Part shown: one piece after another, positions 1-64,000 of the stretch
How positions within the stretch are numbered: position 1 is the first letter of the stretch
Layout of the letters: every line of letters starts with the position of its first letter
Assembly (NCBI GenBank): GCA_040235395.1
Contig: JBECKS010000130.1
Coordinates: forward strand, 3,011 to 67,010
Length of the DNA: 64,000 nt
From: Pseudomonadales bacterium
GTDB taxonomy: Bacteria > Pseudomonadota > Gammaproteobacteria > Pseudomonadales > JBECKS01
Reading direction: 5' to 3'
Made by a program: the position numbers and the translations under genes
Notes under the pieces: model-generated
Database searches by the model: none
Seen by the model: only the letters and a program-made list of their open reading frames with translations
What the model was told of the DNA's origin: nothing

Positions 1-1
1 C

Positions 2-271
2 TCATCCAGCGCGTCAAAAAGTACTGGTTCTCAAGAATCTCCAGGCACGGATGATGCGTCAGAAGATAGTAAGAACGCAAATGCACAACATGCAAACTCA
101 GTGGAAGATTACTGCAAGAAGCTAGGCGATAACATTAAAACCCTTGAAACAAAGAGCAACATTACTAGCGTTGGTGCAGATGGAAAGAAAACCAATCTAT
201 CTAAAGAAGAACAGAAAAAGACCTTGGACAAATCCAAACAAGAATATGACTCAAGGTGTAGCGCCCAATAA
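2..271 (+). CDS. 3' end of a hypothetical protein (5' part outside the window)
   Basis: Frame 2 is open from the window edge to TAA at 269-271. The tail reads ...SVEDYCKKLGDNIKTLETKSNITSVGADGKKTNLSKEEQKKTLDKSKQEYDSRCSAQ. It is S/D/K-rich with two Cys. No family recognised. Confidence 0.3.
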   Translation, partial: SSSASKSTGSQESPGTDDASEDSKNANAQHANSVEDYCKKLGDNIKTLETKSNITSVGADGKKTNLSKEEQKKTLDKSKQEYDSRCSAQ

Positions 272-273
272 AC

Positions 274-1569
274 TTAATTAGTGATAAACGAATAGTCCTC
301 CCTAACAGCCTTCCGACCGTGGTATACAGCTTCGATTCTTATATCACGTGCAATCTCACTATTTCCAGGCACCAGATTCAAACTCGCGGAATCCTCATCT
401 TGAAGATCATCGATACCACATATAGGACTAGATAAGTCACAAACAAACCAACTTATCTCGCCATCAACTAAGATCATTGCTTCATCATTTTCGTCATAAG
501 CCTCAAGCGTTAATAAAGGCCCAGCTCCAGCACCAATGAGCACCTCCAATTCACTCCCGTCATCTGTAATTTTCAGACTATTAACATCAGAGGAAATTAA
601 TATCGACTTTGAACTAGAGAGTTTTCCAGAACATTCAGCAATAACATCAACACCATAATTATTGAAATTTGAAATAAACTCATCCTCTACATCTGCAGTA
701 AAAACACTGCCTGTCATCACGCCAGAGGCAACTGGCTCGCCTAGATTAAAATCAACATATGTCCAATCAACAAAAGGAAGAACTTCATCGGGAAATCCCT
801 GAACGCTAAAATCTATAGAGACTCCCATCACTACAACATCCTCAGTGGACTCTATATCAAAATTAACCAGATCCTGTTCATGCAGGATATCCATCAATGG
901 AGAATCAATGGCATCCAAGGAAGCGTAGACGGTCTCGGCTATCGCTCCAGCTTCCAAATCTATTTCTGAATTAATCAGATAGGTATTTGAAAATACACTA
1001 GCTTGCGACCCAGTAAATTCCACATACGCAGTTTCATCACGTTTTTCCAACTCTCCAGCGTAAGAGCCCAACACACATAAAGGTAACGCAGAACATTGGC
1101 TTTGACTTGTAATGGATGAGTCAATCTGACACTGACCCAAGACACCACTTTTTGCGGGGCCTAGCTCAAGCCCAATCAAGGCAGCAACAGAAACGGTGAC
1201 ATCAACGGTCACATGAAAGGCAGCAAAATCAGCAATAACCTGAACACTTGTCGTAAACGGAACTGCTTGTGCTTTAAACTTACCACCACCCATCGATTTC
1301 AGTACTGAGGAATCACCACTACTCCACCTCACATCATTACTGATATCAATCATTTGCCCTGAATCCAGCGTAGCAATTGCCCTAACCTGGACCTCCCTTC
1401 CTTCCCTTAAAAAATCATCATGCTCTTTCTCAAGAACAAGATTAGTAAGCCCTAGTTCCTCAGAAAGCACAAACTCATACATATCCCTTGTATCACCTTC
1501 GGAACAGGTAACCAGAACAAAGACTAACAACGATAAGACAAACCTCTTACCATTTGAACAATACCTCAT
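274..1569 (-). CDS. putative lipoprotein with a bacterial Ig-like (Big_2-type) domain
   Basis: 431-aa ORF. N-terminus MRYCSNGKRFVLSLLVFVLVTC has a signal-peptide shape with a lipobox-like LVTC. Segment VQVRAIATLDSGQMIDISNDVRWSSGDSSVLKS...VQVIADF fits the Big_2 pattern. Its start overlaps the stop of the upstream OMP gene (TAATG at 1569). Confidence 0.55.
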   Translation of the reverse strand: MRYCSNGKRFVLSLLVFVLVTCSEGDTRDMYEFVLSEELGLTNLVLEKEHDDFLREGREVQVRAIATLDSGQMIDISNDVRWSSGDSSVLKSMGGGKFKAQAVPFTTSVQVIADFAAFHVTVDVTVSVAALIGLELGPAKSGVLGQCQIDSSITSQSQCSALPLCVLGSYAGELEKRDETAYVEFTGSQASVFSNTYLINSEIDLEAGAIAETVYASLDAIDSPLMDILHEQDLVNFDIESTEDVVVMGVSIDFSVQGFPDEVLPFVDWTYVDFNLGEPVASGVMTGSVFTADVEDEFISNFNNYGVDVIAECSGKLSSSKSILISSDVNSLKITDDGSELEVLIGAGAGPLLTLEAYDENDEAMILVDGEISWFVCDLSSPICGIDDLQDEDSASLNLVPGNSEIARDIRIEAVYHGRKAVREDYSFITN

Positions 1570-2129
1570 TACTGCTCACCAAAGGCAAAACGATAAGCAA
1601 AGTTCAAGGCTCTGACTTCCACCAAATCATCTTCAAAAACATGTTCATAAGATAAGGAATACGATAATCGAGGATAAAAACTAACCTGTTTTTCGAAACC
1701 CACTGTCGCAAAACCAGATTTCAGCGTCTCATCTACGCTCACAGACAATGGAGCTTTTTGATAAGTCCTTAAATCAAACCTTGCATAACCCAGATTTACA
1801 TACGCCGCCCACTCACTCTCAAAGGGTGATTGCAACCTCAACGCTAAGGATTGATAAGCATCAATATCCGCATAGATGGAAGTATCATCATCCTGATATT
1901 CGCGATTCATGACACTACTTCCCAGCTCTACTCCTACTCCTTGCCATAGGAACGCCCCCAGGGCACCCCTCGCAAGTTTGGGGTAAAAATCAACATCAGC
2001 AATACTGACCTTCAACACTGAAGCCTCTGCCTTCAGGTAAGGATCAAAACCCATTGCAAAAACGGAATGGCTTGCCCCAAAACAAGGTATCAACATAATG
2101 AGAAAGAGGCGTTTAAAATTAAAGGTCAC
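1569..2129 (-). CDS. small outer-membrane beta-barrel protein (8-strand OmpA/OmpW-like class)
   Basis: 186 aa. Signal peptide MTFNFKRLFLIMLIPCFGASHSVFA. Alternating amphipathic beta-strand pattern with aromatic girdle residues. C-terminal ...LNFAYRFAFGEQ resembles an OMP terminal strand. Confidence 0.55.
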   Translation of the reverse strand: MTFNFKRLFLIMLIPCFGASHSVFAMGFDPYLKAEASVLKVSIADVDFYPKLARGALGAFLWQGVGVELGSSVMNREYQDDDTSIYADIDAYQSLALRLQSPFESEWAAYVNLGYARFDLRTYQKAPLSVSVDETLKSGFATVGFEKQVSFYPRLSYSLSYEHVFEDDLVEVRALNFAYRFAFGEQ

Positions 2130-2482
2130 TATAGAATTCCAATGTAGTTAGAGGACATGTAGCAGGATATAAAACCTGTGGATTATTTTCGAGTCTCTAC
2201 TGCCTTTAATGGGTAAAACCTGCAATCTATTATGGGCTCTAATTCCTTGATTTTTAAAAACAAGTGGAGTAACTTGACCCATTACTCACAAAAAGAACAA
2301 CAACCATAAATAAAAGCTTTTTCCTATACTTAGCTAGTCTTTGTTGTCTTGGAAAACAAGGGGTTAGACCCAATGTGCGTCAATCCCGGTAGACTGAAAA
2401 TTAACGGATACAGAATCCAGATAGTTCCTGTTAAAGAGGAATATTCTCAGGCTTGTATAGGGTTGTACTAATGGAGCAAATC

Positions 2483-3646
2483 ATGTCACGCAATGTTTTG
2501 GTGAAAGTATTATTAGCCTTGGCTTTAATGCCGAGTCTGAGTGCGTGCCTTGAAAAGGACTATGACAGCTACGCTCTCTACGTTAAAGCTCGAGGCCTTT
2601 CGAATACTGAAACCATTATTGTTTCCAATGGTTCAAATCTTCAAATAACTGGTACCAGCGACCTATCCTGGACAGAACTTCAAAAATTCAAACGCACCTA
2701 CCGAGAAGACAAAACGAATTACAGCATCAGGATTGTAAGGCAGCCTTCAAGCTCAAATAAAGTCTGCCGCGTTCTAAATCCAGTAGGGCAAGCTAGCACA
2801 TTTGATAGCATTATCAGAATAGAATGCGGCTATCCCGTCGTTATTGCTGACACTGGCTTAACCATGACAACCAATAATGGGCTAATGGTAAGCAACTATG
2901 TGGAAGAAGTTGCACTAAACAGCTCTCGATCCTTGACGAGCATGTTAAACAATGAAGTAATCCAAGATCCCAACTCGATTGACCCAAATGATCAGGTATT
3001 ACGCGTAACGCCAATTTCAACAATTGGAGCCGTTAGCTTTCAGAAACTCTACATGGAAAATGAAACTGTCACGATAAGTTTCTCAAGTGTAGAACAGGGT
3101 TGCGAAATTCCTGGTGCGAACAACAACTCTGGGCTTGTATTCAGCTATCCCAGCGCCGGAACATTCATGAACACTGTTCAGACAATCCCCCTGGATCAGG
3201 ACTGGATTCTTGACGGTACAGATTACAGTAACGGAAGAAGTTGTAAGGATTTCACAAGACCAGAATACTTCCTGACTTACGATGAACTGGAAAACCCAGG
3301 TTTGCTTGCCAACTACACTGCAGAATGTTATCCAGCACCACCTGTTGATATCAGTTGCGGGTTTGCTCTCAAGGCAAGAGTTCGTGGATTGAGCTATAGC
3401 TCGGGGGAGTTTATTCGCTTAACCGCAACAAGAATGCCTTCCACGACAAGTCATACACTCGACTTAACAACAAGCGCCGCGAAGACTTTTAACCTTGCTT
3501 TTCAAGATAATGAAACCTTCACAATTGATATCGATGGTGGGAGCAACCTTGGAGGAAAGGTTTGCACTTTTAGTTCTACTGGAACAAGCCAGGGTTCTGG
3601 AACAATCAATAATAGCAATACAGTCGACACTATTACCTGTAATTAG
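2483..3646 (+). CDS. putative lipoprotein built from repeated Cys-terminated modules
   Basis: The ORF track starts at a TTG (2453). I prefer ATG 2483, which is preceded by GGAG and gives MSRNVLVKVLLALALMPSLSAC (lipobox LSAC). N- and C-terminal ~95-aa segments resemble each other (YVKARGLS...IRIEC versus LKARVRGLS...DTITC). Confidence 0.5.
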   Translation: MSRNVLVKVLLALALMPSLSACLEKDYDSYALYVKARGLSNTETIIVSNGSNLQITGTSDLSWTELQKFKRTYREDKTNYSIRIVRQPSSSNKVCRVLNPVGQASTFDSIIRIECGYPVVIADTGLTMTTNNGLMVSNYVEEVALNSSRSLTSMLNNEVIQDPNSIDPNDQVLRVTPISTIGAVSFQKLYMENETVTISFSSVEQGCEIPGANNNSGLVFSYPSAGTFMNTVQTIPLDQDWILDGTDYSNGRSCKDFTRPEYFLTYDELENPGLLANYTAECYPAPPVDISCGFALKARVRGLSYSSGEFIRLTATRMPSTTSHTLDLTTSAAKTFNLAFQDNETFTIDIDGGSNLGGKVCTFSSTGTSQGSGTINNSNTVDTITCN

Positions 3647-3654
3647 ACATTTGT

Positions 3655-3690
3655 ATTTAGAAAGTAGCTAACGCACTTCTAAAGCTAGTT
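3655..3690. terminator. imperfect hairpin between convergent lipoprotein gene and hisC
   Basis: TTTAGAAAGT..ACTTCTAAA and nested TAGCT..AGCTA inverted repeats lie in the 45-nt convergent spacer. There is no clean T-run. Confidence 0.3.
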
Positions 3691-3691
3691 T

Positions 3692-4780
3692 CTAAACCGC
3701 CCCGATGTGCCTTGCAAGCGATTCAAGCATGTAATCATTTTCCTTCCTACTCCCAACAGTTAAACGCAAGCAATTAGCTAAATGCGGATGACTACCATCA
3801 AGATTCTTTATCAGAATCCCATCCCCCTTCATTAATCCAGCAATCTCCCTTGATTGCTTTTGCTTCAAACGAATCGTAATAAAATTTGCTTCACTAGGAA
3901 TAACTTCAATGCCTTTTATAGCATCAAGATTTTTATGTAGATCATTTCTGAGTAAAACAATCTCTTTAGCCTGATCTTCAAGTAGCGAGTAATCATCCAA
4001 AGCACATTCAACAAGACTTTGTGTTAATACATTAATATTGTAAGGCAATCTTAGTTTTTCGAATTCATAAATTAGCTCGGCATTACCTACAAGATAACCA
4101 AGGCGCAACCCTGCCAAACCAGCCTTAGAAAACGTTCGCATCACCATGACATTTTCAAACCCTTCCAGTAGATGTCGAGAGTCAAAATTTGTGAATGGTG
4201 AATACGCCTCATCTATAATCAAAAAACCTTTGCTTAATGCTGCAATTCTTTGTAAATCAGATTCCTTGAACAAAGTACCCGTTGGATTATTAGGTTGCGC
4301 AATAAAAATAATTTCAGGTTGGTCTTGTTCTATGATTTTTTCAAGGCGCTCCATATCCAGACTAAAATCATGATTAAGATTCACACCGATATATCCAAGC
4401 TTACAAAAGTTTGCAATCATGCGATACATAACAAAACTTGGCTCAATAGATAACACTTTAGCACCAACGTTTAAACCCAGCATAAGAATCTGAATTAACT
4501 CATCAGAACCATTTCCAAAAATTAATGCCTTTGAATCATCTAACTTCAACATGCTTGCAAGCTTTTTCCTAAGCCCTAACGCAGAAGGGTCTGGATATCG
4601 ATTAACATCGATTTCTGATAATTTCATTTCCCATGATTGCAGGATTTTCTCAGGAAACTGGAAAGGATTTTCCATTGCATCAAGCTTAATCATGCCCTTT
4701 GAATCCTGAACATGATAAGCAGATATACGCCTGATATCCTCGCGAATATGTGAAAGCAAAGCCTTATTTTCAAGCGACAT
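3692..4780 (-). CDS. hisC: histidinol-phosphate aminotransferase
   Basis: 362 aa. Motifs NGSDELI, PNNPTG and RTFSKAGLAGLRLGY (PLP-lysine context). Lies downstream of hisD. Confidence 0.93.
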   Translation of the reverse strand: MSLENKALLSHIREDIRRISAYHVQDSKGMIKLDAMENPFQFPEKILQSWEMKLSEIDVNRYPDPSALGLRKKLASMLKLDDSKALIFGNGSDELIQILMLGLNVGAKVLSIEPSFVMYRMIANFCKLGYIGVNLNHDFSLDMERLEKIIEQDQPEIIFIAQPNNPTGTLFKESDLQRIAALSKGFLIIDEAYSPFTNFDSRHLLEGFENVMVMRTFSKAGLAGLRLGYLVGNAELIYEFEKLRLPYNINVLTQSLVECALDDYSLLEDQAKEIVLLRNDLHKNLDAIKGIEVIPSEANFITIRLKQKQSREIAGLMKGDGILIKNLDGSHPHLANCLRLTVGSRKENDYMLESLARHIGAV

Positions 4781-4796
4781 CGGAGCAATCCCTGTT

Positions 4797-6119
4797 TTAT
4801 TCGCTATCAGTTCGACGTAGCAAAGCTGCTTCTGAGTGCGCAGTTAATCCTTCAGCCTGAGCTAATTCGCTTGCCACATTTACTAATGCATCAATATTTT
4901 TCTCATTAAGATTTATAATTGAGGTACGTTTAACAAAATCATAAACACTTAAGGGCGAAGAAAACTTAGCGCTTCCGTAAGTAGGTAAAACGTGATTACT
5001 ACCAGCACAGTAGTCACCAAAAGTTTCAGCACTAGCTCTGCCAATAAAAATTGCACCTGCATTATTGATTTTTTTACAGAGACTCTCTGCTTCTTCTCTT
5101 TCAAAAGATAACTCAAGGTGCTCTGGTGCTATTTCATCAATCAACGAAATTGCCTGCTGCTGATTTTCTACAAGAATGAAAGCTCCACGACTCTCCAGAG
5201 ATTTCAGAATAACGTCAGCGCGTGGCATCACTGTAATCAAACGATTAATAGCTTCTTCAACCTGATTAAAGAATATTTCAGATTCTGAAATCAGCATGGC
5301 TTGCGCCATTTCATCATGCTCAGCCTGAGAAAATAGATCCATGGCAATCCAGTCAGGGTTTGTGTTCCCATCACAGTAAATCAGGATTTCGGAAGGGCCT
5401 GCAATCATATCAATGCCAACCTTGCCAAAAACCTGCTTTTTAGCACTGGCAACATACTGATTACCTGGACCAACAATTTTATTCATCGATGGAATTGTTT
5501 CAGTTCCATAAGCTAAAGCCGCAATCGCCTGAGCACCGCCTATGGTAAAAACCTGATCAACACCCGCCAGAAAAGCGGCTGCAAGAACCAGTTCATTTAT
5601 CTCACCCTTAGGAGTCGGCACAACCATCACCAGATTCTCAACACCAGCAACTTTTGCAGGTACTGCATTCATCAATACTGAAGAAGGGTAAGAAGCCTTA
5701 CCTCCTGGAACATACATCCCAACGGATTGAATAGGTTTAACCTGCTGCCCCAACGAGTGGCCATATTCGTCATCAAAACGCCACTCTGGCAACACTTGAT
5801 GCTCATGATATTGCTCAATCCTTTTTTTCGCTGTCTCTAAAGCTGTGCGTTGCTTTTCATTGATAGTTAAAAATGCTTGCTCAAGACGATTCTTTGATAA
5901 CTTCAACTCATTCACCGAAGCACAATCAAGCGAATCAAACTTTTGAGTGTAAGCAAGCAAGGCCTCATCACCTTTTTCCCTGACATCTGCAATAATCGAT
6001 GAGACAACGGAATCTAGCTCGCTCGATTCAGACGAAACAGAATCCACATCAAGCAACTTTTTTAATGCGGCTTGAAAATCAGGGTCAACAAAATTGAGAC
6101 GTCGCATCACGATAGACAT
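4797..6119 (-). CDS. hisD: histidinol dehydrogenase
   Basis: 440 aa. Motifs SQAEHDE and GDYCAGSNHVLPT. Confidence 0.95.
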   Translation of the reverse strand: MSIVMRRLNFVDPDFQAALKKLLDVDSVSSESSELDSVVSSIIADVREKGDEALLAYTQKFDSLDCASVNELKLSKNRLEQAFLTINEKQRTALETAKKRIEQYHEHQVLPEWRFDDEYGHSLGQQVKPIQSVGMYVPGGKASYPSSVLMNAVPAKVAGVENLVMVVPTPKGEINELVLAAAFLAGVDQVFTIGGAQAIAALAYGTETIPSMNKIVGPGNQYVASAKKQVFGKVGIDMIAGPSEILIYCDGNTNPDWIAMDLFSQAEHDEMAQAMLISESEIFFNQVEEAINRLITVMPRADVILKSLESRGAFILVENQQQAISLIDEIAPEHLELSFEREEAESLCKKINNAGAIFIGRASAETFGDYCAGSNHVLPTYGSAKFSSPLSVYDFVKRTSIINLNEKNIDALVNVASELAQAEGLTAHSEAALLRRTDSE

Positions 6120-6124
6120 GGAAA

Positions 6125-6750
6125 TTAGCCTACCACTTTTTCGAGCGAAGAAATTAACTGGCTTACAGCGCTGTGTTTTAGTTTGAAACTGCTCTGATTA
6201 ACAATCAAACGAGAACTGATATCTGCTATCAGTTCTGTAGGCTCCAGACCATTTTCCTTAAGTGTTTTCCCTGTATCCACCACATCTATTATCTTGTCAG
6301 ATAAACCAACGATTGGCGCCAACTCCATTGACCCATACAGTTTAATCAAATCCACCTGCTGACCCTGCTCAGCAAAATAACGTTTGGCAATATTTGTGAA
6401 TTTGGTAGCCACCTTAATTTTGGCACCAACATTCTTTCTATTCACAGGTTCGGCAACCATTAACCTACAACGAGCAATTTTCAAATCAAGGGTTTCATAA
6501 TAACCCTTGCCACCGTGCTCCATGATGACATCCTTCCCTGCTACACCTAAATCAGCAGCACCATAAGCAACATAAGTTGGAACGTCAGAAGCTCTAAGAA
6601 TAAGAACATCAAGCTCCCCTGATTTACTAGGAAAAATTAGCTTGCGGCTTTTCTCAGGATTTTCAGACAACTCAATACCCGCCGCCTTCAGCAGAGGCAG
6701 CGTATCATCAAGAATTCTTCCCTTGGATAAGGCAAGCGTCAGTTTTTCCA

Positions 6751-6751
<1 letters not shown>
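6125..6751 (-). CDS. hisG: ATP phosphoribosyltransferase, short form
   Basis: 208 aa with no C-terminal regulatory domain, so a HisZ partner is expected elsewhere. Its start overlaps the murA stop by 1 nt (TAATG). Confidence 0.93.
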
Positions 6752-8052
<1,301 letters not shown>

Positions 8053-8099
8053 TTACGTACTTATAAAGACGTTATCTAGTAAAGAAAGGGTAATAACTA

Positions 8100-8357
8100 T
8101 TAGAGAGAAAACTTCTTTTCCTGCTCCCACTCGGCTTTGGTGAACAGGCGCATGGTTACAGCATGCATTTCACCACTTTTTATTCTGTCATTGATACATG
8201 CATAGACTCGCTGCTGGCGCTTCAATGAATTCAAACCTTCAAAAATATCGGAAATAATCCTGATCATATAACTATTACCATTCACCTGAACTGCAACATC
8301 TGCTTCAGGCATGGTACTTTGAACTAATGCAATAACTTCTTCTTCGTTCATGAACAA
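8100..8357 (-). CDS. ibaG: BolA-family protein (IbaG/YrbA type)
   Basis: 85 aa. BolA-like C-terminal ...SGEMHAVTMRLFTKAEW. Conserved position between the mla genes and murA. Confidence 0.8.
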   Translation of the reverse strand: MFMNEEEVIALVQSTMPEADVAVQVNGNSYMIRIISDIFEGLNSLKRQQRVYACINDRIKSGEMHAVTMRLFTKAEWEQEKKFSL

Positions 8358-8375
8358 ATAGCTTTGCCAAAAGAC

Positions 8376-9044
8376 CTAATTCTTGGCTGTTGCCGCAGGT
8401 TTATCATCCACTTCAATCTTGGCATTCCAGTTAGCTATCAGGTTATCCATATTCTCTCCATTCTTCATCATGGTCTCAGAAAAGTGACTATTGTAGGCCT
8501 TAGCCACATTGACACCATTAAGAATCACATTAACTACTTTCCAGGAACCATCAGCATTTTTCCTCATAGTGAAGCTCAAAGGAAAAATGGTTCCTTCAGC
8601 AGTTTTAACTTCCATCTTCACCGCCTGCATCGACTTACCAGCATTCTCACCGTCATCTGGTAATACTGTAATTTCCTGACTATCAAAAATGGATAGCCCT
8701 GTTGAATAGGTATCGACAAGACTTTCCTTAAAAACCTGAATGAACTTCTCTCTCTGCTCAGGCGTTGCAGCCAAGTAGTATTTCTTGCCCATGACAAACT
8801 TCGAAAGCGTTTCAAAATCCACAGCAGGGACCATGTATTCATTAACAATCTTTTTATAGCCTTCGGGATTCTGTTTAAGGCTCTCTGACTGGGCATTCAT
8901 TGCGCCAACCAAACCATCCGCTGTTTTCTTGACGAAAGCATGGGGAGAATCAGCATCATCTGCAGCATGAGCGTTAAGTATCAGGGTTGAAAAAACCGCT
9001 ATCAAAAGATAACGCAAACCTGCTTCTAGCTTTTGTTTCAACAT
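8376..9044 (-). CDS. mlaC: phospholipid-binding periplasmic protein MlaC (Ttg2D family)
   Basis: 222 aa. Signal peptide ...LILNAHA. Family-typical VDFETLSKFVMGKKYYLAATPEQREKF and WKVVNVILNGVNV segments. Confidence 0.85.
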   Translation of the reverse strand: MLKQKLEAGLRYLLIAVFSTLILNAHAADDADSPHAFVKKTADGLVGAMNAQSESLKQNPEGYKKIVNEYMVPAVDFETLSKFVMGKKYYLAATPEQREKFIQVFKESLVDTYSTGLSIFDSQEITVLPDDGENAGKSMQAVKMEVKTAEGTIFPLSFTMRKNADGSWKVVNVILNGVNVAKAYNSHFSETMMKNGENMDNLIANWNAKIEVDDKPAATAKN

Positions 9045-9406
9045 AAATCTTCCTCTTGAACTGTTCCAGTTGAACCATTTTTCTGAGTCTGTCTATCTCA
9101 ATCAGGAACCACCCTAACTGAAATAACTTCTTCAAACATTAGGGTTAGTTTCAGGGGATTTAACTGAATTAATCATTAATCCACCTGAAAAATCTCTCAA
9201 ATACCCAAAATATACGATGGAAAGGATATCCCCACGAAGCCCTAAGTATCTGGCTTAGGGCAGGATTCTTGGCTCACCAAACGGGGGCAACTATAACATA
9301 ATCCGATAGCATACCGTATAGCAAAATAGCCTTAACCCGCTATCATAACGGGCAACACAAAAACCTCCTCAACCCTTTGTCTTAGAGGAAAATATTAAGT
9401 TTTATC

Positions 9407-9964
9407 ATGGCCACGCAGAACGATAAAAAATCAACACTAGCTAGAAAAATTGAACTCGTCATCTTTGATGTAGATGGCGTAATGAGCGATGGAAAAATTA
9501 CCTACACTAACGAAGGTATGGAAATAAAATCCTTCAACGTCAAAGATGGATTAGGCATTAAACTTCTACAACGGTCTGGCATTAAAACAGCCATCATTAC
9601 TGGCAGAAAATCTGACATTGTTGCCTTGCGCGCAAAAGAACTTGGTATCCACCACCTCTTACAGCAACGTGAAGACAAACTTTCAGCCAGTCTTGAGCTA
9701 AGTAAACAACTGGGTATCCCCACTGAAAAGATTGCTTACATGGGAGATGATCTTCCCGACCTCTCAGCCATCAAATATCTAGGCTTTGGTATCACTGTGG
9801 CAAATGCTCACCACCTTGTAAAAGAACAAGCTGATTATATTTGCCAGAAAGATGGTGGCGATGGTGCAGTCAGAGAGGCCTGTGAATATATTCTTGAGGC
9901 TCAGAATAAACTCGACGGTATCTTAAAGTCTTACATGAATACAGAAGCAAGTGACAACTCATGA
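9407..9964 (+). CDS. kdsC: 3-deoxy-D-manno-octulosonate-8-phosphate phosphatase
   Basis: 185 aa HAD fold. Motifs VIFDVDGVMSDGKI and GDDLPD. Stop overlaps the next start (ATGA at 9961-9964). Confidence 0.92.
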   Translation: MATQNDKKSTLARKIELVIFDVDGVMSDGKITYTNEGMEIKSFNVKDGLGIKLLQRSGIKTAIITGRKSDIVALRAKELGIHHLLQQREDKLSASLELSKQLGIPTEKIAYMGDDLPDLSAIKYLGFGITVANAHHLVKEQADYICQKDGGDGAVREACEYILEAQNKLDGILKSYMNTEASDNS

Positions 9965-10968
9965 AGTCACAAACACCCTTCATTCTAAGTATGATTACCT
10001 TGATGATTCTGGGCTCCATTCTCTTTAACAGCGAAAGCGAAAGCATTACCCGTCTGTTTTCTGTGTTACCAGGAAAAAAAGTAAAAGAAAAAACAGAACT
10101 GATGGATTTCAGGATAAACAGCTTTGAAACTACAAACTACGGAGATGAGGGCATACTTGAGTCAAAACTTTTTGCCAGGGAATTATCATCCTTTGAAAAT
10201 AATACCCGAACTGAAATGATAGCTCCGAAAATCACTTTTTTTTCAAAAGAGTCCCCAAAAAGCCCTTGGGAGCTAAGTTCCAACACCGCACAAAGCAAAA
10301 CACCTCACACAAAAATTCTTTTCAATGACAATGTCATTCTTAAGAAACTAGTGATAGCAGAGAAAGACTTCCCCCTTGAAATCCTTACGAGTGAAATCAT
10401 TATCGACTCAGAGAAAAAACTTGCTGAAACAGAACAAAGTGTTGAAATCGTATCAGGAAGTAATCAAACAACAGGGACAGGTTTGCTTGTCAATCTAGAA
10501 CAGAACACCTTAAAGCTGTTGAAAGATATTAATAGCCAGTACCAACGCAAACAGGAAGGCCCCAAATCCTTGACGAAAGTTAAGTCAAATAGCTTCTTTC
10601 TGGATAATGGCACTCGCAAAGCCACTTATACGGGTCAAGTTATCTTTACTCGAGGCAACATCACGATTAAGGCAGATAGCATGGAAGTCATCCAAAATGA
10701 AAATGGCGAGCGTCATGCATTTGCTTATGGCAATCCTAGCTATTTCATTCAGCAATCCGCTGTAGACAACAAAGCTATTCACGCGCAAGCCAAACGCTTC
10801 GAATACAGCAGTGCTACACAGATTCTAAAAATGTTTGATCAGGCAAAACTGGAGCAGAACAATGCGGTCGTGGAAGGCGACTACTTGTATTATGATACCC
10901 GCACTGAAAATATCGGCGCGGAATCTGCGCCAGATAGTCGCGTTAAAATGGTTCTTCCCGTCAACTGA
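9961..10968 (+). CDS. lptC/lptA: LPS export protein, in-frame LptC-LptA fusion
   Basis: One uninterrupted 335-aa ORF. Residues 1-~194 have a TM anchor ([15 protein letters not shown]) and LptC-like strands. Example: [23 protein letters not shown] versus remembered E. coli GLKMRGNLRSKNAELIEKVRTSY. Residues ~207-335 match mature LptA: [23 protein letters not shown] versus VTFTGNVIVTQGTIKINADKVVV. Further matches are [10 protein letters not shown] versus GYGKPATFYQ and RVKMVLP versus RVTTVLVP. No stop codon or second signal peptide lies between the two parts. Confidence 0.8.
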
Positions 10969-10979
10969 GCAATACCATC

Positions 10980-11708
10980 GTGAAAAAAGTTCTCAAAGCT
11001 CAAAACATCGCTAAAAGTTTCAAAGGCAGGCAGGTTGTCCATGACATATCCATTTCCGTTGAGCAGTCACAAATAGTAGGCTTGCTGGGTCCTAACGGTG
11101 CAGGCAAAACTACTAGCTTTGACATGATTGTTGGACAGATTCCCTGTGACAAAGGCCAGATACTTCTCGATGAGGAAGATATAACACGACTTCCCATGCA
11201 CCAGCGCGCCCGCAGGGGTATTAGTTACCTACCACAGCAGGCATCCATTTTCAGAAAACTAACGGTCAGGGAGAACATCCTGTCTATTCTGGAAATCAGA
11301 AAGGAACTGGACAAAAAGCTAAGGGAAAACCTTCTTCACGACCTTATCGAGGAGTTCCAGATAGGTCATGTTGCCGACAGCCTTGGCATGAGTCTTTCCG
11401 GTGGTGAACGTCGAAGGGTTGAAATCGCAAGAGCCTTGGCCATTGAACCCGCCTTTATTCTTCTAGATGAACCATTTGCTGGCGTTGATCCAATTTCAGT
11501 AAACGAAATAAAGAAAATCATCCTTCAACTAAAAGAACGAAACATTGGTGTTCTGATTACCGATCATGACGTCAGGGAAACACTCGACATCTGTGAGAAG
11601 TCTTACATCGTCAATGCGGGGAAAGTCATTGAGGAAGGCGATGCAAAAACCATCTTGTCCAACCCTCTCGTGAAAGAAGTCTATCTCGGTCAACAGTTCC
11701 AGCTCTAA
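10980..11708 (+). CDS. lptB: LPS export ABC transporter ATPase
   Basis: 242 aa with a GTG start. Walker [10 protein letters not shown], signature LSGGERRR, Walker B ILLDEP. Confidence 0.95.
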
Positions 11709-11831
11709 AAACACCCTCACTAAAGCTAAATTTCTTGATACTTCTCATGGAATTCGGCATAGATATTGCTTAGACTAGAACCTTTCCTTTGGTAAGCAAT
11801 AAGTAAGCCAATTTTTAATGAAGTCCTTAGC

Positions 11832-13379
11832 ATGAAAGCTTCCCTACAACTCAAGTTTAGCCAGAACCTGACAATGACGCCTCAACTCCAGCAGGCGATC
11901 AAACTCTTGCAGCTGTCCACTCTGGAGTTGCAACTTGAAATCCAGCAAATGCTTGAAACCAACCCTCTCCTCGAGCAGGAAGATGAGTTTGAGCAAATGG
12001 ATCTGCAGGAAAACCTTCACAGTGACGAACATGTAGATAGCTCTGAGGATGGCGAGCAGGATGCTGACTATAGTCAGGCACAATATGAGCAGGAAGTCGA
12101 AGAAAATCTATACGAACTGAGCCCATACGACGTTCAGGAAGATGTGGCCATGGATCCTACACAGGCCAGTGAACCGGATTATGAAGATCATTTCACACAA
12201 GACAGCCTGGTCTACGAAAATGCTAATACCTATTCCGATGAACAAAGCGCCGGTCAGTTTGAGCAGAATGGCACTGAAACGTCACTTGGCGATTATCTTC
12301 TAGAGCAATTAAACCTCTGCAAGCTTAGCCAGAGAGACTTGGCTATTGGTTATTTCCTGATTGAGTCTCTAGACGAACGTGGCTTTCTCAGCATGCCAGT
12401 AAAAGAAATCGGCGATGCCATCAACCGTTACCAACACAATGGCGCTGACCTTGTTGAAGAAGATGAAATTCTGGCTGTACTTCACCGCATCCAGCAGTTT
12501 GAACCCAGCGGCATTGCAGCACAGGATTTACAGGATTGTTTACTGATTCAGTTGAAGCAACTACCAGAACATATTCCTTATATCACCGAAGCTATGACAC
12601 TGGTTAAACGCTATTTCAACTACCTGGCTTCAAAAGATCTGTTGCAGTTAAAACGCAAAACACGTTTTTCAGAAGAACAACTTAGTTCAGCCATAAAATT
12701 GATACAGAATCTCGACCCAAACCCCGCCTCAAAAATCATTCAGACCAAAACCGATTACATCATCCCCGACATTATCATCAGAAAACACAATGGTAAGTGG
12801 TTCGCCGAACTCAATGAAAGCGCATTACCCAAAGTGCGTATTAATGATTTCTACGCAAGATCCATAAAGTCAGTGAGAAATACTGATGACAGACAATTTC
12901 TAAAACAGAACCTTCAGGAGGCTCGCTGGTTCATCAAAAGCCTTCATAGCCGACATGACACACTTCTTAAGGTTGCTACCGAAATTCTCAAGGTTCAGGA
13001 AGGGTTTTTTGAGGTTGGTGAAGAGGCTATGAAACCTCTGGTGCTTCACGATATTGCTGAACGTGTAGGCATGCATGAATCCACCATCTCCAGAGTAACC
13101 ACCCAGAAATACCTGCATAGTCCACGCGGTGTATTTGAATTGAAATATTTTTTCTCAAGCCACGTCACCACAGAGGCAGGTGGAGAGTGCTCATCTACCG
13201 CCATCCGGGCTCATATCAAGAAGCTTGTCGCTGCAGAGAATAGAAAGAAGCCCTTAAGCGACAGCAAAATCGCATCACTTCTGGCTGAGCAAGGCATTCA
13301 AGTGGCGAGAAGAACCATTGCAAAATACAGGGAATCTCTTTCCATCCCACCTTCAAATGAACGAAAGCAACTTCTGTAA
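11832..13379 (+). CDS. rpoN: RNA polymerase sigma-54 factor
   Basis: 515 aa. Region I LKFSQNLTMTPQLQQAIKLLQLSTLEL, an acidic region II, and RpoN box ARRTIAKYRE. Confidence 0.97.
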   Translation: MKASLQLKFSQNLTMTPQLQQAIKLLQLSTLELQLEIQQMLETNPLLEQEDEFEQMDLQENLHSDEHVDSSEDGEQDADYSQAQYEQEVEENLYELSPYDVQEDVAMDPTQASEPDYEDHFTQDSLVYENANTYSDEQSAGQFEQNGTETSLGDYLLEQLNLCKLSQRDLAIGYFLIESLDERGFLSMPVKEIGDAINRYQHNGADLVEEDEILAVLHRIQQFEPSGIAAQDLQDCLLIQLKQLPEHIPYITEAMTLVKRYFNYLASKDLLQLKRKTRFSEEQLSSAIKLIQNLDPNPASKIIQTKTDYIIPDIIIRKHNGKWFAELNESALPKVRINDFYARSIKSVRNTDDRQFLKQNLQEARWFIKSLHSRHDTLLKVATEILKVQEGFFEVGEEAMKPLVLHDIAERVGMHESTISRVTTQKYLHSPRGVFELKYFFSSHVTTEAGGECSSTAIRAHIKKLVAAENRKKPLSDSKIASLLAEQGIQVARRTIAKYRESLSIPPSNERKQLL

Positions 13380-13489
13380 AACAAATTCATTTCAGGAATA
13401 GCGAAGCCCCGCCAACAGTGGCAAAATGCAGTCTTCGTTTTTGAGGCAGAATTCCATTTTTATTGAGACTAGCGAAGTAATTGCTTGTT

Positions 13490-13978
13490 ATGAGTTCCAG
13501 AATTCCATCTACGCTTTTCAACCCTTCCAACGTACTGTGTAACGTGAATGCCGGAAGTAAGAAAGCCTTTTTCGAAATCGCCGCAAAGGAAATCTATCAG
13601 GAAGCCAGTATCGACAACTGGCAATCACTTTTTGATGCCCTCATTGCGCGAGAGAAAGTAGGTACAACCGGTTTCGGTGATGGCATAGCCATTCCTCACT
13701 GCCGGGTTGCCTCATGCAAGCAACCTACTGCCCTATTTGTAAAGCTAAGCAAGGCTATTGATTTTGATGCTGTTGATGGTCAGGAAGTGGATTTAATTTT
13801 TGTTCTGGTCGTACCAGAAGAGGCAAGTAGCGAGCATCTGGACATACTGTCTGTGCTAGCAGCGATTCTGGAAAAAAATGCCTATCGCATTTCCTTACGC
13901 GACAGTCAGACCAATGAAGAGCTCTTGAAGCGACTGGAACGCATGATTCAGGAGCAAGATCAGGAACAAGAAGAGTAA
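13490..13978 (+). CDS. ptsN: nitrogen-PTS enzyme IIA (EIIA-Ntr)
   Basis: Phospho-His motif GIAIPHCR. ATG at 13490 is preferred over the TTG at 13481 in the ORF track. Confidence 0.9.
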   Translation: MSSRIPSTLFNPSNVLCNVNAGSKKAFFEIAAKEIYQEASIDNWQSLFDALIAREKVGTTGFGDGIAIPHCRVASCKQPTALFVKLSKAIDFDAVDGQEVDLIFVLVVPEEASSEHLDILSVLAAILEKNAYRISLRDSQTNEELLKRLERMIQEQDQEQEE

Positions 13979-13983
13979 GAGTC

Positions 13984-14856
13984 ATGCAACTCAAGATTAT
14001 CAGCGGACGTTCGGGTGCAGGAAAAACAACAGCCCTGCAGATTCTTGAAGACCTGAATTTCTACTGTGTTGATAACCTTCCCTTGTTTCTCCTGCCCGAG
14101 CTAGTCAAGCAAATTCAGTCAGAATCTACAAACCACCCTCAAGCTATCTACGAAAATATCGCCGTTGGAATCGATGCCAGAAACCTCGCCTCACAAATCA
14201 GGAATTACGCAAAAATTATTGAAGACCTGAGCAAGCATGTTAACTGCGCCACCATTTACCTGGATTCAAAAGATGAGGTCTTACTGAGACGCTTTAGCGC
14301 AAGTCGTCGAAAACACCCCTTAAGCAACGAAGAGGTTTCTTTAGCTGAGGCCATTGCCAATGAAGTTGAGGTGCTCAAACCAATCGAAGACCTTGCAAAT
14401 CTTACCGTGGATACAAGCAACCTGACGGTCCATCAACTTCGAGAAACCATTAAGCAGAAAATCTATCAGGCAAACTCCCAACAAACCTCAATATTGATTC
14501 AATCCTTTTCATACAAGCATGGAATACCCATTGACGCTGATTTTGTCTTTGATGTCCGCTGTCTCAAGAACCCGCATTGGGAAGAAAGTCTTAAAGAACT
14601 AAGCGGGCTAGATCAGCCTGTGCAGGACTTTTTGATAAAAGATGAAAAAACCCAGGAAATGCTTAACGACCTGGACTACTTCCTGAATAAATGGGAGACC
14701 GAATTCGAGGCCAATAACCGTTCCTATTTAACGATTGCCATTGGCTGCACTGGTGGCAGGCACCGTTCAGTATTTATGGTTGAAAAACTGTCTGAAAGAC
14801 TGAAAGTTAAATCCCGAAAAGTTAAAGTCAGGCATCGAGAAATAGGAAGCAGATAA
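13984..14856 (+). CDS. rapZ: RNase adapter protein RapZ (YhbJ)
   Basis: 290 aa. Walker A GRSGAGKTT and C-terminal GCTGGRHRSV. Confidence 0.93.
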   Translation: MQLKIISGRSGAGKTTALQILEDLNFYCVDNLPLFLLPELVKQIQSESTNHPQAIYENIAVGIDARNLASQIRNYAKIIEDLSKHVNCATIYLDSKDEVLLRRFSASRRKHPLSNEEVSLAEAIANEVEVLKPIEDLANLTVDTSNLTVHQLRETIKQKIYQANSQQTSILIQSFSYKHGIPIDADFVFDVRCLKNPHWEESLKELSGLDQPVQDFLIKDEKTQEMLNDLDYFLNKWETEFEANNRSYLTIAIGCTGGRHRSVFMVEKLSERLKVKSRKVKVRHREIGSR

Positions 14857-14859
14857 ACC

Positions 14860-15129
14860 ATGTTGGAAAAAGACATTCACATCATCAATAAACTTGGCCT
14901 ACATGCCCGTTCAGCCTCAAAGCTGGTATCGGTTTCTTCCAACTATCTTTCAGATATCCAGATTACCTTCAAGAATAAACAGGTAAATGCAAAAAGCATT
15001 ATGAACCTGTTAATGCTTGCCGCCAAAAAGGGAGACGTCATCACCGTGATATGTGAAGGGGAAGATGAAGAAGCAGCCATGCAGGCAATTTGCGACTTAA
15101 TCGATAGGCGCTTTGACGAAGAAGAATGA
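14860..15129 (+). CDS. ptsO: phosphocarrier protein NPr (HPr family)
   Basis: 89 aa. GLHARSASKLV (His-15 region). Confidence 0.9.
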   Translation: MLEKDIHIINKLGLHARSASKLVSVSSNYLSDIQITFKNKQVNAKSIMNLLMLAAKKGDVITVICEGEDEEAAMQAICDLIDRRFDEEE

Positions 15130-15293
15130 TGTTTATTTTAGCTGTTCAAGCAAACCTGTTCCTAAGCTAATCACTGTTATCACCTACTCTATCTGTGAAA
15201 CTTCACTACAAATAAAGTACACTCTGCTTTCTTCTACGTGTTGCATAACACCTGGATTTTTTTCACACCCTTTTCCTGTAAGAAGTAGCAGCA

Positions 15294-16649
15294 ATGTCAC
15301 TTTCAGATAATAAAAAAGTACAGACACGCATCCATGAGATCAATAAAGCGCTAAGCAGCGGTACCTTTATTGAGGCGCGTCAGATGCTTAACAGCATTCC
15401 TCCTGAAGAAATTGCTCACCTCTGTGAATCACAACCGCCCGCAACACGAAATCTGCTTTGGCAATTGATTGATGAAAACCTGCAAGCAGATGTTCTGAAT
15501 GACCTAAGTGAAGATATCCGTAGTGAATTCATGAACTCTCTAGGCACGGAGCAGTTGATTCAGATTAGTGATGGTCTTGAAACCGATGACCTGGTAGACA
15601 TCCTGCAACAACTTCCGAAAACTATTTCGAGCCGCCTGTTAAATTCAATGGATGAACAGGATCGCCATCGCGTCGAACGCGTTCTGGATTATCCAGATGA
15701 CACTGCCGGTGGCTTAATGAATACCGATACCATCACGGTCCGGCCTGATATTAGTCTTGACGTGGTACTTCGTTACCTACGTAGACTCAAGGAATTGCCT
15801 GATACCACTGACAACCTCTGGGTTGTAAATCGTAATGACACCTTTATTGGTGTGCTTCCCTTAGGAAAACTTCTGACCTCCGACCCTACCATGACTGTGA
15901 GGGAGGCAATGGACACTGAATTTGAACCCATACTGGCCTCCTCTTCGGATACCGATGTCGCCAATCGTTTTGAAAGACAGGATCTTGTGTCAGCGCCTGT
16001 GTGTAATGAAAACGGAACCTTGCTAGGCCGTATCACCATCGACGACGTGGTTGATGTCATCCGTGAAGAAGCCGACCATTCTCTTTTGAGCATGGCGGCA
16101 TTAGATGAAGACGAAAGTACGTTTGCCCCCATCCTGAAAACAAGTCGTAAACGTTCTGTATGGCTTGGGGTTTATTTACTGACGGCATTTCTAGCCTCCT
16201 TTGTGATCGACCAGTTTTCTGCAACCCTGTCTGAAATCATCGCGCTCGCTGTACTAATGCCCATCGTCGCGAGCATGGGTGGCACCGCGGGCAACCAGAC
16301 TTTAGCCATTGTTATTCGAGGTCTTGCACTTGGACAAATTGGCAAGGCTAACGCGCGCCACCTTGTTTCCAGAGAGTTAAGAATTGCTGCAATCAACAGC
16401 CTGGTTTGGGCAAGCATCATTGGGCTGATTACCGAGCTCTGGTTCAGGGATTTGCGAATTGCCTATGTCATTGCATCAGCAATGGCTATCAATTTCCTTG
16501 TCGCAGGTTTTGCAGGTTCATCACTTCCATTACTAATGAAACGCCTGAATATTGACCCTGCACTTTCTGGTAGTGTTCTTCTGGTAGCCACAACGGATGT
16601 TGTGGGCTATTTCGTTTTTCTGGGTCTAGCCTCTCTCTTTTTCATGTAA
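15294..16649 (+). CDS. mgtE: magnesium transporter MgtE
   Basis: 451 aa. N-domain, CBS pair, and a C-terminal 5-TM domain with MPIVASMGGTAGNQT. Confidence 0.93.
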   Translation: MSLSDNKKVQTRIHEINKALSSGTFIEARQMLNSIPPEEIAHLCESQPPATRNLLWQLIDENLQADVLNDLSEDIRSEFMNSLGTEQLIQISDGLETDDLVDILQQLPKTISSRLLNSMDEQDRHRVERVLDYPDDTAGGLMNTDTITVRPDISLDVVLRYLRRLKELPDTTDNLWVVNRNDTFIGVLPLGKLLTSDPTMTVREAMDTEFEPILASSSDTDVANRFERQDLVSAPVCNENGTLLGRITIDDVVDVIREEADHSLLSMAALDEDESTFAPILKTSRKRSVWLGVYLLTAFLASFVIDQFSATLSEIIALAVLMPIVASMGGTAGNQTLAIVIRGLALGQIGKANARHLVSRELRIAAINSLVWASIIGLITELWFRDLRIAYVIASAMAINFLVAGFAGSSLPLLMKRLNIDPALSGSVLLVATTDVVGYFVFLGLASLFFM

Positions 16650-16675
16650 TGCACCAAGAGCATTCATAAATCGTT

Positions 16676-17242
16676 ATGGAATATATCAAACAAAGCGGCA
16701 CAGAAAGGGCTAATAAATCTCAACAGAAAAGAGAATTCGCTGCACTTAAAGTACATGCTGAATTTCTGTGCGGACTTAAACCAAAAGCCCAGCAGGAACT
16801 AACACTTAATGAAGAAATCCGGAATGGCTTGGCAGAGTTCAACCAGATAAAACATCCCAATGCTCAAAAACGTCATGTGCAATTCATGACACGCCTACTA
16901 TCAGAATTTAATGAACTGGAAACGCTTCTCGAACAACTACATCAACTCCAGAATCCTCATCTTAAGCAGCAACAACTTGAAAAACAGCTTGAGAACTTAA
17001 CAAACAAACTATTAAACACTGAACAGGAAAGCTTACATCAGGAAAGCATTGAAAAACTTTTCTCAGAACACCCCGATATAGACAAACAGCAATTCATGCA
17101 AATCCTTCGCAATGCTCAGAAAGAAATCATCCAAAACAAAAAAAATGATCAGGAAGAACAGGAAAGTAAGCAGCAGAAACCCGAAGGGAAACAACTAAAA
17201 AAACTAAAAAGCCTGCTCAGGGAATTATTATCAAAGAACTAA
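16676..17242 (+). CDS. darP: ribosome-associated protein DarP/YjgA (DUF615)
   Basis: 188 aa. NKSQQKREFAALK, QKRHVQFMTRLL and DKQQFMQILRNAQKE parallel the remembered E. coli YjgA segments. Q/K/E-rich tail. Confidence 0.75.
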   Translation: MEYIKQSGTERANKSQQKREFAALKVHAEFLCGLKPKAQQELTLNEEIRNGLAEFNQIKHPNAQKRHVQFMTRLLSEFNELETLLEQLHQLQNPHLKQQQLEKQLENLTNKLLNTEQESLHQESIEKLFSEHPDIDKQQFMQILRNAQKEIIQNKKNDQEEQESKQQKPEGKQLKKLKSLLRELLSKN

Positions 17243-18069
17243 GCATCCAGACGTCGATGCTGTAATACAGGCATTTTTTCCCGAATAAGTGTCTGGGCAT
17301 CAAGATCAAGCGTTGTTACCAACACACCTTTCCCGCTCTCGAGACACCCTAATAGAGAACCATCGGCATCAACTATCATGCTATGTCCATAAGTCTTACG
17401 AACCTGACCTGATGCACTCACGTGTTCTCCACCTTGATTGGCAGCCAAAACAAAGCATTGATTTTCAATCGCCCTGGCTCGAAGAAGAACTTCCCAATGC
17501 TTTTCCCCTGTAACATAAGTGAATGCAGCAGGAACCAGTAAAAGCTTACACCCTTGTTCACTGAGCTTTCGATAAAGCTCAGGAAACCTCAGGTCATAAC
17601 AGATTGAAAGACCCACTTTCAAACCATCAAGTTCGAATGAAAGCAATTCGCCGCCAGGAACAATTGTGTCTGATTCACGATAAGAGCCAATATTATCGCC
17701 CACATCCACATCAAAAAGATGAATCTTGTTATAACAGGCAATTCGCTTTCCATTGGGAGCATGGACACAAGATGCTGAATACACTTTCCCTTTTTCACTT
17801 GATAAGGCAGGTAAGGATCCCGCAACAATATAGCACTGATATTTTTTTGCCTGCTCAGAAAGAAAGTTTTCTATCGCATGGGTCTGCAATTCCTCCATTG
17901 CCAACTCATGAAAGTTGGCGGCAGAAAACATAAAGCAATTTTCAGGCAACAGAATAAGTCGAGCACCTTGATTCGCAGCCTCCTTGATTAAATCAGCTGC
18001 CTGAGCAAGATTTTCCTCAAAGTTGATTGTGCTAACCATTTGTACAACAGCAACTGACAGGCTTTTCAT
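17239..18069 (-). CDS. carbon-nitrogen hydrolase family protein (Nit/omega-amidase-like)
   Basis: 276 aa. Nitrilase-superfamily catalytic Cys context LSICYDLRFPELY. Conserved neighbour of yhdP in Pseudomonas-like gene order. Confidence 0.85.
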   Translation of the reverse strand: MKSLSVAVVQMVSTINFEENLAQAADLIKEAANQGARLILLPENCFMFSAANFHELAMEELQTHAIENFLSEQAKKYQCYIVAGSLPALSSEKGKVYSASCVHAPNGKRIACYNKIHLFDVDVGDNIGSYRESDTIVPGGELLSFELDGLKVGLSICYDLRFPELYRKLSEQGCKLLLVPAAFTYVTGEKHWEVLLRARAIENQCFVLAANQGGEHVSASGQVRKTYGHSMIVDADGSLLGCLESGKGVLVTTLDLDAQTLIREKMPVLQHRRLDA

Positions 18070-18131
18070 TGTTTACCACCTTACCCAATCTTTATGCACA
18101 CCACTAAAACCGGACGCCATCCATATTTATC

Positions 18132-21100
18132 TTATTCACTTTTCTGTTCTTCGCCAGTCAAGGCTTCATCAATTCCCTTGCCAATTTTTTTGAAAATTTT
18201 CAACGTTAGAATATCAGTCACGATACCTAAGTTAAAAATTCCCAACGCTTTGAATTTCTTGGATTTGATATCAAGCTCCACGATGCTTCCATCAAAGATT
18301 TCCAACCCCGCTTTGCCTGACATCGCATCGTAATCAAAATCCATCGGCGAACCAGGCCATTTAATATCGATTGTCATCAAACCCGAACTTTTTGAAGAAG
18401 GTTTAAGGTTTAAAGCACTGAACAGTTTTGTTGCAGCTGCCGTTCTTAAATGCCCCTTGAAATGCGTCACCGATTTATCTTCACTGTAATTCCAACGCCC
18501 AGTTCCGTTGATAGTCATCAAACCATAATTCAATTGATGCACATTAAAATCCATCCCATGATCATCTGGCATTAAATCAATCCGCCAACGCCCATTCTTC
18601 AAGGAACCCAATACCACTGTAGCAATATCAATCTGAGCAAACATAAAATCATCAGGCACATAAGGTTCTGTCACTTTTTTAACAGCCACTTTTTTGCTGT
18701 ATTCCCCACGCCCTGAATCATCCTTAACGGTTACCTCTTGATATTCAATGCCCTCTAACTGCTCCTCAGTTATTTTCAAATAATCCAGTTTAGCTACGAT
18801 TGGATTCTTTTTTGAAATCAATTCTTCATCTGGTACCCATATCACACCTTTTAATACTGAATTTTCAACATCTACACGCCACCTGAAATATTCTCTTGTT
18901 ATAAAAGCTTTCAGATTTTCCAGTTCCTGATCAAAACCTGTAAAACGATCAACCGTCACATCAACCCTATTGATAATGGCTGCCGTATCGTCTTCCTCTG
19001 TATTCATGGCAGTGGCTTTAGTAGGTGAAGGATTTGTAGACGAAGGATTGGTAGATGAAGGCTGTGCAGACGAAGACTCTGTACTCTGCTCTCCCACATC
19101 ATCCATCAGGTTTTTTTCGATATAGTCTACCCATTCATCGAAATCCACATGATCTATTCTTCCAGTTACAACCAACCCTGAATCCTGAGGCAAAGGATAA
19201 AAACCATCTCCAAAATGAATTCGACCTCGATCAAAATCACCGTTTTCGCCAACGGTTTTAGTAACAACACCTACACGTTTTCCATAATCCATGCGATAAA
19301 TTAACCAATCAGGAAATACATCAAGCTGAAGCGTACTCGCCACTGGAACATTTTCTTTTTTAGCGTAAGTTCCTGGCAAAACAATGGCGGTATTTTTCAA
19401 ATCCGTGTTTACTTCTACCCTGACAATCGACTCCTTGCCACGATAAGTATCACCAGTTAAAGGTAGTAATTCAGAGCTTTCATTACTCGCAGCAGGCACG
19501 CCAAGTTCTGGAAGCAAATCGTTTACCGCTTCCAAATCACCAATCGATATAGTCACATCAAAATCTGCAACACCGCTCAAATTATCGAACAACCAGAAGC
19601 TTTGCCAGCTTTTAAGATCATCAGCACTGAGCTTCCCCTTACCAGAAATCTGAAACACTTGTTCTCCTTCACTTTCATGTGTCTCTATTTTTCCCTCTAT
19701 CGGCTTATCAAAAAAGAGCGCACTTAAATGCTCTGTGCTCAGTCCCTCTTTTAACGAATAGTGCAGGTCGGTACTCAGCGACTTCACACCCAACCTGACA
19801 TCAGGAATAGCGAGTAAGGCATCTTCTGTTTTGAGGTTGACTTCTATCACCTCCTGCTTTTGACCAGGCTCATCTGAAAGCGGCAAATCAAGCATGACAT
19901 CACTTTGCTGACTGCCTGTTAATACCCAATCTTCAATAACGTGACCAAGAATTTCTTTCAATTCACTTTGCAAGAAAAGTTTCTGAACATCTCCTAAACT
20001 TCCAGATGACTGAGCGGATATCTGAACTCGAGGAAGGTTTTCCTTTAGATAAGATTCAATTTCAACTTGCCCATTAAACAACCGAGAATCAAACATTTTT
20101 GCTGATGATACTTTAGCCCTGACTCTATCGTTATGAACTAAAACATTTGCTTCTACTTCGTCTACCTGCGGCCAACGTCCAGGTAAATAATCAAGACTAG
20201 CATTATGTACATCGATATCGGTATCGAGCGTTGCAAAGGTATAAGGTTCATAGCGCTTCAAAAAAGCAAACAGAAAAATATCTCCTTCAGCTTTACCGTG
20301 CTTCAGAAAATCATCAATCCAAACAAGCAAAGACTCAGGTAATTTTCCAAGAAAAAACATCTTGATGTTTTCAAGCCCCATGGGTTGGATATGCGCTTGC
20401 AAGGACCAGGCAGGTATTTCTTTTTCACCTGTTTGATAATTTCTAGCTGGAATGTTTGCCTTAAACCGTCCATGTGCTGAAATATTATTAGCATGTAGTT
20501 CTGCTATATCACTGGAGATAACAATATCACCAGGAATCATTTCCAACAGCAGATTGGCAGAGAGTGAAGTGATATTCAGGTTTTCCCTGAAAAGATAGAA
20601 ATTTTCTTCGAGCAATGCGTCAAAGGTCTGTAGTTCCACACCCAGAACCTTAGGAGCATATTCAGCATAAAAATCTATGCCATGGACACCTGGCACTTTG
20701 TCAAAGGCGGAGACACCAATATCCTTAATGTAAGCACTGGCATACACTTCTCTTTCGGCATTAAATGGATCATAGGCAAAAACCTGAACTTGCTGAACTG
20801 AACCTTCAGGTGCAGCATCAATAATTTTTTTCTTTTTACTTTCCTCAAGAGGAATATAGGGTATTAATTTCCCAACCAAAGAAACAGGAATTCGATTAAT
20901 CAATAAGCGAGCGAAATCCCTGTTTTCCGGTTTTGATGAATCATCTTCATCAGAGAAATAGAAGGCATTCCATTCCCTTGCAAGCGGTTGACTTAAGTGT
21001 TCTGAGCGCCCTTGCTCAAAAATAATTGCCAGATTTCGCCATTGAAAATCACCCCAGGCAAGTTCAAAGTCCTTGAGTTTCAACTTGAACGGGATATGCG

Positions 21101-22211
21101 GCAGCAATTTCACATATTCAGATCTTTCTTTACTATTGAGAAGTTTCGATAAAGAAATTTCACTTTTTAACTCTAACTTGAAAGCAAGCTCATCAATATT
21201 GATATCTTCCACTTCAGCACTTTTCTGCTGCTGTTTTTCAACTGTCAAAGATTCTTCCTGCTTTAACTGATATGCAAAAAGAATATCCTTAATCGAAAAA
21301 TCAAGTTTTATGCTTTCAAAAACACCTCTGTTTATCTCTATCCAGCTTTTCAAAGCAACTCTGGCATTTTTTGGCTGAACAATCTGATGCTTCGGCCATA
21401 ATTCATGCTCAAATAAATATGTTAGTTCATTGCGATCAATAGAAAAAAAGCTTCTTGCAGAGAACCCATCAAGATCAAGAGGGTTTCCCTGAAAAACACT
21501 GACGAAATCTATCTTTCTTGGTTTTTCTTCATTTGCAGCCACCAACAACCTGGATTCAAGCTGATGATTAAACCATTCGTTATCTAGGGTAAGAGATGGA
21601 ATTTCTATCCGATAGCTACCATATTTTCCTGCATTCATGCCAAGCTTCATATTCCTGACAAAAATTTGTTCGGCAGTAAAAATATAATTATCCAGAATGC
21701 GTTTCAGTTTTTCCTTACTATCGGAGCCCTGAGGTGTTTCAGGTAAGGGTAAGCCATGAACAAGAAGCTTACCCGTTTCATCATCAAATACTAAGTCACT
21801 AGAAATGCCAGAGATGAGAACTTTTTTTATGCGTGGGGAAAAAGTAAATAAGCTTTCAATCAAGTCAAGCTCAACAGCCAGATGTTCAACTCGCACACCT
21901 TGCTCTTCCAGAGAGCTTTCATCATTTATCTTTTGGACTTCATGATAAGCTTTCCCTTTAAGGCTAATATCACGAAACTCTATAATCGGACTAACTAATA
22001 ACCATCTTCCACTCATTTCTCCAATTTCAAGTTGGAAATCTGTTTTGTCAGCGACTTGTTGCTCAATGACTTCCTTATATTGAGCTACATCTTTAAGTGC
22101 AACACGAAACCCAACCGAAATCATCGCCCACGCCACTAACAGGTATAAAAGCAGATACCTCAAACGTCTAGCCGGATTGGGCGCTGGGGAAAACTGTTCT
22201 TGTTCAGACAT
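18132..22211 (-). CDS. yhdP: AsmA-like envelope protein YhdP
   Basis: 1359 aa with a single N-terminal TM (LRYLLLYLLVAWAMISVGF). Size and position downstream of mreBCD are typical of YhdP. Confidence 0.8.
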   Translation of the reverse strand: MSEQEQFSPAPNPARRLRYLLLYLLVAWAMISVGFRVALKDVAQYKEVIEQQVADKTDFQLEIGEMSGRWLLVSPIIEFRDISLKGKAYHEVQKINDESSLEEQGVRVEHLAVELDLIESLFTFSPRIKKVLISGISSDLVFDDETGKLLVHGLPLPETPQGSDSKEKLKRILDNYIFTAEQIFVRNMKLGMNAGKYGSYRIEIPSLTLDNEWFNHQLESRLLVAANEEKPRKIDFVSVFQGNPLDLDGFSARSFFSIDRNELTYLFEHELWPKHQIVQPKNARVALKSWIEINRGVFESIKLDFSIKDILFAYQLKQEESLTVEKQQQKSAEVEDINIDELAFKLELKSEISLSKLLNSKERSEYVKLLPHIPFKLKLKDFELAWGDFQWRNLAIIFEQGRSEHLSQPLAREWNAFYFSDEDDSSKPENRDFARLLINRIPVSLVGKLIPYIPLEESKKKKIIDAAPEGSVQQVQVFAYDPFNAEREVYASAYIKDIGVSAFDKVPGVHGIDFYAEYAPKVLGVELQTFDALLEENFYLFRENLNITSLSANLLLEMIPGDIVISSDIAELHANNISAHGRFKANIPARNYQTGEKEIPAWSLQAHIQPMGLENIKMFFLGKLPESLLVWIDDFLKHGKAEGDIFLFAFLKRYEPYTFATLDTDIDVHNASLDYLPGRWPQVDEVEANVLVHNDRVRAKVSSAKMFDSRLFNGQVEIESYLKENLPRVQISAQSSGSLGDVQKLFLQSELKEILGHVIEDWVLTGSQQSDVMLDLPLSDEPGQKQEVIEVNLKTEDALLAIPDVRLGVKSLSTDLHYSLKEGLSTEHLSALFFDKPIEGKIETHESEGEQVFQISGKGKLSADDLKSWQSFWLFDNLSGVADFDVTISIGDLEAVNDLLPELGVPAASNESSELLPLTGDTYRGKESIVRVEVNTDLKNTAIVLPGTYAKKENVPVASTLQLDVFPDWLIYRMDYGKRVGVVTKTVGENGDFDRGRIHFGDGFYPLPQDSGLVVTGRIDHVDFDEWVDYIEKNLMDDVGEQSTESSSAQPSSTNPSSTNPSPTKATAMNTEEDDTAAIINRVDVTVDRFTGFDQELENLKAFITREYFRWRVDVENSVLKGVIWVPDEELISKKNPIVAKLDYLKITEEQLEGIEYQEVTVKDDSGRGEYSKKVAVKKVTEPYVPDDFMFAQIDIATVVLGSLKNGRWRIDLMPDDHGMDFNVHQLNYGLMTINGTGRWNYSEDKSVTHFKGHLRTAAATKLFSALNLKPSSKSSGLMTIDIKWPGSPMDFDYDAMSGKAGLEIFDGSIVELDIKSKKFKALGIFNLGIVTDILTLKIFKKIGKGIDEALTGEEQKSE
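19021..19080 (-). repeat. four imperfect tandem 15-nt repeats inside yhdP, encoding (N/Q)PSST units
   Basis: Plus-strand units are gtaggtgaaggattt / gtagacgaaggattg / gtagatgaaggctgt / gcagacgaagactct. They translate on the minus strand as ...QPSSTNPSSTNPSPT... Confidence 0.8.
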
Positions 22212-22289
22212 AAAACCTTAACTCAATGAGCTCAGAAAGTGCTGCGCACTTATTTGACAGTTTTTTTTGACGATTGATTCACCAGGAAT

Positions 22290-22796
22290 CTATCCATTGT
22301 TCTCATAAATATTGAATCGGCTTTTGAGACTGTCCATCACAACGAACAACCAAGGCCAAACCAATGCATTGCTAAGGACCGGCAACCAGTAAAACATATC
22401 AGGTTCTGCCGGGTTACCAAAAAAACCCTCAAGCAAGCGTATAAAAAGCAGATAAAGGAATGAAAAAAACAGAATCAATAGAAACTGTTGAAATCCTGAA
22501 AATATTCTTATCTGTCGATGTACTAAAAGCTGCAGGTACACAATGGTTATCATACTCAAGGCATGTATGCCAAAGACAGAGTCCAGAAGTAAGTCAGTAA
22601 GCAAACCAACTAAAAAAGCAAAAAATATTCCAAATCGCCCTGGCAATACGTAAACCCAGAACAATAAAAATAATAAAATCCAGTTGGGTCTTACATAACT
22701 TAACCAACTTGTCATGGGGAATATCTGCAAGACCATAGCTGCGTAAAGAGATAACGCAACCAAAGACATGCCCTGTGTCATACGCTGCTCAATCAT
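22290..22796 (-). CDS. mreD: rod shape-determining protein MreD
   Basis: Multi-TM protein. The ORF track start (22886) runs 98 nt into mreC. The internal ATG at 22796 (MIEQRMTQGMSLVALSLYAAMVLQIFPM) gives a typical ~168-aa MreD with an 8-nt overlap. ATG 22781 is an alternative. Confidence 0.85.
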   Translation of the reverse strand: MIEQRMTQGMSLVALSLYAAMVLQIFPMTSWLSYVRPNWILLFLLFWVYVLPGRFGIFFAFLVGLLTDLLLDSVFGIHALSMITIVYLQLLVHRQIRIFSGFQQFLLILFFSFLYLLFIRLLEGFFGNPAEPDMFYWLPVLSNALVWPWLFVVMDSLKSRFNIYENNG

Positions 22797-23664
22797 CAGC
22801 AGACTCCACATGACTGGTTTTTTCGCTAATACTTTCCCATTTAGCATCTTCTTTAAACACGAGTAATACATGTCGAGAACGATCAAGCTTTGCCAAGGGC
22901 TTTACAATAATCTCTGCAAACTGCCGACCAACCTGGCGATTTACTTCCTTCACAATGCCCACAGGGTAACCCTGCGGAAAACGCCCACCTAGCCCGGAGC
23001 TAACGAGAATATCCTCGACTTCGATGTCTACCGTGTTTGGAACGTGGCTTAAACTAAGCTCATCAATAACACCTGTACCCTGTGCTATGGCTCTCACACC
23101 ATTCCTTACCACTTCTACTGATAGCCCATGGCGTGCATCTGTAATCAGCAAGCCACTGCTGCTGAATTCACTTACAAAGACAATCTGACCCATCAAACCA
23201 CTAGCATCAATAATGGGCATTCCTACGAAAACGCCATCGCTAGCGCCTTTGTCCAAAACTACTTTATGTGAAAAAGGATCACTATCTAAACCCACAATTT
23301 CAGCAACAAGCACTGAGTCAGATAAGGTCGATGATGAACCCAACAACTCCTTTAGGCGAATGTTCTCAGCCGTTAAAGAAGCAAATTTCTGGATTCGCCT
23401 TTGCATAATCTGAGCCTGCTCCCTTAACTCTGCATTCTCTTCCAGTAAGGTCTTACGAGATTTCAGGTTTTCGCCCAACCATTCTGAAAGTTGGCCAGGT
23501 GCAAAAGCAGGATATTCAACGAGAGGTTTTGTATAAGAAAAAACAAGACGGGGTTTTTGCAACCAATTACTACTGCTATCAACAAAAAGCAGCACAAATG
23601 CAACAACAACACATATTGCAAAAGTCCGGTTTAATGAAGAGTCATTTGCAAAAATGCTAGCCAT
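22789..23664 (-). CDS. mreC: rod shape-determining protein MreC
   Basis: 291 aa. N-terminal TM, a coiled-coil (ENAELREQAQIMQRR), and a beta-barrel region GMPIIDASGLMGQIV. Confidence 0.92.
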   Translation of the reverse strand: MASIFANDSSLNRTFAICVVVAFVLLFVDSSSNWLQKPRLVFSYTKPLVEYPAFAPGQLSEWLGENLKSRKTLLEENAELREQAQIMQRRIQKFASLTAENIRLKELLGSSSTLSDSVLVAEIVGLDSDPFSHKVVLDKGASDGVFVGMPIIDASGLMGQIVFVSEFSSSGLLITDARHGLSVEVVRNGVRAIAQGTGVIDELSLSHVPNTVDIEVEDILVSSGLGGRFPQGYPVGIVKEVNRQVGRQFAEIIVKPLAKLDRSRHVLLVFKEDAKWESISEKTSHVESADD

Positions 23665-23726
23665 AAAACACTAGCCTTTTGTTTCAGGTATATTGATAAG
23701 ACGAAAATTTGTTTTGAATACAAACA

Positions 23727-24767
<1,041 letters not shown>

Positions 24768-25302
24768 CTAGTACATCCACTAAGGCAGGCTTATTGGTGA
24801 AGCCTCAACCTGCCTAATGTAGCCAATTTCATTGCAGCGCGTATAATGCCCGTGCTGACTGCATTTTGAATTTGATTTTTCGGTTGTTGTTCTATGTTGT
24901 TTTGCTGAAGGCTGACTTTCTAGCGGCTTTCCGGTCTCGCTAAGGCTATTTCTACAAAGCACTAGGCTGACTTGAAAAGCTAGCGCTCGTTACTTCACTA
25001 ACAATCACTGGACACTTAAATACTCTTTTCAGTCCGAGTTCAATCCGATTATCTTCACCCTGCGGCGGCAAAATACACGCTTCTTGCCAGATATACTCGC
25101 CACACAATAGAGCTCTCGCTCGCTAACAGAAAGAGGCTCAAAATGGCATCTGAATCTGGCTGAAACATAGAGATAATGCGACCTTCAGGGCAGCGATAAA
25201 TGTATCAATGCTAGCCTTTTTGAGCAAGGGTATTCATTAGTAAATCGGTTTTAATTTCTTGAACAAAATAAGCACCACTTTCCAAGAACAGACACTTTTA
25301 CC

Positions 25303-25593
25303 ATGAGCAGAATTACACAAGAAGACATCCAGCATATAGCCGAACTTGCCAAAATTCATGTCGACGAAAAGGAAGGAGAGAATATTAGCCAGAAGCTTAG
25401 CAATATTCTTGACCTGGTCGAAAAGATGCAAGGCATTAATACTGAAAACATTGAGCCTCTAGCTCATGCTATTTATCAGAATCAGAAACTGAGAAACGAT
25501 ATTGCAACAAGCGAAAATCAACGCGACTACTACCAACGGCTTGGACAGGTAACTGAAGACGGTTTTTATCTTGTTCCAAAAGTCATTGAATAA
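25303..25593 (+). CDS. gatC: Asp/Glu-tRNA amidotransferase subunit C
   Basis: 96 aa. ITQEDIQHIAELAKI... followed by gatA and gatB. Confidence 0.92.
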   Translation: MSRITQEDIQHIAELAKIHVDEKEGENISQKLSNILDLVEKMQGINTENIEPLAHAIYQNQKLRNDIATSENQRDYYQRLGQVTEDGFYLVPKVIE

Positions 25594-25625
25594 TTTTTTT
25601 ACAAACAGATTTTTAATTGATTGAC

Positions 25626-27080
25626 ATGTTTAAGAAAAACATAACAGAACTTGCCCAAGCACTGCAGGCAAAAAATATTTCCAGCCTTGAACTAACGCAG
25701 TTATATTTAGGAAGGATTAAAGAATTTAATCCCACTCTTAATGCAGTCATCACACTTTGTGAAGAAACAGCTATTAAACAAGCAAAGGCAGCTGATACTT
25801 TATTATCAAAAGGAAATACCCATCCCTTGCTTGGCATTCCCCTTTTGCACAAGGATATTTTCTGCACCAAAGACATCAAGACAACTTGCGCTTCCAAAAT
25901 GCTTGATAATTTTATCGCTCCCTATAACGCAAGTGTTGTTGAAAAACTCAACGATTGCGGCATGGTGACACTAGGCAAAGTCAACATGGATGAATTTGCC
26001 ATGGGCTCATCCAATGAAACCAGTTATTACGGCGCTGTAAAAAATCCTTGGGATTTACAAAAAGTGCCTGGCGGATCTTCGGGTGGTTCCGCCGCAGCCG
26101 TTGCAGCAAGACTTGCACCTGTAGCAACAGGAACAGATACCGGCGGATCAATCAGGCAACCAGCATCACTTTGCGGAATAACTGGTCTGAAACCAACTTA
26201 CGGTCGCGTGTCTCGCTGGGGAATGATTGCATTTGCATCAAGCCTTGATCAGGCAGGCCCAATGACACAGAACGCTAACGACGCAGCACTCCTATTAAAT
26301 GCAATGATGGGTAGCGATGAAAAAGATTCAACCTCTTTGATTCTGCCTGAAGAAGATGTGTGTAGAAAATTAACAGATTCAATACAGGGACTAAAAATTG
26401 GCATTCCCAAACAGTTTACAATTGAGGGCTTAGACGCCGACATTGAAAAAAGTATTCAGGACGCCATCAAGGTTTACGAAAAATTAGGCGCCACTATTAC
26501 CGAAGTTGATTTACCCTACCTTGATCTTTCCATCCCGGCTTACTATGTGATTGCTCCTGCAGAATGCTCCTCAAACCTTTCTCGTTTTGATGGAGTACGT
26601 TTTGGATATCGCTGTGAAAACCCAATAGATTTGCAGGACATGTATAAACGGTCCAGAAGCGAAGCCTTTGGTGCAGAAGTTAAAAACCGCATATTAATTG
26701 GTACCTACGCCCTATCAGCTGGCTATTACGATGCCTATTACATCAAGGCACAGAAAATAAGACAGCTTATCAAACATAACTTTGATGATGCCTTTAAACA
26801 GGTAGATGTATTGTTGTCGCCAAGTTCCCCAACCACGGCGTTTGGCTTGGGTGAAAAAACAAACGACCCTGTTGCTATGTATCTTTCTGATATTTACACG
26901 ATTGGCGCCAATCTCGCTGGCGTCCCAGCAATGTCTATACCTTGTGGTTTTAGCAAAGGCTTGCCAGTTGGCTTACAACTCATTGCACCCGCCCTAAAAG
27001 AAGCAGAGCTCCTTAATTATGCTCATCAATATCAACTTCAAACAGACTGGCATCTAAAAATTCCGGAACAATTTTCGTAA
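25626..27080 (+). CDS. gatA: Asp/Glu-tRNA amidotransferase subunit A
   Basis: Amidase signature [12 protein letters not shown]...[15 protein letters not shown] 25626 is preferred over TTG 25617. Confidence 0.96.
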
Positions 27081-27094
27081 GAGCAAAACTGAAT

Positions 27095-28555
27095 ATGACA
27101 TGGGAAAGCGTGATTGGACTTGAAATACACGTCCAACTTTCAACAGAATCAAAAATTTTTTCGTCAAGCCCAACAATATTTGGGCAGGAACAAAATACTC
27201 AGGCAAGCATTATCGATCTGGGTTTCCCCGGTGTGCTGCCCGTATTAAATAAAGAAGCCGTTAACAAGGCCATTCGTTTTGGCCTGGCAATCAATGCTGA
27301 CATTTCAAGGAATACTATCTTTGCCAGAAAAAACTATTTCTACCCTGACCTTCCTAAAGGTTATCAAATCAGCCAGCTTGACGACCCAATTGTCGGTAAA
27401 GGAGAAGTCAGTATCCAGACTGAGAACGGTAGCAAGCTCATCGGTATAACTCGCGCTCACCTTGAAGAAGACGCAGGAAAGTCCATCCATGATATTCACT
27501 CTGACCAGACAGCCATTGATTTAAATCGTGCTGGAACACCTTTACTAGAAATCGTTTCTGAACCTGATATGCGCAACGCAAAAGAAGCTGTTGCTTATTT
27601 AAAACTCATTCACTCTCTGGTGCGCTACATTGATATTTCTGATGGCAACATGGCTGAAGGTTCGTTCCGTTGTGATGCAAATATCTCCATTCGACCTAAA
27701 GGCTCTTCTGAACTAGGTACACGTACTGAACTCAAGAACATCAACTCCTTCAAGTTTGTTGAAAAAGCTATCAATCTTGAAATTCAGAGGCAAATTGATG
27801 TGATTGAAGACGGGGGAAAAATTGTTCAGGAAACGCGTCTATATGATGCGATAAAAAATGAAACACGCTCGATGCGCTCCAAGGAAGAAGCTAATGATTA
27901 TCGCTATTTCCCCGACCCCGACTTACTACCCTTAAGTATAGACGACGAATTGATTGAAAATATCCGTAAGGAATTACCTGAGCTTCCCGACGCAAAAAAA
28001 GATCGCTTCATGCAGACATTCCAACTTGGCGACTATGATGCCTCTATACTTTCACAAGACAAGGGTTGCAGTGAATTCTTTGAAAATACTTGTGCGCTTT
28101 TAACAAAAGCCGACGATGCAAAACTTGTGGCCAACTGGATTAATGGTGATATTAACGCGCGCCTCAACAAGGAAGAGCTCGATTTCGAACAGTTAAGAAT
28201 ATCTGCTGAACAATTATCAGGCTTGATTAATCGTATTTCCGATCAAAGCATCTCAAACAAGATTGCTAAACAGGTTTTCGAAATCATGTGGAGCAATAAA
28301 GAAGAAATCAGTGCTGATGCCATCATCGAAAAAGAAGGTTTGAAACAGGTATCCGACAGTGGTGCTATCGAAAAACTGGTGGATGACGTTATCAACAGTA
28401 ACCCTGAACAAGTCGAAAACTTTCGTCAAGCCGAAGAAAAGAAAAAAGGGAAAATGCTTGGCTTCTTTGTCGGCCAGATTATGAAAGCATCAAAAGGACA
28501 GGCAAACCCTCAACAGGTTAATGAAATTCTACTCAAGAAGCTGAATCAAGAATAA
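27095..28555 (+). CDS. gatB: Asp/Glu-tRNA amidotransferase subunit B
   Basis: 486 aa. N-terminus [13 protein letters not shown], plus [12 protein letters not shown] and a C-terminal YqeY-like domain. Confidence 0.96.
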
Positions 28556-28562
28556 GAGTAAT

Positions 28563-28598
28563 AAAAAAGCCGGATTGATTTGATCAACCCGGCTTTTA
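28563..28598. terminator. bidirectional rho-independent terminator
   Basis: AAAAGCCGGATTGATttgATCAACCCGGCTTTT. A GC-rich stem is flanked by an A-run and a T-run, between convergent gatB and the 262-aa ORF. Confidence 0.7.
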
Positions 28599-28622
28599 GA
28601 TAGCTAAGCTAAATGACGCTTG

Positions 28623-29411
28623 CTACTTTCTTACTTTCCCCGTTGCGCTATACCAATTACTGTTAGGGAATTTTTTCTGCCTGGCAGCAATTTTCTTATT
28701 AATGGCTACTTCAAGCTTTAGCGCTTCAACATCTTCTGACCCCTTAAGGTAGGGAAGTGCGGGCTCCTCAATTAACAATAAAGTTGCTTTGGCATCACTT
28801 AATGGCAACTGTGCTACTAAAGCCTTGATGACTGTGGACGAACCCATAACATCAAAATCTTTCTCCCTGAGTGTTCCACCTTTACTTACATAATCCCTCT
28901 TCGGCTTAATAAGACGCTTGATGGTTGATAGCGTCAGTTTACGCGTATCTTCATCATCAACATTAAGAAAAACCAGAAGCTTGGGCACATCTTCAATGTC
29001 GTGCATGTTCTTGAATACATCTTTAGTTAGCCCCCTGGCCTCTTTAACAACATAAGGCTTGTCACTCAATTTCACGAAATACAAGAGGTTATTCATATCA
29101 TCAACACCCAGTGATAGTTCCAGTTTTTCTAGATGGGCCTTGAACTTTTCCTTATCAAGCTTTGACTGATTGAAGACACTCTGTTGTAGATAACTAAAGG
29201 CAAGAAACATAGTAGCCTGATTATCCTTACTATATTTTTCAGTTAAAGCTATACAAGCCTCATACTTATCATCTTCAAACAACCTTTTTGCTTGAGATGT
29301 CCATGTAGCAGCTTGTACTGAAGATGCAAATAGCATCACAAATGCTAATGTAAAAACCTGGCGGAATATCGTTGTTAATTGATGATTAACTATTGATTTA
29401 TTTTTGTTCAT
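28623..29411 (-). CDS. hypothetical periplasmic/secreted protein
   Basis: 262 aa. Signal peptide ...FVMLFASSVQA. The rest looks largely helical. No family recognised. Confidence 0.5.
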   Translation of the reverse strand: MNKNKSIVNHQLTTIFRQVFTLAFVMLFASSVQAATWTSQAKRLFEDDKYEACIALTEKYSKDNQATMFLAFSYLQQSVFNQSKLDKEKFKAHLEKLELSLGVDDMNNLLYFVKLSDKPYVVKEARGLTKDVFKNMHDIEDVPKLLVFLNVDDEDTRKLTLSTIKRLIKPKRDYVSKGGTLREKDFDVMGSSTVIKALVAQLPLSDAKATLLLIEEPALPYLKGSEDVEALKLEVAINKKIAARQKKFPNSNWYSATGKVRK

Positions 29412-29533
29412 TGTAAAACCCTCTCCTTCACCTTCTAATTCGTATAATTCGTAATCCGGCTTTCAATTATAGACTTGCTTCTATAAGGAAGTCATTGACT
29501 GATTTGTTTGATTGAACACTTGAATACAAGCGC

Positions 29534-30307
29534 TTAGGCTTTTCGTAAAAATACCAGTTCATGTTTGGAGCTTTGCTTGCTATCAAAACGATAGCCAGCT
29601 TCTGCAAATTTCTTGATGCCTTCTATATTCTGAACTCGGTTTCTAATGAGATAAGCACACATCATACCTCTCGCTTTCTTAGCAAGAAAACTAATGACTT
29701 TATATTGGCCATTCTTGAAATCCTTAAAAACAGGTGTCACGACTGGAAAATCAAGCGCCTTCTGATCCACTGACTTAAAATATTCATTCGAAGCTAGATT
29801 CACCAGAAAACCATCATCGCTTTCCTTTAAGGCTTTATTGAGATGCGTCGTAATATCGTTTTTCCAGAAGTCATAGAGGTTCTCACCTTTGGGATTTTTT
29901 AACTGTGTGCCCATTTCCAGACGATATGCCTGCATCAAGTCCTTAGGTCGCAGGCATCCATACAAACCGGATAGAATTCGTAAATGCTTCTGCGCATATT
30001 CAAAATCATCTTTAGTGAATTGGTCTGTCGACATCCCCTGATAGACATCTCCTTTGAACGCCAGGAGAGCAGGTTTTGAATTTTTTACGTTAAAGGGCAA
30101 AGACCACTCCTGATAACGTTGTGTATTCAGTTCTGCAATAGAGGTACTCACACCCATTAAAGATACGAAATCCTTGCTTTTAAATGTTTTCAATTCATCA
30201 ACCAAGGTTTGTGCATTTTTCTTGAAGACTGGTTGAGAAGGCTTCACAAGTGGGCTTTCTTCAAATTCCATATCAAGTTTTTTTGCTGGTGATATCACGA
30301 TAAACAT
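29534..30307 (-). CDS. yaaA: peroxide-stress protein YaaA (UPF0246/DUF328)
   Basis: The family N-terminus MFIVISPAKKLD begins at the internal ATG 30307, giving 257 aa. The ORF track start (30346) adds 13 non-conserved residues. Confidence 0.85.
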   Translation of the reverse strand: MFIVISPAKKLDMEFEESPLVKPSQPVFKKNAQTLVDELKTFKSKDFVSLMGVSTSIAELNTQRYQEWSLPFNVKNSKPALLAFKGDVYQGMSTDQFTKDDFEYAQKHLRILSGLYGCLRPKDLMQAYRLEMGTQLKNPKGENLYDFWKNDITTHLNKALKESDDGFLVNLASNEYFKSVDQKALDFPVVTPVFKDFKNGQYKVISFLAKKARGMMCAYLIRNRVQNIEGIKKFAEAGYRFDSKQSSKHELVFLRKA

Positions 30308-30473
30308 ATTTTTCTCTTTGTTTTTCCTGTAGTTACAAATGACCACGTATTCTGCTCGATTTATTCGGGCAGTACAATTTTAGAAGCAAACCTAGCACTG
30401 ACTTGAGTTGACCGCTTTCCTTATTTAGTCGATTATCTTGAAGCTCTAATGAATGATATCCAGAGGAACAAAC

Positions 30474-32405
30474 ATGAGTCAGGAAAAGATCTATCACGCG
30501 CCAGCAAATTATCAGTCTCACCTTAATGAAGATGGTTATCGGGAGATGTATGAAGCATCTATCAAAAACCCGAGTGAATTCTGGAGTGATCAGGCAAGAA
30601 AAACTCTAGACTGGTTCAAGAAGTGGGATGAAGTCTGTCACGCCGATTTTATCAAAGCGGATATTAGATGGTTCTCTGGTGCAGAGCTCAATGTGTCTTA
30701 TAACTGCATTGACCGCCATCTTCCTGCACGCGCACAACAAACGGCCATCATTTGGGAGGGAGATAACCCTTCGGAAGACAAACACATCAGCTATGCCGAA
30801 CTCCATGAGCAAGTTTGTCGACTTGCAAATGTCTTAAAAGCTCGAGGAGTTAAAAAAGGAGATCGCGTATGCATTTATATGCCCATGATTCCTGAAGCAG
30901 CCTACGCCATGCTTGCCTGCACCCGAATTGGCGCAATTCATTCGGTAGTATTTGGAGGTTTTTCACCAAGCGCCCTTAAAGACCGGATTCTGGATTCCGA
31001 TTGCCAGACACTCATCACAGCAGATGAAGGCTTGCGAGGCGGCAAGATTGTGCCTCTCAAGGAAAACGCCGATAAAGCGCTAGAGTCATGCCCTAATGTA
31101 TCAAGCGTCATTGTAGTAAAGAGAACAGGAAACCCAGTGGGCTGGTCTGAAGGAAGGGATATCTGGTATCACGATGAAATCAGCAAAGTATCCCCTGACT
31201 GCGATGCCACACCTGTTTCTGCAGAAGACCCCATGTTTATTCTTTACACGTCTGGCTCAACCGGAAAGCCGAAAGGTGTTCTTCACACAACGGCTGGTTA
31301 TTTGCTTCAGTCTGCCCTTACCCATAAATATGTCCTGAATTATCAGGAAGGCGATGTCTACTGGTGTACTGCTGATGTGGGCTGGATTACGGGACATTCC
31401 TATATTGTTTATGGCCCTCTGGCGAATGGTGCTATTAGCTTAATGTTTGAAGGTGTGCCCAATTACCCCGATGCTTCACGCTGTTGGCAGGTTATCGACA
31501 AGCATCAGGTAAACACCTTCTACACAGCGCCAACGGCTATTCGCGCATTAATGGCTGCAGGTGATAGCTTTGTAGAAGCATGTTCCAGAAAAAGCCTTAA
31601 GCTACTTGGAACTGTTGGCGAGCCAATTAACCCCGAAGCGTGGGAGTGGTACTACCGTGTTGTCGGTGAAGAGCGCTGCCCCATTGTGGATACCTGGTGG
31701 CAGACTGAAACGGGCTCTGTTCTCATTGCACCCATTCCTGGCGCCTGCCCGATGAAGCCTGGGGCAGCTAGCCTACCCTTCTTTGGAGTAGAACCCGCTA
31801 TCCTGGACAATGATGGTAATGAATTAGAGGGAGAGTGTTCTGGAAATCTGGTCATCAAAAGTTCATGGCCAAGCCAGATAAGAACAGTATACGGCGATCA
31901 TCAACGTTGTATTGATACCTACTTCAGTACCTATAAAGGCTATTACGTCACTGGGGACGGTGCTAAACGCGATCAAGACGGTTTTTACTGGATAACAGGT
32001 CGTGTAGATGATGTATTAAATGTTTCCGGACACAGACTTGGAACAGCGGAAATCGAGAGTGCGCTCGTTCTTCATCCTTATATCGCTGAAGCCGCCGTCG
32101 TTGGCTACCCACATGATATTAAAGGTCAGGGCATCTATGCCTATATCACCCCCATGTCTGGGAAAACAGTTGATGACAACATAAGAAAAGAGCTTCTTGA
32201 TCTTGTCACTAAAGAGATAGGTTCCATTGCCAAGCCTGATTTACTCCAGGTGGCACCCTCCCTTCCCAAAACGCGATCCGGGAAAATCATGAGGAGAATC
32301 CTTAGAAAAATTGCAACCAACGAAATTGATTCCCTTGGCGATACCTCAACACTCGCTGACCCTAGTGTGGTTGATGTACTTATTAAGGAGCGTTTGAATC
32401 AATAA
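30474..32405 (+). CDS. acs: acetyl-CoA synthetase
   Basis: AMP-binding motif [11 protein letters not shown], then WWQTETG, and C-terminal [19 protein letters not shown] 30474 is preceded by AGAGGA. Confidence 0.97.
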
Positions 32406-32593
32406 GCTAAACCAGCTTTCAAACACGAAATTTGACACTTTACCTAGCCCTGACAATCTCGCTAGAATCAAGCGCTTTGCAGGGCTCAAGGCATTACCTA
32501 AAAATAAATAAATCCCTAGAAATAATTCAAGCAATAACTATAGCCACCCTCTGCGAATAACCACCATTTCTTACACAACTTAAGGAGAGATTT

Positions 32594-34471
32594 ATGTTGT
32601 CTGGAACCAGTCAATTTGTTCGAGCTACGTTGTTAGCATTTGCTTCACTGCTAATGCTAGTAAATTCACCAGCTTATGCCCGCTTTGGTGATGGCCTTGA
32701 AGCTGAAGAAATGGAGGCATTGAAGAAGGCCTGGGATTTGGATCCTGGTGCAATCGTTAACAATAACAAGGTGCTGAAAAAACTTTCAGCAGACCAAATC
32801 TCTGAATTAATCGAATACAAAGATACTTCCCACTATAGCTTCTTACACGTTGTTGTGGTTAAAGGTGAAGAACTCGGTAATGGTGCCTTAGGAAAACAGA
32901 ATTACAAACTATCCATCATGACGCGCATTGGAAACCGACTGGAACCAATCCCTTTCCAGATAGATGAAGTGGATTTATCAGGTCTAGCCTATATTCCAGG
33001 TCTTAAAAAACGGGATTATGCAATTGACGGTACTGAAAAGGTTTTCGATAAACAGGACGAAATAGCTTTCATGTATCGCGATGCAGGCTTGGAAAAATAT
33101 CAGGCAGGCAAAACCTTGTTACCCAGAGGAAAGGTGCTAAAAGAAATTGTGCTTACCTTTCAAGACCGAAAGCCCAGATACGCTTACCTTGTCGAGGATA
33201 ACAACAAAAGAAACACTGCTAATTATGTCAACATGGACATCGCCACAGGGAATTTCGACTCCACTTATTACAACATGAGCTGGGATCCCAACAACTTTTC
33301 ACAGATTCGTAATGTTATTCCCAAAGTTGGACCGGAACAGGGTAAAAATGTGCTGGACAACATTTACTTTGAGGTAAGCACTGGAATATTTAACAAGAAC
33401 GTTCGTTTCGGATTGAACTCCAAAAAACATATTTTTGCTGAGATCATTGGCATCAAACAAGGCCCAATCAGGGTTAACGCCATGGTAAAAGGAAGAGTCA
33501 AGTATGTTGGCATACCCTCCATGCCTTATTACGTGAACATGGTTTTCAGTGAACAAAGTATAAGCTTCAGAAGCCGTACAACATTGGATGGTTATAAATA
33601 CGCAAAATACGCAGCTGCCATTTTAAAAGATCCTGGAATTTACGTGAGCATGGACTTCCATAATATTGACGGCGCTCACATTAATTTCCATTCCATAGCT
33701 GATTCCAATGAGTTGCCAACAGTGGATGGGAAAATGTCTGCAATTGAGCACCGTATTAACGAAGAGAGACTGCCTGGAAACTGGTTCTGGATCGACAGTG
33801 GTCACGGCTGGAACATCTATTTTTCTAATAACTGGCCCATCATAGAAGGAGGTCTCTTCGACGCTTTCTTGGCGGGCATGTCCTTCCACATGGTGTATGA
33901 AGACGATATTAGCAAAACTACAGAATATGAACGCTTCCCTGGTGGCGAACCGAGAATAGGTGTTGAAGGGCGAGGGATTCCGCAGGTAGCAATGGAATTG
34001 ATAAGCTCCATTAGCGGTATCCCCTTTAGCGATGTTCCTTCTATGGGCGGTCTTGTTGATTTTATGATTGAAGAGGGTGACAAAGGGGATCTTAATAAAT
34101 TAAACAAGATTGTTGCAGAAGTGCTCGTTGAACAGAGGGAAATGGGTAAAATCAAAAACAGCAAAGAGCTAGCTGATGCATTTTTGGCAGACTTCAATTT
34201 AGTAGGTGTTAGAAGTCCAAATAGGCCTAAGTTGAATCAGGCGTTTCGTACTACTATCGAGAAGCTGGATAGATTTGAGAATTTTAATGTAGGTCAGGCA
34301 GCAAAGGATTTCAAAGCAGCAAGTAAAGCAATTGGTCTTGATCTGGAACTGATTCATTATGCCCCCAGAGACAATGTGCTCTGGTTTCCGGACTCAATGG
34401 GCGATGGAGGCCCGGATGGTTTCAGGATAGAAGTTCAGGAGCCTCCTAAGTTTAAAATTAACAACATCTAG
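32594..34471 (+). CDS. large hypothetical secreted protein
   Basis: 625 aa. Signal peptide ...LLMLVNSPAYA. No recognisable domain or motif. Followed by a strong terminator. Confidence 0.55.
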   Translation: MLSGTSQFVRATLLAFASLLMLVNSPAYARFGDGLEAEEMEALKKAWDLDPGAIVNNNKVLKKLSADQISELIEYKDTSHYSFLHVVVVKGEELGNGALGKQNYKLSIMTRIGNRLEPIPFQIDEVDLSGLAYIPGLKKRDYAIDGTEKVFDKQDEIAFMYRDAGLEKYQAGKTLLPRGKVLKEIVLTFQDRKPRYAYLVEDNNKRNTANYVNMDIATGNFDSTYYNMSWDPNNFSQIRNVIPKVGPEQGKNVLDNIYFEVSTGIFNKNVRFGLNSKKHIFAEIIGIKQGPIRVNAMVKGRVKYVGIPSMPYYVNMVFSEQSISFRSRTTLDGYKYAKYAAAILKDPGIYVSMDFHNIDGAHINFHSIADSNELPTVDGKMSAIEHRINEERLPGNWFWIDSGHGWNIYFSNNWPIIEGGLFDAFLAGMSFHMVYEDDISKTTEYERFPGGEPRIGVEGRGIPQVAMELISSISGIPFSDVPSMGGLVDFMIEEGDKGDLNKLNKIVAEVLVEQREMGKIKNSKELADAFLADFNLVGVRSPNRPKLNQAFRTTIEKLDRFENFNVGQAAKDFKAASKAIGLDLELIHYAPRDNVLWFPDSMGDGGPDGFRIEVQEPPKFKINNI

Positions 34472-34489
34472 GGGGTGTTGTTGGAGCAA

Positions 34490-34528
34490 CCATAAAAAAA
34501 AGCCGCATTAAGCGGCTTTTTTTTATGG
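34490..34528. terminator. bidirectional rho-independent terminator (perfect 17-bp arms)
   Basis: CCATAAAAAAAAGCCGC-ATTAA-GCGGCTTTTTTTTATGG lies between convergent ORFs. Confidence 0.8.
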
Positions 34529-34556
34529 CTAGCGAAAAGTAGGCTTGAAAATAAAT

Positions 34557-35582
34557 CTACTTATCTCTTTTTCGTTTTAAAGGAACTGCTGTAAGCAGAA
34601 GTAATAGAATGGACAATGGAAAACGCCCTTCTGGACAGCTTCCCCCTGGTTTAATAGCGTTTATAGGGCTAACGTGATTTGCCGCCGTTTGGGTATAAAT
34701 TAAATCACCATTTACTAAATTGGTGGCTGGAACACCAAAACCTGTGCTGTTGATAGAAAGATTGGTAATTCCCTGGTCAGGCACCAAGGTCATATCAATA
34801 TACATGGAGTAATCTGTACTGCTGCCACCTAGTCTGGGTCTAAAATCCATCTGAATCTGAATAGCACCACCACCCAAGTCTGTTAAAAGAATACTATCCA
34901 CGTTCCAGTAAAGTGGTCTTGGCTGCCCACCAACAAGGGCCAAACCTGATCCATGTTGCCCACCATTGACAAAAGCATCCCTCAAATCTGAATTCTTGTT
35001 CTTGCACTCAATCACATTACCATTGTTGGTTGGCTCACCTAAATTTTCAGTTAAATCTTCAAGCAAAACCAAACCAGTTCGCTCAACACGCCCTCTACCG
35101 GTATCCTGACAACTATTTTGATCTACTGGATAGCCACTGACATAAAAACCCATGAAGTCCATCCATTCCACACGGCTTCTAGTTTCAAACTTCAACAGAA
35201 CATCATTTAAGCCCATCCAGTGTTCAAGATAGATGCCATAGAGTGACAAGGAGTCTTCATAGTTTCCGAAATAAAGAGTCAGCTCATCCCCAAACACAAT
35301 AGGGTTTAATTTAAGACAGCCTCCACCAATCGTTTCCTTTTCTCCAACGGTAGCTACAACAGGTTTGGTACCACCAAAATTAAACGTGTAATCAGCAAGG
35401 TCATAATCCCATGTATTATTACTAGCAATAGGAAGCAATCTGGATAAATCCAGATCAAGCACCTGATCATTTGCAGGAGTAATAAGGTCAACGCTAGTGG
35501 TGATATTTACCGCGTGTGCCATGCCTGTGGAGGCCACAAGAACCACGCCAAACATTGCTTTCAAATGCCTATACATCTTCAC
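34557..35582 (-). CDS. hypothetical secreted protein with a C-terminal motif/TM/basic-cluster tail
   Basis: 341 aa. Signal peptide ...VVLVASTGMAHA. The C-terminus is ...KPGGSCPEGRFPLSILLLLLTAVPLKRKRDK. Confidence 0.55.
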   Translation of the reverse strand: MKMYRHLKAMFGVVLVASTGMAHAVNITTSVDLITPANDQVLDLDLSRLLPIASNNTWDYDLADYTFNFGGTKPVVATVGEKETIGGGCLKLNPIVFGDELTLYFGNYEDSLSLYGIYLEHWMGLNDVLLKFETRSRVEWMDFMGFYVSGYPVDQNSCQDTGRGRVERTGLVLLEDLTENLGEPTNNGNVIECKNKNSDLRDAFVNGGQHGSGLALVGGQPRPLYWNVDSILLTDLGGGAIQIQMDFRPRLGGSSTDYSMYIDMTLVPDQGITNLSINSTGFGVPATNLVNGDLIYTQTAANHVSPINAIKPGGSCPEGRFPLSILLLLLTAVPLKRKRDK

Positions 35583-35931
35583 TATGGGTAACTCTCTTAC
35601 TGAACTTAATTATTATTCTTTTCAATGCGATATATACCTGTCGGGCACCAAGCCTACCCCTACAAGGTAATGTCTACAGCCTTCCAATACTACAACAATT
35701 AGCATCAGAATGTTAAACCAATTTATCAAAAGTCCCTCATTCGCACCTACTATATTGCTGTAATCAACACCACCTTAACAGCTGTCATCCACCATTTCAT
35801 TTGACTGACTAGAGAGCAAAAAACCCTAGCAGGGGAGGAAGGTAACGCTAAATATGATGAAACCGTCAATCCATTGCCCGGATGACCGCACAAAACGCCC
35901 TGAAAAGCCCTATAATTGGCAAGAAAGAGCC

Positions 35932-35950
35932 TCAGAAGAGCTGCTTCTGA
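35932..35950 (-). terminator. possible terminator hairpin after the 169-aa ORF
   Basis: TCAGAAG-agctg-CTTCTGA directly abuts the stop codon. On the minus strand it is followed by GCTCTTTCTT, which is only moderately T-rich. Confidence 0.35.
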
Positions 35951-36460
35951 CTACTCCGTCTCTTCAGGAATGAATATGGCTTTTGTGATATCGAAGTCAC
36001 ATTGGGCTGATTTAGCGCCACTCCTAACTTCCACGCCAAGAGACTTGCTATCAAATATGAATTTATATCCTCCATCCTTACTATCGACAGAGAGCGTAGA
36101 TTGCTCACCCTGAATCACCAAAGCCTGAAATAGTACATCCTTGAAGGAAGCGTATGGATGATCAACGTAAAACTCTGAATAGATTTTTTCCTTTTTAGCA
36201 CTAAAGACAGTAAATACAGTTTCAGGAGAAACAAACAAATCGACGAAACAATCACCCCTATCTCCCGACCGACCCAATTCAATTTTTCCGACACCATTAG
36301 GAAACTTCGAAGTCTGGGCTGCAAGCATGTTCTGAAGCGCACCATTTACTTCCCCATGCTTTCTATCCAATCTAATACGCTCTGCACTAACCATAGTAGA
36401 AACAACAAGCAGAATGGTAACCGCGAGAGAAAGAACTGATTTTTGAAATAGTCTAGTCAT
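35951..36460 (-). CDS. small hypothetical secreted protein
   Basis: 169 aa. Signal peptide ...LLVVSTMVSA. Two Cys in the mature part. Sits 11 nt downstream of the preceding gene. Confidence 0.5.
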   Translation of the reverse strand: MTRLFQKSVLSLAVTILLVVSTMVSAERIRLDRKHGEVNGALQNMLAAQTSKFPNGVGKIELGRSGDRGDCFVDLFVSPETVFTVFSAKKEKIYSEFYVDHPYASFKDVLFQALVIQGEQSTLSVDSKDGGYKFIFDSKSLGVEVRSGAKSAQCDFDITKAIFIPEETE

Positions 36461-36471
36461 ACTCTATTGCC

Positions 36472-37767
36472 TCAACGCAAATACTCTACCAAAATCTTTG
36501 GTAACTCTTCAGCCGCATCATTCAAAAGTAACTGGTGCGCATCTTTATCGTCATAATAAACACGCTGTTGGTTTGATTCTGTTGAAGTACTTTCAATCAA
36601 GAATTTTCCTGTAGATAATGCATGCTCCTGTTTACCGACTTTTACACGATCTTTTGCATCCACAGGAATCCCACTTTCTCTTTGCCAACGGTTATAAAAG
36701 CTCTTTACATTCCTTGTAATAACACGTTTTTTACCTTTGCTAAGACAATTCAGATATTGATCCATGGAAATCTTGGATTGGCAAACAGCATCAGTTTTAT
36801 AAACAGCCGTTAATCTTGAATCACCAAGCCCCATGGGGTCTATTGTTACAAGAAAATCAATATCCCTATTCTTCTTTTTTGCAACTTCAGTTGCTGCCAA
36901 AACAGCAGCACCTCCACCCAAGCCATAACCAATTAATATAACTTTCGAATCTTCCGGAATCTGATTTAATTCTTTATCCATCTGGCTAAGAAAATTGAGC
37001 ATTGAACCGTTAGTTGGAGAACTTTTTGCGGTCAAATCATTCCAGTTAGATTCAACATACTTCGCTTGATACGACTCAACCCATTTCTTTAACTTCAAAG
37101 CCTTCTCAACTTCACCAGTTTTATTACCTGAAATCACATAAATATATGCATGATACGTTTTACCAACATAAACAGGCTTGCTGCTCTTTTTTAACGCGAC
37201 CAGTTCATCGACTTTACTTTGTCTTTTTTTCAGTAACGCCTGAATCTGCTTGTCAGTACTTATCGTTTTTGTAGATGAAGATAATTTAGACTTCAAACTT
37301 GCAATTTTTTCATTGTTAGCTGCAATATCAGCTTCCATCTTCCTTTTTTCAGCTTGCAAATCATTTAATTCCGTTTGTGATGTTTTTTTATCAACATTTA
37401 ATGCGCTCTTCTTTGTTTCATAGGTTCCGCTATTCAGACCTTGGTCAATCGCACCCAAACCCTTATACCAGGTATCAAGCTCCTTTATGTTGCTTTCGAC
37501 GAAATCATAACGCTCTTGAGATCTGGCAATCTTTCTATCATGACGATCCAGACGTTTCTCGTTATTTTTTTGTTCTTTCTCTATATTATCTAACTCCACC
37601 TGAAGACTTGCATTTTTTCCTGCTAACTGTGCTTTTCTCGCCGAAATAGCACTATCAATTTCGTCAATTTCCTTTTGAACGCTAGCTACGTCTGCTTGCG
37701 ACACACTTGAAAAAAAATAAAACGAAACGAAAAAGAAAATCTTAAACAATTGAAGGTTTTTCTTCAT
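36472..37767 (-). CDS. secreted coiled-coil protein with a C-terminal alpha/beta-hydrolase (lipase-like) fold, Gly at the nucleophile position
   Basis: Start taken at ATG 37767 (MKKNLQLFKIFFFVSFYFFSSVSQA). About 170 aa are heptad-like and K/E/Q-rich. A nucleophile-elbow-like strand-turn then reads KVILIGYGLGGGAAVLAA, where GxSxG would be expected. Confidence 0.5.
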   Translation of the reverse strand: MKKNLQLFKIFFFVSFYFFSSVSQADVASVQKEIDEIDSAISARKAQLAGKNASLQVELDNIEKEQKNNEKRLDRHDRKIARSQERYDFVESNIKELDTWYKGLGAIDQGLNSGTYETKKSALNVDKKTSQTELNDLQAEKRKMEADIAANNEKIASLKSKLSSSTKTISTDKQIQALLKKRQSKVDELVALKKSSKPVYVGKTYHAYIYVISGNKTGEVEKALKLKKWVESYQAKYVESNWNDLTAKSSPTNGSMLNFLSQMDKELNQIPEDSKVILIGYGLGGGAAVLAATEVAKKKNRDIDFLVTIDPMGLGDSRLTAVYKTDAVCQSKISMDQYLNCLSKGKKRVITRNVKSFYNRWQRESGIPVDAKDRVKVGKQEHALSTGKFLIESTSTESNQQRVYYDDKDAHQLLLNDAAEELPKILVEYLR

Positions 37768-37911
37768 ACGCAGAACCTTGTTTATAAGTATTAAAATCAA
37801 AGACAAACATATTTTGAATCTAGCAAAGTTAATACAAAGCCCAAACCATTGAAAGACTAAGTCACTTTATTTCCAGACAGGTAGGAATGCCAACTTGAAA
37901 CAGCTACAGGC

Positions 37912-39771
37912 TTAGAACCGATGGGTGTAAGATGCTGAAAAAATTAACATATTAAAAGATTGCTCTGCCCTGTATTCAGCTCCCCTTAATGAAAGGATAG
38001 CCAACGGGTTATCATAAAGACTTTGTTGTGCTGGTTCTGGTTGTGTCATACCCACATGCATAGAAGATAGCGACATATCAACGGTCTTATCATGAGTTAA
38101 CTTATATTCCGCCCCTACTGATGTCAGCCTTAACGTATTAACAGGAAAGATTGCGCCCTCTTTAAGAAAAGGTCTATCCTCATAACCAAAGCGGAAAGCG
38201 AGACGTTTATTCCACTGTTGTTCAACACCAAAAGCCCAATATGATGTGTCAACACCGCCTGCAGGAATAGGTATCGTCGAACCAACGTTATTTGGGCTCA
38301 ATAATCCCAAAAACCCAATCGCATTTACTTCTGTGCTCGTTATGGTTGCATCCCAGGTTTTCCAGACTGAGTAGCCATACCTACGGTATTCGATATTAAC
38401 CTTGGTCTTATCCAACAACTGCAAACTTACACCTGTAGAAAAAGCAGTAGGCCAAGGCAGGAGCAAATCGATGGCTATCCTGTCTGATGAGCTACCATCC
38501 AACAGCAAATTAGTAAACAAGCCAACAACAGGGACGCTATTCAAGCCATTGATAATAGCTGTGATTCCCGGCTCATAATAAACCCTACCGTTTGTGTCAT
38601 ATATATCGTTCTCTTTGGTGCGATATGCCGCCCCCCAAGTCATCCATGGCATGGGCTTCCATTGCACGCCAAAATTCCAGCCATAAACTACTGGTGTTTG
38701 TCCTTCGACTATCACCTCACCTACTTTATCCCATGGAAGAAATGGCCAGTAGCCAGCATCTCTGGCCTTACCAGCATCTACGCGCTCCTGATGAATCTGA
38801 TATAACTGTACACAGTTAAACATCTGGTCATAAATAAACTGGCTACCCGAATCCCTCCTTGACTCGTTGGTTTTACATAAGTCATGTACCACAGCATTAA
38901 GGAAGCCAAGCAACTGGCTCTGGCCGTCGAGATAAAGACTAGTCTGAAGCCTTGATTTACTTACTCTCAGCGCAGCACCTACTGACAACTTGTCAGTTAC
39001 CTGAAACGCCATACCTGGACTAAAAGTAAGCCGCTGTATACCTAAATCGTCCATGAGCGCTAGATTGCCCTGAAAACTCAGTGTTGGAACAGGTGCTTGT
39101 GAAGAAACCTGTGCAGCAAAAGCCACTCGCGAATCCGCTGATGATTTGTATCCAATATTTGGAATTAAGATAGGAACTGCTCCAGGAATGGGAATCTGGG
39201 TATCAAGATTACTCTCTGGACTATCGAGGGGATCATTAGTAAAAATACCATTTGGATTGATTAATTCAGGACCAAAACAAACATCTCCAGGGATATCGTA
39301 ATTAAGACTGGGAACTGATGGATCCAAACCGCCTGAAACAGGGTCTCTCCCAGGATTTGATGCCATTGAACCAGGAGTAAACCCTAATGTCGCAAACGGC
39401 TTGTATGCCGAATCGCAGCGAACTGTATAGCCTCTATAGAATAGAGTGAACTCAGGGTATTTTGGTGTTAGCTGAGGAGAAACTCTTCTGACTACCTGAA
39501 GTAAGGGCGCACCAATCAAACGCCACTCTGAAGAAAAACCAGGCTTCAAATTAATCAATGCTGCAGGATTATAGTGAAGGGAGTCGACACCCACATAATC
39601 CGCAGTAACAGCGTTACCCAAAGCGAAAGCTTTTGGATTAAATGTAAGAATATTTTCAACAACGGCAGCATGCAGGCTATTAGAAGCCATCAACATAACA
39701 GCTAAAAACAGCCCCCTAAGGCTAGCGACCTTTTTTATTTGTTGCACAAAAGGGAGTGAGCAAAAGCCCAT
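37912..39771 (-). CDS. outer-membrane transport protein, FadL/OmpP1/TodX family, unusually long
   Basis: Signal peptide ...MLMASNSLHA. The mature N-terminus FNPKAFALGNAVTADYVGVDSLHYNPAAL matches the FadL hatch-region pattern (remembered E. coli ...[25 protein letters not shown]). Terminal strand ...FSASYTHRF. The start (39771 or 39798) is uncertain. Confidence 0.6.
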   Translation of the reverse strand: MGFCSLPFVQQIKKVASLRGLFLAVMLMASNSLHAAVVENILTFNPKAFALGNAVTADYVGVDSLHYNPAALINLKPGFSSEWRLIGAPLLQVVRRVSPQLTPKYPEFTLFYRGYTVRCDSAYKPFATLGFTPGSMASNPGRDPVSGGLDPSVPSLNYDIPGDVCFGPELINPNGIFTNDPLDSPESNLDTQIPIPGAVPILIPNIGYKSSADSRVAFAAQVSSQAPVPTLSFQGNLALMDDLGIQRLTFSPGMAFQVTDKLSVGAALRVSKSRLQTSLYLDGQSQLLGFLNAVVHDLCKTNESRRDSGSQFIYDQMFNCVQLYQIHQERVDAGKARDAGYWPFLPWDKVGEVIVEGQTPVVYGWNFGVQWKPMPWMTWGAAYRTKENDIYDTNGRVYYEPGITAIINGLNSVPVVGLFTNLLLDGSSSDRIAIDLLLPWPTAFSTGVSLQLLDKTKVNIEYRRYGYSVWKTWDATITSTEVNAIGFLGLLSPNNVGSTIPIPAGGVDTSYWAFGVEQQWNKRLAFRFGYEDRPFLKEGAIFPVNTLRLTSVGAEYKLTHDKTVDMSLSSMHVGMTQPEPAQQSLYDNPLAILSLRGAEYRAEQSFNMLIFSASYTHRF

Positions 39772-40221
39772 AGTTACCTCTGAAAACCCGCAAATCATTC
39801 TTATTTTTAGTTATTTTAAGTCCGTGAAGCTACGCCCGCTCTCCATTGTCCCCGAGCAACGAAATGATTCATGGAAACCTCTTATTCTATGCGAGAGCCC
39901 ACTCTCTATCAATTTTATTTTGGACCCAAACGCTCTGGTTATATGCTTTAAAAAGCCTGAAATCAGTGAGAATTAAGCTCCCAACCACAGTTCCATCTCT
40001 TGAGGGGGTAAGCTGACCGACTTTTTAGGACCTAAGTCCGTCAGTATATACCGAATTTAGTGTTGTGAATCAAGGTAAGCGCCAAATAAGTCTTTTAAAA
40101 GCATAAACTTAATGCCTATTCCTGATATCAAACCTTAATTCAGCAAGATTGACACCTTTTAAGCAAAGCTGTATGAAATATCTGTACAAGAAAACAACAA
40201 TAAATATAAAGAAGGAACACC

Positions 40222-40770
40222 ATGATTACTATTGATGCCCCTATCAGCTTTCTATTGGGCTCCGGCCTGGCATACGCTGCTTCTAAAAAAAGCAATACAA
40301 ACAAAAATGATGTTTTCCTTAAGGGGTTCATCCTTCAAAGCTGTGTTCTTTCTCCAGTCATCCTTTTTTTCATGATTAGATTTGCAGATTGGGAGTGGAA
40401 TTATCTTTTTAACGCTCATGACTTCTTTTTTGGGAGAGAAAACTTGGGAATAGGCGCAACAAGCATAGCCGTTTTAATTGCGTTGCTAAATGCCACCTAT
40501 ATTCTCGGGTTCAAACTGGCCGTTAAACTCATTGATCAGGGGAAAGAAAAGCAACTGCTTATGATGCTAGCGGGCACCCTAGGGCTAGTTGCTATCATCA
40601 TGCTTATCATGCTGAAGGAAACCTTACATATTGGTACCCTGCTTGAATTCCAGAATGAAGAAGCTGGTCTGATTTTTTTAAATATTGAGTTTCTGTTAGC
40701 GCAAACGGGAGCAGTAATTCTTCTCGGCTTAGGCTTTATGTATACGTTGAAGAGTACGCAAGAAAATTAA
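40222..40770 (+). CDS. hypothetical integral membrane protein
   Basis: 182 aa with 4-5 predicted hydrophobic helices. No family recognised. Its stop overlaps the gspD stop. Confidence 0.45.
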   Translation: MITIDAPISFLLGSGLAYAASKKSNTNKNDVFLKGFILQSCVLSPVILFFMIRFADWEWNYLFNAHDFFFGRENLGIGATSIAVLIALLNATYILGFKLAVKLIDQGKEKQLLMMLAGTLGLVAIIMLIMLKETLHIGTLLEFQNEEAGLIFLNIEFLLAQTGAVILLGLGFMYTLKSTQEN

Positions 40771-42908
40771 TTCTTCTCTTCCTGCTGTTCAATTTGTGAT
40801 TCGTTAATCCCTTCCAAATCTGTTTTTTCAGCAGGAGCAGACTGCTCATCTAACTTTTCTTGTTCAATCTGTTTATTATCAGTCTCTATGTCAGAGTCAG
40901 AAACATCTGCATTTTTTCCCCAAACATCTTTAATATCTTCAGGTAGCAACCTGTCTTTAGAAATAGAAATCGCACCGCTACGTTTATCAATCTCGAGCTG
41001 AAGCTCACGAACTCGTTGATACTTTCCTCTACTGATTTCGCCAGCTCTTTTAGCTTCTCTTAAAATTGTCGGTTTAAGAAATACCATCAGGTTTTTCTTT
41101 TCTCTTTCAACCTGACTACTTCTAAATAATGCGCCTATAAAAGGAATATCCCCCAACAGGGGAACCTTTGTTATTTTCTTATTGTCGTCTTCCTGAACAA
41201 GACCACCTAAAACGATATATTCCTTATCCTCTGCAAGAATGGTCGTTTTTATCGAGCGTTTTGTTGTGATTGTATTCGCACCCGCTTCAACATCTCTAGC
41301 TGAAGTACTCAAGTCAGAAGACTGTTGGTCAATCTCAAGTCTGATTGAATTCCCTTCATGAATATGAGGAACGACCTTAAGTGTTAATCCAACATCCTTG
41401 CGTTCAGTTGTAGTAAATGGAGTTAGACTACTACCAGTTGCCGTTGTAGTACCTGTGGTGATCGGCACCTCTTGACCCACAATGATTTCAGCCTCTTCAT
41501 TATCAAGTGTAACTATGCTTGGTGTTGATAAGATATTTGCATTGGAAGTTGTTGACACTGCTTGTAAAAAAGCACCGAATGAAAAGTCACCCTTAGAATT
41601 AAACTTGCCTCCAGCTAAAGTAAGTCCGTCTGCTAAAGCCGGAGGTGCGGCTAAGGTGGAACCACCAGCAGAGAGCACGGATGCGCCAACACTATTTAAA
41701 CTATTGCCAAAATCACTGAAGGAAACACCGCCCACGGGTGCGTTATTACCATTATCACCAAATCCCCACTGAACCCCAAGCGCACGACCAACATCTCCTT
41801 TGACCTCAATAATTGCGGCTTCAATCAAGACTTGTGAACGCCTGACATCCAGTTGTCTAATAATATCCTGAAGTTCTTCCAGACTAGACGGGTCAGCCTT
41901 TACAACTAAAGCATTCAGTGTTTCGTCTGCTTGTATATAGGTTGGCGTTCTCGTTAATTGATTGGCATTTTTCGATGATTTTGACGTTGTAGGCGCCGCT
42001 TGCGCATTCTTGCTCACCAAACTTGTCAATATCTCGGCAACCTTGGCAGCTTCAGCATAACGCAAATAAATAACCTTGGTGCTACCATTTGTAGTCTCAG
42101 CCGGTGTATCCAGTTTCTCAACTAATTCTCTTACACGTGTTCTAGCAGATTTTTCACCTTTTAATATCAGGCGATTCGTTCTCTCATCCGCCACAACACG
42201 AACTCTTGTTGAGGATGCAGCAGCTGCCTTACCGCTCGCTTTCCCCGTTTCGACAGGCGTAAGGTTTTCCAAAAGCGCCACAATATCCGTCACCCATGCC
42301 TGTTTTAATTGAATGACTTCAATTTCCTCGCTCTCTGCACCATCTATCTTTTCAATAATTGAAAGAATTCTCTCGATATTTGCGCCATGGTCAGAAATGA
42401 TAATTGAATTTGCTGAAGGAACAGCTGCAAGACTTCCATATTGGGCAACCATAGGTCTTAGTACTGGAATAAGTTCATTTGCAGGTGTGTTTTTTACAGG
42501 AACGACTCTGGTTACCATTTCTTCACCCTTCACCTCATGTCTTGAGTCGATACGTATAGTGTCTTTTGTTGCCGTGTTATTAGGGACAATCTTGATCAAC
42601 CCTTCCACAGAAGGCACTGCTGCAAAATTATGCACATGCAATACAGAAAGAAATAATTCATAAACCTCATCCTGCGATAATGATGAATGAGAAATCACCG
42701 TTACCTTTCCCTTTACCCTAGGGTCAATAACAAAACTCTTTTCAGTTATATCGGCAACCTGAGTAATAAACGCTCTGATTTCAGCGTCTTTCAGATTTAT
42801 TTTCCATGTCTGCTCATCTTCCGCATGCAGTGCAGTGATATTTAGCAGAAGCAAAAGTAATGTAAGCTGCAGTAATATTTTTTTCACATCTATAACCAGA
42901 TTTTTCAT
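40767..42908 (-). CDS. gspD: type II secretion system secretin GspD
   Basis: 713 aa. Signal peptide, then an N0 domain (WKINLKDAEIRAFITQVADITEKSFVIDPRVKGKVTVIS). Secretin core with VPLLGDIPFIGALFRS. About 50 aa of acidic C-terminal tail. Confidence 0.9.
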   Translation of the reverse strand: MKNLVIDVKKILLQLTLLLLLLNITALHAEDEQTWKINLKDAEIRAFITQVADITEKSFVIDPRVKGKVTVISHSSLSQDEVYELFLSVLHVHNFAAVPSVEGLIKIVPNNTATKDTIRIDSRHEVKGEEMVTRVVPVKNTPANELIPVLRPMVAQYGSLAAVPSANSIIISDHGANIERILSIIEKIDGAESEEIEVIQLKQAWVTDIVALLENLTPVETGKASGKAAAASSTRVRVVADERTNRLILKGEKSARTRVRELVEKLDTPAETTNGSTKVIYLRYAEAAKVAEILTSLVSKNAQAAPTTSKSSKNANQLTRTPTYIQADETLNALVVKADPSSLEELQDIIRQLDVRRSQVLIEAAIIEVKGDVGRALGVQWGFGDNGNNAPVGGVSFSDFGNSLNSVGASVLSAGGSTLAAPPALADGLTLAGGKFNSKGDFSFGAFLQAVSTTSNANILSTPSIVTLDNEEAEIIVGQEVPITTGTTTATGSSLTPFTTTERKDVGLTLKVVPHIHEGNSIRLEIDQQSSDLSTSARDVEAGANTITTKRSIKTTILAEDKEYIVLGGLVQEDDNKKITKVPLLGDIPFIGALFRSSQVEREKKNLMVFLKPTILREAKRAGEISRGKYQRVRELQLEIDKRSGAISISKDRLLPEDIKDVWGKNADVSDSDIETDNKQIEQEKLDEQSAPAEKTDLEGINESQIEQQEEKN

Positions 42909-42911
42909 TGC

Positions 42912-43871
42912 TTATCTACAAAAAGGATAGGTTACCACAAAGGTATTCTCTCCTCTTTGCACCTCTATTCTTGCCAGACAACTTTTAATGACCGAATCAA
43001 TAGCAGCACGATCAGTTTTTAATGTCGATGCAGGATAATTGTTCACCGTTTTTATGACATCGCCTGGCTCAAGACCGACTCGATTCATCCACGTTTGTTG
43101 ACTATTTCCCACTTCAACTCCATCACCTTTATCTTTTAATCCGGCTGTCTGCGCTGCACGCTGAATATTTTGTTCGAGCTGGGAACCATATCCATCAAGT
43201 ACTCTGTCAAATGATTCAAAATCGCCCTTATAAACATCATTTAAGGCAGAGCCTAATTCCCGAATCATATTATCTTTATTATTCCGATTTGTGCGATAAC
43301 TTCTCAGCACATCAGCCTGATCACTTGTGTTCACAGGCTCTGCCATTGGTGTTATCAAACCAGCCCCACTTGATGGTCTAAAGTCTTCACTGAAACGCAA
43401 AGTTTCCATGTTGCCATTCTGCTTTATAACCACCCTATCCTCAAAAACAGCAGCAAGTATTGCTTTGCCCGCAATTGAATCACCTATCCAATAAATTTCT
43501 CCCTCTCCATTTTTGGACTCAGAGATAATTGCACTTGAGCTCGACTCTTTCCTGCCAACCGAGACACCTTGCAGTTCAAGTGACAACTTAGTTTCAGGGG
43601 CATCCACATTAACCTCTTCAACTATTTCGGGAATACTACCCACTTCACCAAAGATATTCTGAGCCAGCAGACTCTGTATGCTAGGTAAACTTGACTGGGA
43701 TTGTTTTTGATTTGCGGCAGGCGCTTGAATTGATTGAGTGACAGGAACGCCAGACATTAAATTCAAAGTAACATTCCCGCTTTGATAAGCAATCAATATC
43801 ACCAGAATCAAAACAGCAAGGTTCAGACTTTTTTCTAATGTAAGCTTTTCAAGAAGAGCACTCATCTTCAC
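42912..43871 (-). CDS. gspC: type II secretion system protein GspC
   Basis: 319 aa. N-terminal TM (LNLAVLILVILIAY) and a C-terminal PDZ-like GLEPGDVIKTVNNYPAS. Immediately upstream of gspD. Confidence 0.7.
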   Translation of the reverse strand: MKMSALLEKLTLEKSLNLAVLILVILIAYQSGNVTLNLMSGVPVTQSIQAPAANQKQSQSSLPSIQSLLAQNIFGEVGSIPEIVEEVNVDAPETKLSLELQGVSVGRKESSSSAIISESKNGEGEIYWIGDSIAGKAILAAVFEDRVVIKQNGNMETLRFSEDFRPSSGAGLITPMAEPVNTSDQADVLRSYRTNRNNKDNMIRELGSALNDVYKGDFESFDRVLDGYGSQLEQNIQRAAQTAGLKDKGDGVEVGNSQQTWMNRVGLEPGDVIKTVNNYPASTLKTDRAAIDSVIKSCLARIEVQRGENTFVVTYPFCR

Positions 43872-44629
43872 ATACCACCTGGTAAGAAAAATACCTGCCT
43901 CTTGATTTCAAACACAATCCCATCTGGATCCCCTCTCAACAACTGAGTAGGAACAGTTACGAACTCAGATACCCTTTCCCTAATTTTTAGATGCGCCTGA
44001 CCATTATTATTCAGATCAATATCTAAAATACCCTGCCCCTTATTCTTTTCGATAACGGAAAGCGTAACGCCCTGATCATATTCATGAAGCTTACCTTCCA
44101 TCTGAGGAAACATAGCCTGACCACCTGAAAGCGCATTTGATCTTACCAAACCGCCCTCCCACGTAATCAGCCCCTGCACTTCTGTAAACTGGCCACCTGA
44201 ACGCACCAAGGTAATATTCTGCAAATAAACATCCGTTGCTATTTCTGCACTGACCCCTTGCGCCTTTAACACTGGATTCAAGTCCTTAGCCTTCGCCAAG
44301 CCACTCAAAGATTCGATTGCTAAAGATCCCGGCCCTATATCAAATCTTGCTTTAGCATCGAGAACAGACGATTTCAAACGAATATCTGCATCCAGGCTTA
44401 CTAATAACAAACTCAATGGATGCAGATCCCAGTCAACAGTTAAGGGGTATCCATTGCTAAAAGCCAACATACGACCTTGCCAGACCGTACCTGTTAGCGA
44501 TTGAACCTGAAATCCACCGCTCTCAAACCGCTTAACAGCTGTCATTGCCAAGGAAGCAGGCAAGGCACTAAGCACCGTGAAGGAATACACCACGAATGCA
44601 ATCAGAAGATAACTCTTGAGTCTAAGCAT
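43868..44629 (-). CDS. gspN: type II secretion system protein GspN
   Basis: 253 aa. N-terminal TM and the family-typical SLTGTVWQGRM (GTxWxG). ATGA overlap with gspC. Confidence 0.65.
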   Translation of the reverse strand: MLRLKSYLLIAFVVYSFTVLSALPASLAMTAVKRFESGGFQVQSLTGTVWQGRMLAFSNGYPLTVDWDLHPLSLLLVSLDADIRLKSSVLDAKARFDIGPGSLAIESLSGLAKAKDLNPVLKAQGVSAEIATDVYLQNITLVRSGGQFTEVQGLITWEGGLVRSNALSGGQAMFPQMEGKLHEYDQGVTLSVIEKNKGQGILDIDLNNNGQAHLKIRERVSEFVTVPTQLLRGDPDGIVFEIKRQVFFLPGGM

Positions 44630-44701
44630 GTGTGAAATTGCTTCTCATGTTGTTCCTGTATGCCTGAATCATAGGAAAACAATGTGCAAAATTTATGAAT
44701 T

Positions 44702-44726
44702 GGGGTGAGATGGCGATAAACACCCC
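44702..44726 (-). terminator. possible terminator hairpin downstream of ssb
   Basis: GGGGTG-N13-CACCCC, followed on the minus strand by an AT-rich tract. Confidence 0.35.
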
Positions 44727-44754
44727 ATATTCAGCGGTCTACGGCAGGAAATTC

Positions 44755-45195
44755 TTAGAATGGAATATCATCACTCTCATCAAAGTTATTAGGAACTTCA
44801 TTTACTGGTGGCTCTTGATGAGATCTGTTGGATGAAGATGTGCTTTCAGAGTAGTCACCACCTTTCGAATCTAGCATCTGCATTTCATTGGCAATAATGT
44901 CAGTGGTATATCGATCATTACCATCCTTATCCTGCCATTTGTTTGTCTTTAATGAGCCTTCAACGTAGACCTTTGAGCCCTTTTTTAAATACTGGGCAGC
45001 AATTTCACCAAGGCGGTTAAAGAACACGACCCGATGCCACTCTGTTTGCTCCTGTTGAACACCATTTTTATCTTTCCATGATCGGCTTGTAGCAAGTGAA
45101 ACATTAGTAACTGCTCCGCCGCTCGGCAAATAGCGAGTTTCAGGGTCGTTTCCCAGATTGCCTATCAATATAACTTTATTCACACCTCTAGCCAT
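44755..45195 (-). CDS. ssb: single-stranded DNA-binding protein
   Basis: 146 aa. OB-fold N-terminus [19 protein letters not shown] and acidic tip DDIPF. Confidence 0.96.
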
Positions 45196-45316
45196 GTCCT
45201 ACTCCAACTTTCATTTTCTATAATTTCGATTTACGAATGGTTAATCCCCAGCAAGGTTTAGCATAAGCTAGTCTTGTTCAATAATCTATCAAGGTGCTTG
45301 AAACCATTTGACTGTT

Positions 45317-46495
45317 TCAAGTATCTCCTGAAGAACGTGACTGCATTAGCACAAATAGAAAGAGCATGGCTAATACGCTGACCGCACCCAGAACAAAGCT
45401 AAGATTCATGGTGAAAAACTGACTGCATATGCCAGACAGCCATGCACCAAAAAATGCACCCATAAACTGGAAAGTAGAGAATACCCCCATAGAACCAGCT
45501 CTACCTTCAGCGTCAACTTCTATACTAAGCATGGCTGGCAATAAAGCTTCCATCAAATTGAAACTGCAGAAAAAGATACAAAGTAAGGCGATAAAAAAGT
45601 AGTAATTGCCAGACATGAATGCCAACAACAATAAACTAATGGACATCATTGCCGCACTGACTTTGTAAATGCTTGCCAATCTGGAGATATCAGTACTTGG
45701 TCTGGCAAAGGGTCCCATTAAAATCAACGCAATAAAGAAAACCAAAAGATAAACACGACCATGCAGGCTTCTATCAATAGCATATTGCTCCTCAAGAATC
45801 ATAGGAATCACCACAAATGATGATGTCATCGACAGATGAAGCACAAAAACACCTAAAGCATAGGGATAAACCTTTGTATTTCGGAATATGTTTGAAACAT
45901 GACTCCGAAATCCATCATTTATTTTGCTCGATTGCCTAGCGACGTTATCAGAAACGCCAAACAGGCATACAAGAATTGCAACAAAAGCTAAACAGCTAGA
46001 AACAGCAAATACAGCCTGTAAACCACCATTTGCAGCTACGATGGGGCCAACAATCAACGCAAGAACAAAGGAAGCTCCAATGGCAATCCCAACTATCGCC
46101 ATTACCCATGTTCTGCTGCTCTCACCGCTATGGTCGGCAAGCAATGCCATGCTCGTTCCAGCTATAGCCCCAGAACCTTGAAGGAAACGACTTAAAATCA
46201 ACATCCAGATATTATCCGAAACCATCGCTAACAGAGAGCCTGCCAAAAATAGCGATAAGCCGAATAACATCACGCGTTTCCGACCAAAAACATCAGAACA
46301 TAAGGCGAAAGGAATTTGCAAAAATGCCTGACTCAATCCATAAATACCTAGTGCAAGACCAATCAAAGACAAACTTGCACCCTCTATGGTGTTGCCATAC
46401 AGACTCAGGATTGGCAGGACCATAAACAGACCCATCATCCTGCAAAAGAAAATAAAAGCCACCGAAGCAGCAACCCTAAGCTCTGTATTCTTCAT
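45317..46495 (-). CDS. MFS transporter
   Basis: 392 aa with about 12 TM. MFS loop motif DVFGRKRVM. It sits between ssb and uvrA as in Pseudomonas. Confidence 0.85.
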   Translation of the reverse strand: MKNTELRVAASVAFIFFCRMMGLFMVLPILSLYGNTIEGASLSLIGLALGIYGLSQAFLQIPFALCSDVFGRKRVMLFGLSLFLAGSLLAMVSDNIWMLILSRFLQGSGAIAGTSMALLADHSGESSRTWVMAIVGIAIGASFVLALIVGPIVAANGGLQAVFAVSSCLAFVAILVCLFGVSDNVARQSSKINDGFRSHVSNIFRNTKVYPYALGVFVLHLSMTSSFVVIPMILEEQYAIDRSLHGRVYLLVFFIALILMGPFARPSTDISRLASIYKVSAAMMSISLLLLAFMSGNYYFFIALLCIFFCSFNLMEALLPAMLSIEVDAEGRAGSMGVFSTFQFMGAFFGAWLSGICSQFFTMNLSFVLGAVSVLAMLFLFVLMQSRSSGDT

Positions 46496-46643
46496 GGTGT
46501 TAACCGAAACCTATGATGTGAAAAAGCTGCGAAGTGTAACAAAAGCACTTTAGAGTCCCAACAAAAGAATCCCATCAGTGGCAACGCCAGTAGATAGCTC
46601 ATATACTGTTTCGCCATTTTATTTTCTGTTCCCAAAGGCTTGC

Positions 46644-49469
46644 ATGAAATATATTTCTGTTCGAGGCGCTCGCACCCATAACCTGAAGAATGTGGATCTT
46701 GATTTACCCAGAGACCAGTTCATTGTTATCACTGGACTATCGGGGTCAGGAAAGTCCTCACTCGCTTTCGATACGCTTTACGCAGAAGGTCAGCGTCGTT
46801 ATGTTGAATCGCTTTCAACCTATGCTCGACAGTTTTTATCCCTGATGGAAAAACCAGATGTAGACCATATTGAAGGTCTATCACCAGCAATTTCCATTGA
46901 GCAAAAATCTACATCTCATAACCCACGCTCAACGGTGGGCACCATCACAGAAATTTACGATTATCTAAGACTGCTTTTTGCTCGTGCAGGCCAGCCATAT
47001 TGCCCTGATCACAACATTCTACTTGAGGCGCAGACCGTCAGTCAGATTGTTGACCAGATTCTGGAATTAGAAGATGACCAGAAAGTCGTGCTGCTTGCAC
47101 CAATTATTCAGAATAAAAAGGGCGAACATCTTCATGTGTTTAACGAACTACGAAGTAAAGGATTTGTAAGGGTTCGTGTTAACAACTTTATTTATGAGCT
47201 TGATGACTTACCCAAACTGGACAAAAACAAAAAACACACGATTGATGTTGTTGTTGACCGCTTTAAAACCAGAAACGATATTAGCATTCGTTTAGCAGAA
47301 TCCATCGAAACTGCGATTGAATTAACAGGGGGAATAGTCTCCCTATCTTTCATGGATGACAAAAAGAAAGCTGACTTGAGCTTCTCAACCCGATTTGCGT
47401 GTCCTCAGTGTGGTCACAGTCTAACAGAGCTTGAACCGAGGCTTTTCTCATTTAACAACCCAGCGGGTGCTTGCGAAAGCTGTGATGGTTTGGGCGTCAC
47501 TCAGTTTTTTGATAAAAACAAAATCATCGTTTCTGATGAACTAAGCCTGGCAGAGGGAGCAGTCAGAGGTTGGGATAGAAGAAATGTGTATTACTTCCAT
47601 ATGCTTAACTCTTTAGCGAAACACTACAAATTCAGCATCGACACCCCCTTTAATAAACTTTCGAAGAAACATCAGGATGTTATTCTTTTCGGGAGCAAAC
47701 AGGAAAAAATCTCTTTTAGCTACACTAATGATAAAGGCGACATCTATGAGCGCACCCATAGTTTTGAAGGTGTGTTACCAAATCTTGAAAGGCGCTTTAA
47801 AGAAACAGAATCAGTGGCAGTAAGAGAAGAGCTTGCAAAATATCTCAACATTGCGACCTGTCCTTCGTGTGAGGGTAGCCGTTTAAAAAGTGAAGCAAGA
47901 AGCGTTTTTATCGACAATAAAAACCTCCCAAACATTACAAAAATGGCAATCGGAGATTGCTGCACTTACATGAAAGAACTTCATCTAGAAGGACAAAGAG
48001 GGCAAATAGCAGAAAAAATTCTTAAAGAAATCAGGGACAGGCTCGACTTTCTTGTTAATGTTGGGCTGGATTATCTCAGCCTGGATAGAACAGCTGATAC
48101 GCTTTCTGGTGGCGAAGCTCAACGTATAAGGCTGGCTAGTCAGATAGGCGCAGGTCTTGTTGGAGTTATGTATATACTCGATGAACCCTCCATTGGACTC
48201 CACCAACGTGATAATAAACGATTACTCGATACCCTGTTAAAACTAAAAAATCTTGGTAACACCGTGATTGTTGTCGAACACGACGAAGAAGCAATTGAAG
48301 CTGCTGATTTTATTGTCGATATCGGACCTGGAGCCGGCGTGCATGGCGGGCAAGTAGTAGCTCAAGGCTCTCTTCAACAAATAAAGAAAAACAAACAGTC
48401 TCTAACAGCTCAATATTTATCTGGAAAGAAAAAAATTGAAGTCCCGAAAAAAAGACACACATACGATGAGAAAAAGGTTTTATCAATTCAAGACGCAAAC
48501 GGAAATAATCTCAAGAATATCAATGCAGAAATTCCCTTGGGTCTTTTAACTTGTGTAACCGGTGTTTCAGGTTCCGGAAAATCCACACTCATTAACGGAA
48601 CTCTCTTTCCCGTTGCGTCAAAAACGCTTAACAAAGCACAAAGTAATAGTGCTCAGTCACATAAGACTATTTCAGGTTTTGAAAATCTGGACAAGGTTGT
48701 CGATATAGACCAGAGCCCTATTGGTCGCACCCCGAGGTCAAATCCAGCTACTTATACTGGTTTATTCACGGGCATTCGTGACCTTTACGCATCAACACAA
48801 GAGGCAAGATCAAGAGGATATAAGGCTGGCAGATTCAGCTTCAATGTAAAAGGTGGTCGTTGTGAAGCTTGTGAGGGCGATGGTGTAACCAAGGTAGAAA
48901 TGCATTTTTTAGCTGATATCTACGTTACTTGCGAAGTCTGTCATGGAAAACGCTATAACAGGGAAACGCTTGAAATTCGATATAAAGGAAAGAATATTCA
49001 CGAAACACTAGATATGACCGTCGAAGAAGCGCGTGAATTCTTTGATGCCATTCCAGCTTTGGCCAAGAAGCTTCAGACCCTGCTTGATGTTGGCCTGTCC
49101 TATATCAAGTTAGGGCAAAGCGCTATCACCTTGTCAGGTGGTGAAGCACAACGCGTTAAACTTTCCAGAGAGCTTAGCAAACGCGACACAGGTCAAACTC
49201 TCTATATTCTGGATGAACCAACCACCGGATTACATTTCAGTGATATCGATCAACTATTAAAAGTGCTTCATCATTTGAGAGATGAAGGTAATACAGTAGT
49301 CGTTATTGAGCATAATCTCGATGTCATAAAAACTGCTGACTGGATTATTGACCTTGGACCTGAAGGCGGTAGCGGTGGTGGTGAAATCATTGCAACAGGA
49401 ACGCCGGAAGACATTGCTAAAAACAAGCGTTCTCACACAGGTAAATTCCTCAAGAAATTACTTGTTTAA
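46644..49469 (+). CDS. uvrA: excinuclease ABC subunit A
   Basis: The conserved N-terminus [16 protein letters not shown] starts at ATG 46644. Walker [10 protein letters not shown] and GVSGSGKST, Zn modules CPQCG and CEACEGDG, and two LSGGE signatures. Confidence 0.97.
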
Positions 49470-49473
49470 AATC

Positions 49474-50673
49474 TCAATTACCATACTGCCTATTAACAGC
49501 TTGCAAAGCTTTTTCCTTTGTATCTGCGTCAACAAGTTCATCTGCGAGAGATGATACACAAAGCTCAACATTAGACTTATTGGCTCCATAGCCCATCAAT
49601 CCAATTCTCCACAATTTCCCTGCAGCTGCCCCAAGACCTGCTCCAATTTCAAGATTATGCTTGTTTAGGAGGTTTGTTCTTACAGCCGCGTCATCGGCGC
49701 CAACTGGAATGTTAACCGCATTCAACTGTGGAAGCCTGATACTTTCTTCAACTGCAAAGGAAATACCTAAGCTTTCTAATCCTGCACGTAATGCAAGATG
49801 ATGTTTTTGATGCCTGTCCCAAGCATTCTGAAGCCCTTCTTCTTGCAACATGACTAAAGCCTCATGCAAACCATATAAAGCATTAATCGGTGCCGTATGA
49901 TGGTAAGCACGTTTTACACCACTTCCCCAATACCCCATGACAAGATTTAAATCGAGAAACCAACTTTGGACTGGTTTTTTTCTTGACTGAATCTTTTCCA
50001 CTGCTGCGGCACTAAAACTAACAGGCGAAATTCCAGGCGCACAACTCAAACACTTCTGAGTACCTGAATAAATTGCATCAATACCCCAACCATCAACGTC
50101 AAGCTCAATACCGCCTAAAGAGGTCACTGCATCAACAATGGAAAGACAATCATATTTTTTTGCCAATTCACAAATCGCTTTAGCATCAGAACGCGCACCC
50201 GTTGAAGTTTCTGCATGTACAAAAGCAAGCAATTTAATGTCAGGATTCGCTTTCAGAGCTTCTTCTACTTTATTTAAATCAACAGCCTGACCCCATATAT
50301 CTTCTACACAGACCAACTCGCCTCCCATGCGAATGACGTTTTCCTTCATCCTTCCACCGAAAACACCATTAATACAAACCAGAACTTTCTCACCTGGTTC
50401 AAGCAAATTGGCAAAACATGTTTCCATACCAGCAGAACCTGGTGCAGATACTGGAATGGTAAGTTCATTTCTAGTCTGAAATGCAAACTGAAGTAATATC
50501 TTGATTTCATCCATCATTTGCACAAACAAGGGATCAAGATGACCAATAGTAGGTTGGCCCATAGCATCAGAAACACGCTGAGATACATCTGAAGGACCAG
50601 GCCCCATCAGGGTTCTACGTGGAGGATGAAATGATGTAATCTTTGGAAACTCTCCAGACATTTTTATCTCCAT
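49474..50673 (-). CDS. class-V PLP aminotransferase (serine/alanine-glyoxylate type)
   Basis: 399 aa. PLP-lysine context YSGTQKCLSCAPG. The start could be M1 or M5. Confidence 0.8.
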   Translation of the reverse strand: MEIKMSGEFPKITSFHPPRRTLMGPGPSDVSQRVSDAMGQPTIGHLDPLFVQMMDEIKILLQFAFQTRNELTIPVSAPGSAGMETCFANLLEPGEKVLVCINGVFGGRMKENVIRMGGELVCVEDIWGQAVDLNKVEEALKANPDIKLLAFVHAETSTGARSDAKAICELAKKYDCLSIVDAVTSLGGIELDVDGWGIDAIYSGTQKCLSCAPGISPVSFSAAAVEKIQSRKKPVQSWFLDLNLVMGYWGSGVKRAYHHTAPINALYGLHEALVMLQEEGLQNAWDRHQKHHLALRAGLESLGISFAVEESIRLPQLNAVNIPVGADDAAVRTNLLNKHNLEIGAGLGAAAGKLWRIGLMGYGANKSNVELCVSSLADELVDADTKEKALQAVNRQYGN

Positions 50674-50690
50674 TCAAATAATTGTCAGAC

Positions 50691-50722
50691 AAAAAAAAGG
50701 CCGGTCAAATCCGGCCTTTTTT
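50691..50722 (-). terminator. rho-independent terminator ending the alpha operon
   Basis: AAAAAAAAGGCCGG-tcaaat-CCGGCCTTTTTT, 15 nt after the rplQ stop. Confidence 0.8.
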
Positions 50723-50736
50723 CTAAAAATTAAAAC

Positions 50737-51132
50737 TTAATCTTCACTATCATCATCGCCATCATCTTCAACAATTGGGCGATCAACAAGTTCTACGTAG
50801 GCCATTGGCGCATTATCTCCCGCTCTAAAACCTGCTTTTAGAATTCTCAGGTATCCACCAGGACGATCAGAATAACGAGGGCCAATCTCAGAGAACAATT
50901 TCCCAACAGCTGACTTGCTTCGGGTACGAGAAAAAGCAAGGCGTCGATTAGCAACAGAATCTTCCTTCGCTAAAGTAATTAGCGGCTCTGCAACCCTTCT
51001 CAATTCTTTTGCTTTTGGCAAAGTTGTTTTTATCACTTCATGCTCAAACAATGAAACCGACATATTTCTGAACATTGCCTGACGGTGACTGCTATTTCTA
51101 CCTAACTGTCGACCACTTTTACGATGACGCAT
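50737..51132 (-). CDS. rplQ: 50S ribosomal protein L17
   Basis: 131 aa. [17 protein letters not shown]. Confidence 0.97.
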
Positions 51133-51199
51133 TGTTATAAACCTTTCTAATCAATTAAATGCAAACTACTTTTATAACCAAACTTTTATTATCAAACCA

Positions 51200-52174
51200 T
51201 TAATTAATACTACTTGGCGGCCAATTCTCCAGACGCATACCTAAAGATAAACCTTTAGATGCAAGCACATCCTTAATTTCTGTTAAGGACTTCTTGCCCA
51301 GGTTTGGAGTTTTCAATAACTCAACTTCAGTTCTTAAAACCAAATCACCAATGTAGTAAATATTTTCTGCTTTTAGACAGTTAGCAGATCTAACGGTCAG
51401 CTCAAGATCATCAACAGGACGCAGAAGCACAGGGTCAATCTCATCCTTAATCTCAACGGGTTCAACAAAAGCTTCTTTTTCAATATCAACAAAAACTGCT
51501 AACTGCTGTTGTAAAATTGTTGCTGCTTTTTTAATGGCTTCTTCTGGATCAATTGAACCATTTGTTTCAATATCGATAACTAGCTTGTCAAGATCTGTTC
51601 TCTGTTCAAGTCGAGCATTTTCAACATTATAAGAAACCTTTCTAACAGGGCTATAGGAAGCATCCAAAGCCAGGGTTCCAATGCTGCGAGTTTCTTCACC
51701 ATTCTCGCGCTGGTCTGCAGGTTGATAACCCACGCCATTTTCAATCTTCAATTTCATGCTCAATGAAGCGTTACTGCTTAAATTAGCAATAACCAACTCA
51801 GGATTTACGATTTCTACATCGCTAACTGCTTTAATATCACCAGCTGTTACCTCACCCGGGCCCTGTTTACTCAACTCAAGAATATGAGTTCCATGATCAG
51901 GTGTCTTAACAAAAAGATTCTTTAAGTTAAGTAGAATCTCGATGACATCTTCCTGAACACCTTCAATGGTGCTGTATTCATGAAGAACACCATCAATTTC
52001 CACTTCTGTAACCGCAGCGCCACCCATGCTTGACAGCAGGATTCTTCTAAGCGCGTTTCCAAGAGTATGCCCAAAACCACGCTCTAATGGCTCAAGCACA
52101 ACTCTTGCATTATTTCTATCTACTTCATGAACCTCTATATTGCGAGGAGTTAAAAGCTCTTGTGATAGCTGCAT
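51200..52174 (-). CDS. rpoA: RNA polymerase alpha subunit
   Basis: 324 aa. [15 protein letters not shown] and a C-terminal domain with [12 protein letters not shown]. Confidence 0.97.
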
Positions 52175-52195
52175 GAAAATTACCTCTATAGGTTC

Positions 52196-52816
52196 TTATT
52201 TAGAATACAATTCAACAATCAGGTTTTCATTGATATCTGGTGGCAAATCTTCCCTTTCTGGCACAGAAACAAAAGTACCTTGCATGTTTGCGATATCAAC
52301 ATTAATCCAGTCTTCAAATCCCCTTTGACTTGCTAAATCCAAGGCAGACTTGATGCGCAATTGAGTTTTGGATCTTTCTCTTACTGAAATGACGTCACCG
52401 GGTTTAACTTGATAAGAAGGAATATTAACGCCCTGACCATTCACCAAAATCGATTTATGACTAACAAGCTGGCGAGCTTCGTTTCGAGTAGCTCCAAAAC
52501 CCATACGATAAACAACGTTATCTAAACGTGATTCGAGAAGTTGTAGTAAGTTTTCACCTGTTGAACCTTTCTGACGAGCTGCTTCTTTATAATAAGAACG
52601 GAATTGTTTTTCCAGCATGCCATAGGTTCTACGCATCTTCTGCTTTTCACGAAGCTGAACACCATAATCTGATAAACGACCACGTCGATCACCATGCTGA
52701 CCTGGAGCTTTTTCAGAGCGACACTTCACATCATGTGGCTTTACACCACTTTTCAAGCCAAGGTCTACACCTTCTCTACGAGAAAGTTTGCACTTTGGTC
52801 CTAAATATCTTGCCAT
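52196..52816 (-). CDS. rpsD: 30S ribosomal protein S4
   Basis: 206 aa. [16 protein letters not shown]. Confidence 0.97.
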
Positions 52817-52839
52817 TTTATTCTCTCCAGCCTGCTCTC

Positions 52840-53226
52840 TTAAACACGTCTTTTCTTTGGAGGACGACAGCCATTATGAGGAATGGGTGTAACGTCGGTA
52901 ATACTTGTAACCTTGAATCCCACACTGTTCAGCGCTCTAACTGCTGATTCACGACCTGGTCCAGGTCCTTTTACAAGCACATCCACATTTTTTAAACCGA
53001 ACTCTTTTGCAGCTTCACCCGCGCGTTCTGAAGCCACCTGAGCTGCAAATGGTGTACTTTTTCTCGACCCACGGAAACCACTACCACCAGACGTCGCCCA
53101 ACTTAATGCGTTACCTTGACGGTCAGTAATCGTAATAATGGTGTTATTGAAAGAAGCCTGTATATGGACGACTCCGTCAACAACTGATTTTTTAACTTTC
53201 TTTTTGCTTGAACTTGGTGCTGCCAT
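52840..53226 (-). CDS. rpsK: 30S ribosomal protein S11
   Basis: 128 aa. ...[15 protein letters not shown]...[16 protein letters not shown]. Confidence 0.97.
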
Positions 53227-53252
53227 AGGGTCTTAACCTTCAGAAATAATTT

Positions 53253-53609
53253 TTACTTTTTAATCGGTTTACGAGGACCTTTACGCGTTCTCGCATTTGT
53301 TTTGCTGCGTTGTCCTCTTACAGGAAGACTATGGCGATGCCTTAGACCTCTATAAGTTTTTAAGTCCATCAAACGCTTGATATTCATTGAAACCTCACGG
53401 CGAAGGTCTCCTTCCACTACATAATTGGCAATTTCTGAACGTAGCTTTTCTAACTCTGCTTCAGATAAATCTGAAATTTTTCTCTCACTCTCTATACCTG
53501 TAACCTGGCAGATTTTCTGTGCCGTTGTACGACCGATACCATATATATAAGTAAGCGCTACATCTGTATGCTTTTTATCAGGAACGTTTACACCTGCAAT
53601 ACGAGCCAT
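53253..53609 (-). CDS. rpsM: 30S ribosomal protein S13
   Basis: 118 aa. [10 protein letters not shown]. Confidence 0.97.
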
Positions 53610-53720
53610 TGAATTCTCCGATTTTGCTCTTTGTTACTCAGTTAATCCGCTAGATCCAGAACCAAAAGGGGCGCAAGAATAGCGGTAACAATACTAAAAA
53701 TCAATTACAAGGAAGCTTGA

Positions 53721-53835
53721 TTCAACCCTGCTTTTGCTTGTGTTTGGGGTCACTACAAATAACCCGAACACTACCGTTGCGACGAATAACCTTACAGTTT
53801 CGACACATTTTTTTTACAGAAGCTCTTACTTTCAT
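53721..53835 (-). pseudogene. rpmJ: 50S ribosomal protein L36 gene interrupted by a 1-nt insertion
   Basis: The minus strand reads ATG AAA GTA AGA GCT T TCT GTA AAA AAA ATG TGT CGA AAC TGT ... GGT TGA. Read as written, the frame gives [14 protein letters not shown]. Removing one T from the TTT run (plus-strand aaa at 53819-53821) gives canonical [37 protein letters not shown]. The span is 115 nt, that is 114+1. Confidence 0.8.
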
Positions 53836-53857
53836 CGTTTACACCAGTCTTAAATTA

Positions 53858-55198
53858 CTATCGTTTCGAACCTGAAGGCTTACCACCCTTCAAGTTTGCC
53901 TTCTTCATCAATGACTCATACTGAGATGACATCAGATGAGATTGAACCTGAGCCATAAAATCCATAACAACAACCACAACAATAAGCATTGAGGTACCAC
54001 CAAAATAAAACGGTGTTCCTGTATAGACCACTGCCATTTCTGGAATCAAACATACGCCAGTAATATATAAACCGCCTACCAGAGTTAACCTGTTCAATAT
54101 CTTGTCAATATACCTTGCTGACTGCTCACCAGGTCTAATTCCAGGAATAAAAGCACCTGAACGTTTAAGGTTGTCTGCAATTTCATCCGGATTGAATTGA
54201 ATCGCTGTATAGAAATAGCAAAAGAATATAATTCCAATTGCAAACAATATCATATACAGAGGTTGCCCAGGAGAAAGGGTTAAGGCCACCGTTTGCAGCC
54301 ACTCCATTCCATCTTCCTGACCAAACCAATTCCCAACACTTGCCGGAAACAACAAAATACTCGAGGCGAAAATCGCAGGTATTACACCAGCCATATTTAC
54401 CTTTAGTGGTAAATGGGATTGCTGACCCGCAAACACTTTTCTACCTTGTTGACGCTTTGCATAATTGACCGTGATTCGACGTTGACCACGTTCAACAAAA
54501 ACAACAATCCAAGCAAGAGCAAGCACGCCAAACGCAATTAATGCCAATACCAATGGATTCAGATCGCCTTGACGGGCAGATTCCAAAGAAGTACCAATGG
54601 CATTAGGTATGCCAGCTACAATGCCCGCAAAAATAATGAGAGAGATTCCATTACCAATACCATATTCAGTTATTTGTTCACCAAGCCACATCAAAAACAT
54701 AGTGCCTGTCGCCAATGTAACAACGGCCACAACATAAAACTGCCATGTCGACTCAGCGATACCACTACCTGTTAAAGTTCTGGCGTAAGCAAAACCCTGA
54801 ACAGTGCACAAAGCCAAGGCCAAATAGCGAGTGTACTGGGTAATTTTTCTTCTACCTTCAACGCCCTCTTTTTTCATCTGCTCAAGCTGTGGTGTAACGG
54901 CTGTCATCAACTGCATGACAATTGATGCAGAGATATAAGGCATGATTCCCATTGCCGTTACACTCATTCGTGCAAGCGACCCACCAGAAAACATATTAAA
55001 TAGACTTAAATACGTTCCAGCCTGCTGATCAAACAAACGCGCTAACTGCAATGTATCTATGCCGGGCAAAGGAATATGCGAAGCCACCCTGAAAATAAAA
55101 ATAGCAAACAACACAAAGCCAATGCGCCCCCATAGTTCAGATAAACCATTTTGGGCACCACTATTAGCTAGCAGTGTTGATTCCGGTTGTTTCGCCAT
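53858..55198 (-). CDS. secY: preprotein translocase subunit SecY
   Basis: 446 aa with 10 TM. ...[14 protein letters not shown]... Confidence 0.97.
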
Positions 55199-55205
55199 TA
55201 ATTAT

Positions 55206-55655
55206 TTACTCAGCTACGCTACCACCAGCAGCTTCTATCGCTTCTCTAGCACCTTTTGTAGCTTTAATTCCTTTAAGGTTTACCTTCTTAGAAAGCTCGC
55301 CAGACAACACAACTTTTGCGAACTTTACATTCTTTTTCAGTATGCCAGCCTGCTTCAAAGCATCCAGATTTACATCACCTTCAACTTGATTAAGCTCGGA
55401 CAAACGAACTTCTGAAGACACTAGGGACTTTCTTGAAGTAAAACCGTATTTAGGTACACGTCTCTGAATAGGCATTTGCCCACCTTCAAAACCCGCTTTA
55501 ACTCTACCGCCACTGCGAGATGTCAAACCCTTATGTCCTCTTCCGCAGGTCTTACCTAAACCACTACCAATACCGCGACCGACTCGCTTCTTGCTAGGCT
55601 TTGAACCTTTAGCAGGACTTAAGCTATTTAATGTAAGTTTAATTTCTGAAGACAT
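55206..55655 (-). CDS. rplO: 50S ribosomal protein L15
   Basis: 149 aa. [21 protein letters not shown]. Confidence 0.97.
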
Positions 55656-55657
55656 TT

Positions 55658-55849
55658 TTATTCCTCTACCTTAACCATATAGCTGACCTTGTTCACCATG
55701 CCACGAGTGGAAGGGGTGTCTTCAACCTCCACTGTATGACCTACTTTTCTAAGTCCCAATCCACGAACACAGGATCGATGCGCTTCCAAACGTCCATTTA
55801 AACTTTTGGTCAACGTGACTTTCATTTGTTTTTTGTCAGCCTTTGCCAT
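55658..55849 (-). CDS. rpmD: 50S ribosomal protein L30
   Basis: 63 aa, at the conserved position in the spc operon. Confidence 0.95.
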
Positions 55850-55887
55850 GATGATTTACCTTTAATTCTTCAAACGTCTTAAAACTT

Positions 55888-56409
55888 TTACGAAAGAATT
55901 TCTTCCACTCGCTTACCACGCTTTGCCGCTACAGCCTCAGGTGTTGACATGCTTGCCAGACCTTTAAAAGTTGCCCTGACTACATTTGTAGGATTAGTAG
56001 AACCGTAACATTTAGCCAACACGTTCTGAATTCCTGCAACCTCCAACACAGCACGCATTGCACCACCCGCGATTACACCAGTACCCTCAGAAGCTGGCTG
56101 CATGAAAATTTTTGATGCGCCATGGTTAGCTCTTATTGTGTGTTGCAATGTATGTCCATTTAGTTCCACTTTTATCATGTTTCTTTTAGCTGACTCGATA
56201 GCCTTCTGAATTGCTAAAGGAACTTCTCTGGCCTTACCTCTGCCATAACCTATACGACCATTTCCATCACCAACAACTGTTAATGCTGTAAAACCAAAAA
56301 TACGTCCACCTTTAACAACTTTGGCAACACGATTAACATGGACGAGCTTCTCTACCAAACCATCATCTTGCTGAAGTTTTTCTGTACGAACCTGTTTTTC
56401 TTTAGTCAT
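55888..56409 (-). CDS. rpsE: 30S ribosomal protein S5
   Basis: 173 aa. [27 protein letters not shown]. Confidence 0.97.
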
Positions 56410-56437
56410 CTTTTTACCTTTAGTAATCCATCAGCCT

Positions 56438-56788
56438 TTAAAACTTTAAGCCATTTTCACGGGCAGCATCTGCCAAAGCCTTAACACGACCATGATATTT
56501 AAAACCAGAACGATCAAACGCCACTTCTTCAACACCGGCCTTCTTAGCTCGTTCAGCAATTAACTTACCAATCTCTGCTGCAGCTACAGAATTACCCTTA
56601 GAAGCTGGTGAAAAACCTTTTTCAACTGTCGCTGCACTAGCCAGCACAACACCACCTTCAGGGGAAATAATTTGTGCATACATATGCTGCGAGCTACGAT
56701 TCACTACTAGTCTATTCTTACCAAGCTCACGCATCTTAATGCGATTTTTTTTCGCTCTTCTTAATCTGGAAACCTTTTTGTCACTCAT
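56438..56788 (-). CDS. rplR: 50S ribosomal protein L18
   Basis: 116 aa. ...[28 protein letters not shown]. Confidence 0.97.
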
Positions 56789-56835
56789 CGATTAAATCTC
56801 TTTAATTCTAAATAAAGGAAGTCTTTTACTAAGAA

Positions 56836-57369
56836 TTATTTCTTCTTAGCTTCTTTTCTTCTCACGCGCTCATCAGAATAACGAACACCCTTACCTTTAT
56901 AAGGCTCCGGTGGACGGAAGGATCTAATGTTCGCTGCAGCCTGTCCTACAACCTGTTTATCCACACCGGAAACAACGATTTCTGTCTGGCTTGGCGTCGT
57001 AACCTCAAGACCTTGCGGAACTTCATAAACAACTGGATGGGAAAAACCCAAGGTTAAGTTTAATGTTTTACCCTTCGACTCAGCTCGATAACCAACACCG
57101 TTTAACTGAAGCTTCTTGGTAAAGCCATCACTTACACCCACAACCATATTATTTACTAAAGATCGTGCAGTACCAGCTTGAGCCCAAGCCTCCTTAGAGT
57201 CATTATTTACCTTGATTTCAAGAACATCACCATCCTGACTAACAGAAACCAGCTCATGAAGATCTCTTGTCAACTCGCCTTTTCCGCCTTTAACCTTAAT
57301 CGAACTGCCAGATACGGAAACCTCCACACCTTTGGGAACCTGGATTGGGCTTTTCGCTACACGTGACAT
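56836..57369 (-). CDS. rplF: 50S ribosomal protein L6
   Basis: 177 aa. [17 protein letters not shown]. Confidence 0.97.
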
Positions 57370-57409
57370 TTACAATACCTACTTAAATTTTAATAACAAA
57401 AGTCTTGAA

Positions 57410-57805
57410 TTAAGAAACTGTGCACAACACTTCGCCACCAACACCTTCTTTTCTTGCCTGAGTATCCGTCATAATACCCTTTGGTGTAGAAACTATGGCT
57501 ATACCAAGTCCGTCTTTAACCCGAGGCATATCATCCTTACTCTTATAAATTCTAAGACCTGGCTTACTAATACGTTTAATTTCATCAATTACAGCCTTTC
57601 CCTCGAAATATTTTAAATCAATTCGAAGAACAGGTTTATTCTCAGATGTTTCTTCTTCAACTCCAGAAATATAGCCCTCGCTCAACAATACTTGTGCAAT
57701 TGCCTTTTTTATTTTGGATGCTGGAATTCGAACTGAAATCTTTTCAGCCATCTGACCATTTCGAATTCGTGTGAGCAAATCAGCAATAGGATCCTGCATA
57801 CTCAT
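57410..57805 (-). CDS. rpsH: 30S ribosomal protein S8
   Basis: The canonical N-terminus [17 protein letters not shown] starts at ATG 57805. The ORF track start (57856) would overlap rpsN. Confidence 0.96.
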
Positions 57806-57818
57806 AAATTTTTCTCCC

Positions 57819-58124
57819 CTACCAACTACTCTTAACAAGACCTGGGACATCGCCACGCATTGCGGCTTCCCTTAATTTATTACGACCAAGACCAAACTTT
57901 CTATAATAGCCATGAGGACGACCAGTTAAACCACAACGATTCATTAGTCTGGTAGGCGAAGCATTTCTTGGTAACTTCTGAAGCGCCATCTGGGCATCCC
58001 ACTTTTCTTCTTCAGTTGCATTCACGTCGAGAATAATTGCTTTCAAAGCCAATCTTTTTGCAGCGTACTTCTTAACTGCCTTCTCTCTCTTTTTTTCTCT
58101 CTCTAACATAGAGCGTTTAGCCAT
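57819..58124 (-). CDS. rpsN: 30S ribosomal protein S14
   Basis: 101 aa long form, ending ...VPGLVKSSW. Confidence 0.97.
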
Positions 58125-58144
58125 TTTACAATCCTCTAGCCAGA

Positions 58145-58684
58145 CTATTTTTTAATTGGAAAGTTAAAGGCATGCAGTAAAGCTCTACCTTCTTCATCCG
58201 TTTTAGCTGATGTGGTTATACAAATATCTAGACCACGAATTTTATCAATCTTGTCGTAATCGATTTCTGGAAACACAATCTGCTCTTGAATTCCCATACT
58301 GTAATTCCCATGACCATCAAAAGACTTTGGACTCAGTCCTCGAAAATCCCTGATGCGAGGGATTGAAATTGTCACCAAACGATCAAGGAATTCATACATA
58401 CGATCTTTTCGTAAAGTGACTTTGCAGCCAATTGGCCAACCTTCACGAACCTTAAAACCTGCAATAGATTTTCTTGCTTTAGTAACCACTGGTTTTTGAC
58501 CAGAGATTTTTTCCATATCTGCAAGAGCGCCTTCTAATGCTTTTTTATCCTGAATAGCCTCGCCAACACCCATATTCAATGTAATTTTGGTGATTTTAGG
58601 GATTTCCATTGCGCTCTTGTAACCAAACTGCTCTTGCAACTTTGGAGCTACATCGGATTGATAAAACGTCTTCATTCTACTCAT
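58145..58684 (-). CDS. rplE: 50S ribosomal protein L5
   Basis: 179 aa, at the conserved spc-operon position. Confidence 0.97.
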
Positions 58685-58711
58685 GACTTACTCTCTATTC
58701 CTAAAATGAGC

Positions 58712-59035
58712 TTAAACGCCCACTTTCTCACCATTTGATTTGAACACTCTTACCTTCTTTCCACTATCAAGATTAAAACCAACGCGATCCGCTTTATCAG
58801 TACTTGGGTTATATATAGCCACGTTAGAAAGATCCATTGCAGCTTCTTGCTCAACAATCCCACCTTGAATATTTTTTTGCGGATTAGGTCTTACATGTTT
58901 TTTAATCATGTTTACCCCACTAACAATCACCTTGGTCTTGCCTTCATTATTCAAAACCTTAACAACTTTACCGCGACGCCCTTTATCTTTTCCGGCAATC
59001 ACAATAATTTCATCATCACTTTTTATCTTGGCCAT
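58712..59035 (-). CDS. rplX: 50S ribosomal protein L24
   Basis: 107 aa. KOW motif [12 protein letters not shown]. Confidence 0.96.
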
Positions 59036-59063
59036 TTTCTTACGCTCAAAAAATAGTTGTCAT

Positions 59064-59432
59064 TTAAAGCACTTCAGGTGCCAAAGAAATAATTTTCATG
59101 AACTGCTCACCACGTAATTCACGAGTCACAGGCCCAAAAATACGCGTTCCAATAGGCTGTTTTGAAGCATTAAGCAATACAGCAGCATTTTCATCGAAAC
59201 GAATTACCGAACCATCAGGGCGTCTCACACCTTTCTTGGTCCTCACAACTACCGCATTCATCACATCACCTTTTTTTACTTTGGCGCGAGGAATCGCTTC
59301 CTTTACAGCAACTTTAATAACATCTCCAACAGTTGCATAACGTCTATGAGAACCGCCTAAAACCTTAATACACTGGACTTTTCTTGCTCCAGAATTATCT
59401 GCTACTACTAAATTGCTTTCTGTTTGAATCAT
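59064..59432 (-). CDS. rplN: 50S ribosomal protein L14
   Basis: 122 aa. [27 protein letters not shown]. Confidence 0.98.
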
Positions 59433-59461
59433 GACCGTTCTCTAATCAAAAGTATTAAATC

Positions 59462-59728
59462 TTAGTTAGCTTTTTCCAAAATGCTTTGTAAAACCCAGGA
59501 TTTATTTTTGGAAATTGGGCGACTCTCTGCAATCATCACCAGATCACCAATAGCACAATCGTCATTCTCATCGTGAGCAAGAACCTTGGTTGATTTCTTA
59601 ATGAACTTTCCATAAAGCGGGTGCTTAACCTTTCTTTCAATCAACACCTTAATGGACTTATTCATCTTGTCGCTTACAACAACACCTGTCAGCGTTCTCA
59701 CTTTTTTATCAGCACTCTCTTTTGACAT
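59462..59728 (-). CDS. rpsQ: 30S ribosomal protein S17
   Basis: 88 aa. ...[20 protein letters not shown]. Confidence 0.96.
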
Positions 59729-59730
59729 GC

Positions 59731-59922
59731 TTATTTATCCTGCTTTTCACTAATAATTGTATTAAAACGCGCAATCTCTCTACGAACCTGCTTGAAACGA
59801 TGTGGTCTAACTAATTGACCCGTAGCATTTTGCATCCTTAACTTGAATTGCTCTTCTAGCAAATTCTTTAATTCTTTCTGAAGCTCATCAGCTGACTTGC
59901 TTCTCAATTCTGTAGCTTTCAT
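59731..59922 (-). CDS. rpmC: 50S ribosomal protein L29
   Basis: 63 aa. [18 protein letters not shown]. Confidence 0.96.
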
Positions 59923-60335
59923 TACATTACCGTCCGAGTCACAATTTTCGTATTTATAGGTAATTTCGCTGCTGCAAGTTCAAAAGCCCTTCTAGCAACT
60001 GATTCATCAACCCCTTCCATCTCAAACAACACTCTTCCTGGTTGAATCTGAGCAACCCAATACTCAACATTACCTTTACCCTTACCTTGACGAACTTCTA
60101 AAGGCTTTTGCGTGATTGGTTTGTCAGGAAAAATACGTATCCAGATTTTTCCCCCACGTTTTACGTGTCTTGTCATCGCCCTTCTGCCAGCCTCAATCTG
60201 TCTAGCTGTCAGTCGACCTTGCTCAGTAGCCTTTAACCCAATGGTTCCAAAAGAGACTTTATTACCCCTTTGAGCCAAACCGCGATTACGGCCTTTCATC
60301 TGTTTTCTAAACTTTGTTCTTTTAGGTTGTAGCAT
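59922..60335 (-). CDS. rplP: 50S ribosomal protein L16
   Basis: 137 aa. [19 protein letters not shown]. Confidence 0.98.
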
Positions 60336-60369
60336 CGTCTTGCCTTATTTACTCTCAGGAAATTTGATT

Positions 60370-61038
60370 CTAGCTAGCCTTACTTTGCTCAGCTTTTTTA
60401 TCGTATAAACCTTCAAATACTTCGCCTTTGAAAATCCATACCTTCACCCCAATAACACCATAAGTTGTGTGAGCTTCATGTGTCGCATAATCAATATCAG
60501 CTCTTAATGTATGAAGAGGGACGCGACCCTCCTTATACCATTCAGTTCTAGCTATCTCAGCACCACCAAGTCTTCCAGAAACCTGAATACGAATTCCTTC
60601 TGCACCAGCTCTCATGGCATTTTGCTGAGCACGCTTCATTGCTCTACGAAACATCACACGTCTCTCTAGTTGCTGCGCTATATTTGCAGCAACCAACTTC
60701 GCATCCAGTTCAGGTTTTCTGATTTCTTCAATATTAACCTGAACAGAACAGCCCATTTTCTTCGCAATTTCACGACGAAGAATTTCAACATCTTCACCTT
60801 TTTTACCAATTACAATACCTGGTCTAGCCGTATGAATAGTTACACGAGCACTTTCAGAAGGTCTTTGGATCTCCACCTTGCTCACCGACGCATTACTGAG
60901 TTTTTTCATTACAAACTCACGAACCTCTAAATCGGTCAATAGATTGCTTGCATACGTTTTAGGGTTCGCGTACCAAATTGAGTTGTGTTTTTTCACAATA
61001 CCCAATCTAATACCTGTCGGATGAACTTTTTGACCCAT
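60370..61038 (-). CDS. rpsC: 30S ribosomal protein S3
   Basis: 222 aa. [13 protein letters not shown]. Confidence 0.98.
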
Positions 61039-61048
61039 ATGCTTTCTC

Positions 61049-61381
61049 CTACACTTCCGCTACTTTAACGGTTATATGACAACTTCTTTTCAAAATACGA
61101 TCAGCTCTACCTTTAGCTCTTGGGCGAATTCGCTTCATAATCATGCCCTCATCAACATAAATTGTTGAAACCTTAAGCTCATCAATATCAGCGCCTTCAT
61201 TGTTTTCTGCATTAGCAATCGCCGACTCCAGAACTTTCTTAACAATTTGAGCTGCCTTTTTGCTGCTGAACGCCAACAGATTCAGCGCTTCTTCAACTGG
61301 AAGACCTCTAATCTGATCCGCTACCAACCTGGCTTTCTGTGGAGAAATGCGGGCGCCTTTCAATTTTGCTGAAACTTCCAT
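61049..61381 (-). CDS. rplV: 50S ribosomal protein L22
   Basis: 110 aa. ...[15 protein letters not shown]. Confidence 0.97.
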
Positions 61382-61387
61382 CTTTAA

Positions 61388-61663
61388 CTACCTCTTAGCC
61401 TTTTTATCAGCTGCATGACCGCGATAGGTACGAGTAGCTGCAAACTCACCAAGTTTGTGACCAACCATCTGCTCGGTTACAAAAACTGGCACATGTTGAC
61501 GACCATTATGGACAGCTATAGTCAAACCAACCATTTCTGGCAGAATCATTGATCTTCTAGACCAGGTTTTAAGTGGTTTCTTTGAGTTATTCGCAACTGC
61601 ATCTTCAACTTTTTTAAGTAGATGCAAATCAACAAATGGACCTTTTTTTAATGAACGTGGCAC
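61388..61663 (-). CDS. rpsS: 30S ribosomal protein S19
   Basis: 91 aa. [19 protein letters not shown]. Confidence 0.98.
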
Positions 61664-61688
61664 TATCGCCTCCTCATTAGCTTAATGA

Positions 61689-62513
61689 TTACTTTCTTCT
61701 ATCCCTAACAATCATCTTGTTAGTTCGCTTATTCTTTCTTGTCTTATAACCTTTAGTTGGCACACCCCAAGGAGTGACAGGGTGTCGACCACCTGAGGTT
61801 CTACCCTCACCACCACCATGTGGATGATCAACCGGGTTCATCACCACACCCCTGACGGTTGGGCGCACCCCTCTCCAGCGAGAAGCCCCTGCTTTACCTA
61901 GGCTTCTAAGGTTGTGCTCCCCATTGCTCACCTCACCAATAACAGCGGTGCAATCAGCATATACTTTTCTCATCTCTCCTGAACGGAGTCTCAAGGTTAC
62001 GTATTGACCTTCTTTCGCAAGAAGTTGTGCTGAAGAGCCAGCGCTTCGCGCAATTTGAGCACCTTTACCCAACTTCAGCTCTATGCAATGAATCGTTGTA
62101 CCTTGAGGTATATTTCTTAATGGCAAGCAGTTTCCTATTTTTATCGGAGCATCCTCACCCGATTGAATCTTGTCACCAACAGAAAGATTTTTAGGAGCAA
62201 CGATATAACGACGCTCACCGTCAATATATTTAATTAACGCTATGTGCGCAGAACGGTTTGGGTCATATTCCAGTCTTTCTACGGTTCCAGGAACATTCAA
62301 CTTATCCCTTTTAAAATCAATAATGCGATAAAGCCGTTTGTGCCCACCGCCCTTGTGACGCGTAGTAATACGGCCCTGATTATTCCGACCACCTGTCTTT
62401 GAATTCAACTCAACCAGAGGAGCATAAGGCCTACCCTTATACAGCTCAGGAGAAGTAATCTTTACTACAAACCTTCTACCTGGTGATGTCGGTTTAGCTT
62501 TTACAATCGCCAT
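61689..62513 (-). CDS. rplB: 50S ribosomal protein L2
   Basis: 274 aa. ...[14 protein letters not shown]. Confidence 0.98.
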
Positions 62514-62529
62514 TCAACTAACTCCTACC

Positions 62530-62823
62530 TTACTCGACCGACATAAAGTCGATATCATGACCTTCATGTAAACGAACAACAGCTTTTTTCCAGCTGGGTC
62601 TTTTGCCCAAAGTCTGACCAAAACGCTTAACCTTGCCCTTCACATTTGAAACCTGAACAGACTTAACTTTTACCTTGAAAAGCTGCTCAACAGCCTGCTT
62701 TACTTGTAACTTGTTCGCATCCTTAGCAACCTTAAATACAAACTGGTTGTTATCGTCAGAAGCAACTGTTGCCTTCTCGGTAACTCTTGGCGCTAAAAGC
62801 ACTTTATAAACTTGTTGATCCAT
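62530..62823 (-). CDS. rplW: 50S ribosomal protein L23
   Basis: 97 aa, at the conserved S10-operon position. Confidence 0.96.
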   Translation of the reverse strand: MDQQVYKVLLAPRVTEKATVASDDNNQFVFKVAKDANKLQVKQAVEQLFKVKVKSVQVSNVKGKVKRFGQTLGKRPSWKKAVVRLHEGHDIDFMSVE

Positions 62824-63434
62824 TAGACTAATTTCTCCTCAAGTTTTTTTAACGCCTCAACTGTCATCAAAACCTTATCGTAAGAGATAAGACCAACAGG
62901 ATCACAACCCTGAACATCCCTAACATCTACATGAGGAATGTTGCGAGCAGATAAATAAAGGTTTTGATCATCCGACTCTGTAACAATTAATACGTTGTGT
63001 AGGTTTAAATTTTTTAACTGAGACACCAACTCTTTCGTCTTTGGCCCATCAACCTTGAACTCATCAATCAAAACCAGTCGACCTTGACGAACAAGCTCAG
63101 ACAAAATGCATTGCATAGCGCCTCTATACATTTTTTTGTTAACTTTTTGTTCAAAGCTTCTGGGTGAAGCCGCGAAAGTAACTCCACCAGTTCTCCATAT
63201 CGGGCTTCTGATAGTGCCAGCTCTCGCTCTGCCTGTTCCCTTTTGACGCCAAGGTTTTCTTCCGCCACCAGAAACATCAGATCTGCTTTTTTGAGCTTTT
63301 GAACCTTGTCTGCCACCCGCCAAATAGGCATTAACAACTTGGTGTACAAGAGGCTCGTTAAACTCTCTACCAAACGCAACTTCGGAAACTGCAACCTGTT
63401 GCCCAGAAGTAGTATTTATATTCATTCCAGACAC
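62823..63434 (-). CDS. rplD: 50S ribosomal protein L4
   Basis: 203 aa. ...[29 protein letters not shown]. Confidence 0.97.
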
Positions 63435-63439
63435 CCCTC

Positions 63440-64000
63440 CTATCTACCAACTTTTACAGCTGGACGAACAATTACATCTGAACCCACCGATCCAGGGATC
63501 GCTCCTTTCACCAAAAGCAGGTTTCGATCCAAATCAATTTTTACTAAATCCAGTGACTGAACAGTGGTTTTTCTATTCCCCATATGCCCCGCCATTTTTT
63601 TCCCTTTGAACACGCGACCTGGAGTCTGATTTTGTCCAATCGAACCCGGCGCTCTATGGGAAAGCGAATTTCCATGGGTAGCGTCCTGCATCGAAAAGTT
63701 CCAGCGCTTAACAGCACCTGCAAAACCTTTTCCTTTAGACACACCTGTTACATCCACCTTGTTAACTTCTGAAAAAATATCGAGTCCAATTTTCGCACCA
63801 GACTCAAGCGCATCACCTTGGGAGTCGTCCAGTCTAAACTCAACCAACTTCACTCCCGCATCCATGTTGGCTTTAGCAAACACACCCGCTTCTGGTTTTT
63901 TTACAAGCGCTGGTTTTTTATTCCCATAAGTCACTTGAATAGCTGAATAACCATCTTTCTCTAAAGTTTTCACCATCGTGACCCGATTATCACAAACTTC
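63440..64000 (-). CDS. rplC: 50S ribosomal protein L3 (5' end beyond the window edge)
   Basis: The frame stays open to position 64000 (...[23 protein letters not shown]...). The internal Met at 63976 in the ORF track is not the true start. ...[10 protein letters not shown] is typical of L3. Confidence 0.95.

Follow-up and report, generated by a model that had tools for sequence, protein, structure and literature searches.

In E. coli K-12 the gene kdsC is followed by lptC (b3199) and lptA (b3200), which are two separate, overlapping genes within the order kdsC-[lptC lptA]-lptB-rpoN. Elsewhere in the same machine LptD, LptF and LptG each combine, by a covalent connection, an OstA-type jellyroll with a membrane domain. 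Published models of a bridge containing one LptA place the centres of the inner and outer membranes ~185 Å apart. The literature treats the number of LptA units per LPS bridge as an open question (PMC7237710, PMC5575297, PMC10863985), monomeric LptA being sufficient in vivo (PMC5575297), and a Ki of about 1.8 µM has been reported for LptAm and LptC (PMC10208570). In addition, E. coli suppressors of an lptC deletion, which are LptF mutants, operate a six-protein Lpt bridge (PMC9972910). A preliminary description of the DNA considered here held that an LptC-LptA fusion was an uncharacterised architecture. This holds for natural proteins, in that we found no paper on such a fusion, but not for man-made ones, since an engineered LptC-LptA fusion has been published that forms a stable complex with LptB2FG and supports ATP-dependent LPS delivery to LptD in vitro (PMC12065857). 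The feasibility of the covalent link is therefore already known.

The window, by which we mean the whole 64-kb stretch of DNA that was analysed, derives from an uncultured marine-type gammaproteobacterium. At the position where lptC and lptA are expected it carries a single forward-strand ORF of 335 codons plus a stop (9961..10968), beginning with ATG, which we refer to as lptCA. On its 5' side lies the operon gene kdsC (KDO-8-phosphate phosphatase; 9407..9964, forward strand), assigned by Pfam Hydrolase_3/HAD and by the position of E. coli kdsC, and the kdsC stop codon and lptCA start codon share an ATGA overlap. The lptCA stop ends at 10968 and lptB begins at 10980, so that lptCA is directly upstream of the gene for the LptB2FG transporter ATPase (10980..11708, forward strand; Pfam ABC_tran and E. 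coli lptB position), beyond which follow rpoN, ptsN, rapZ and npr. The lptB product is 81-96% identical to its counterpart after lptCA or lptA in the five comparison loci discussed below (L001-L005). No lptD, lptF or lptG is present in the 64-kb window. The preliminary description had proposed that one 335-aa ORF replaces the two genes that follow kdsC in E. coli, that residues 1-~194 are LptC-like with a transmembrane anchor and residues ~207-335 match mature LptA, and that a 12-residue linker at nt 10543-10578 joins them with neither a stop codon nor a signal peptide in between. All of these statements are borne out by our data, the linker exactly so, and a single polypeptide in which a short linker connects a transmembrane-anchored LptC to a mature-type LptA is supported by profile HMMs, structure prediction, comparative genomics and selection analysis.

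The N-terminal transmembrane anchor comprises residues 5-23 (9973..10029, forward strand) and is equivalent to the LptC transmembrane helix. It reaches a hydropathy of 2.47 (Kyte-Doolittle, 15-residue window), and AlphaFold2 (AF2) models a helix at residues 5-23 followed by an all-beta domain at 48-194; in Foldseek, anchor and domain match the LptC chains 6mit_C and 6mjp_C of LptB2FGC structures. A cleavable N-terminal signal peptide in place of the anchor was considered and is disfavoured by the 16-18-residue hydrophobic stretch and the AF2 helix, and a conserved AXA motif is missing across the family, which also favours an uncleaved anchor. The LptC beta-jellyroll (residues about 45-194; 10093..10542, forward strand) was recognised by Pfam (PF06835, residues 14-194, E 2.3e-31, 109.2 bits versus a cut-off of 21), NCBIfam (TIGR04409, 113.5 bits versus 38), phmmer (LptC chain 9doq_C) and Foldseek (TM 0.87-0.89 against the LptC crystal structures 3my2 and 4b54). 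E. coli LptC could not be aligned to LptCA by BLASTP. The evidence for the LptC assignment thus comes from HMMs, the fold and the place of the gene, which is that of the LptC family, between kdsC and lptA/lptB. Given this missing match and a score of 25 for the enterobacterial equivalog PRK10893, below its cut-off of 230, the LptC part is a divergent member of its family. Such divergence is usual among LptC proteins.

The second jellyroll, that of LptA, is complete from first to last strand (residues 207-335; 10579..10965, forward strand). It was identified by PF03968 (LptD_N/LptA; residues 206-316, E 1.3e-25, 90.3 bits versus a cut-off of 20.4), a Pfam family that covers LptA and the LptD N-terminal domain alike, by the LptA model TIGR03002 of NCBIfam (residues 205-332, 115.2 bits versus 71.7), by phmmer (4uu4 and 2r19, the latter over its residues 12-138) and by Foldseek against LptA/LptH (TM 0.84-0.91, rmsd 1.2-2.5 Å). 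The LptC and LptA profile matches thus do not overlap and both exceed curated cut-offs, and the C-terminal third of the protein is by HMM a bona fide LptA domain. Residues 207-332 of LptCA align with residues 38-164 of E. coli LptA at 31% identity, the alignment beginning ~10 residues past the LptA signal-peptide cleavage site. LptCA does not contain a free soluble periplasmic LptA with its own cleavable signal peptide: the LptA domain is in frame with LptC and lacks one, neither a start-codon context nor a hydrophobic segment comes before it, and so what is present is an LptA domain and not the canonical LptA protein. Conservation rises to 0.85-0.93 in the last strands, making the C-terminal, LptD-facing LptA edge the most conserved part of the protein.

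Alignment with the LptC and LptA of an unfused sister lineage delimited the hydrophilic linker that lies between the two domains (residues 195-206, 12 residues; 10543..10578, forward strand), and this linker is the homologue of mature LptA's N-terminal tail. No stop codon occurs between the LptC and LptA parts, and the absence of a signal peptide was judged from hydropathy (Kyte-Doolittle, 15-residue window), which peaks at -0.19 across the junction. An internal translation start for LptA was also considered and set aside, as a product without a signal peptide would stay cytoplasmic. The AF2 model of LptCA is confident (pLDDT 90.4, pTM 0.82), keeps every strand of both jellyrolls, all confidently modelled, and shows the linker as ordered (pLDDT about 89-93); a model from a distant fused clade is just as confident (pLDDT 88.9, pTM 0.78). 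A head-to-tail register of the two jellyrolls is suggested by these pTM and pLDDT values.

The character of the linker raises the question of whether LptCA could be a precursor, in which the LptC helix brings the LptA domain across the membrane, whereupon cleavage of the linker by a periplasmic protease sets free an ordinary LptA that could oligomerise. Processing of this sort is compatible with the sequence data, and the linker is hydrophilic as well as being the least conserved (0.30) and most relaxed segment of LptCA, with a dN/dS of 0.25. However, no conserved cleavage motif was seen in a segment that varies freely in sequence and in length (8 to 19 residues within the family, 3 to 36 overall), and in some family members it is too short for easy access. 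Moreover, the linker of the AF2 model, at a pLDDT of about 90, is packed on the domains and is not a disordered loop, and the engineered fusion is active uncleaved. We therefore regard a cleaved precursor as improbable.

How the fused gene arose is indicated by L005 (Logan SRR26541453), which encodes a separate LptC (224 aa, P0029) and LptA (176 aa, P0012) from genes 7 nt apart, the LptA having a signal peptide of about 30 residues where the LptA domain of LptCA has none. Gene order in L005 is the same as in the window from hisC through the CN-hydrolase gene, MurA and LptB are 85% and 81% identical, respectively, and in the trees of both domains its LptC and LptA branch as the closest outgroups to the fused clade. 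The genomic context of P0012 was obtained via a protein homologue search followed by retrieval of the encoding contigs; metagenome contig profile scans for P0012 and its relatives gave no match. From these sequence comparisons the L005 arrangement represents the ancestral state. By this reconstruction an ancestor with adjacent lptC and lptA underwent a ~115-nt deletion that took the last lptC codons and stop, a short spacer and the LptA signal peptide of roughly 33 codons, such that the last strand of LptC now leads, by way of what was once the N-terminal tail of mature LptA, into LptA's first strand.

Our window comes from one contig, probably of a metagenome-assembled genome (MAG), and an indel near nt 10540-10580, introduced in sequencing or assembly, might in principle have merged two adjacent genes there. 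Such an event is scarcely credible given what the comparison with L005 and with other fused loci reveals: ~115 nt are deleted rather than 1 nt, the entire LptA signal peptide is gone, and the open junction recurs in four other independent assemblies, as well as in ten diverged clusters. Fused orthologues (L001, L002, L003 and L004) come from these four assemblies, namely one metagenome from JGI, one Logan run and a pair of Pseudomonadales MAGs, of which one is a complete chromosome of 3.2 Mb, and wherever the flank is present the fused gene again sits between kdsC and lptB. The stop codon or frameshift in related genomes that the preliminary description had named as a sign of error is thus missing, the junction being open throughout these sisters. 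In each of the two domain trees the ten clusters (50% identity or less) group as a single fused clade, within which identity ranges from 30 to 77%. Against the 77%-identical orthologue, dN/dS was 0.074 for the LptC part and 0.084 for the LptA part, which places purifying selection on either side of the junction.

These same values bear on whether the locus could be decaying, a non-functional remnant in a lineage where LPS transport is being lost or replaced. Only the unusual architecture speaks for a remnant, whereas both domains have a dN/dS near 0.08, the confident model includes every strand of the two jellyrolls, the flanking genes kdsC and lptB are intact, and the fusion has been kept across its divergent clade. 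Decay is thus exceedingly doubtful, and the assembly-error and pseudogene readings of lptCA are both rejected on the strength of the independent assemblies and of selection.

The architecture is not unique to the genome of the window. At least 27 clusters at 50% identity are fused, in at least two very distant groups, and at least 17 of these clusters are distant ones beyond the ten-cluster clade. Other searches returned less: a homologue search with a 27-sequence alignment yielded only 4 proteins, and profile searches of genome contigs gave no match with a 3-sequence alignment and only two MAGs with a 10-sequence alignment. Since the fusion is genuine, has been conserved and is subject to selection, LptCA represents a naturally occurring 'tethered bridge' version of a system that is well known.

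Judging from sequence comparison and modelling, we put the probability that lptCA is a genuine, functional gene fusion at roughly 85%. In the working that we propose, the LptC transmembrane helix would insert the product and LptCA would remain anchored in the inner membrane; because this helix would itself place the product in the membrane, LptA's own signal peptide would no longer be needed. Following the E. coli mechanism, docking on LptB2FG would involve the transmembrane helix together with the LptC jellyroll's N-terminal edge, LPS would be pushed through the LptC jellyroll and onward through that of LptA in one uninterrupted hydrophobic groove, and the LptA domain would dock on the N-terminal jellyroll of LptD by its C-terminal edge, which is free and highly conserved. 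LPS binding by the LptA domain, and bridging from LptC to LptD, are expected by homology and by analogy with the engineered fusion. The tether would make the normally weak, micromolar contact between LptC and LptA intramolecular and permanent, the fusion would couple synthesis of the two parts 1:1, and bridge assembly would be left with one intermolecular step, that of the LptA edge with LptD.

The preliminary description took the covalent link to fix the stoichiometry at one LptA per LptB2FGC, which would require that there be no free-standing lptA elsewhere in the genome. The lptA gene is normally single-copy and essential, and thus the deletion had to give a working protein at once. This argues against a functional fusion that is accompanied by a free LptA encoded elsewhere, in which extra units would be added between the tethered LptA and LptD and bridge length would be variable. 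Such an accompaniment is compatible with a functional fusion but contradicts a stoichiometry fixed at one LptA. In its favour, the search covered only 64 kb of this genome, and the C-terminal edge of the fused LptA is the one that binds the N-terminal edge of the next LptA in E. coli fibres (PMC7237710). On the other hand, neither the window nor the sequence flanking L001 and L003-L004 contains another LptA- or LptC-like ORF, and out of 1.84 billion representative proteins the closest free LptA (P0012, 42% identity) lies in the orthologous operon of the unfused sister lineage and so is not a paralogue. We consider an additional free LptA unlikely, and lean modestly towards lineages without any free LptA, in which the periplasmic span would consist of one LptC and one LptA jellyroll on a single anchored polypeptide.

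If it is true that free LptA is missing, these organisms would be natural proof that a one-LptA bridge suffices for life, and the bridge would be of fixed, non-adjustable length, constraining envelope width at transport sites. Thanatin derivatives act by breaking the contacts of LptA with LptC and with further LptA units. The tethered interface should be far harder for such derivatives to disrupt, and in the absence of free LptA it would even be immune to competition from thanatin-like peptides aimed at the N-terminal strand of LptA, which is of relevance to antibiotics. A clade with LptA tethered 1:1 to LptC could serve as a naturally evolved minimal bridge, with an unfused sister for comparison, and would put to a natural test whether cells can dispense with LptA oligomerisation and with a soluble pool of LptA. 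Structural studies that need stable LptB2FGC-A complexes could also adopt the LptCA linker, a design that already exists and has been tested by selection.

Compared with described systems, LptCA is a rearrangement of known parts and not a new mechanism. It has in common with E. coli LptC/LptA and P. aeruginosa LptC/LptH the domain families, the folds and the LptC transmembrane anchor, and with E. coli the operon position. Yet in both species there are two polypeptides, with LptA/LptH being soluble and bearing a cleavable signal peptide, whereas LptCA is one polypeptide with an intramolecular C-A contact and a membrane-tethered LptA domain that lacks such a peptide; unlike with the separate E. 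coli genes, regulation of lptA independently of lptC is impossible. The engineered fusion (Nat Commun 2025, PMC12065857) contains the same covalent C-to-A link and is the direct functional precedent, but it is a man-made construct of enterobacterial proteins, designed so that LptA would not oligomerise in vitro. LptCA, in contrast, is natural, clade-fixed and maintained by selection, and its linker stems from the N-terminal tail of mature LptA. Precedent within the same machine is given by LptD, LptF and LptG, in which a bridge jellyroll likewise belongs to a membrane-anchored polypeptide, although each of these has one jellyroll plus a barrel or transmembrane domain, while LptCA has two in series behind a single transmembrane helix. 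Finally, the six-protein bridge of the lptC-deletion suppressors (PMC9972910) resembles LptCA in illustrating flexibility, both evolutionary and genetic, in how many separate components make up a bridge, but it does so by losing a component, whereas LptCA retains both and joins them.

An ATG-start open reading frame at 9961..10968 (+) of the window encodes a single protein of 335 aa, LptCA; its start and the upstream gene's stop codon overlap as ATGA. In Pfam, residues 14-194 match LptC (E 2.3e-31) and, without overlap, residues 206-316 match LptD_N, the jellyroll of LptA/OstA (E 1.3e-25), and the protein scores above the cut-offs of both NCBIfam equivalogs (TIGR04409 for LptC, 113.5 bits against 38; TIGR03002 for LptA, 115.2 bits against 71.7). 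Between the domains lies a 12-residue linker (residues 195-206, nt 10543-10578). The frame is open from end to end, and the LptC/LptA junction holds no hydrophobic segment, its 15-residue Kyte-Doolittle maximum being -0.19 versus 2.47 for the N-terminal segment. In phmmer searches of the PDB, residues 31-195 matched LptC (9doq_C) and residues 205-332 matched P. aeruginosa LptH (4uu4) and E. coli LptA (2r19) from their first β-strand. The LptA part is 31% identical to E. coli K-12 LptA over LptA residues 38-164, and BLASTP against E. coli LptC gave no alignment, the two being too diverged. The preliminary description had seen one ORF in the position of lptC and lptA, with an LptC-like part and membrane anchor up to about residue 194, a linker, a match to mature LptA from about residue 207, and neither stop codon nor signal peptide in between; each of these statements is confirmed, and the fusion is real and was correctly interpreted.

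Upstream of kdsC a hisC-like aminotransferase gene, hisD, hisG, murA, a BolA/IbaG-like gene and mlaC occupy the minus strand, while kdsC, lptCA, lptB, rpoN, ptsN, rapZ, npr, mgtE and darP lie on the plus strand. As this order corresponds to that of E. coli K-12 (murA-ibaG-mlaBCDEF / yrbG-kdsD-kdsC-lptC-lptA-lptB-rpoN-hpf-ptsN), the fused ORF fills exactly the lptC plus lptA slot, which in E. coli holds two genes with a 32-nt overlap. Unlike E. coli, the window has no yrbG or kdsD upstream of kdsC (9045-9406) and no hpf between rpoN and ptsN (13380-13480). mlaC (8376-9044, minus strand) stands alone between the bolA/ibaG-like gene and the divergent kdsC. A lone mlaC also occurs in the JGI metagenome locus L001 (2015-2668) and the unfused sister locus L005 (7750-8442), next to a bolA/ibaG-like gene or murA; mlaF, mlaE, mlaD and mlaB, its flankers in E. 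coli, are not adjacent to it in the window or in the related loci. Another envelope-spanning lipid transporter, a YhdP-family protein of 1359 aa (18132-22211, minus strand; PF13116, E 6e-107), is encoded downstream of the lpt genes at a distance of 7 kb, followed by mreBCD. Six window ORFs of 186-625 aa had no Pfam match at E<=1e-5 (274-1569, 1569-2129, 2453-3646, 28623-29411, 32594-34471 and 34557-35582), and Rfam matched the window just once, at 53577-53672 (minus strand), with the Alpha operon ribosome-binding-site element (RF00140, 40.5 bits) that marks the rpsM-rpoA ribosomal protein operon.

The fusion recurs in related genomes. A word-indexed protein search found two more two-domain proteins, P0002 (77% identity) and P0003 (44%), on contigs from the Logan assembly of SRR22388005 and JGI metagenome 3300041081, respectively. 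Each contig has the fused gene flanked by kdsC and lptB, and on the longer JGI contig murA, bolA and mlaC are also upstream. JGI annotates P0003 simply as LptA. P0002 was called as 325 aa, 10 codons short at its start: an ATG in frame 30 nt further upstream (837-866 of its locus, L002) restores the window's N-terminus, MKSQRPFILS..., and a product of 335 aa. A scan of species-representative genomes added two MAGs labelled Pseudomonadales, namely the complete 3.2-Mb chromosome OZ245031.1 (ORF of 342 aa) and the MAG contig CAZKYI010000010.1 (340 aa). When 1.84 billion cluster representatives were searched exhaustively with a profile, P0002-P0010 came back as full-length two-domain proteins (E 1e-62 to 1e-188) with only 30-77% identity to LptCA.

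Nei-Gojobori dN/dS against the 77%-identical orthologue was 0.074 for the LptC domain, 0.084 for the LptA domain and 0.25 for the 12-codon linker, with dS near saturation and pN far under pS in every segment. An assembly merge of two genes and a decaying gene are both ruled out by the recurrence in five independent assemblies, the depth of the clade and the purifying selection seen in each half. Conservation within the fused family climbs steadily towards the C-terminus (linker 0.30, LptC 0.50, LptA 0.63), and since it peaks in the last LptA strands (0.85-0.93), the free LptA edge expected to dock on LptD is the most constrained part of the protein. LptCA as a whole has diverged much more quickly than its neighbours, with 36-38% identity to its orthologues in the MAG loci L003 and L004, where MurA (window 6751-8043) is 89-90% and LptB (window 10980-11708) about 82.5% identical.

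P0012, the nearest free LptA among the cluster representatives (176 aa, 42% identical to window residues 198-333), points to how the fusion arose. Its 31-kb contig, L005, keeps the window's gene order from hisC to a CN-hydrolase gene and encodes a separate 224-aa LptC (P0029, ending ...NSTYQSL-stop) 7 nt from the 176-aa LptA, whose N-terminus is a typical signal peptide, MPLINSIKLQKMVHVTVYFFCLVYTLSAYS. P0029 and P0012 fall beside the fused clade in neighbour-joining (NJ) trees of their domains, and L005 is slightly further from the window (MurA 85%, LptB 81% identical) than the fused loci (89-95% and 82-96%). The window protein's junction aligns to QENNKLPIHIKAESF of mature P0012. We infer one deletion of about 115 nt that would have taken away the last part of lptC, its stop codon, the spacer and some 33 codons of the signal peptide, leaving the former flexible N-terminal tail of mature LptA as the linker.

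Among the best 150 representatives, 28 have the LptC-then-LptA order, all with a hydrophilic linker of 3-36 residues and, wherever the N-terminus is complete, an N-terminal hydrophobic helix; Pfam found both domains in 27/27 scanned. The fused proteins form four groups in the LptA-domain NJ tree, the LptC-domain tree being less resolved, and the fusion, though uncommon, recurs and probably arose more than once, NJ trees being too crude for counting events. A distant fused member, P0037 (20% identity), was present in two samples; its longer contig (L006 1047-2367) reads lptCA-lptB-hpf-npr without rpoN, and its clade, too, yields a confident model with two jellyrolls (pLDDT 88.9, pTM 0.78). Other natural jellyroll concatenations in the representative library are P0015 (320 aa), a TM helix with two tandem LptC-like domains, and P0022 (311 aa), a signal peptide with two tandem LptA domains, hence a covalent LptA dimer.

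An AlphaFold2 model built on an alignment of 27 fused proteins (mean pLDDT 90.4) consists of a helix (residues 5-23), a poorly defined stalk (24-42), an all-beta domain (48-194), a short ordered connection (195-204, pLDDT about 89-93) and a second all-beta domain (205-331); the pTM of 0.82, high for a chain with two domains to place, means that their relative arrangement is confidently predicted. By Foldseek, the LptA half matches LptA/LptH structures (TM 0.84-0.91, rmsd 1.2-2.5 Å), the LptC half matches LptC (3my2, 4b54; TM 0.87-0.89), and the N-terminal half including the helix superposes on LptC chains of LptB2FGC complexes. The architecture and conservation of LptCA, its origin as reconstructed by comparison and the fold of each half can be taken as established, and the model suggests a groove continuous across both jellyrolls.

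If LptCA follows the pathway established in E. coli, its TM helix would insert it in the membrane, so that the LptA domain would need no signal peptide; the LptC helix and N-terminal edge would engage LptB2FG, LPS would pass along the LptC and then the LptA groove, and the LptA domain would bind the LptD N-terminal jellyroll through its C-terminal edge. The tether would make a micromolar C-A contact (LptAm-LptC Ki 1.8 µM; PMC10208570) intramolecular, enforce 1:1 synthesis of LptC and LptA, and prevent LptA loss or self-polymerisation. Cutting of the linker after export is unlikely on the sequence evidence: the linker is variable, motif-free and confidently packed in the model, which argues against it.

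The preliminary description took the fusion to fix one LptA unit per LptB2FGC, which requires that the genome hold no free LptA elsewhere. lptA is essential and normally single-copy, and we therefore put the absence of a free copy at roughly three chances in four or slightly better, having searched the window and the flanks of related loci; a family-specific HMM search found no second LptC-like or LptA-like ORF in six frames of the 64-kb window, and the nearest free LptA, P0012, is the orthologue in the unfused lineage. Published work treats how many LptA units make up a bridge as an open question (PMC7237710, PMC5575297, PMC10863985), monomeric LptA is enough in vivo (PMC5575297), and the modelled distance between membrane centres is about 185 Å with one LptA plus about 35 Å per further unit (bioRxiv 10.1101/2023.04.28.538765). 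The fused clade, set against its unfused sister, offers a natural minimal-bridge system that bears on LptA stoichiometry and on drugs aimed at the LptA N-terminal edge.

That the architecture was uncharacterised holds for the natural protein, on which a literature search found no publication, but not for an engineered LptC-LptA fusion, made precisely because free LptA oligomerises, which complexes stably with LptB2FG and delivers LPS to LptD in a way that depends on ATP (PMC12065857). It is a direct precedent for such a protein being functional, and especially for this reason a fusion of two interacting neighbours will hardly astonish a specialist: the parts are known, as are the interface and the mechanism, and what is new is their natural, selected and previously undescribed covalent arrangement.

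Follow-up and report, generated by a model that had tools for sequence, protein, structure and literature searches.

A rare trio of exported proteins beside two unrelated types of outer-membrane barrel in Pseudomonadales: a candidate module for handling hydrophobic molecules

Which of the six genes lying between acs and gspN-gspC-gspD on a contig of a Pseudomonadales bacterium belong together, and what might their products do? The window, i.e., the whole stretch of 64,000 nucleotides that was analysed (contig JBECKS010000130.1 of assembly GCA_040235395.1), had been described in the initial annotation as harboring a block of envelope or secreted proteins, possibly an outer-membrane acquisition or secretion system. 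All six open reading frames were confirmed at the positions reported before (Table 1). The Sec signal peptides proposed for five of the products were legible in the translations, where a basic n-region, a hydrophobic h-region and a small-x-small cleavage site could be read by eye (predicted sites AYA-RF, AHA-VN, VSA-ER, SQA-DV, and LHA-AV). Export of the coiled-coil, 169-aa, FadL-like and 341-aa proteins was also backed by the even number of conserved cysteines in their mature forms. Four of the products had been called without a recognisable family, and the 625-, 341-, 169- and 182-aa proteins indeed showed no significant match to Pfam or NCBIfam. The existence of the block was confirmed; at its core stands a rare and so far undescribed trio of exported proteins, encoded next to an outer-membrane channel for oily molecules.

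Table 1. Positions of the genes and sequence elements of the block and its gsp neighbours, numbered along the window.
Feature	Position	Strand	Basis
625-aa exported protein: N-terminal helices, large beta-sandwich core, C-terminal helical domain	32594..34471	+	ORF, signal peptide, AF2
Intrinsic terminator acting in both directions, A8-GCCGC-loop-GCGGC-U8, where the 625-aa and 341-aa genes converge	34490..34528	.	Fold
341-aa protein ("B" paralogue): signal peptide, periplasmic domain, P-x-G-S-C motif, C-terminal hydrophobic helix, basic tail	34557..35582	-	Translation, alignment
Candidate decayed remnant of the "A" paralogue	35667..35834	-	Two tblastn queries, same frame and place, weak (E 0.14, 0.30)
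169-aa exported protein: two invariant Cys, invariant C-terminal (G)ETE	35951..36460	-	Translation, alignment, gene pairing
Coiled-coil protein, 431 aa, exported: helical hairpin and putative alpha/beta-hydrolase (lipase class 3-like) domain	36472..37767	-	Pfam, AF2, Foldseek, alignment
FadL/TodX-family outer-membrane barrel, 619 aa: N-terminal hatch, two Cys-containing insertions, C-terminal Phe	37912..39771	-	Pfam Toluene_X
Sigma-70-like promoter match, the best of the region; precedes the FadL-like gene	39884..39912	-	10/12 hexamer matches; consensus match only
182-aa membrane protein: four hydrophobic segments, no signal peptide	40222..40770	+	Translation
gspD, gspC, gspN: neighbouring context, link to the module not supported	40767..44629	-	Pfam and NCBIfam

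The assignment of the barrel to an oversized FadL-family porin was borne out by a match to Toluene_X (PF03349) of 94.7 bits, against a cut-off of 29.7 (E = 5.8e-27; residues 210–628). A hatch segment with an NPA motif (GNAVTADYVGVDSLHYNPAALINL) follows directly after the signal peptide and the C-terminus reads ...YTHRF; both the NPA hatch motif and a C-terminal aromatic residue are features of FadL structures. The unusual size is due to the two Cys-containing insertions. The best NCBIfam match was FilD (NF050080) with 129.5 bits, which exceeds the Toluene_X score but is far under the FilD cut-off of 970. Membership of the Fil pilus system was considered and rejected on account of this low score and the absence of Fil partners (no other Fil model matched the remaining block proteins at E ≤ 0.1); the literature gave no mechanism.

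Public gene calls place the start of the FadL-like gene at 39771 and that of the coiled-coil gene at 37767, corresponding to 619 and 431 aa. The AF2 model of the coiled-coil protein consists of a helical hairpin of ~190 residues (pLDDT > 90) joined to an alpha/beta-hydrolase-like domain, the C-terminal half of which was modelled poorly (pLDDT < 50). Using Foldseek, the hairpin matched that of CT398, and ~110 residues of the domain aligned to hydroxynitrile lyases, esterases and lipases, including the Pseudomonas glumae lipase, with probabilities of 0.9–1.0 and E values of 6e-3 to 8e-2, i.e., all above 0.001. Lipase_3 matched the protein at threshold (22.2–22.3 bits vs. a cut-off of 22) and was found in 11 of the 16 family members (best E 4.7e-5). 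The earlier description as a lipase-like coiled-coil protein thus probably holds, except that an enzymatic role is contradicted by the loss of the catalytic serine. Of the 23 sequences compared (16 + 7), 22 have a nucleophile elbow of the form G-[YH]-G-[LRMI]-G-G (G-Y-G-L-G-G in the window), and the remaining one, P0021, has G-Y-A-Q-G-G. Since Ser is thus replaced by Gly, or once by Ala, throughout, the coiled-coil protein is, judging from its sequence, not a serine hydrolase. All members of the family share two Cys and a His close to the C-terminus. A search of PDB sequences with the family profile returned just coiled-coil noise and sub-significant matches to the nucleophile elbow. The family is rare: 16 homologues were found among 5.8 billion proteins, and scanning 241 million metagenome records for further variants of the module yielded a single short locus.

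The gene for the 169-aa protein lies 8–44 nt downstream of the coiled-coil gene at every locus (11 nt in the window), and no locus was found with either gene apart from the other; the two were still paired on the short contigs L013 and L019. No relative of this protein was detected in Pfam, in NCBIfam or, with the family profile, in the PDB, and a profile-profile comparison of the ~170-aa family with the 341-aa A and B paralogues indicated no relationship.

The third member of the trio, the 625-aa protein, was modelled with a beta-sandwich core at about residues 86–460 (AF2 pLDDT 85, pTM 0.81). Shorter forms of ~430 aa lack the C-terminal helical domain. Comparison of the structure with the PDB gave only weak supersandwich matches (TM about 0.2), and the family profile found no meaningful relative among PDB sequences. 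Pfam scans matched none of 37 family members and gave nothing useful on fused domains in 10 longer remote relatives; profile-profile comparisons with DUF1329 and with the A and B paralogues were negative as well. The family comprises 1548 representative clusters at E ≤ 1e-3 (clustered at 50% identity), so that a secreted beta-sandwich family of at least 1,500 such clusters is flagged here that has no Pfam model. The 625-aa protein is 65–71% identical to its orthologues, and both this and the FadL-like protein are conserved as strongly as GspD, indicating purifying selection.

The linkage of these genes was compared across all ten loci with enough flanking sequence, five from the clade of the window, which consists of uncultured marine Pseudomonadales (the window, L001, L002, L004, L021), and five from the Ketobacteraceae (L003, L009–L012). 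In each of them the order was barrel, coiled-coil protein, ~170-aa protein, zero to two further genes, and a convergent gene of the 625/430-aa family. The barrel gene was directly upstream of the coiled-coil gene in 10/10 loci at distances of 94–372 nt; given these gaps, its co-transcription with the coiled-coil and ~170-aa genes may be regarded as a candidate only. For the window, the 11-nt spacing given in the initial annotation stood, while that between the FadL-like and coiled-coil genes is 144 nt by the public starts rather than 105 nt. The proposed grouping of the FadL-like, coiled-coil and 169-aa genes did hold as a conserved co-directional unit. The type of barrel differed between the two clades: FadL-like in that of the window and, in the Ketobacteraceae, an unrelated DUF1302/DUF1329 pair (PF06980 and PF07044 matched at 514.6 and 527.3 bits), of which Pfam found no representative in the window. 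In the Ketobacteraceae, which are alkane degraders (PMC8941889), the convergent protein has the ~430-aa form, the trio proteins share 24–45% identity with those of the window, and the flanking genes are entirely different (UvrD, DctP, FAD_binding_4). The module was seen only in these two clades and only in metagenome-derived sequences, and part of the arrangement within each clade may be inherited synteny.

The remaining two genes of the block are specific to the clade of the window. The 341-aa protein, with a P-x-G-S-C motif conserved in the alignment of its orthologues and the A/B paralogues, has no relative by sequence in the PDB. Its tail had been likened to a sorting signal; it is a membrane helix followed by basic residues, and a GlyGly-CTERM, PEP-CTERM or MYXO-type signal was rejected for want of HMM support. 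A scan of seven tails with sorting-domain HMMs at E ≤ 10 gave nothing on that of the window, and sub-threshold generic matches on that of one orthologue (LPXTG 14.5 vs. 15.9; PEP_CTERM 14.5 vs. 16). Most simply, it is predicted to be a tail-anchored inner-membrane protein with a plain C-terminal anchor. Relatives carry a second ~340-aa paralogue, A, between the ~170-aa and B genes. The window lacks it and has a 368-nt gap (35583–35950) in its place, where a possible decayed remnant was located (Table 1). For the 182-aa protein, all matches in Pfam and NCBIfam were far below threshold (E 0.018–0.043); its orthologues are 53–63% identical and absent from the Ketobacteraceae loci, and the 3′ end of its gene overlaps that of the convergent gspD by 4 nt. 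The window contains none of gspE–M. The terminator between the 625-aa and 341-aa genes has a predicted stability of −36.3 kcal/mol (z = −6.15; 0/200 shuffles equally stable), and the only Rfam matches in the intergenic regions were sub-threshold leader matches on this hairpin. A recent genomic island was also considered, because GC content falls to 0.36–0.37 over the coiled-coil gene, yet the synteny of the block extends through a divergent clade and the idea was dropped.

The exchange of unrelated barrels beside the same trio ties the latter to the traffic of hydrophobic molecules at the outer membrane, and the suggestion that the proteins without a known family are partners of the porin gained support from the recurrence of the coiled-coil, ~170-aa and convergent 625-aa homologues next to another barrel. 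The claim of a six-gene system did not survive, as the 341-aa and 182-aa genes are confined to one clade and the 625-aa family also occurs solitarily in Alcanivoracaceae and other genomes. Its members, found in Alcanivorax among others, are often present without the module, which makes membership of the 625/430-aa family the weakest link of the module. That the core constitutes a four-part envelope module dealing with hydrophobic molecules, be they lipids, fatty esters or hydrocarbons, at the level of the outer membrane is, in our estimate, close to an even call. The trio is then best read as a putative periplasmic accessory module that would bind a lipid or hydrocarbon and serve the outer-membrane channel. 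The barrel, of FadL type here and of DUF1302/DUF1329 type in Ketobacteraceae, would let the substrate enter or traverse the outer membrane. The putative lipase-fold head of the coiled-coil protein, devoid of its nucleophile, could bind lipid but leave it unhydrolysed. The hairpin, about 14 nm long, might act as periplasmic stalk or docking arm. The disulfide-bonded ~170-aa protein, probably tightly co-expressed, would be the partner of the coiled-coil protein in such a complex, and the convergently encoded beta-sandwich protein (625 or about 430 aa) would complete the set. In the clade of the window, one or two tail-anchored 341-aa proteins could form the inner-membrane end of the path, comparable to AupB. 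A bolder version, in which the dead lipase on its hairpin, the small subunit and the beta-sandwich protein form an interchangeable periplasmic hand-over machine for lipid or hydrocarbon, serving two unrelated outer-membrane channels in marine hydrocarbon-associated Pseudomonadales, is possible but somewhat unlikely.

For the direction of transport, uptake is preferred, because characterised FadL-family proteins are uptake channels (PMC5989066). This also weighs against an unlikely alternative in which the same parts export or insert a hydrophobic component of the envelope or surface (a lipid, a biosurfactant, or a surface fibre of the kind suggested for the Fil locus of Acinetobacter and its FadL-like FilD) and import no nutrient. 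The higher score of the barrel for FilD than for Toluene_X would fit such a role, were it not so far under the FilD cut-off and no neighbour matched by another Fil model. [quoted passage not shown] Similarly, the resemblance of the 625-aa core to supersandwich, i.e., carbohydrate-handling, domains would suit a glycolipid or polymer, but is limited to matches with a TM of about 0.2.

Quite unlikely, in turn, is an arrangement due to inherited core synteny, in which the products would have separate envelope roles and no joint function. The region from uvrA to gatB is collinear throughout the clade of the window, so adjacency there proves little; the 625/430-aa family is often solitary, and between some of the block genes there are sizeable gaps and a hairpin resembling a terminator. 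This explanation does not account for the constant pairing of the coiled-coil and ~170-aa genes at such short distance, nor for the return of this pair and the convergent 625/430-aa gene beside a barrel of another family, at low identity and between other flanking genes, in the Ketobacteraceae.

Likewise, the initial annotation had proposed that the exported proteins are cargo or accessory parts of a type II secretion system (T2SS), hence their position next to gspNCD, which we consider improbable. These genes adjoin the block in 5/5 loci of the window's clade, including L004 despite its different left flank and an inserted PpnN gene; all candidate cargo proteins have predicted Sec signal peptides, as T2SS substrates do, and the invariant C-terminal ETE of the 169-aa protein might conceivably serve GspC as a PDZ ligand. 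No gsp homologue was found, however, in the flanks of 5–10 kb on each side of the coiled-coil gene in the five long Ketobacteraceae loci. Moreover, gspN and gspC are far less conserved than the block, and the adjacency falls within the long syntenic core region. As T2SS substrates are not marked by any recognisable signal in their sequence, nothing positive can be shown for the cargo reading. Since gspNCD and the 182-aa and 341-aa genes accompany the trio only in the clade of the window, the idea is not supported and appears to reflect lineage synteny. Accordingly, of the co-occurrence across genomes that had been suggested as a check, that of the FadL-like, coiled-coil and 169-aa genes was observed within this clade, while tracking with gspNCD did not extend beyond it.

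It is scarcely credible that the coiled-coil protein and its small partner form a toxin-immunity (Tle-Tli-like) or lipase-chaperone (LipA-Lif-like) pair, as a lipase-fold gene followed at once by one for a small exported protein and the fold match to the P. glumae lipase could suggest, because the catalytic serine is missing from every member, the protein starts with a Sec signal peptide of its own, a feature that T6SS effectors lack, its locus is a strongly conserved, single-copy core position without effector-type polymorphism, and the conserved ~170-aa partner with its two invariant Cys is unlike Lif foldases, which are helical proteins of about 340 aa.

With the role of a putative accessory to an outer-membrane channel thus preferred, the module bears on the poorly understood way in which very hydrophobic substrates cross the periplasm from such a channel. 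In the current view, the cargo of FadL is discharged into the outer membrane, and few partners of such proteins are known, AupB being one of them. A nucleophile-less lipase on a coiled-coil stalk beside two unrelated barrels is a testable candidate for the periplasmic step in oil-associated marine bacteria and, if the hand-over reading is true, would supply this missing step in the uptake of hydrophobic substrates. For the DUF1302/DUF1329 pair, itself little understood, it also provides new genetic partners.

Among known proteins, alpha/beta-hydrolase pseudoenzymes such as CGI-58/ABHD5 and the neuroligins lack the nucleophile, and the coiled-coil family likewise probably keeps the fold and has lost the Ser family-wide, implying a role in binding or scaffolding. 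The likeness drawn here is one of fold and serine loss, and the coiled-coil protein differs in being bacterial, Sec-exported and fused to a long helical hairpin. The barrel of the window resembles FadL/TodX/TbuX (PF03349) in scoring above the family threshold and in its NPA hatch and C-terminal Phe, but is ~170–200 residues longer owing to its insertions; classical FadL acts alone, whereas this barrel always occurs with the trio. The Fil locus of Acinetobacter comprises six envelope genes, mostly for outer-membrane proteins and including the FadL-like FilD (PMC4751259), which is the best NCBIfam match of the barrel, yet far below cut-off and unaccompanied by other Fil partners. DUF1302 is predicted to be an 18-strand barrel in complex with DUF1329 (PMC13499233). 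The pair has been linked to the use of fatty esters, since its mutants show a fitness defect on both Tween 20 and butyl stearate (10.1101/2020.07.04.188060), and also to catabolic islands for hydrocarbons (10.1101/072470). In Ketobacteraceae the pair takes the same position as the FadL-like barrel of the window, directly upstream of the coiled-coil and ~170-aa genes, whereas its partners in Pseudomonas and Shewanella are LuxR, BNR and RND genes and not the trio. The nearest characterised analogue, compared by architecture only, may be AupA/AupB of Marinobacter hydrocarbonoclasticus, in which a divergent FadL-family protein (AupA) and an inner-membrane partner of unknown fold (AupB) are encoded in one operon, interact physically and are restricted to marine hydrocarbon-degrading Gammaproteobacteria (PMC5989066). 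Unlike this two-gene unit, for which no such partners have been described, the barrel of the window has the trio of pseudo-lipase, ~170-aa and beta-sandwich proteins as its conserved company, and the coiled-coil/~170-aa module also pairs with a non-FadL barrel.

The six open reading frames that the initial annotation had described as one envelope or secreted block were all recovered in place. Because public gene calls start both the coiled-coil lipase-like gene (cc; from 37767, 431 aa, P0010) and the FadL-like gene (from 39771, 619 aa, P0232) later than the initial reading does, the gap between them is 144 nt and not the 105 nt claimed for an operon, while the 11-nt gap between cc and the 169-aa gene held. 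The cc stop codon is overlapped by GAGG. A strong bidirectional intrinsic terminator (A8-stem-loop-U8, very stable, z = −6.15) closes both convergent units, the 625-aa and 341-aa genes; sub-threshold Rfam Thr/Leu leader matches were seen at the same site. Direct reading of the translations bore out standard Sec signal peptides on the first five products, with cleavage sites AYA/RF, AHA/VN, VSA/ER, SQA/DV and LHA/AV and an even number of conserved cysteines in the mature parts; in the 182-aa product it revealed four hydrophobic segments and no signal peptide. The 625-, 341-, 169- and 182-aa proteins had no significant match in Pfam or NCBIfam, those of the 182-aa protein lying far below threshold.

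Positions of features in the window
Feature	Position	Strand	Remark
431-aa ORF	274-1569	-	no Pfam match at E≤0.001
186-aa ORF	1569-2129	-	no Pfam match at E≤0.001
397-aa ORF	2453-3646	+	no Pfam match at E≤0.001
mlaC	8376-9044
335-aa ORF	9961-10968	+	Pfam LptC (residues 14-194), LptA/LptD_N (206-316)
yhdP	18132-22211	-	1359 aa
262-aa ORF	28623-29411	-	no Pfam match at E≤0.001
625-aa ORF	32594-34471	+
Terminator	34490-34528		bidirectional
341-aa ORF	34557-35582	-
Gap	35583-35950		368 nt
Paralogue A tail matches	35667-35834	-	weak, same frame
Promoter-like site	35687-35716
Terminator-like hairpin	35932-35950
169-aa ORF	35951-36460	-
cc ORF	36472-37806	-	initial reading
FadL-like ORF	37912-39798	-	initial reading
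182-aa ORF	40222-40770	+

Directly after the block lie gspD, gspC and gspN (Pfam, NCBIfam), and gspE-M are absent from the window. The remainder is core chromosome (his, murA, mlaC, lpt, rpoN, mgtE, yhdP, mreBC, gatAB, yaaA, acs, uvrA, rpoA, secY and ribosomal proteins). The envelope-lipid transport genes mlaC and yhdP (AsmA-like, adjoining mreBCD) belong to the usual core and show no conserved linkage to the block. The single 335-aa ORF that directly precedes lptB and rpoN looks like a fusion of LptC and LptA, which are usually encoded separately. The 431-aa ORF at 274-1569, which lacks a Pfam match, is no relative of the 625-aa protein's family.

The cc family is extremely rare: searches of 5.8 billion proteins, 185,579 species genomes and 241 million metagenome records recovered 16 homologues, seven loci and one locus, respectively. 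In its AF2 model, residues 2-103 and 106-194 form a helical hairpin predicted with confidence; of the alpha/beta domain that comes next, the first half has pLDDT 70-87 and the second is poorly modelled. In Foldseek, the hairpin aligned with the CT398 and Smc coiled coils, and about 110 residues of the head with hydroxynitrile lyases, plant esterases, RavL and a Pseudomonas lipase (prob 0.9-1.0); Pfam Lipase_3 matched 11 of the 16 members. The nucleophile elbow of class 3 lipases has the consensus G-H-S-L-G-G. In cc proteins of both clades studied here it reads G-[YH]-G-x-G-G, except in P0021 (G-Y-A-Q-G-G), and two cysteines and a histidine about 20 residues before the C-terminus are invariant. 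Since the elbow lacks serine in every member, cc is predicted to be a family-wide nucleophile-less alpha/beta-hydrolase and not a serine lipase. One homologue (P0012) is named 'predicted nucleic acid-binding Zn-ribbon protein' by JGI, probably a misannotation driven by the COG1579/CT398-like hairpin, as the protein is exported by Sec and lacks a Zn ribbon.

The oversized FadL-family porin of the initial annotation is a bona fide FadL/Toluene_X member (94.7 bits against a Pfam cut-off of 29.7) with an N-terminal hatch motif (…HYNPAAL…) and a C-terminal Phe; two Cys-containing insertions account for its size. In conservation, the FadL-like and 625-aa proteins equal GspD and exceed GspC and GspN. 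The 625-aa model was good (pLDDT 85, pTM 0.81), predicting a large beta-sandwich core between N-terminal helices and a C-terminal helical domain, with only weak supersandwich matches in the PDB (PL26, GH38 and LacZ domains, TM ~0.2). The core belongs to a large family (at least 1548 representative clusters at E≤1e-3, 50% identity) of mostly ~430-aa exported proteins (P0085-P0231 among them), and no member tested has a Pfam model. Its invariant residues are largely acidic, so that an enzymatic role may be considered. The 169-aa family comprises ~22 homologues, in which two cysteines and a C-terminal (G)ETE are invariant; it has no detectable relatives.

The 341-aa protein and its paralogues have a common N-terminal domain and, at the other end, a conserved Cys that a linker connects to a hydrophobic helix and a basic tail. 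No sorting-domain HMM matched; a tail-anchored, periplasm-facing inner-membrane protein would be the simplest reading. In relatives, a second such protein of ~340 aa (paralogue A) occupies the position of the 368-nt gap and has been lost from the window, where weak tblastn matches to its C-terminal tail suggest a decayed remnant. The gap also holds a promoter-like site and a terminator-like hairpin.

In the window's clade (four relatives compared, cc identity about 47-54%), the order was gspN-gspC-gspD, the ~182-aa gene (opposite strand), FadL-like-cc-~170-A-B (B being the 341-aa protein), the 625-aa gene (opposite strand) and acs; the window shares this order, apart from the missing A, and the FadL-like, cc and ~170-aa genes co-occurred throughout. 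In one relative (L004) a PpnN gene is added and the left flank differs. In Ketobacteraceae the order was DUF1302-DUF1329-cc-~170, then a ~430-aa gene on the opposite strand (L003, L009-L012 and the short contig L013), flanked by unrelated housekeeping genes; the ~430-aa protein aligns with residues about 86-460 of the 625-aa protein (24-26% identity). In L009 (11469-11945) and L010 (6731-7201) an inserted EVE-domain gene separates the 170-aa gene from the convergent 430-aa gene. A short metagenome contig (L019) has a cc-170 pair of the Ketobacteraceae type. The two genes were never apart (gaps of 8-44 nt), and in all loci with enough flank an outer-membrane barrel lay directly upstream of cc (n=10) and a convergent 625/430 gene downstream (n=10), in a sample of metagenome-derived sequences only. 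Members of the 625/430 family are also found on their own, in Alcanivoracaceae and in other genomes; L018 carries two copies in tandem. In Ketobacteraceae, the 5-10 kb of flank covered on each side contained no homologue of FadL, gsp, the 341-aa or the 182-aa gene. The conserved core is barrel, cc, 170 and 625/430, and not the six genes first grouped.

FadL-type barrels are uptake channels for hydrophobic molecules. DUF1302 is a predicted 18-strand barrel (PMC13499233) whose partner DUF1329 is LolB-like (10.1101/2020.07.04.188060, PMC13499233, 10.1101/072470); mutants in the pair are unfit on Tween 20 and butyl stearate (10.1101/2020.07.04.188060), and both genes are present in hydrocarbon catabolic islands (10.1101/2020.07.04.188060, 10.1101/072470). 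The replacement of one barrel family by the other between clades is the strongest evidence and indicates that cc, ~170 and 625/430 serve an outer-membrane route for hydrophobic molecules. The initial interpretation is thus supported in part, as regards partners for a hydrophobic-substrate porin. The hosts fit: Ketobacteraceae are alkane degraders (PMC8941889), and Alcanivorax has relatives of the 625-aa protein. Alternatively, the module may export a lipidic product. A tie of the exported proteins to type II secretion, proposed from the adjacent gspNCD, was not supported: the adjacency belongs to one clade, where it sits in a long stretch of syntenic core, and it is missing in Ketobacteraceae over the 5-10 kb of flank covered on each side. 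A toxin-immunity or lipase-foldase pair of cc and the 170-aa protein conflicts with the missing catalytic serine, the Sec signal of cc and the fixed core location.

What is shown is the anatomy, the serine loss and the linkage; the mechanism is a proposal, in which the nucleophile-less lipase head would bind hydrophobic cargo, positioned in the periplasm by the hairpin, with the 170-aa protein as a possible subunit of cc and the clade-specific tail-anchored proteins as a putative inner-membrane end. The module has a distinctive structure and lends itself to testing, but it is rare. Its protein families have no prior description, although the theme of a FadL-like channel plus partner is already known: the barrel and the putative inner-membrane end would parallel the alkane-uptake pair of FadL-like AupA in the outer membrane and AupB in the inner membrane (PMC5989066).
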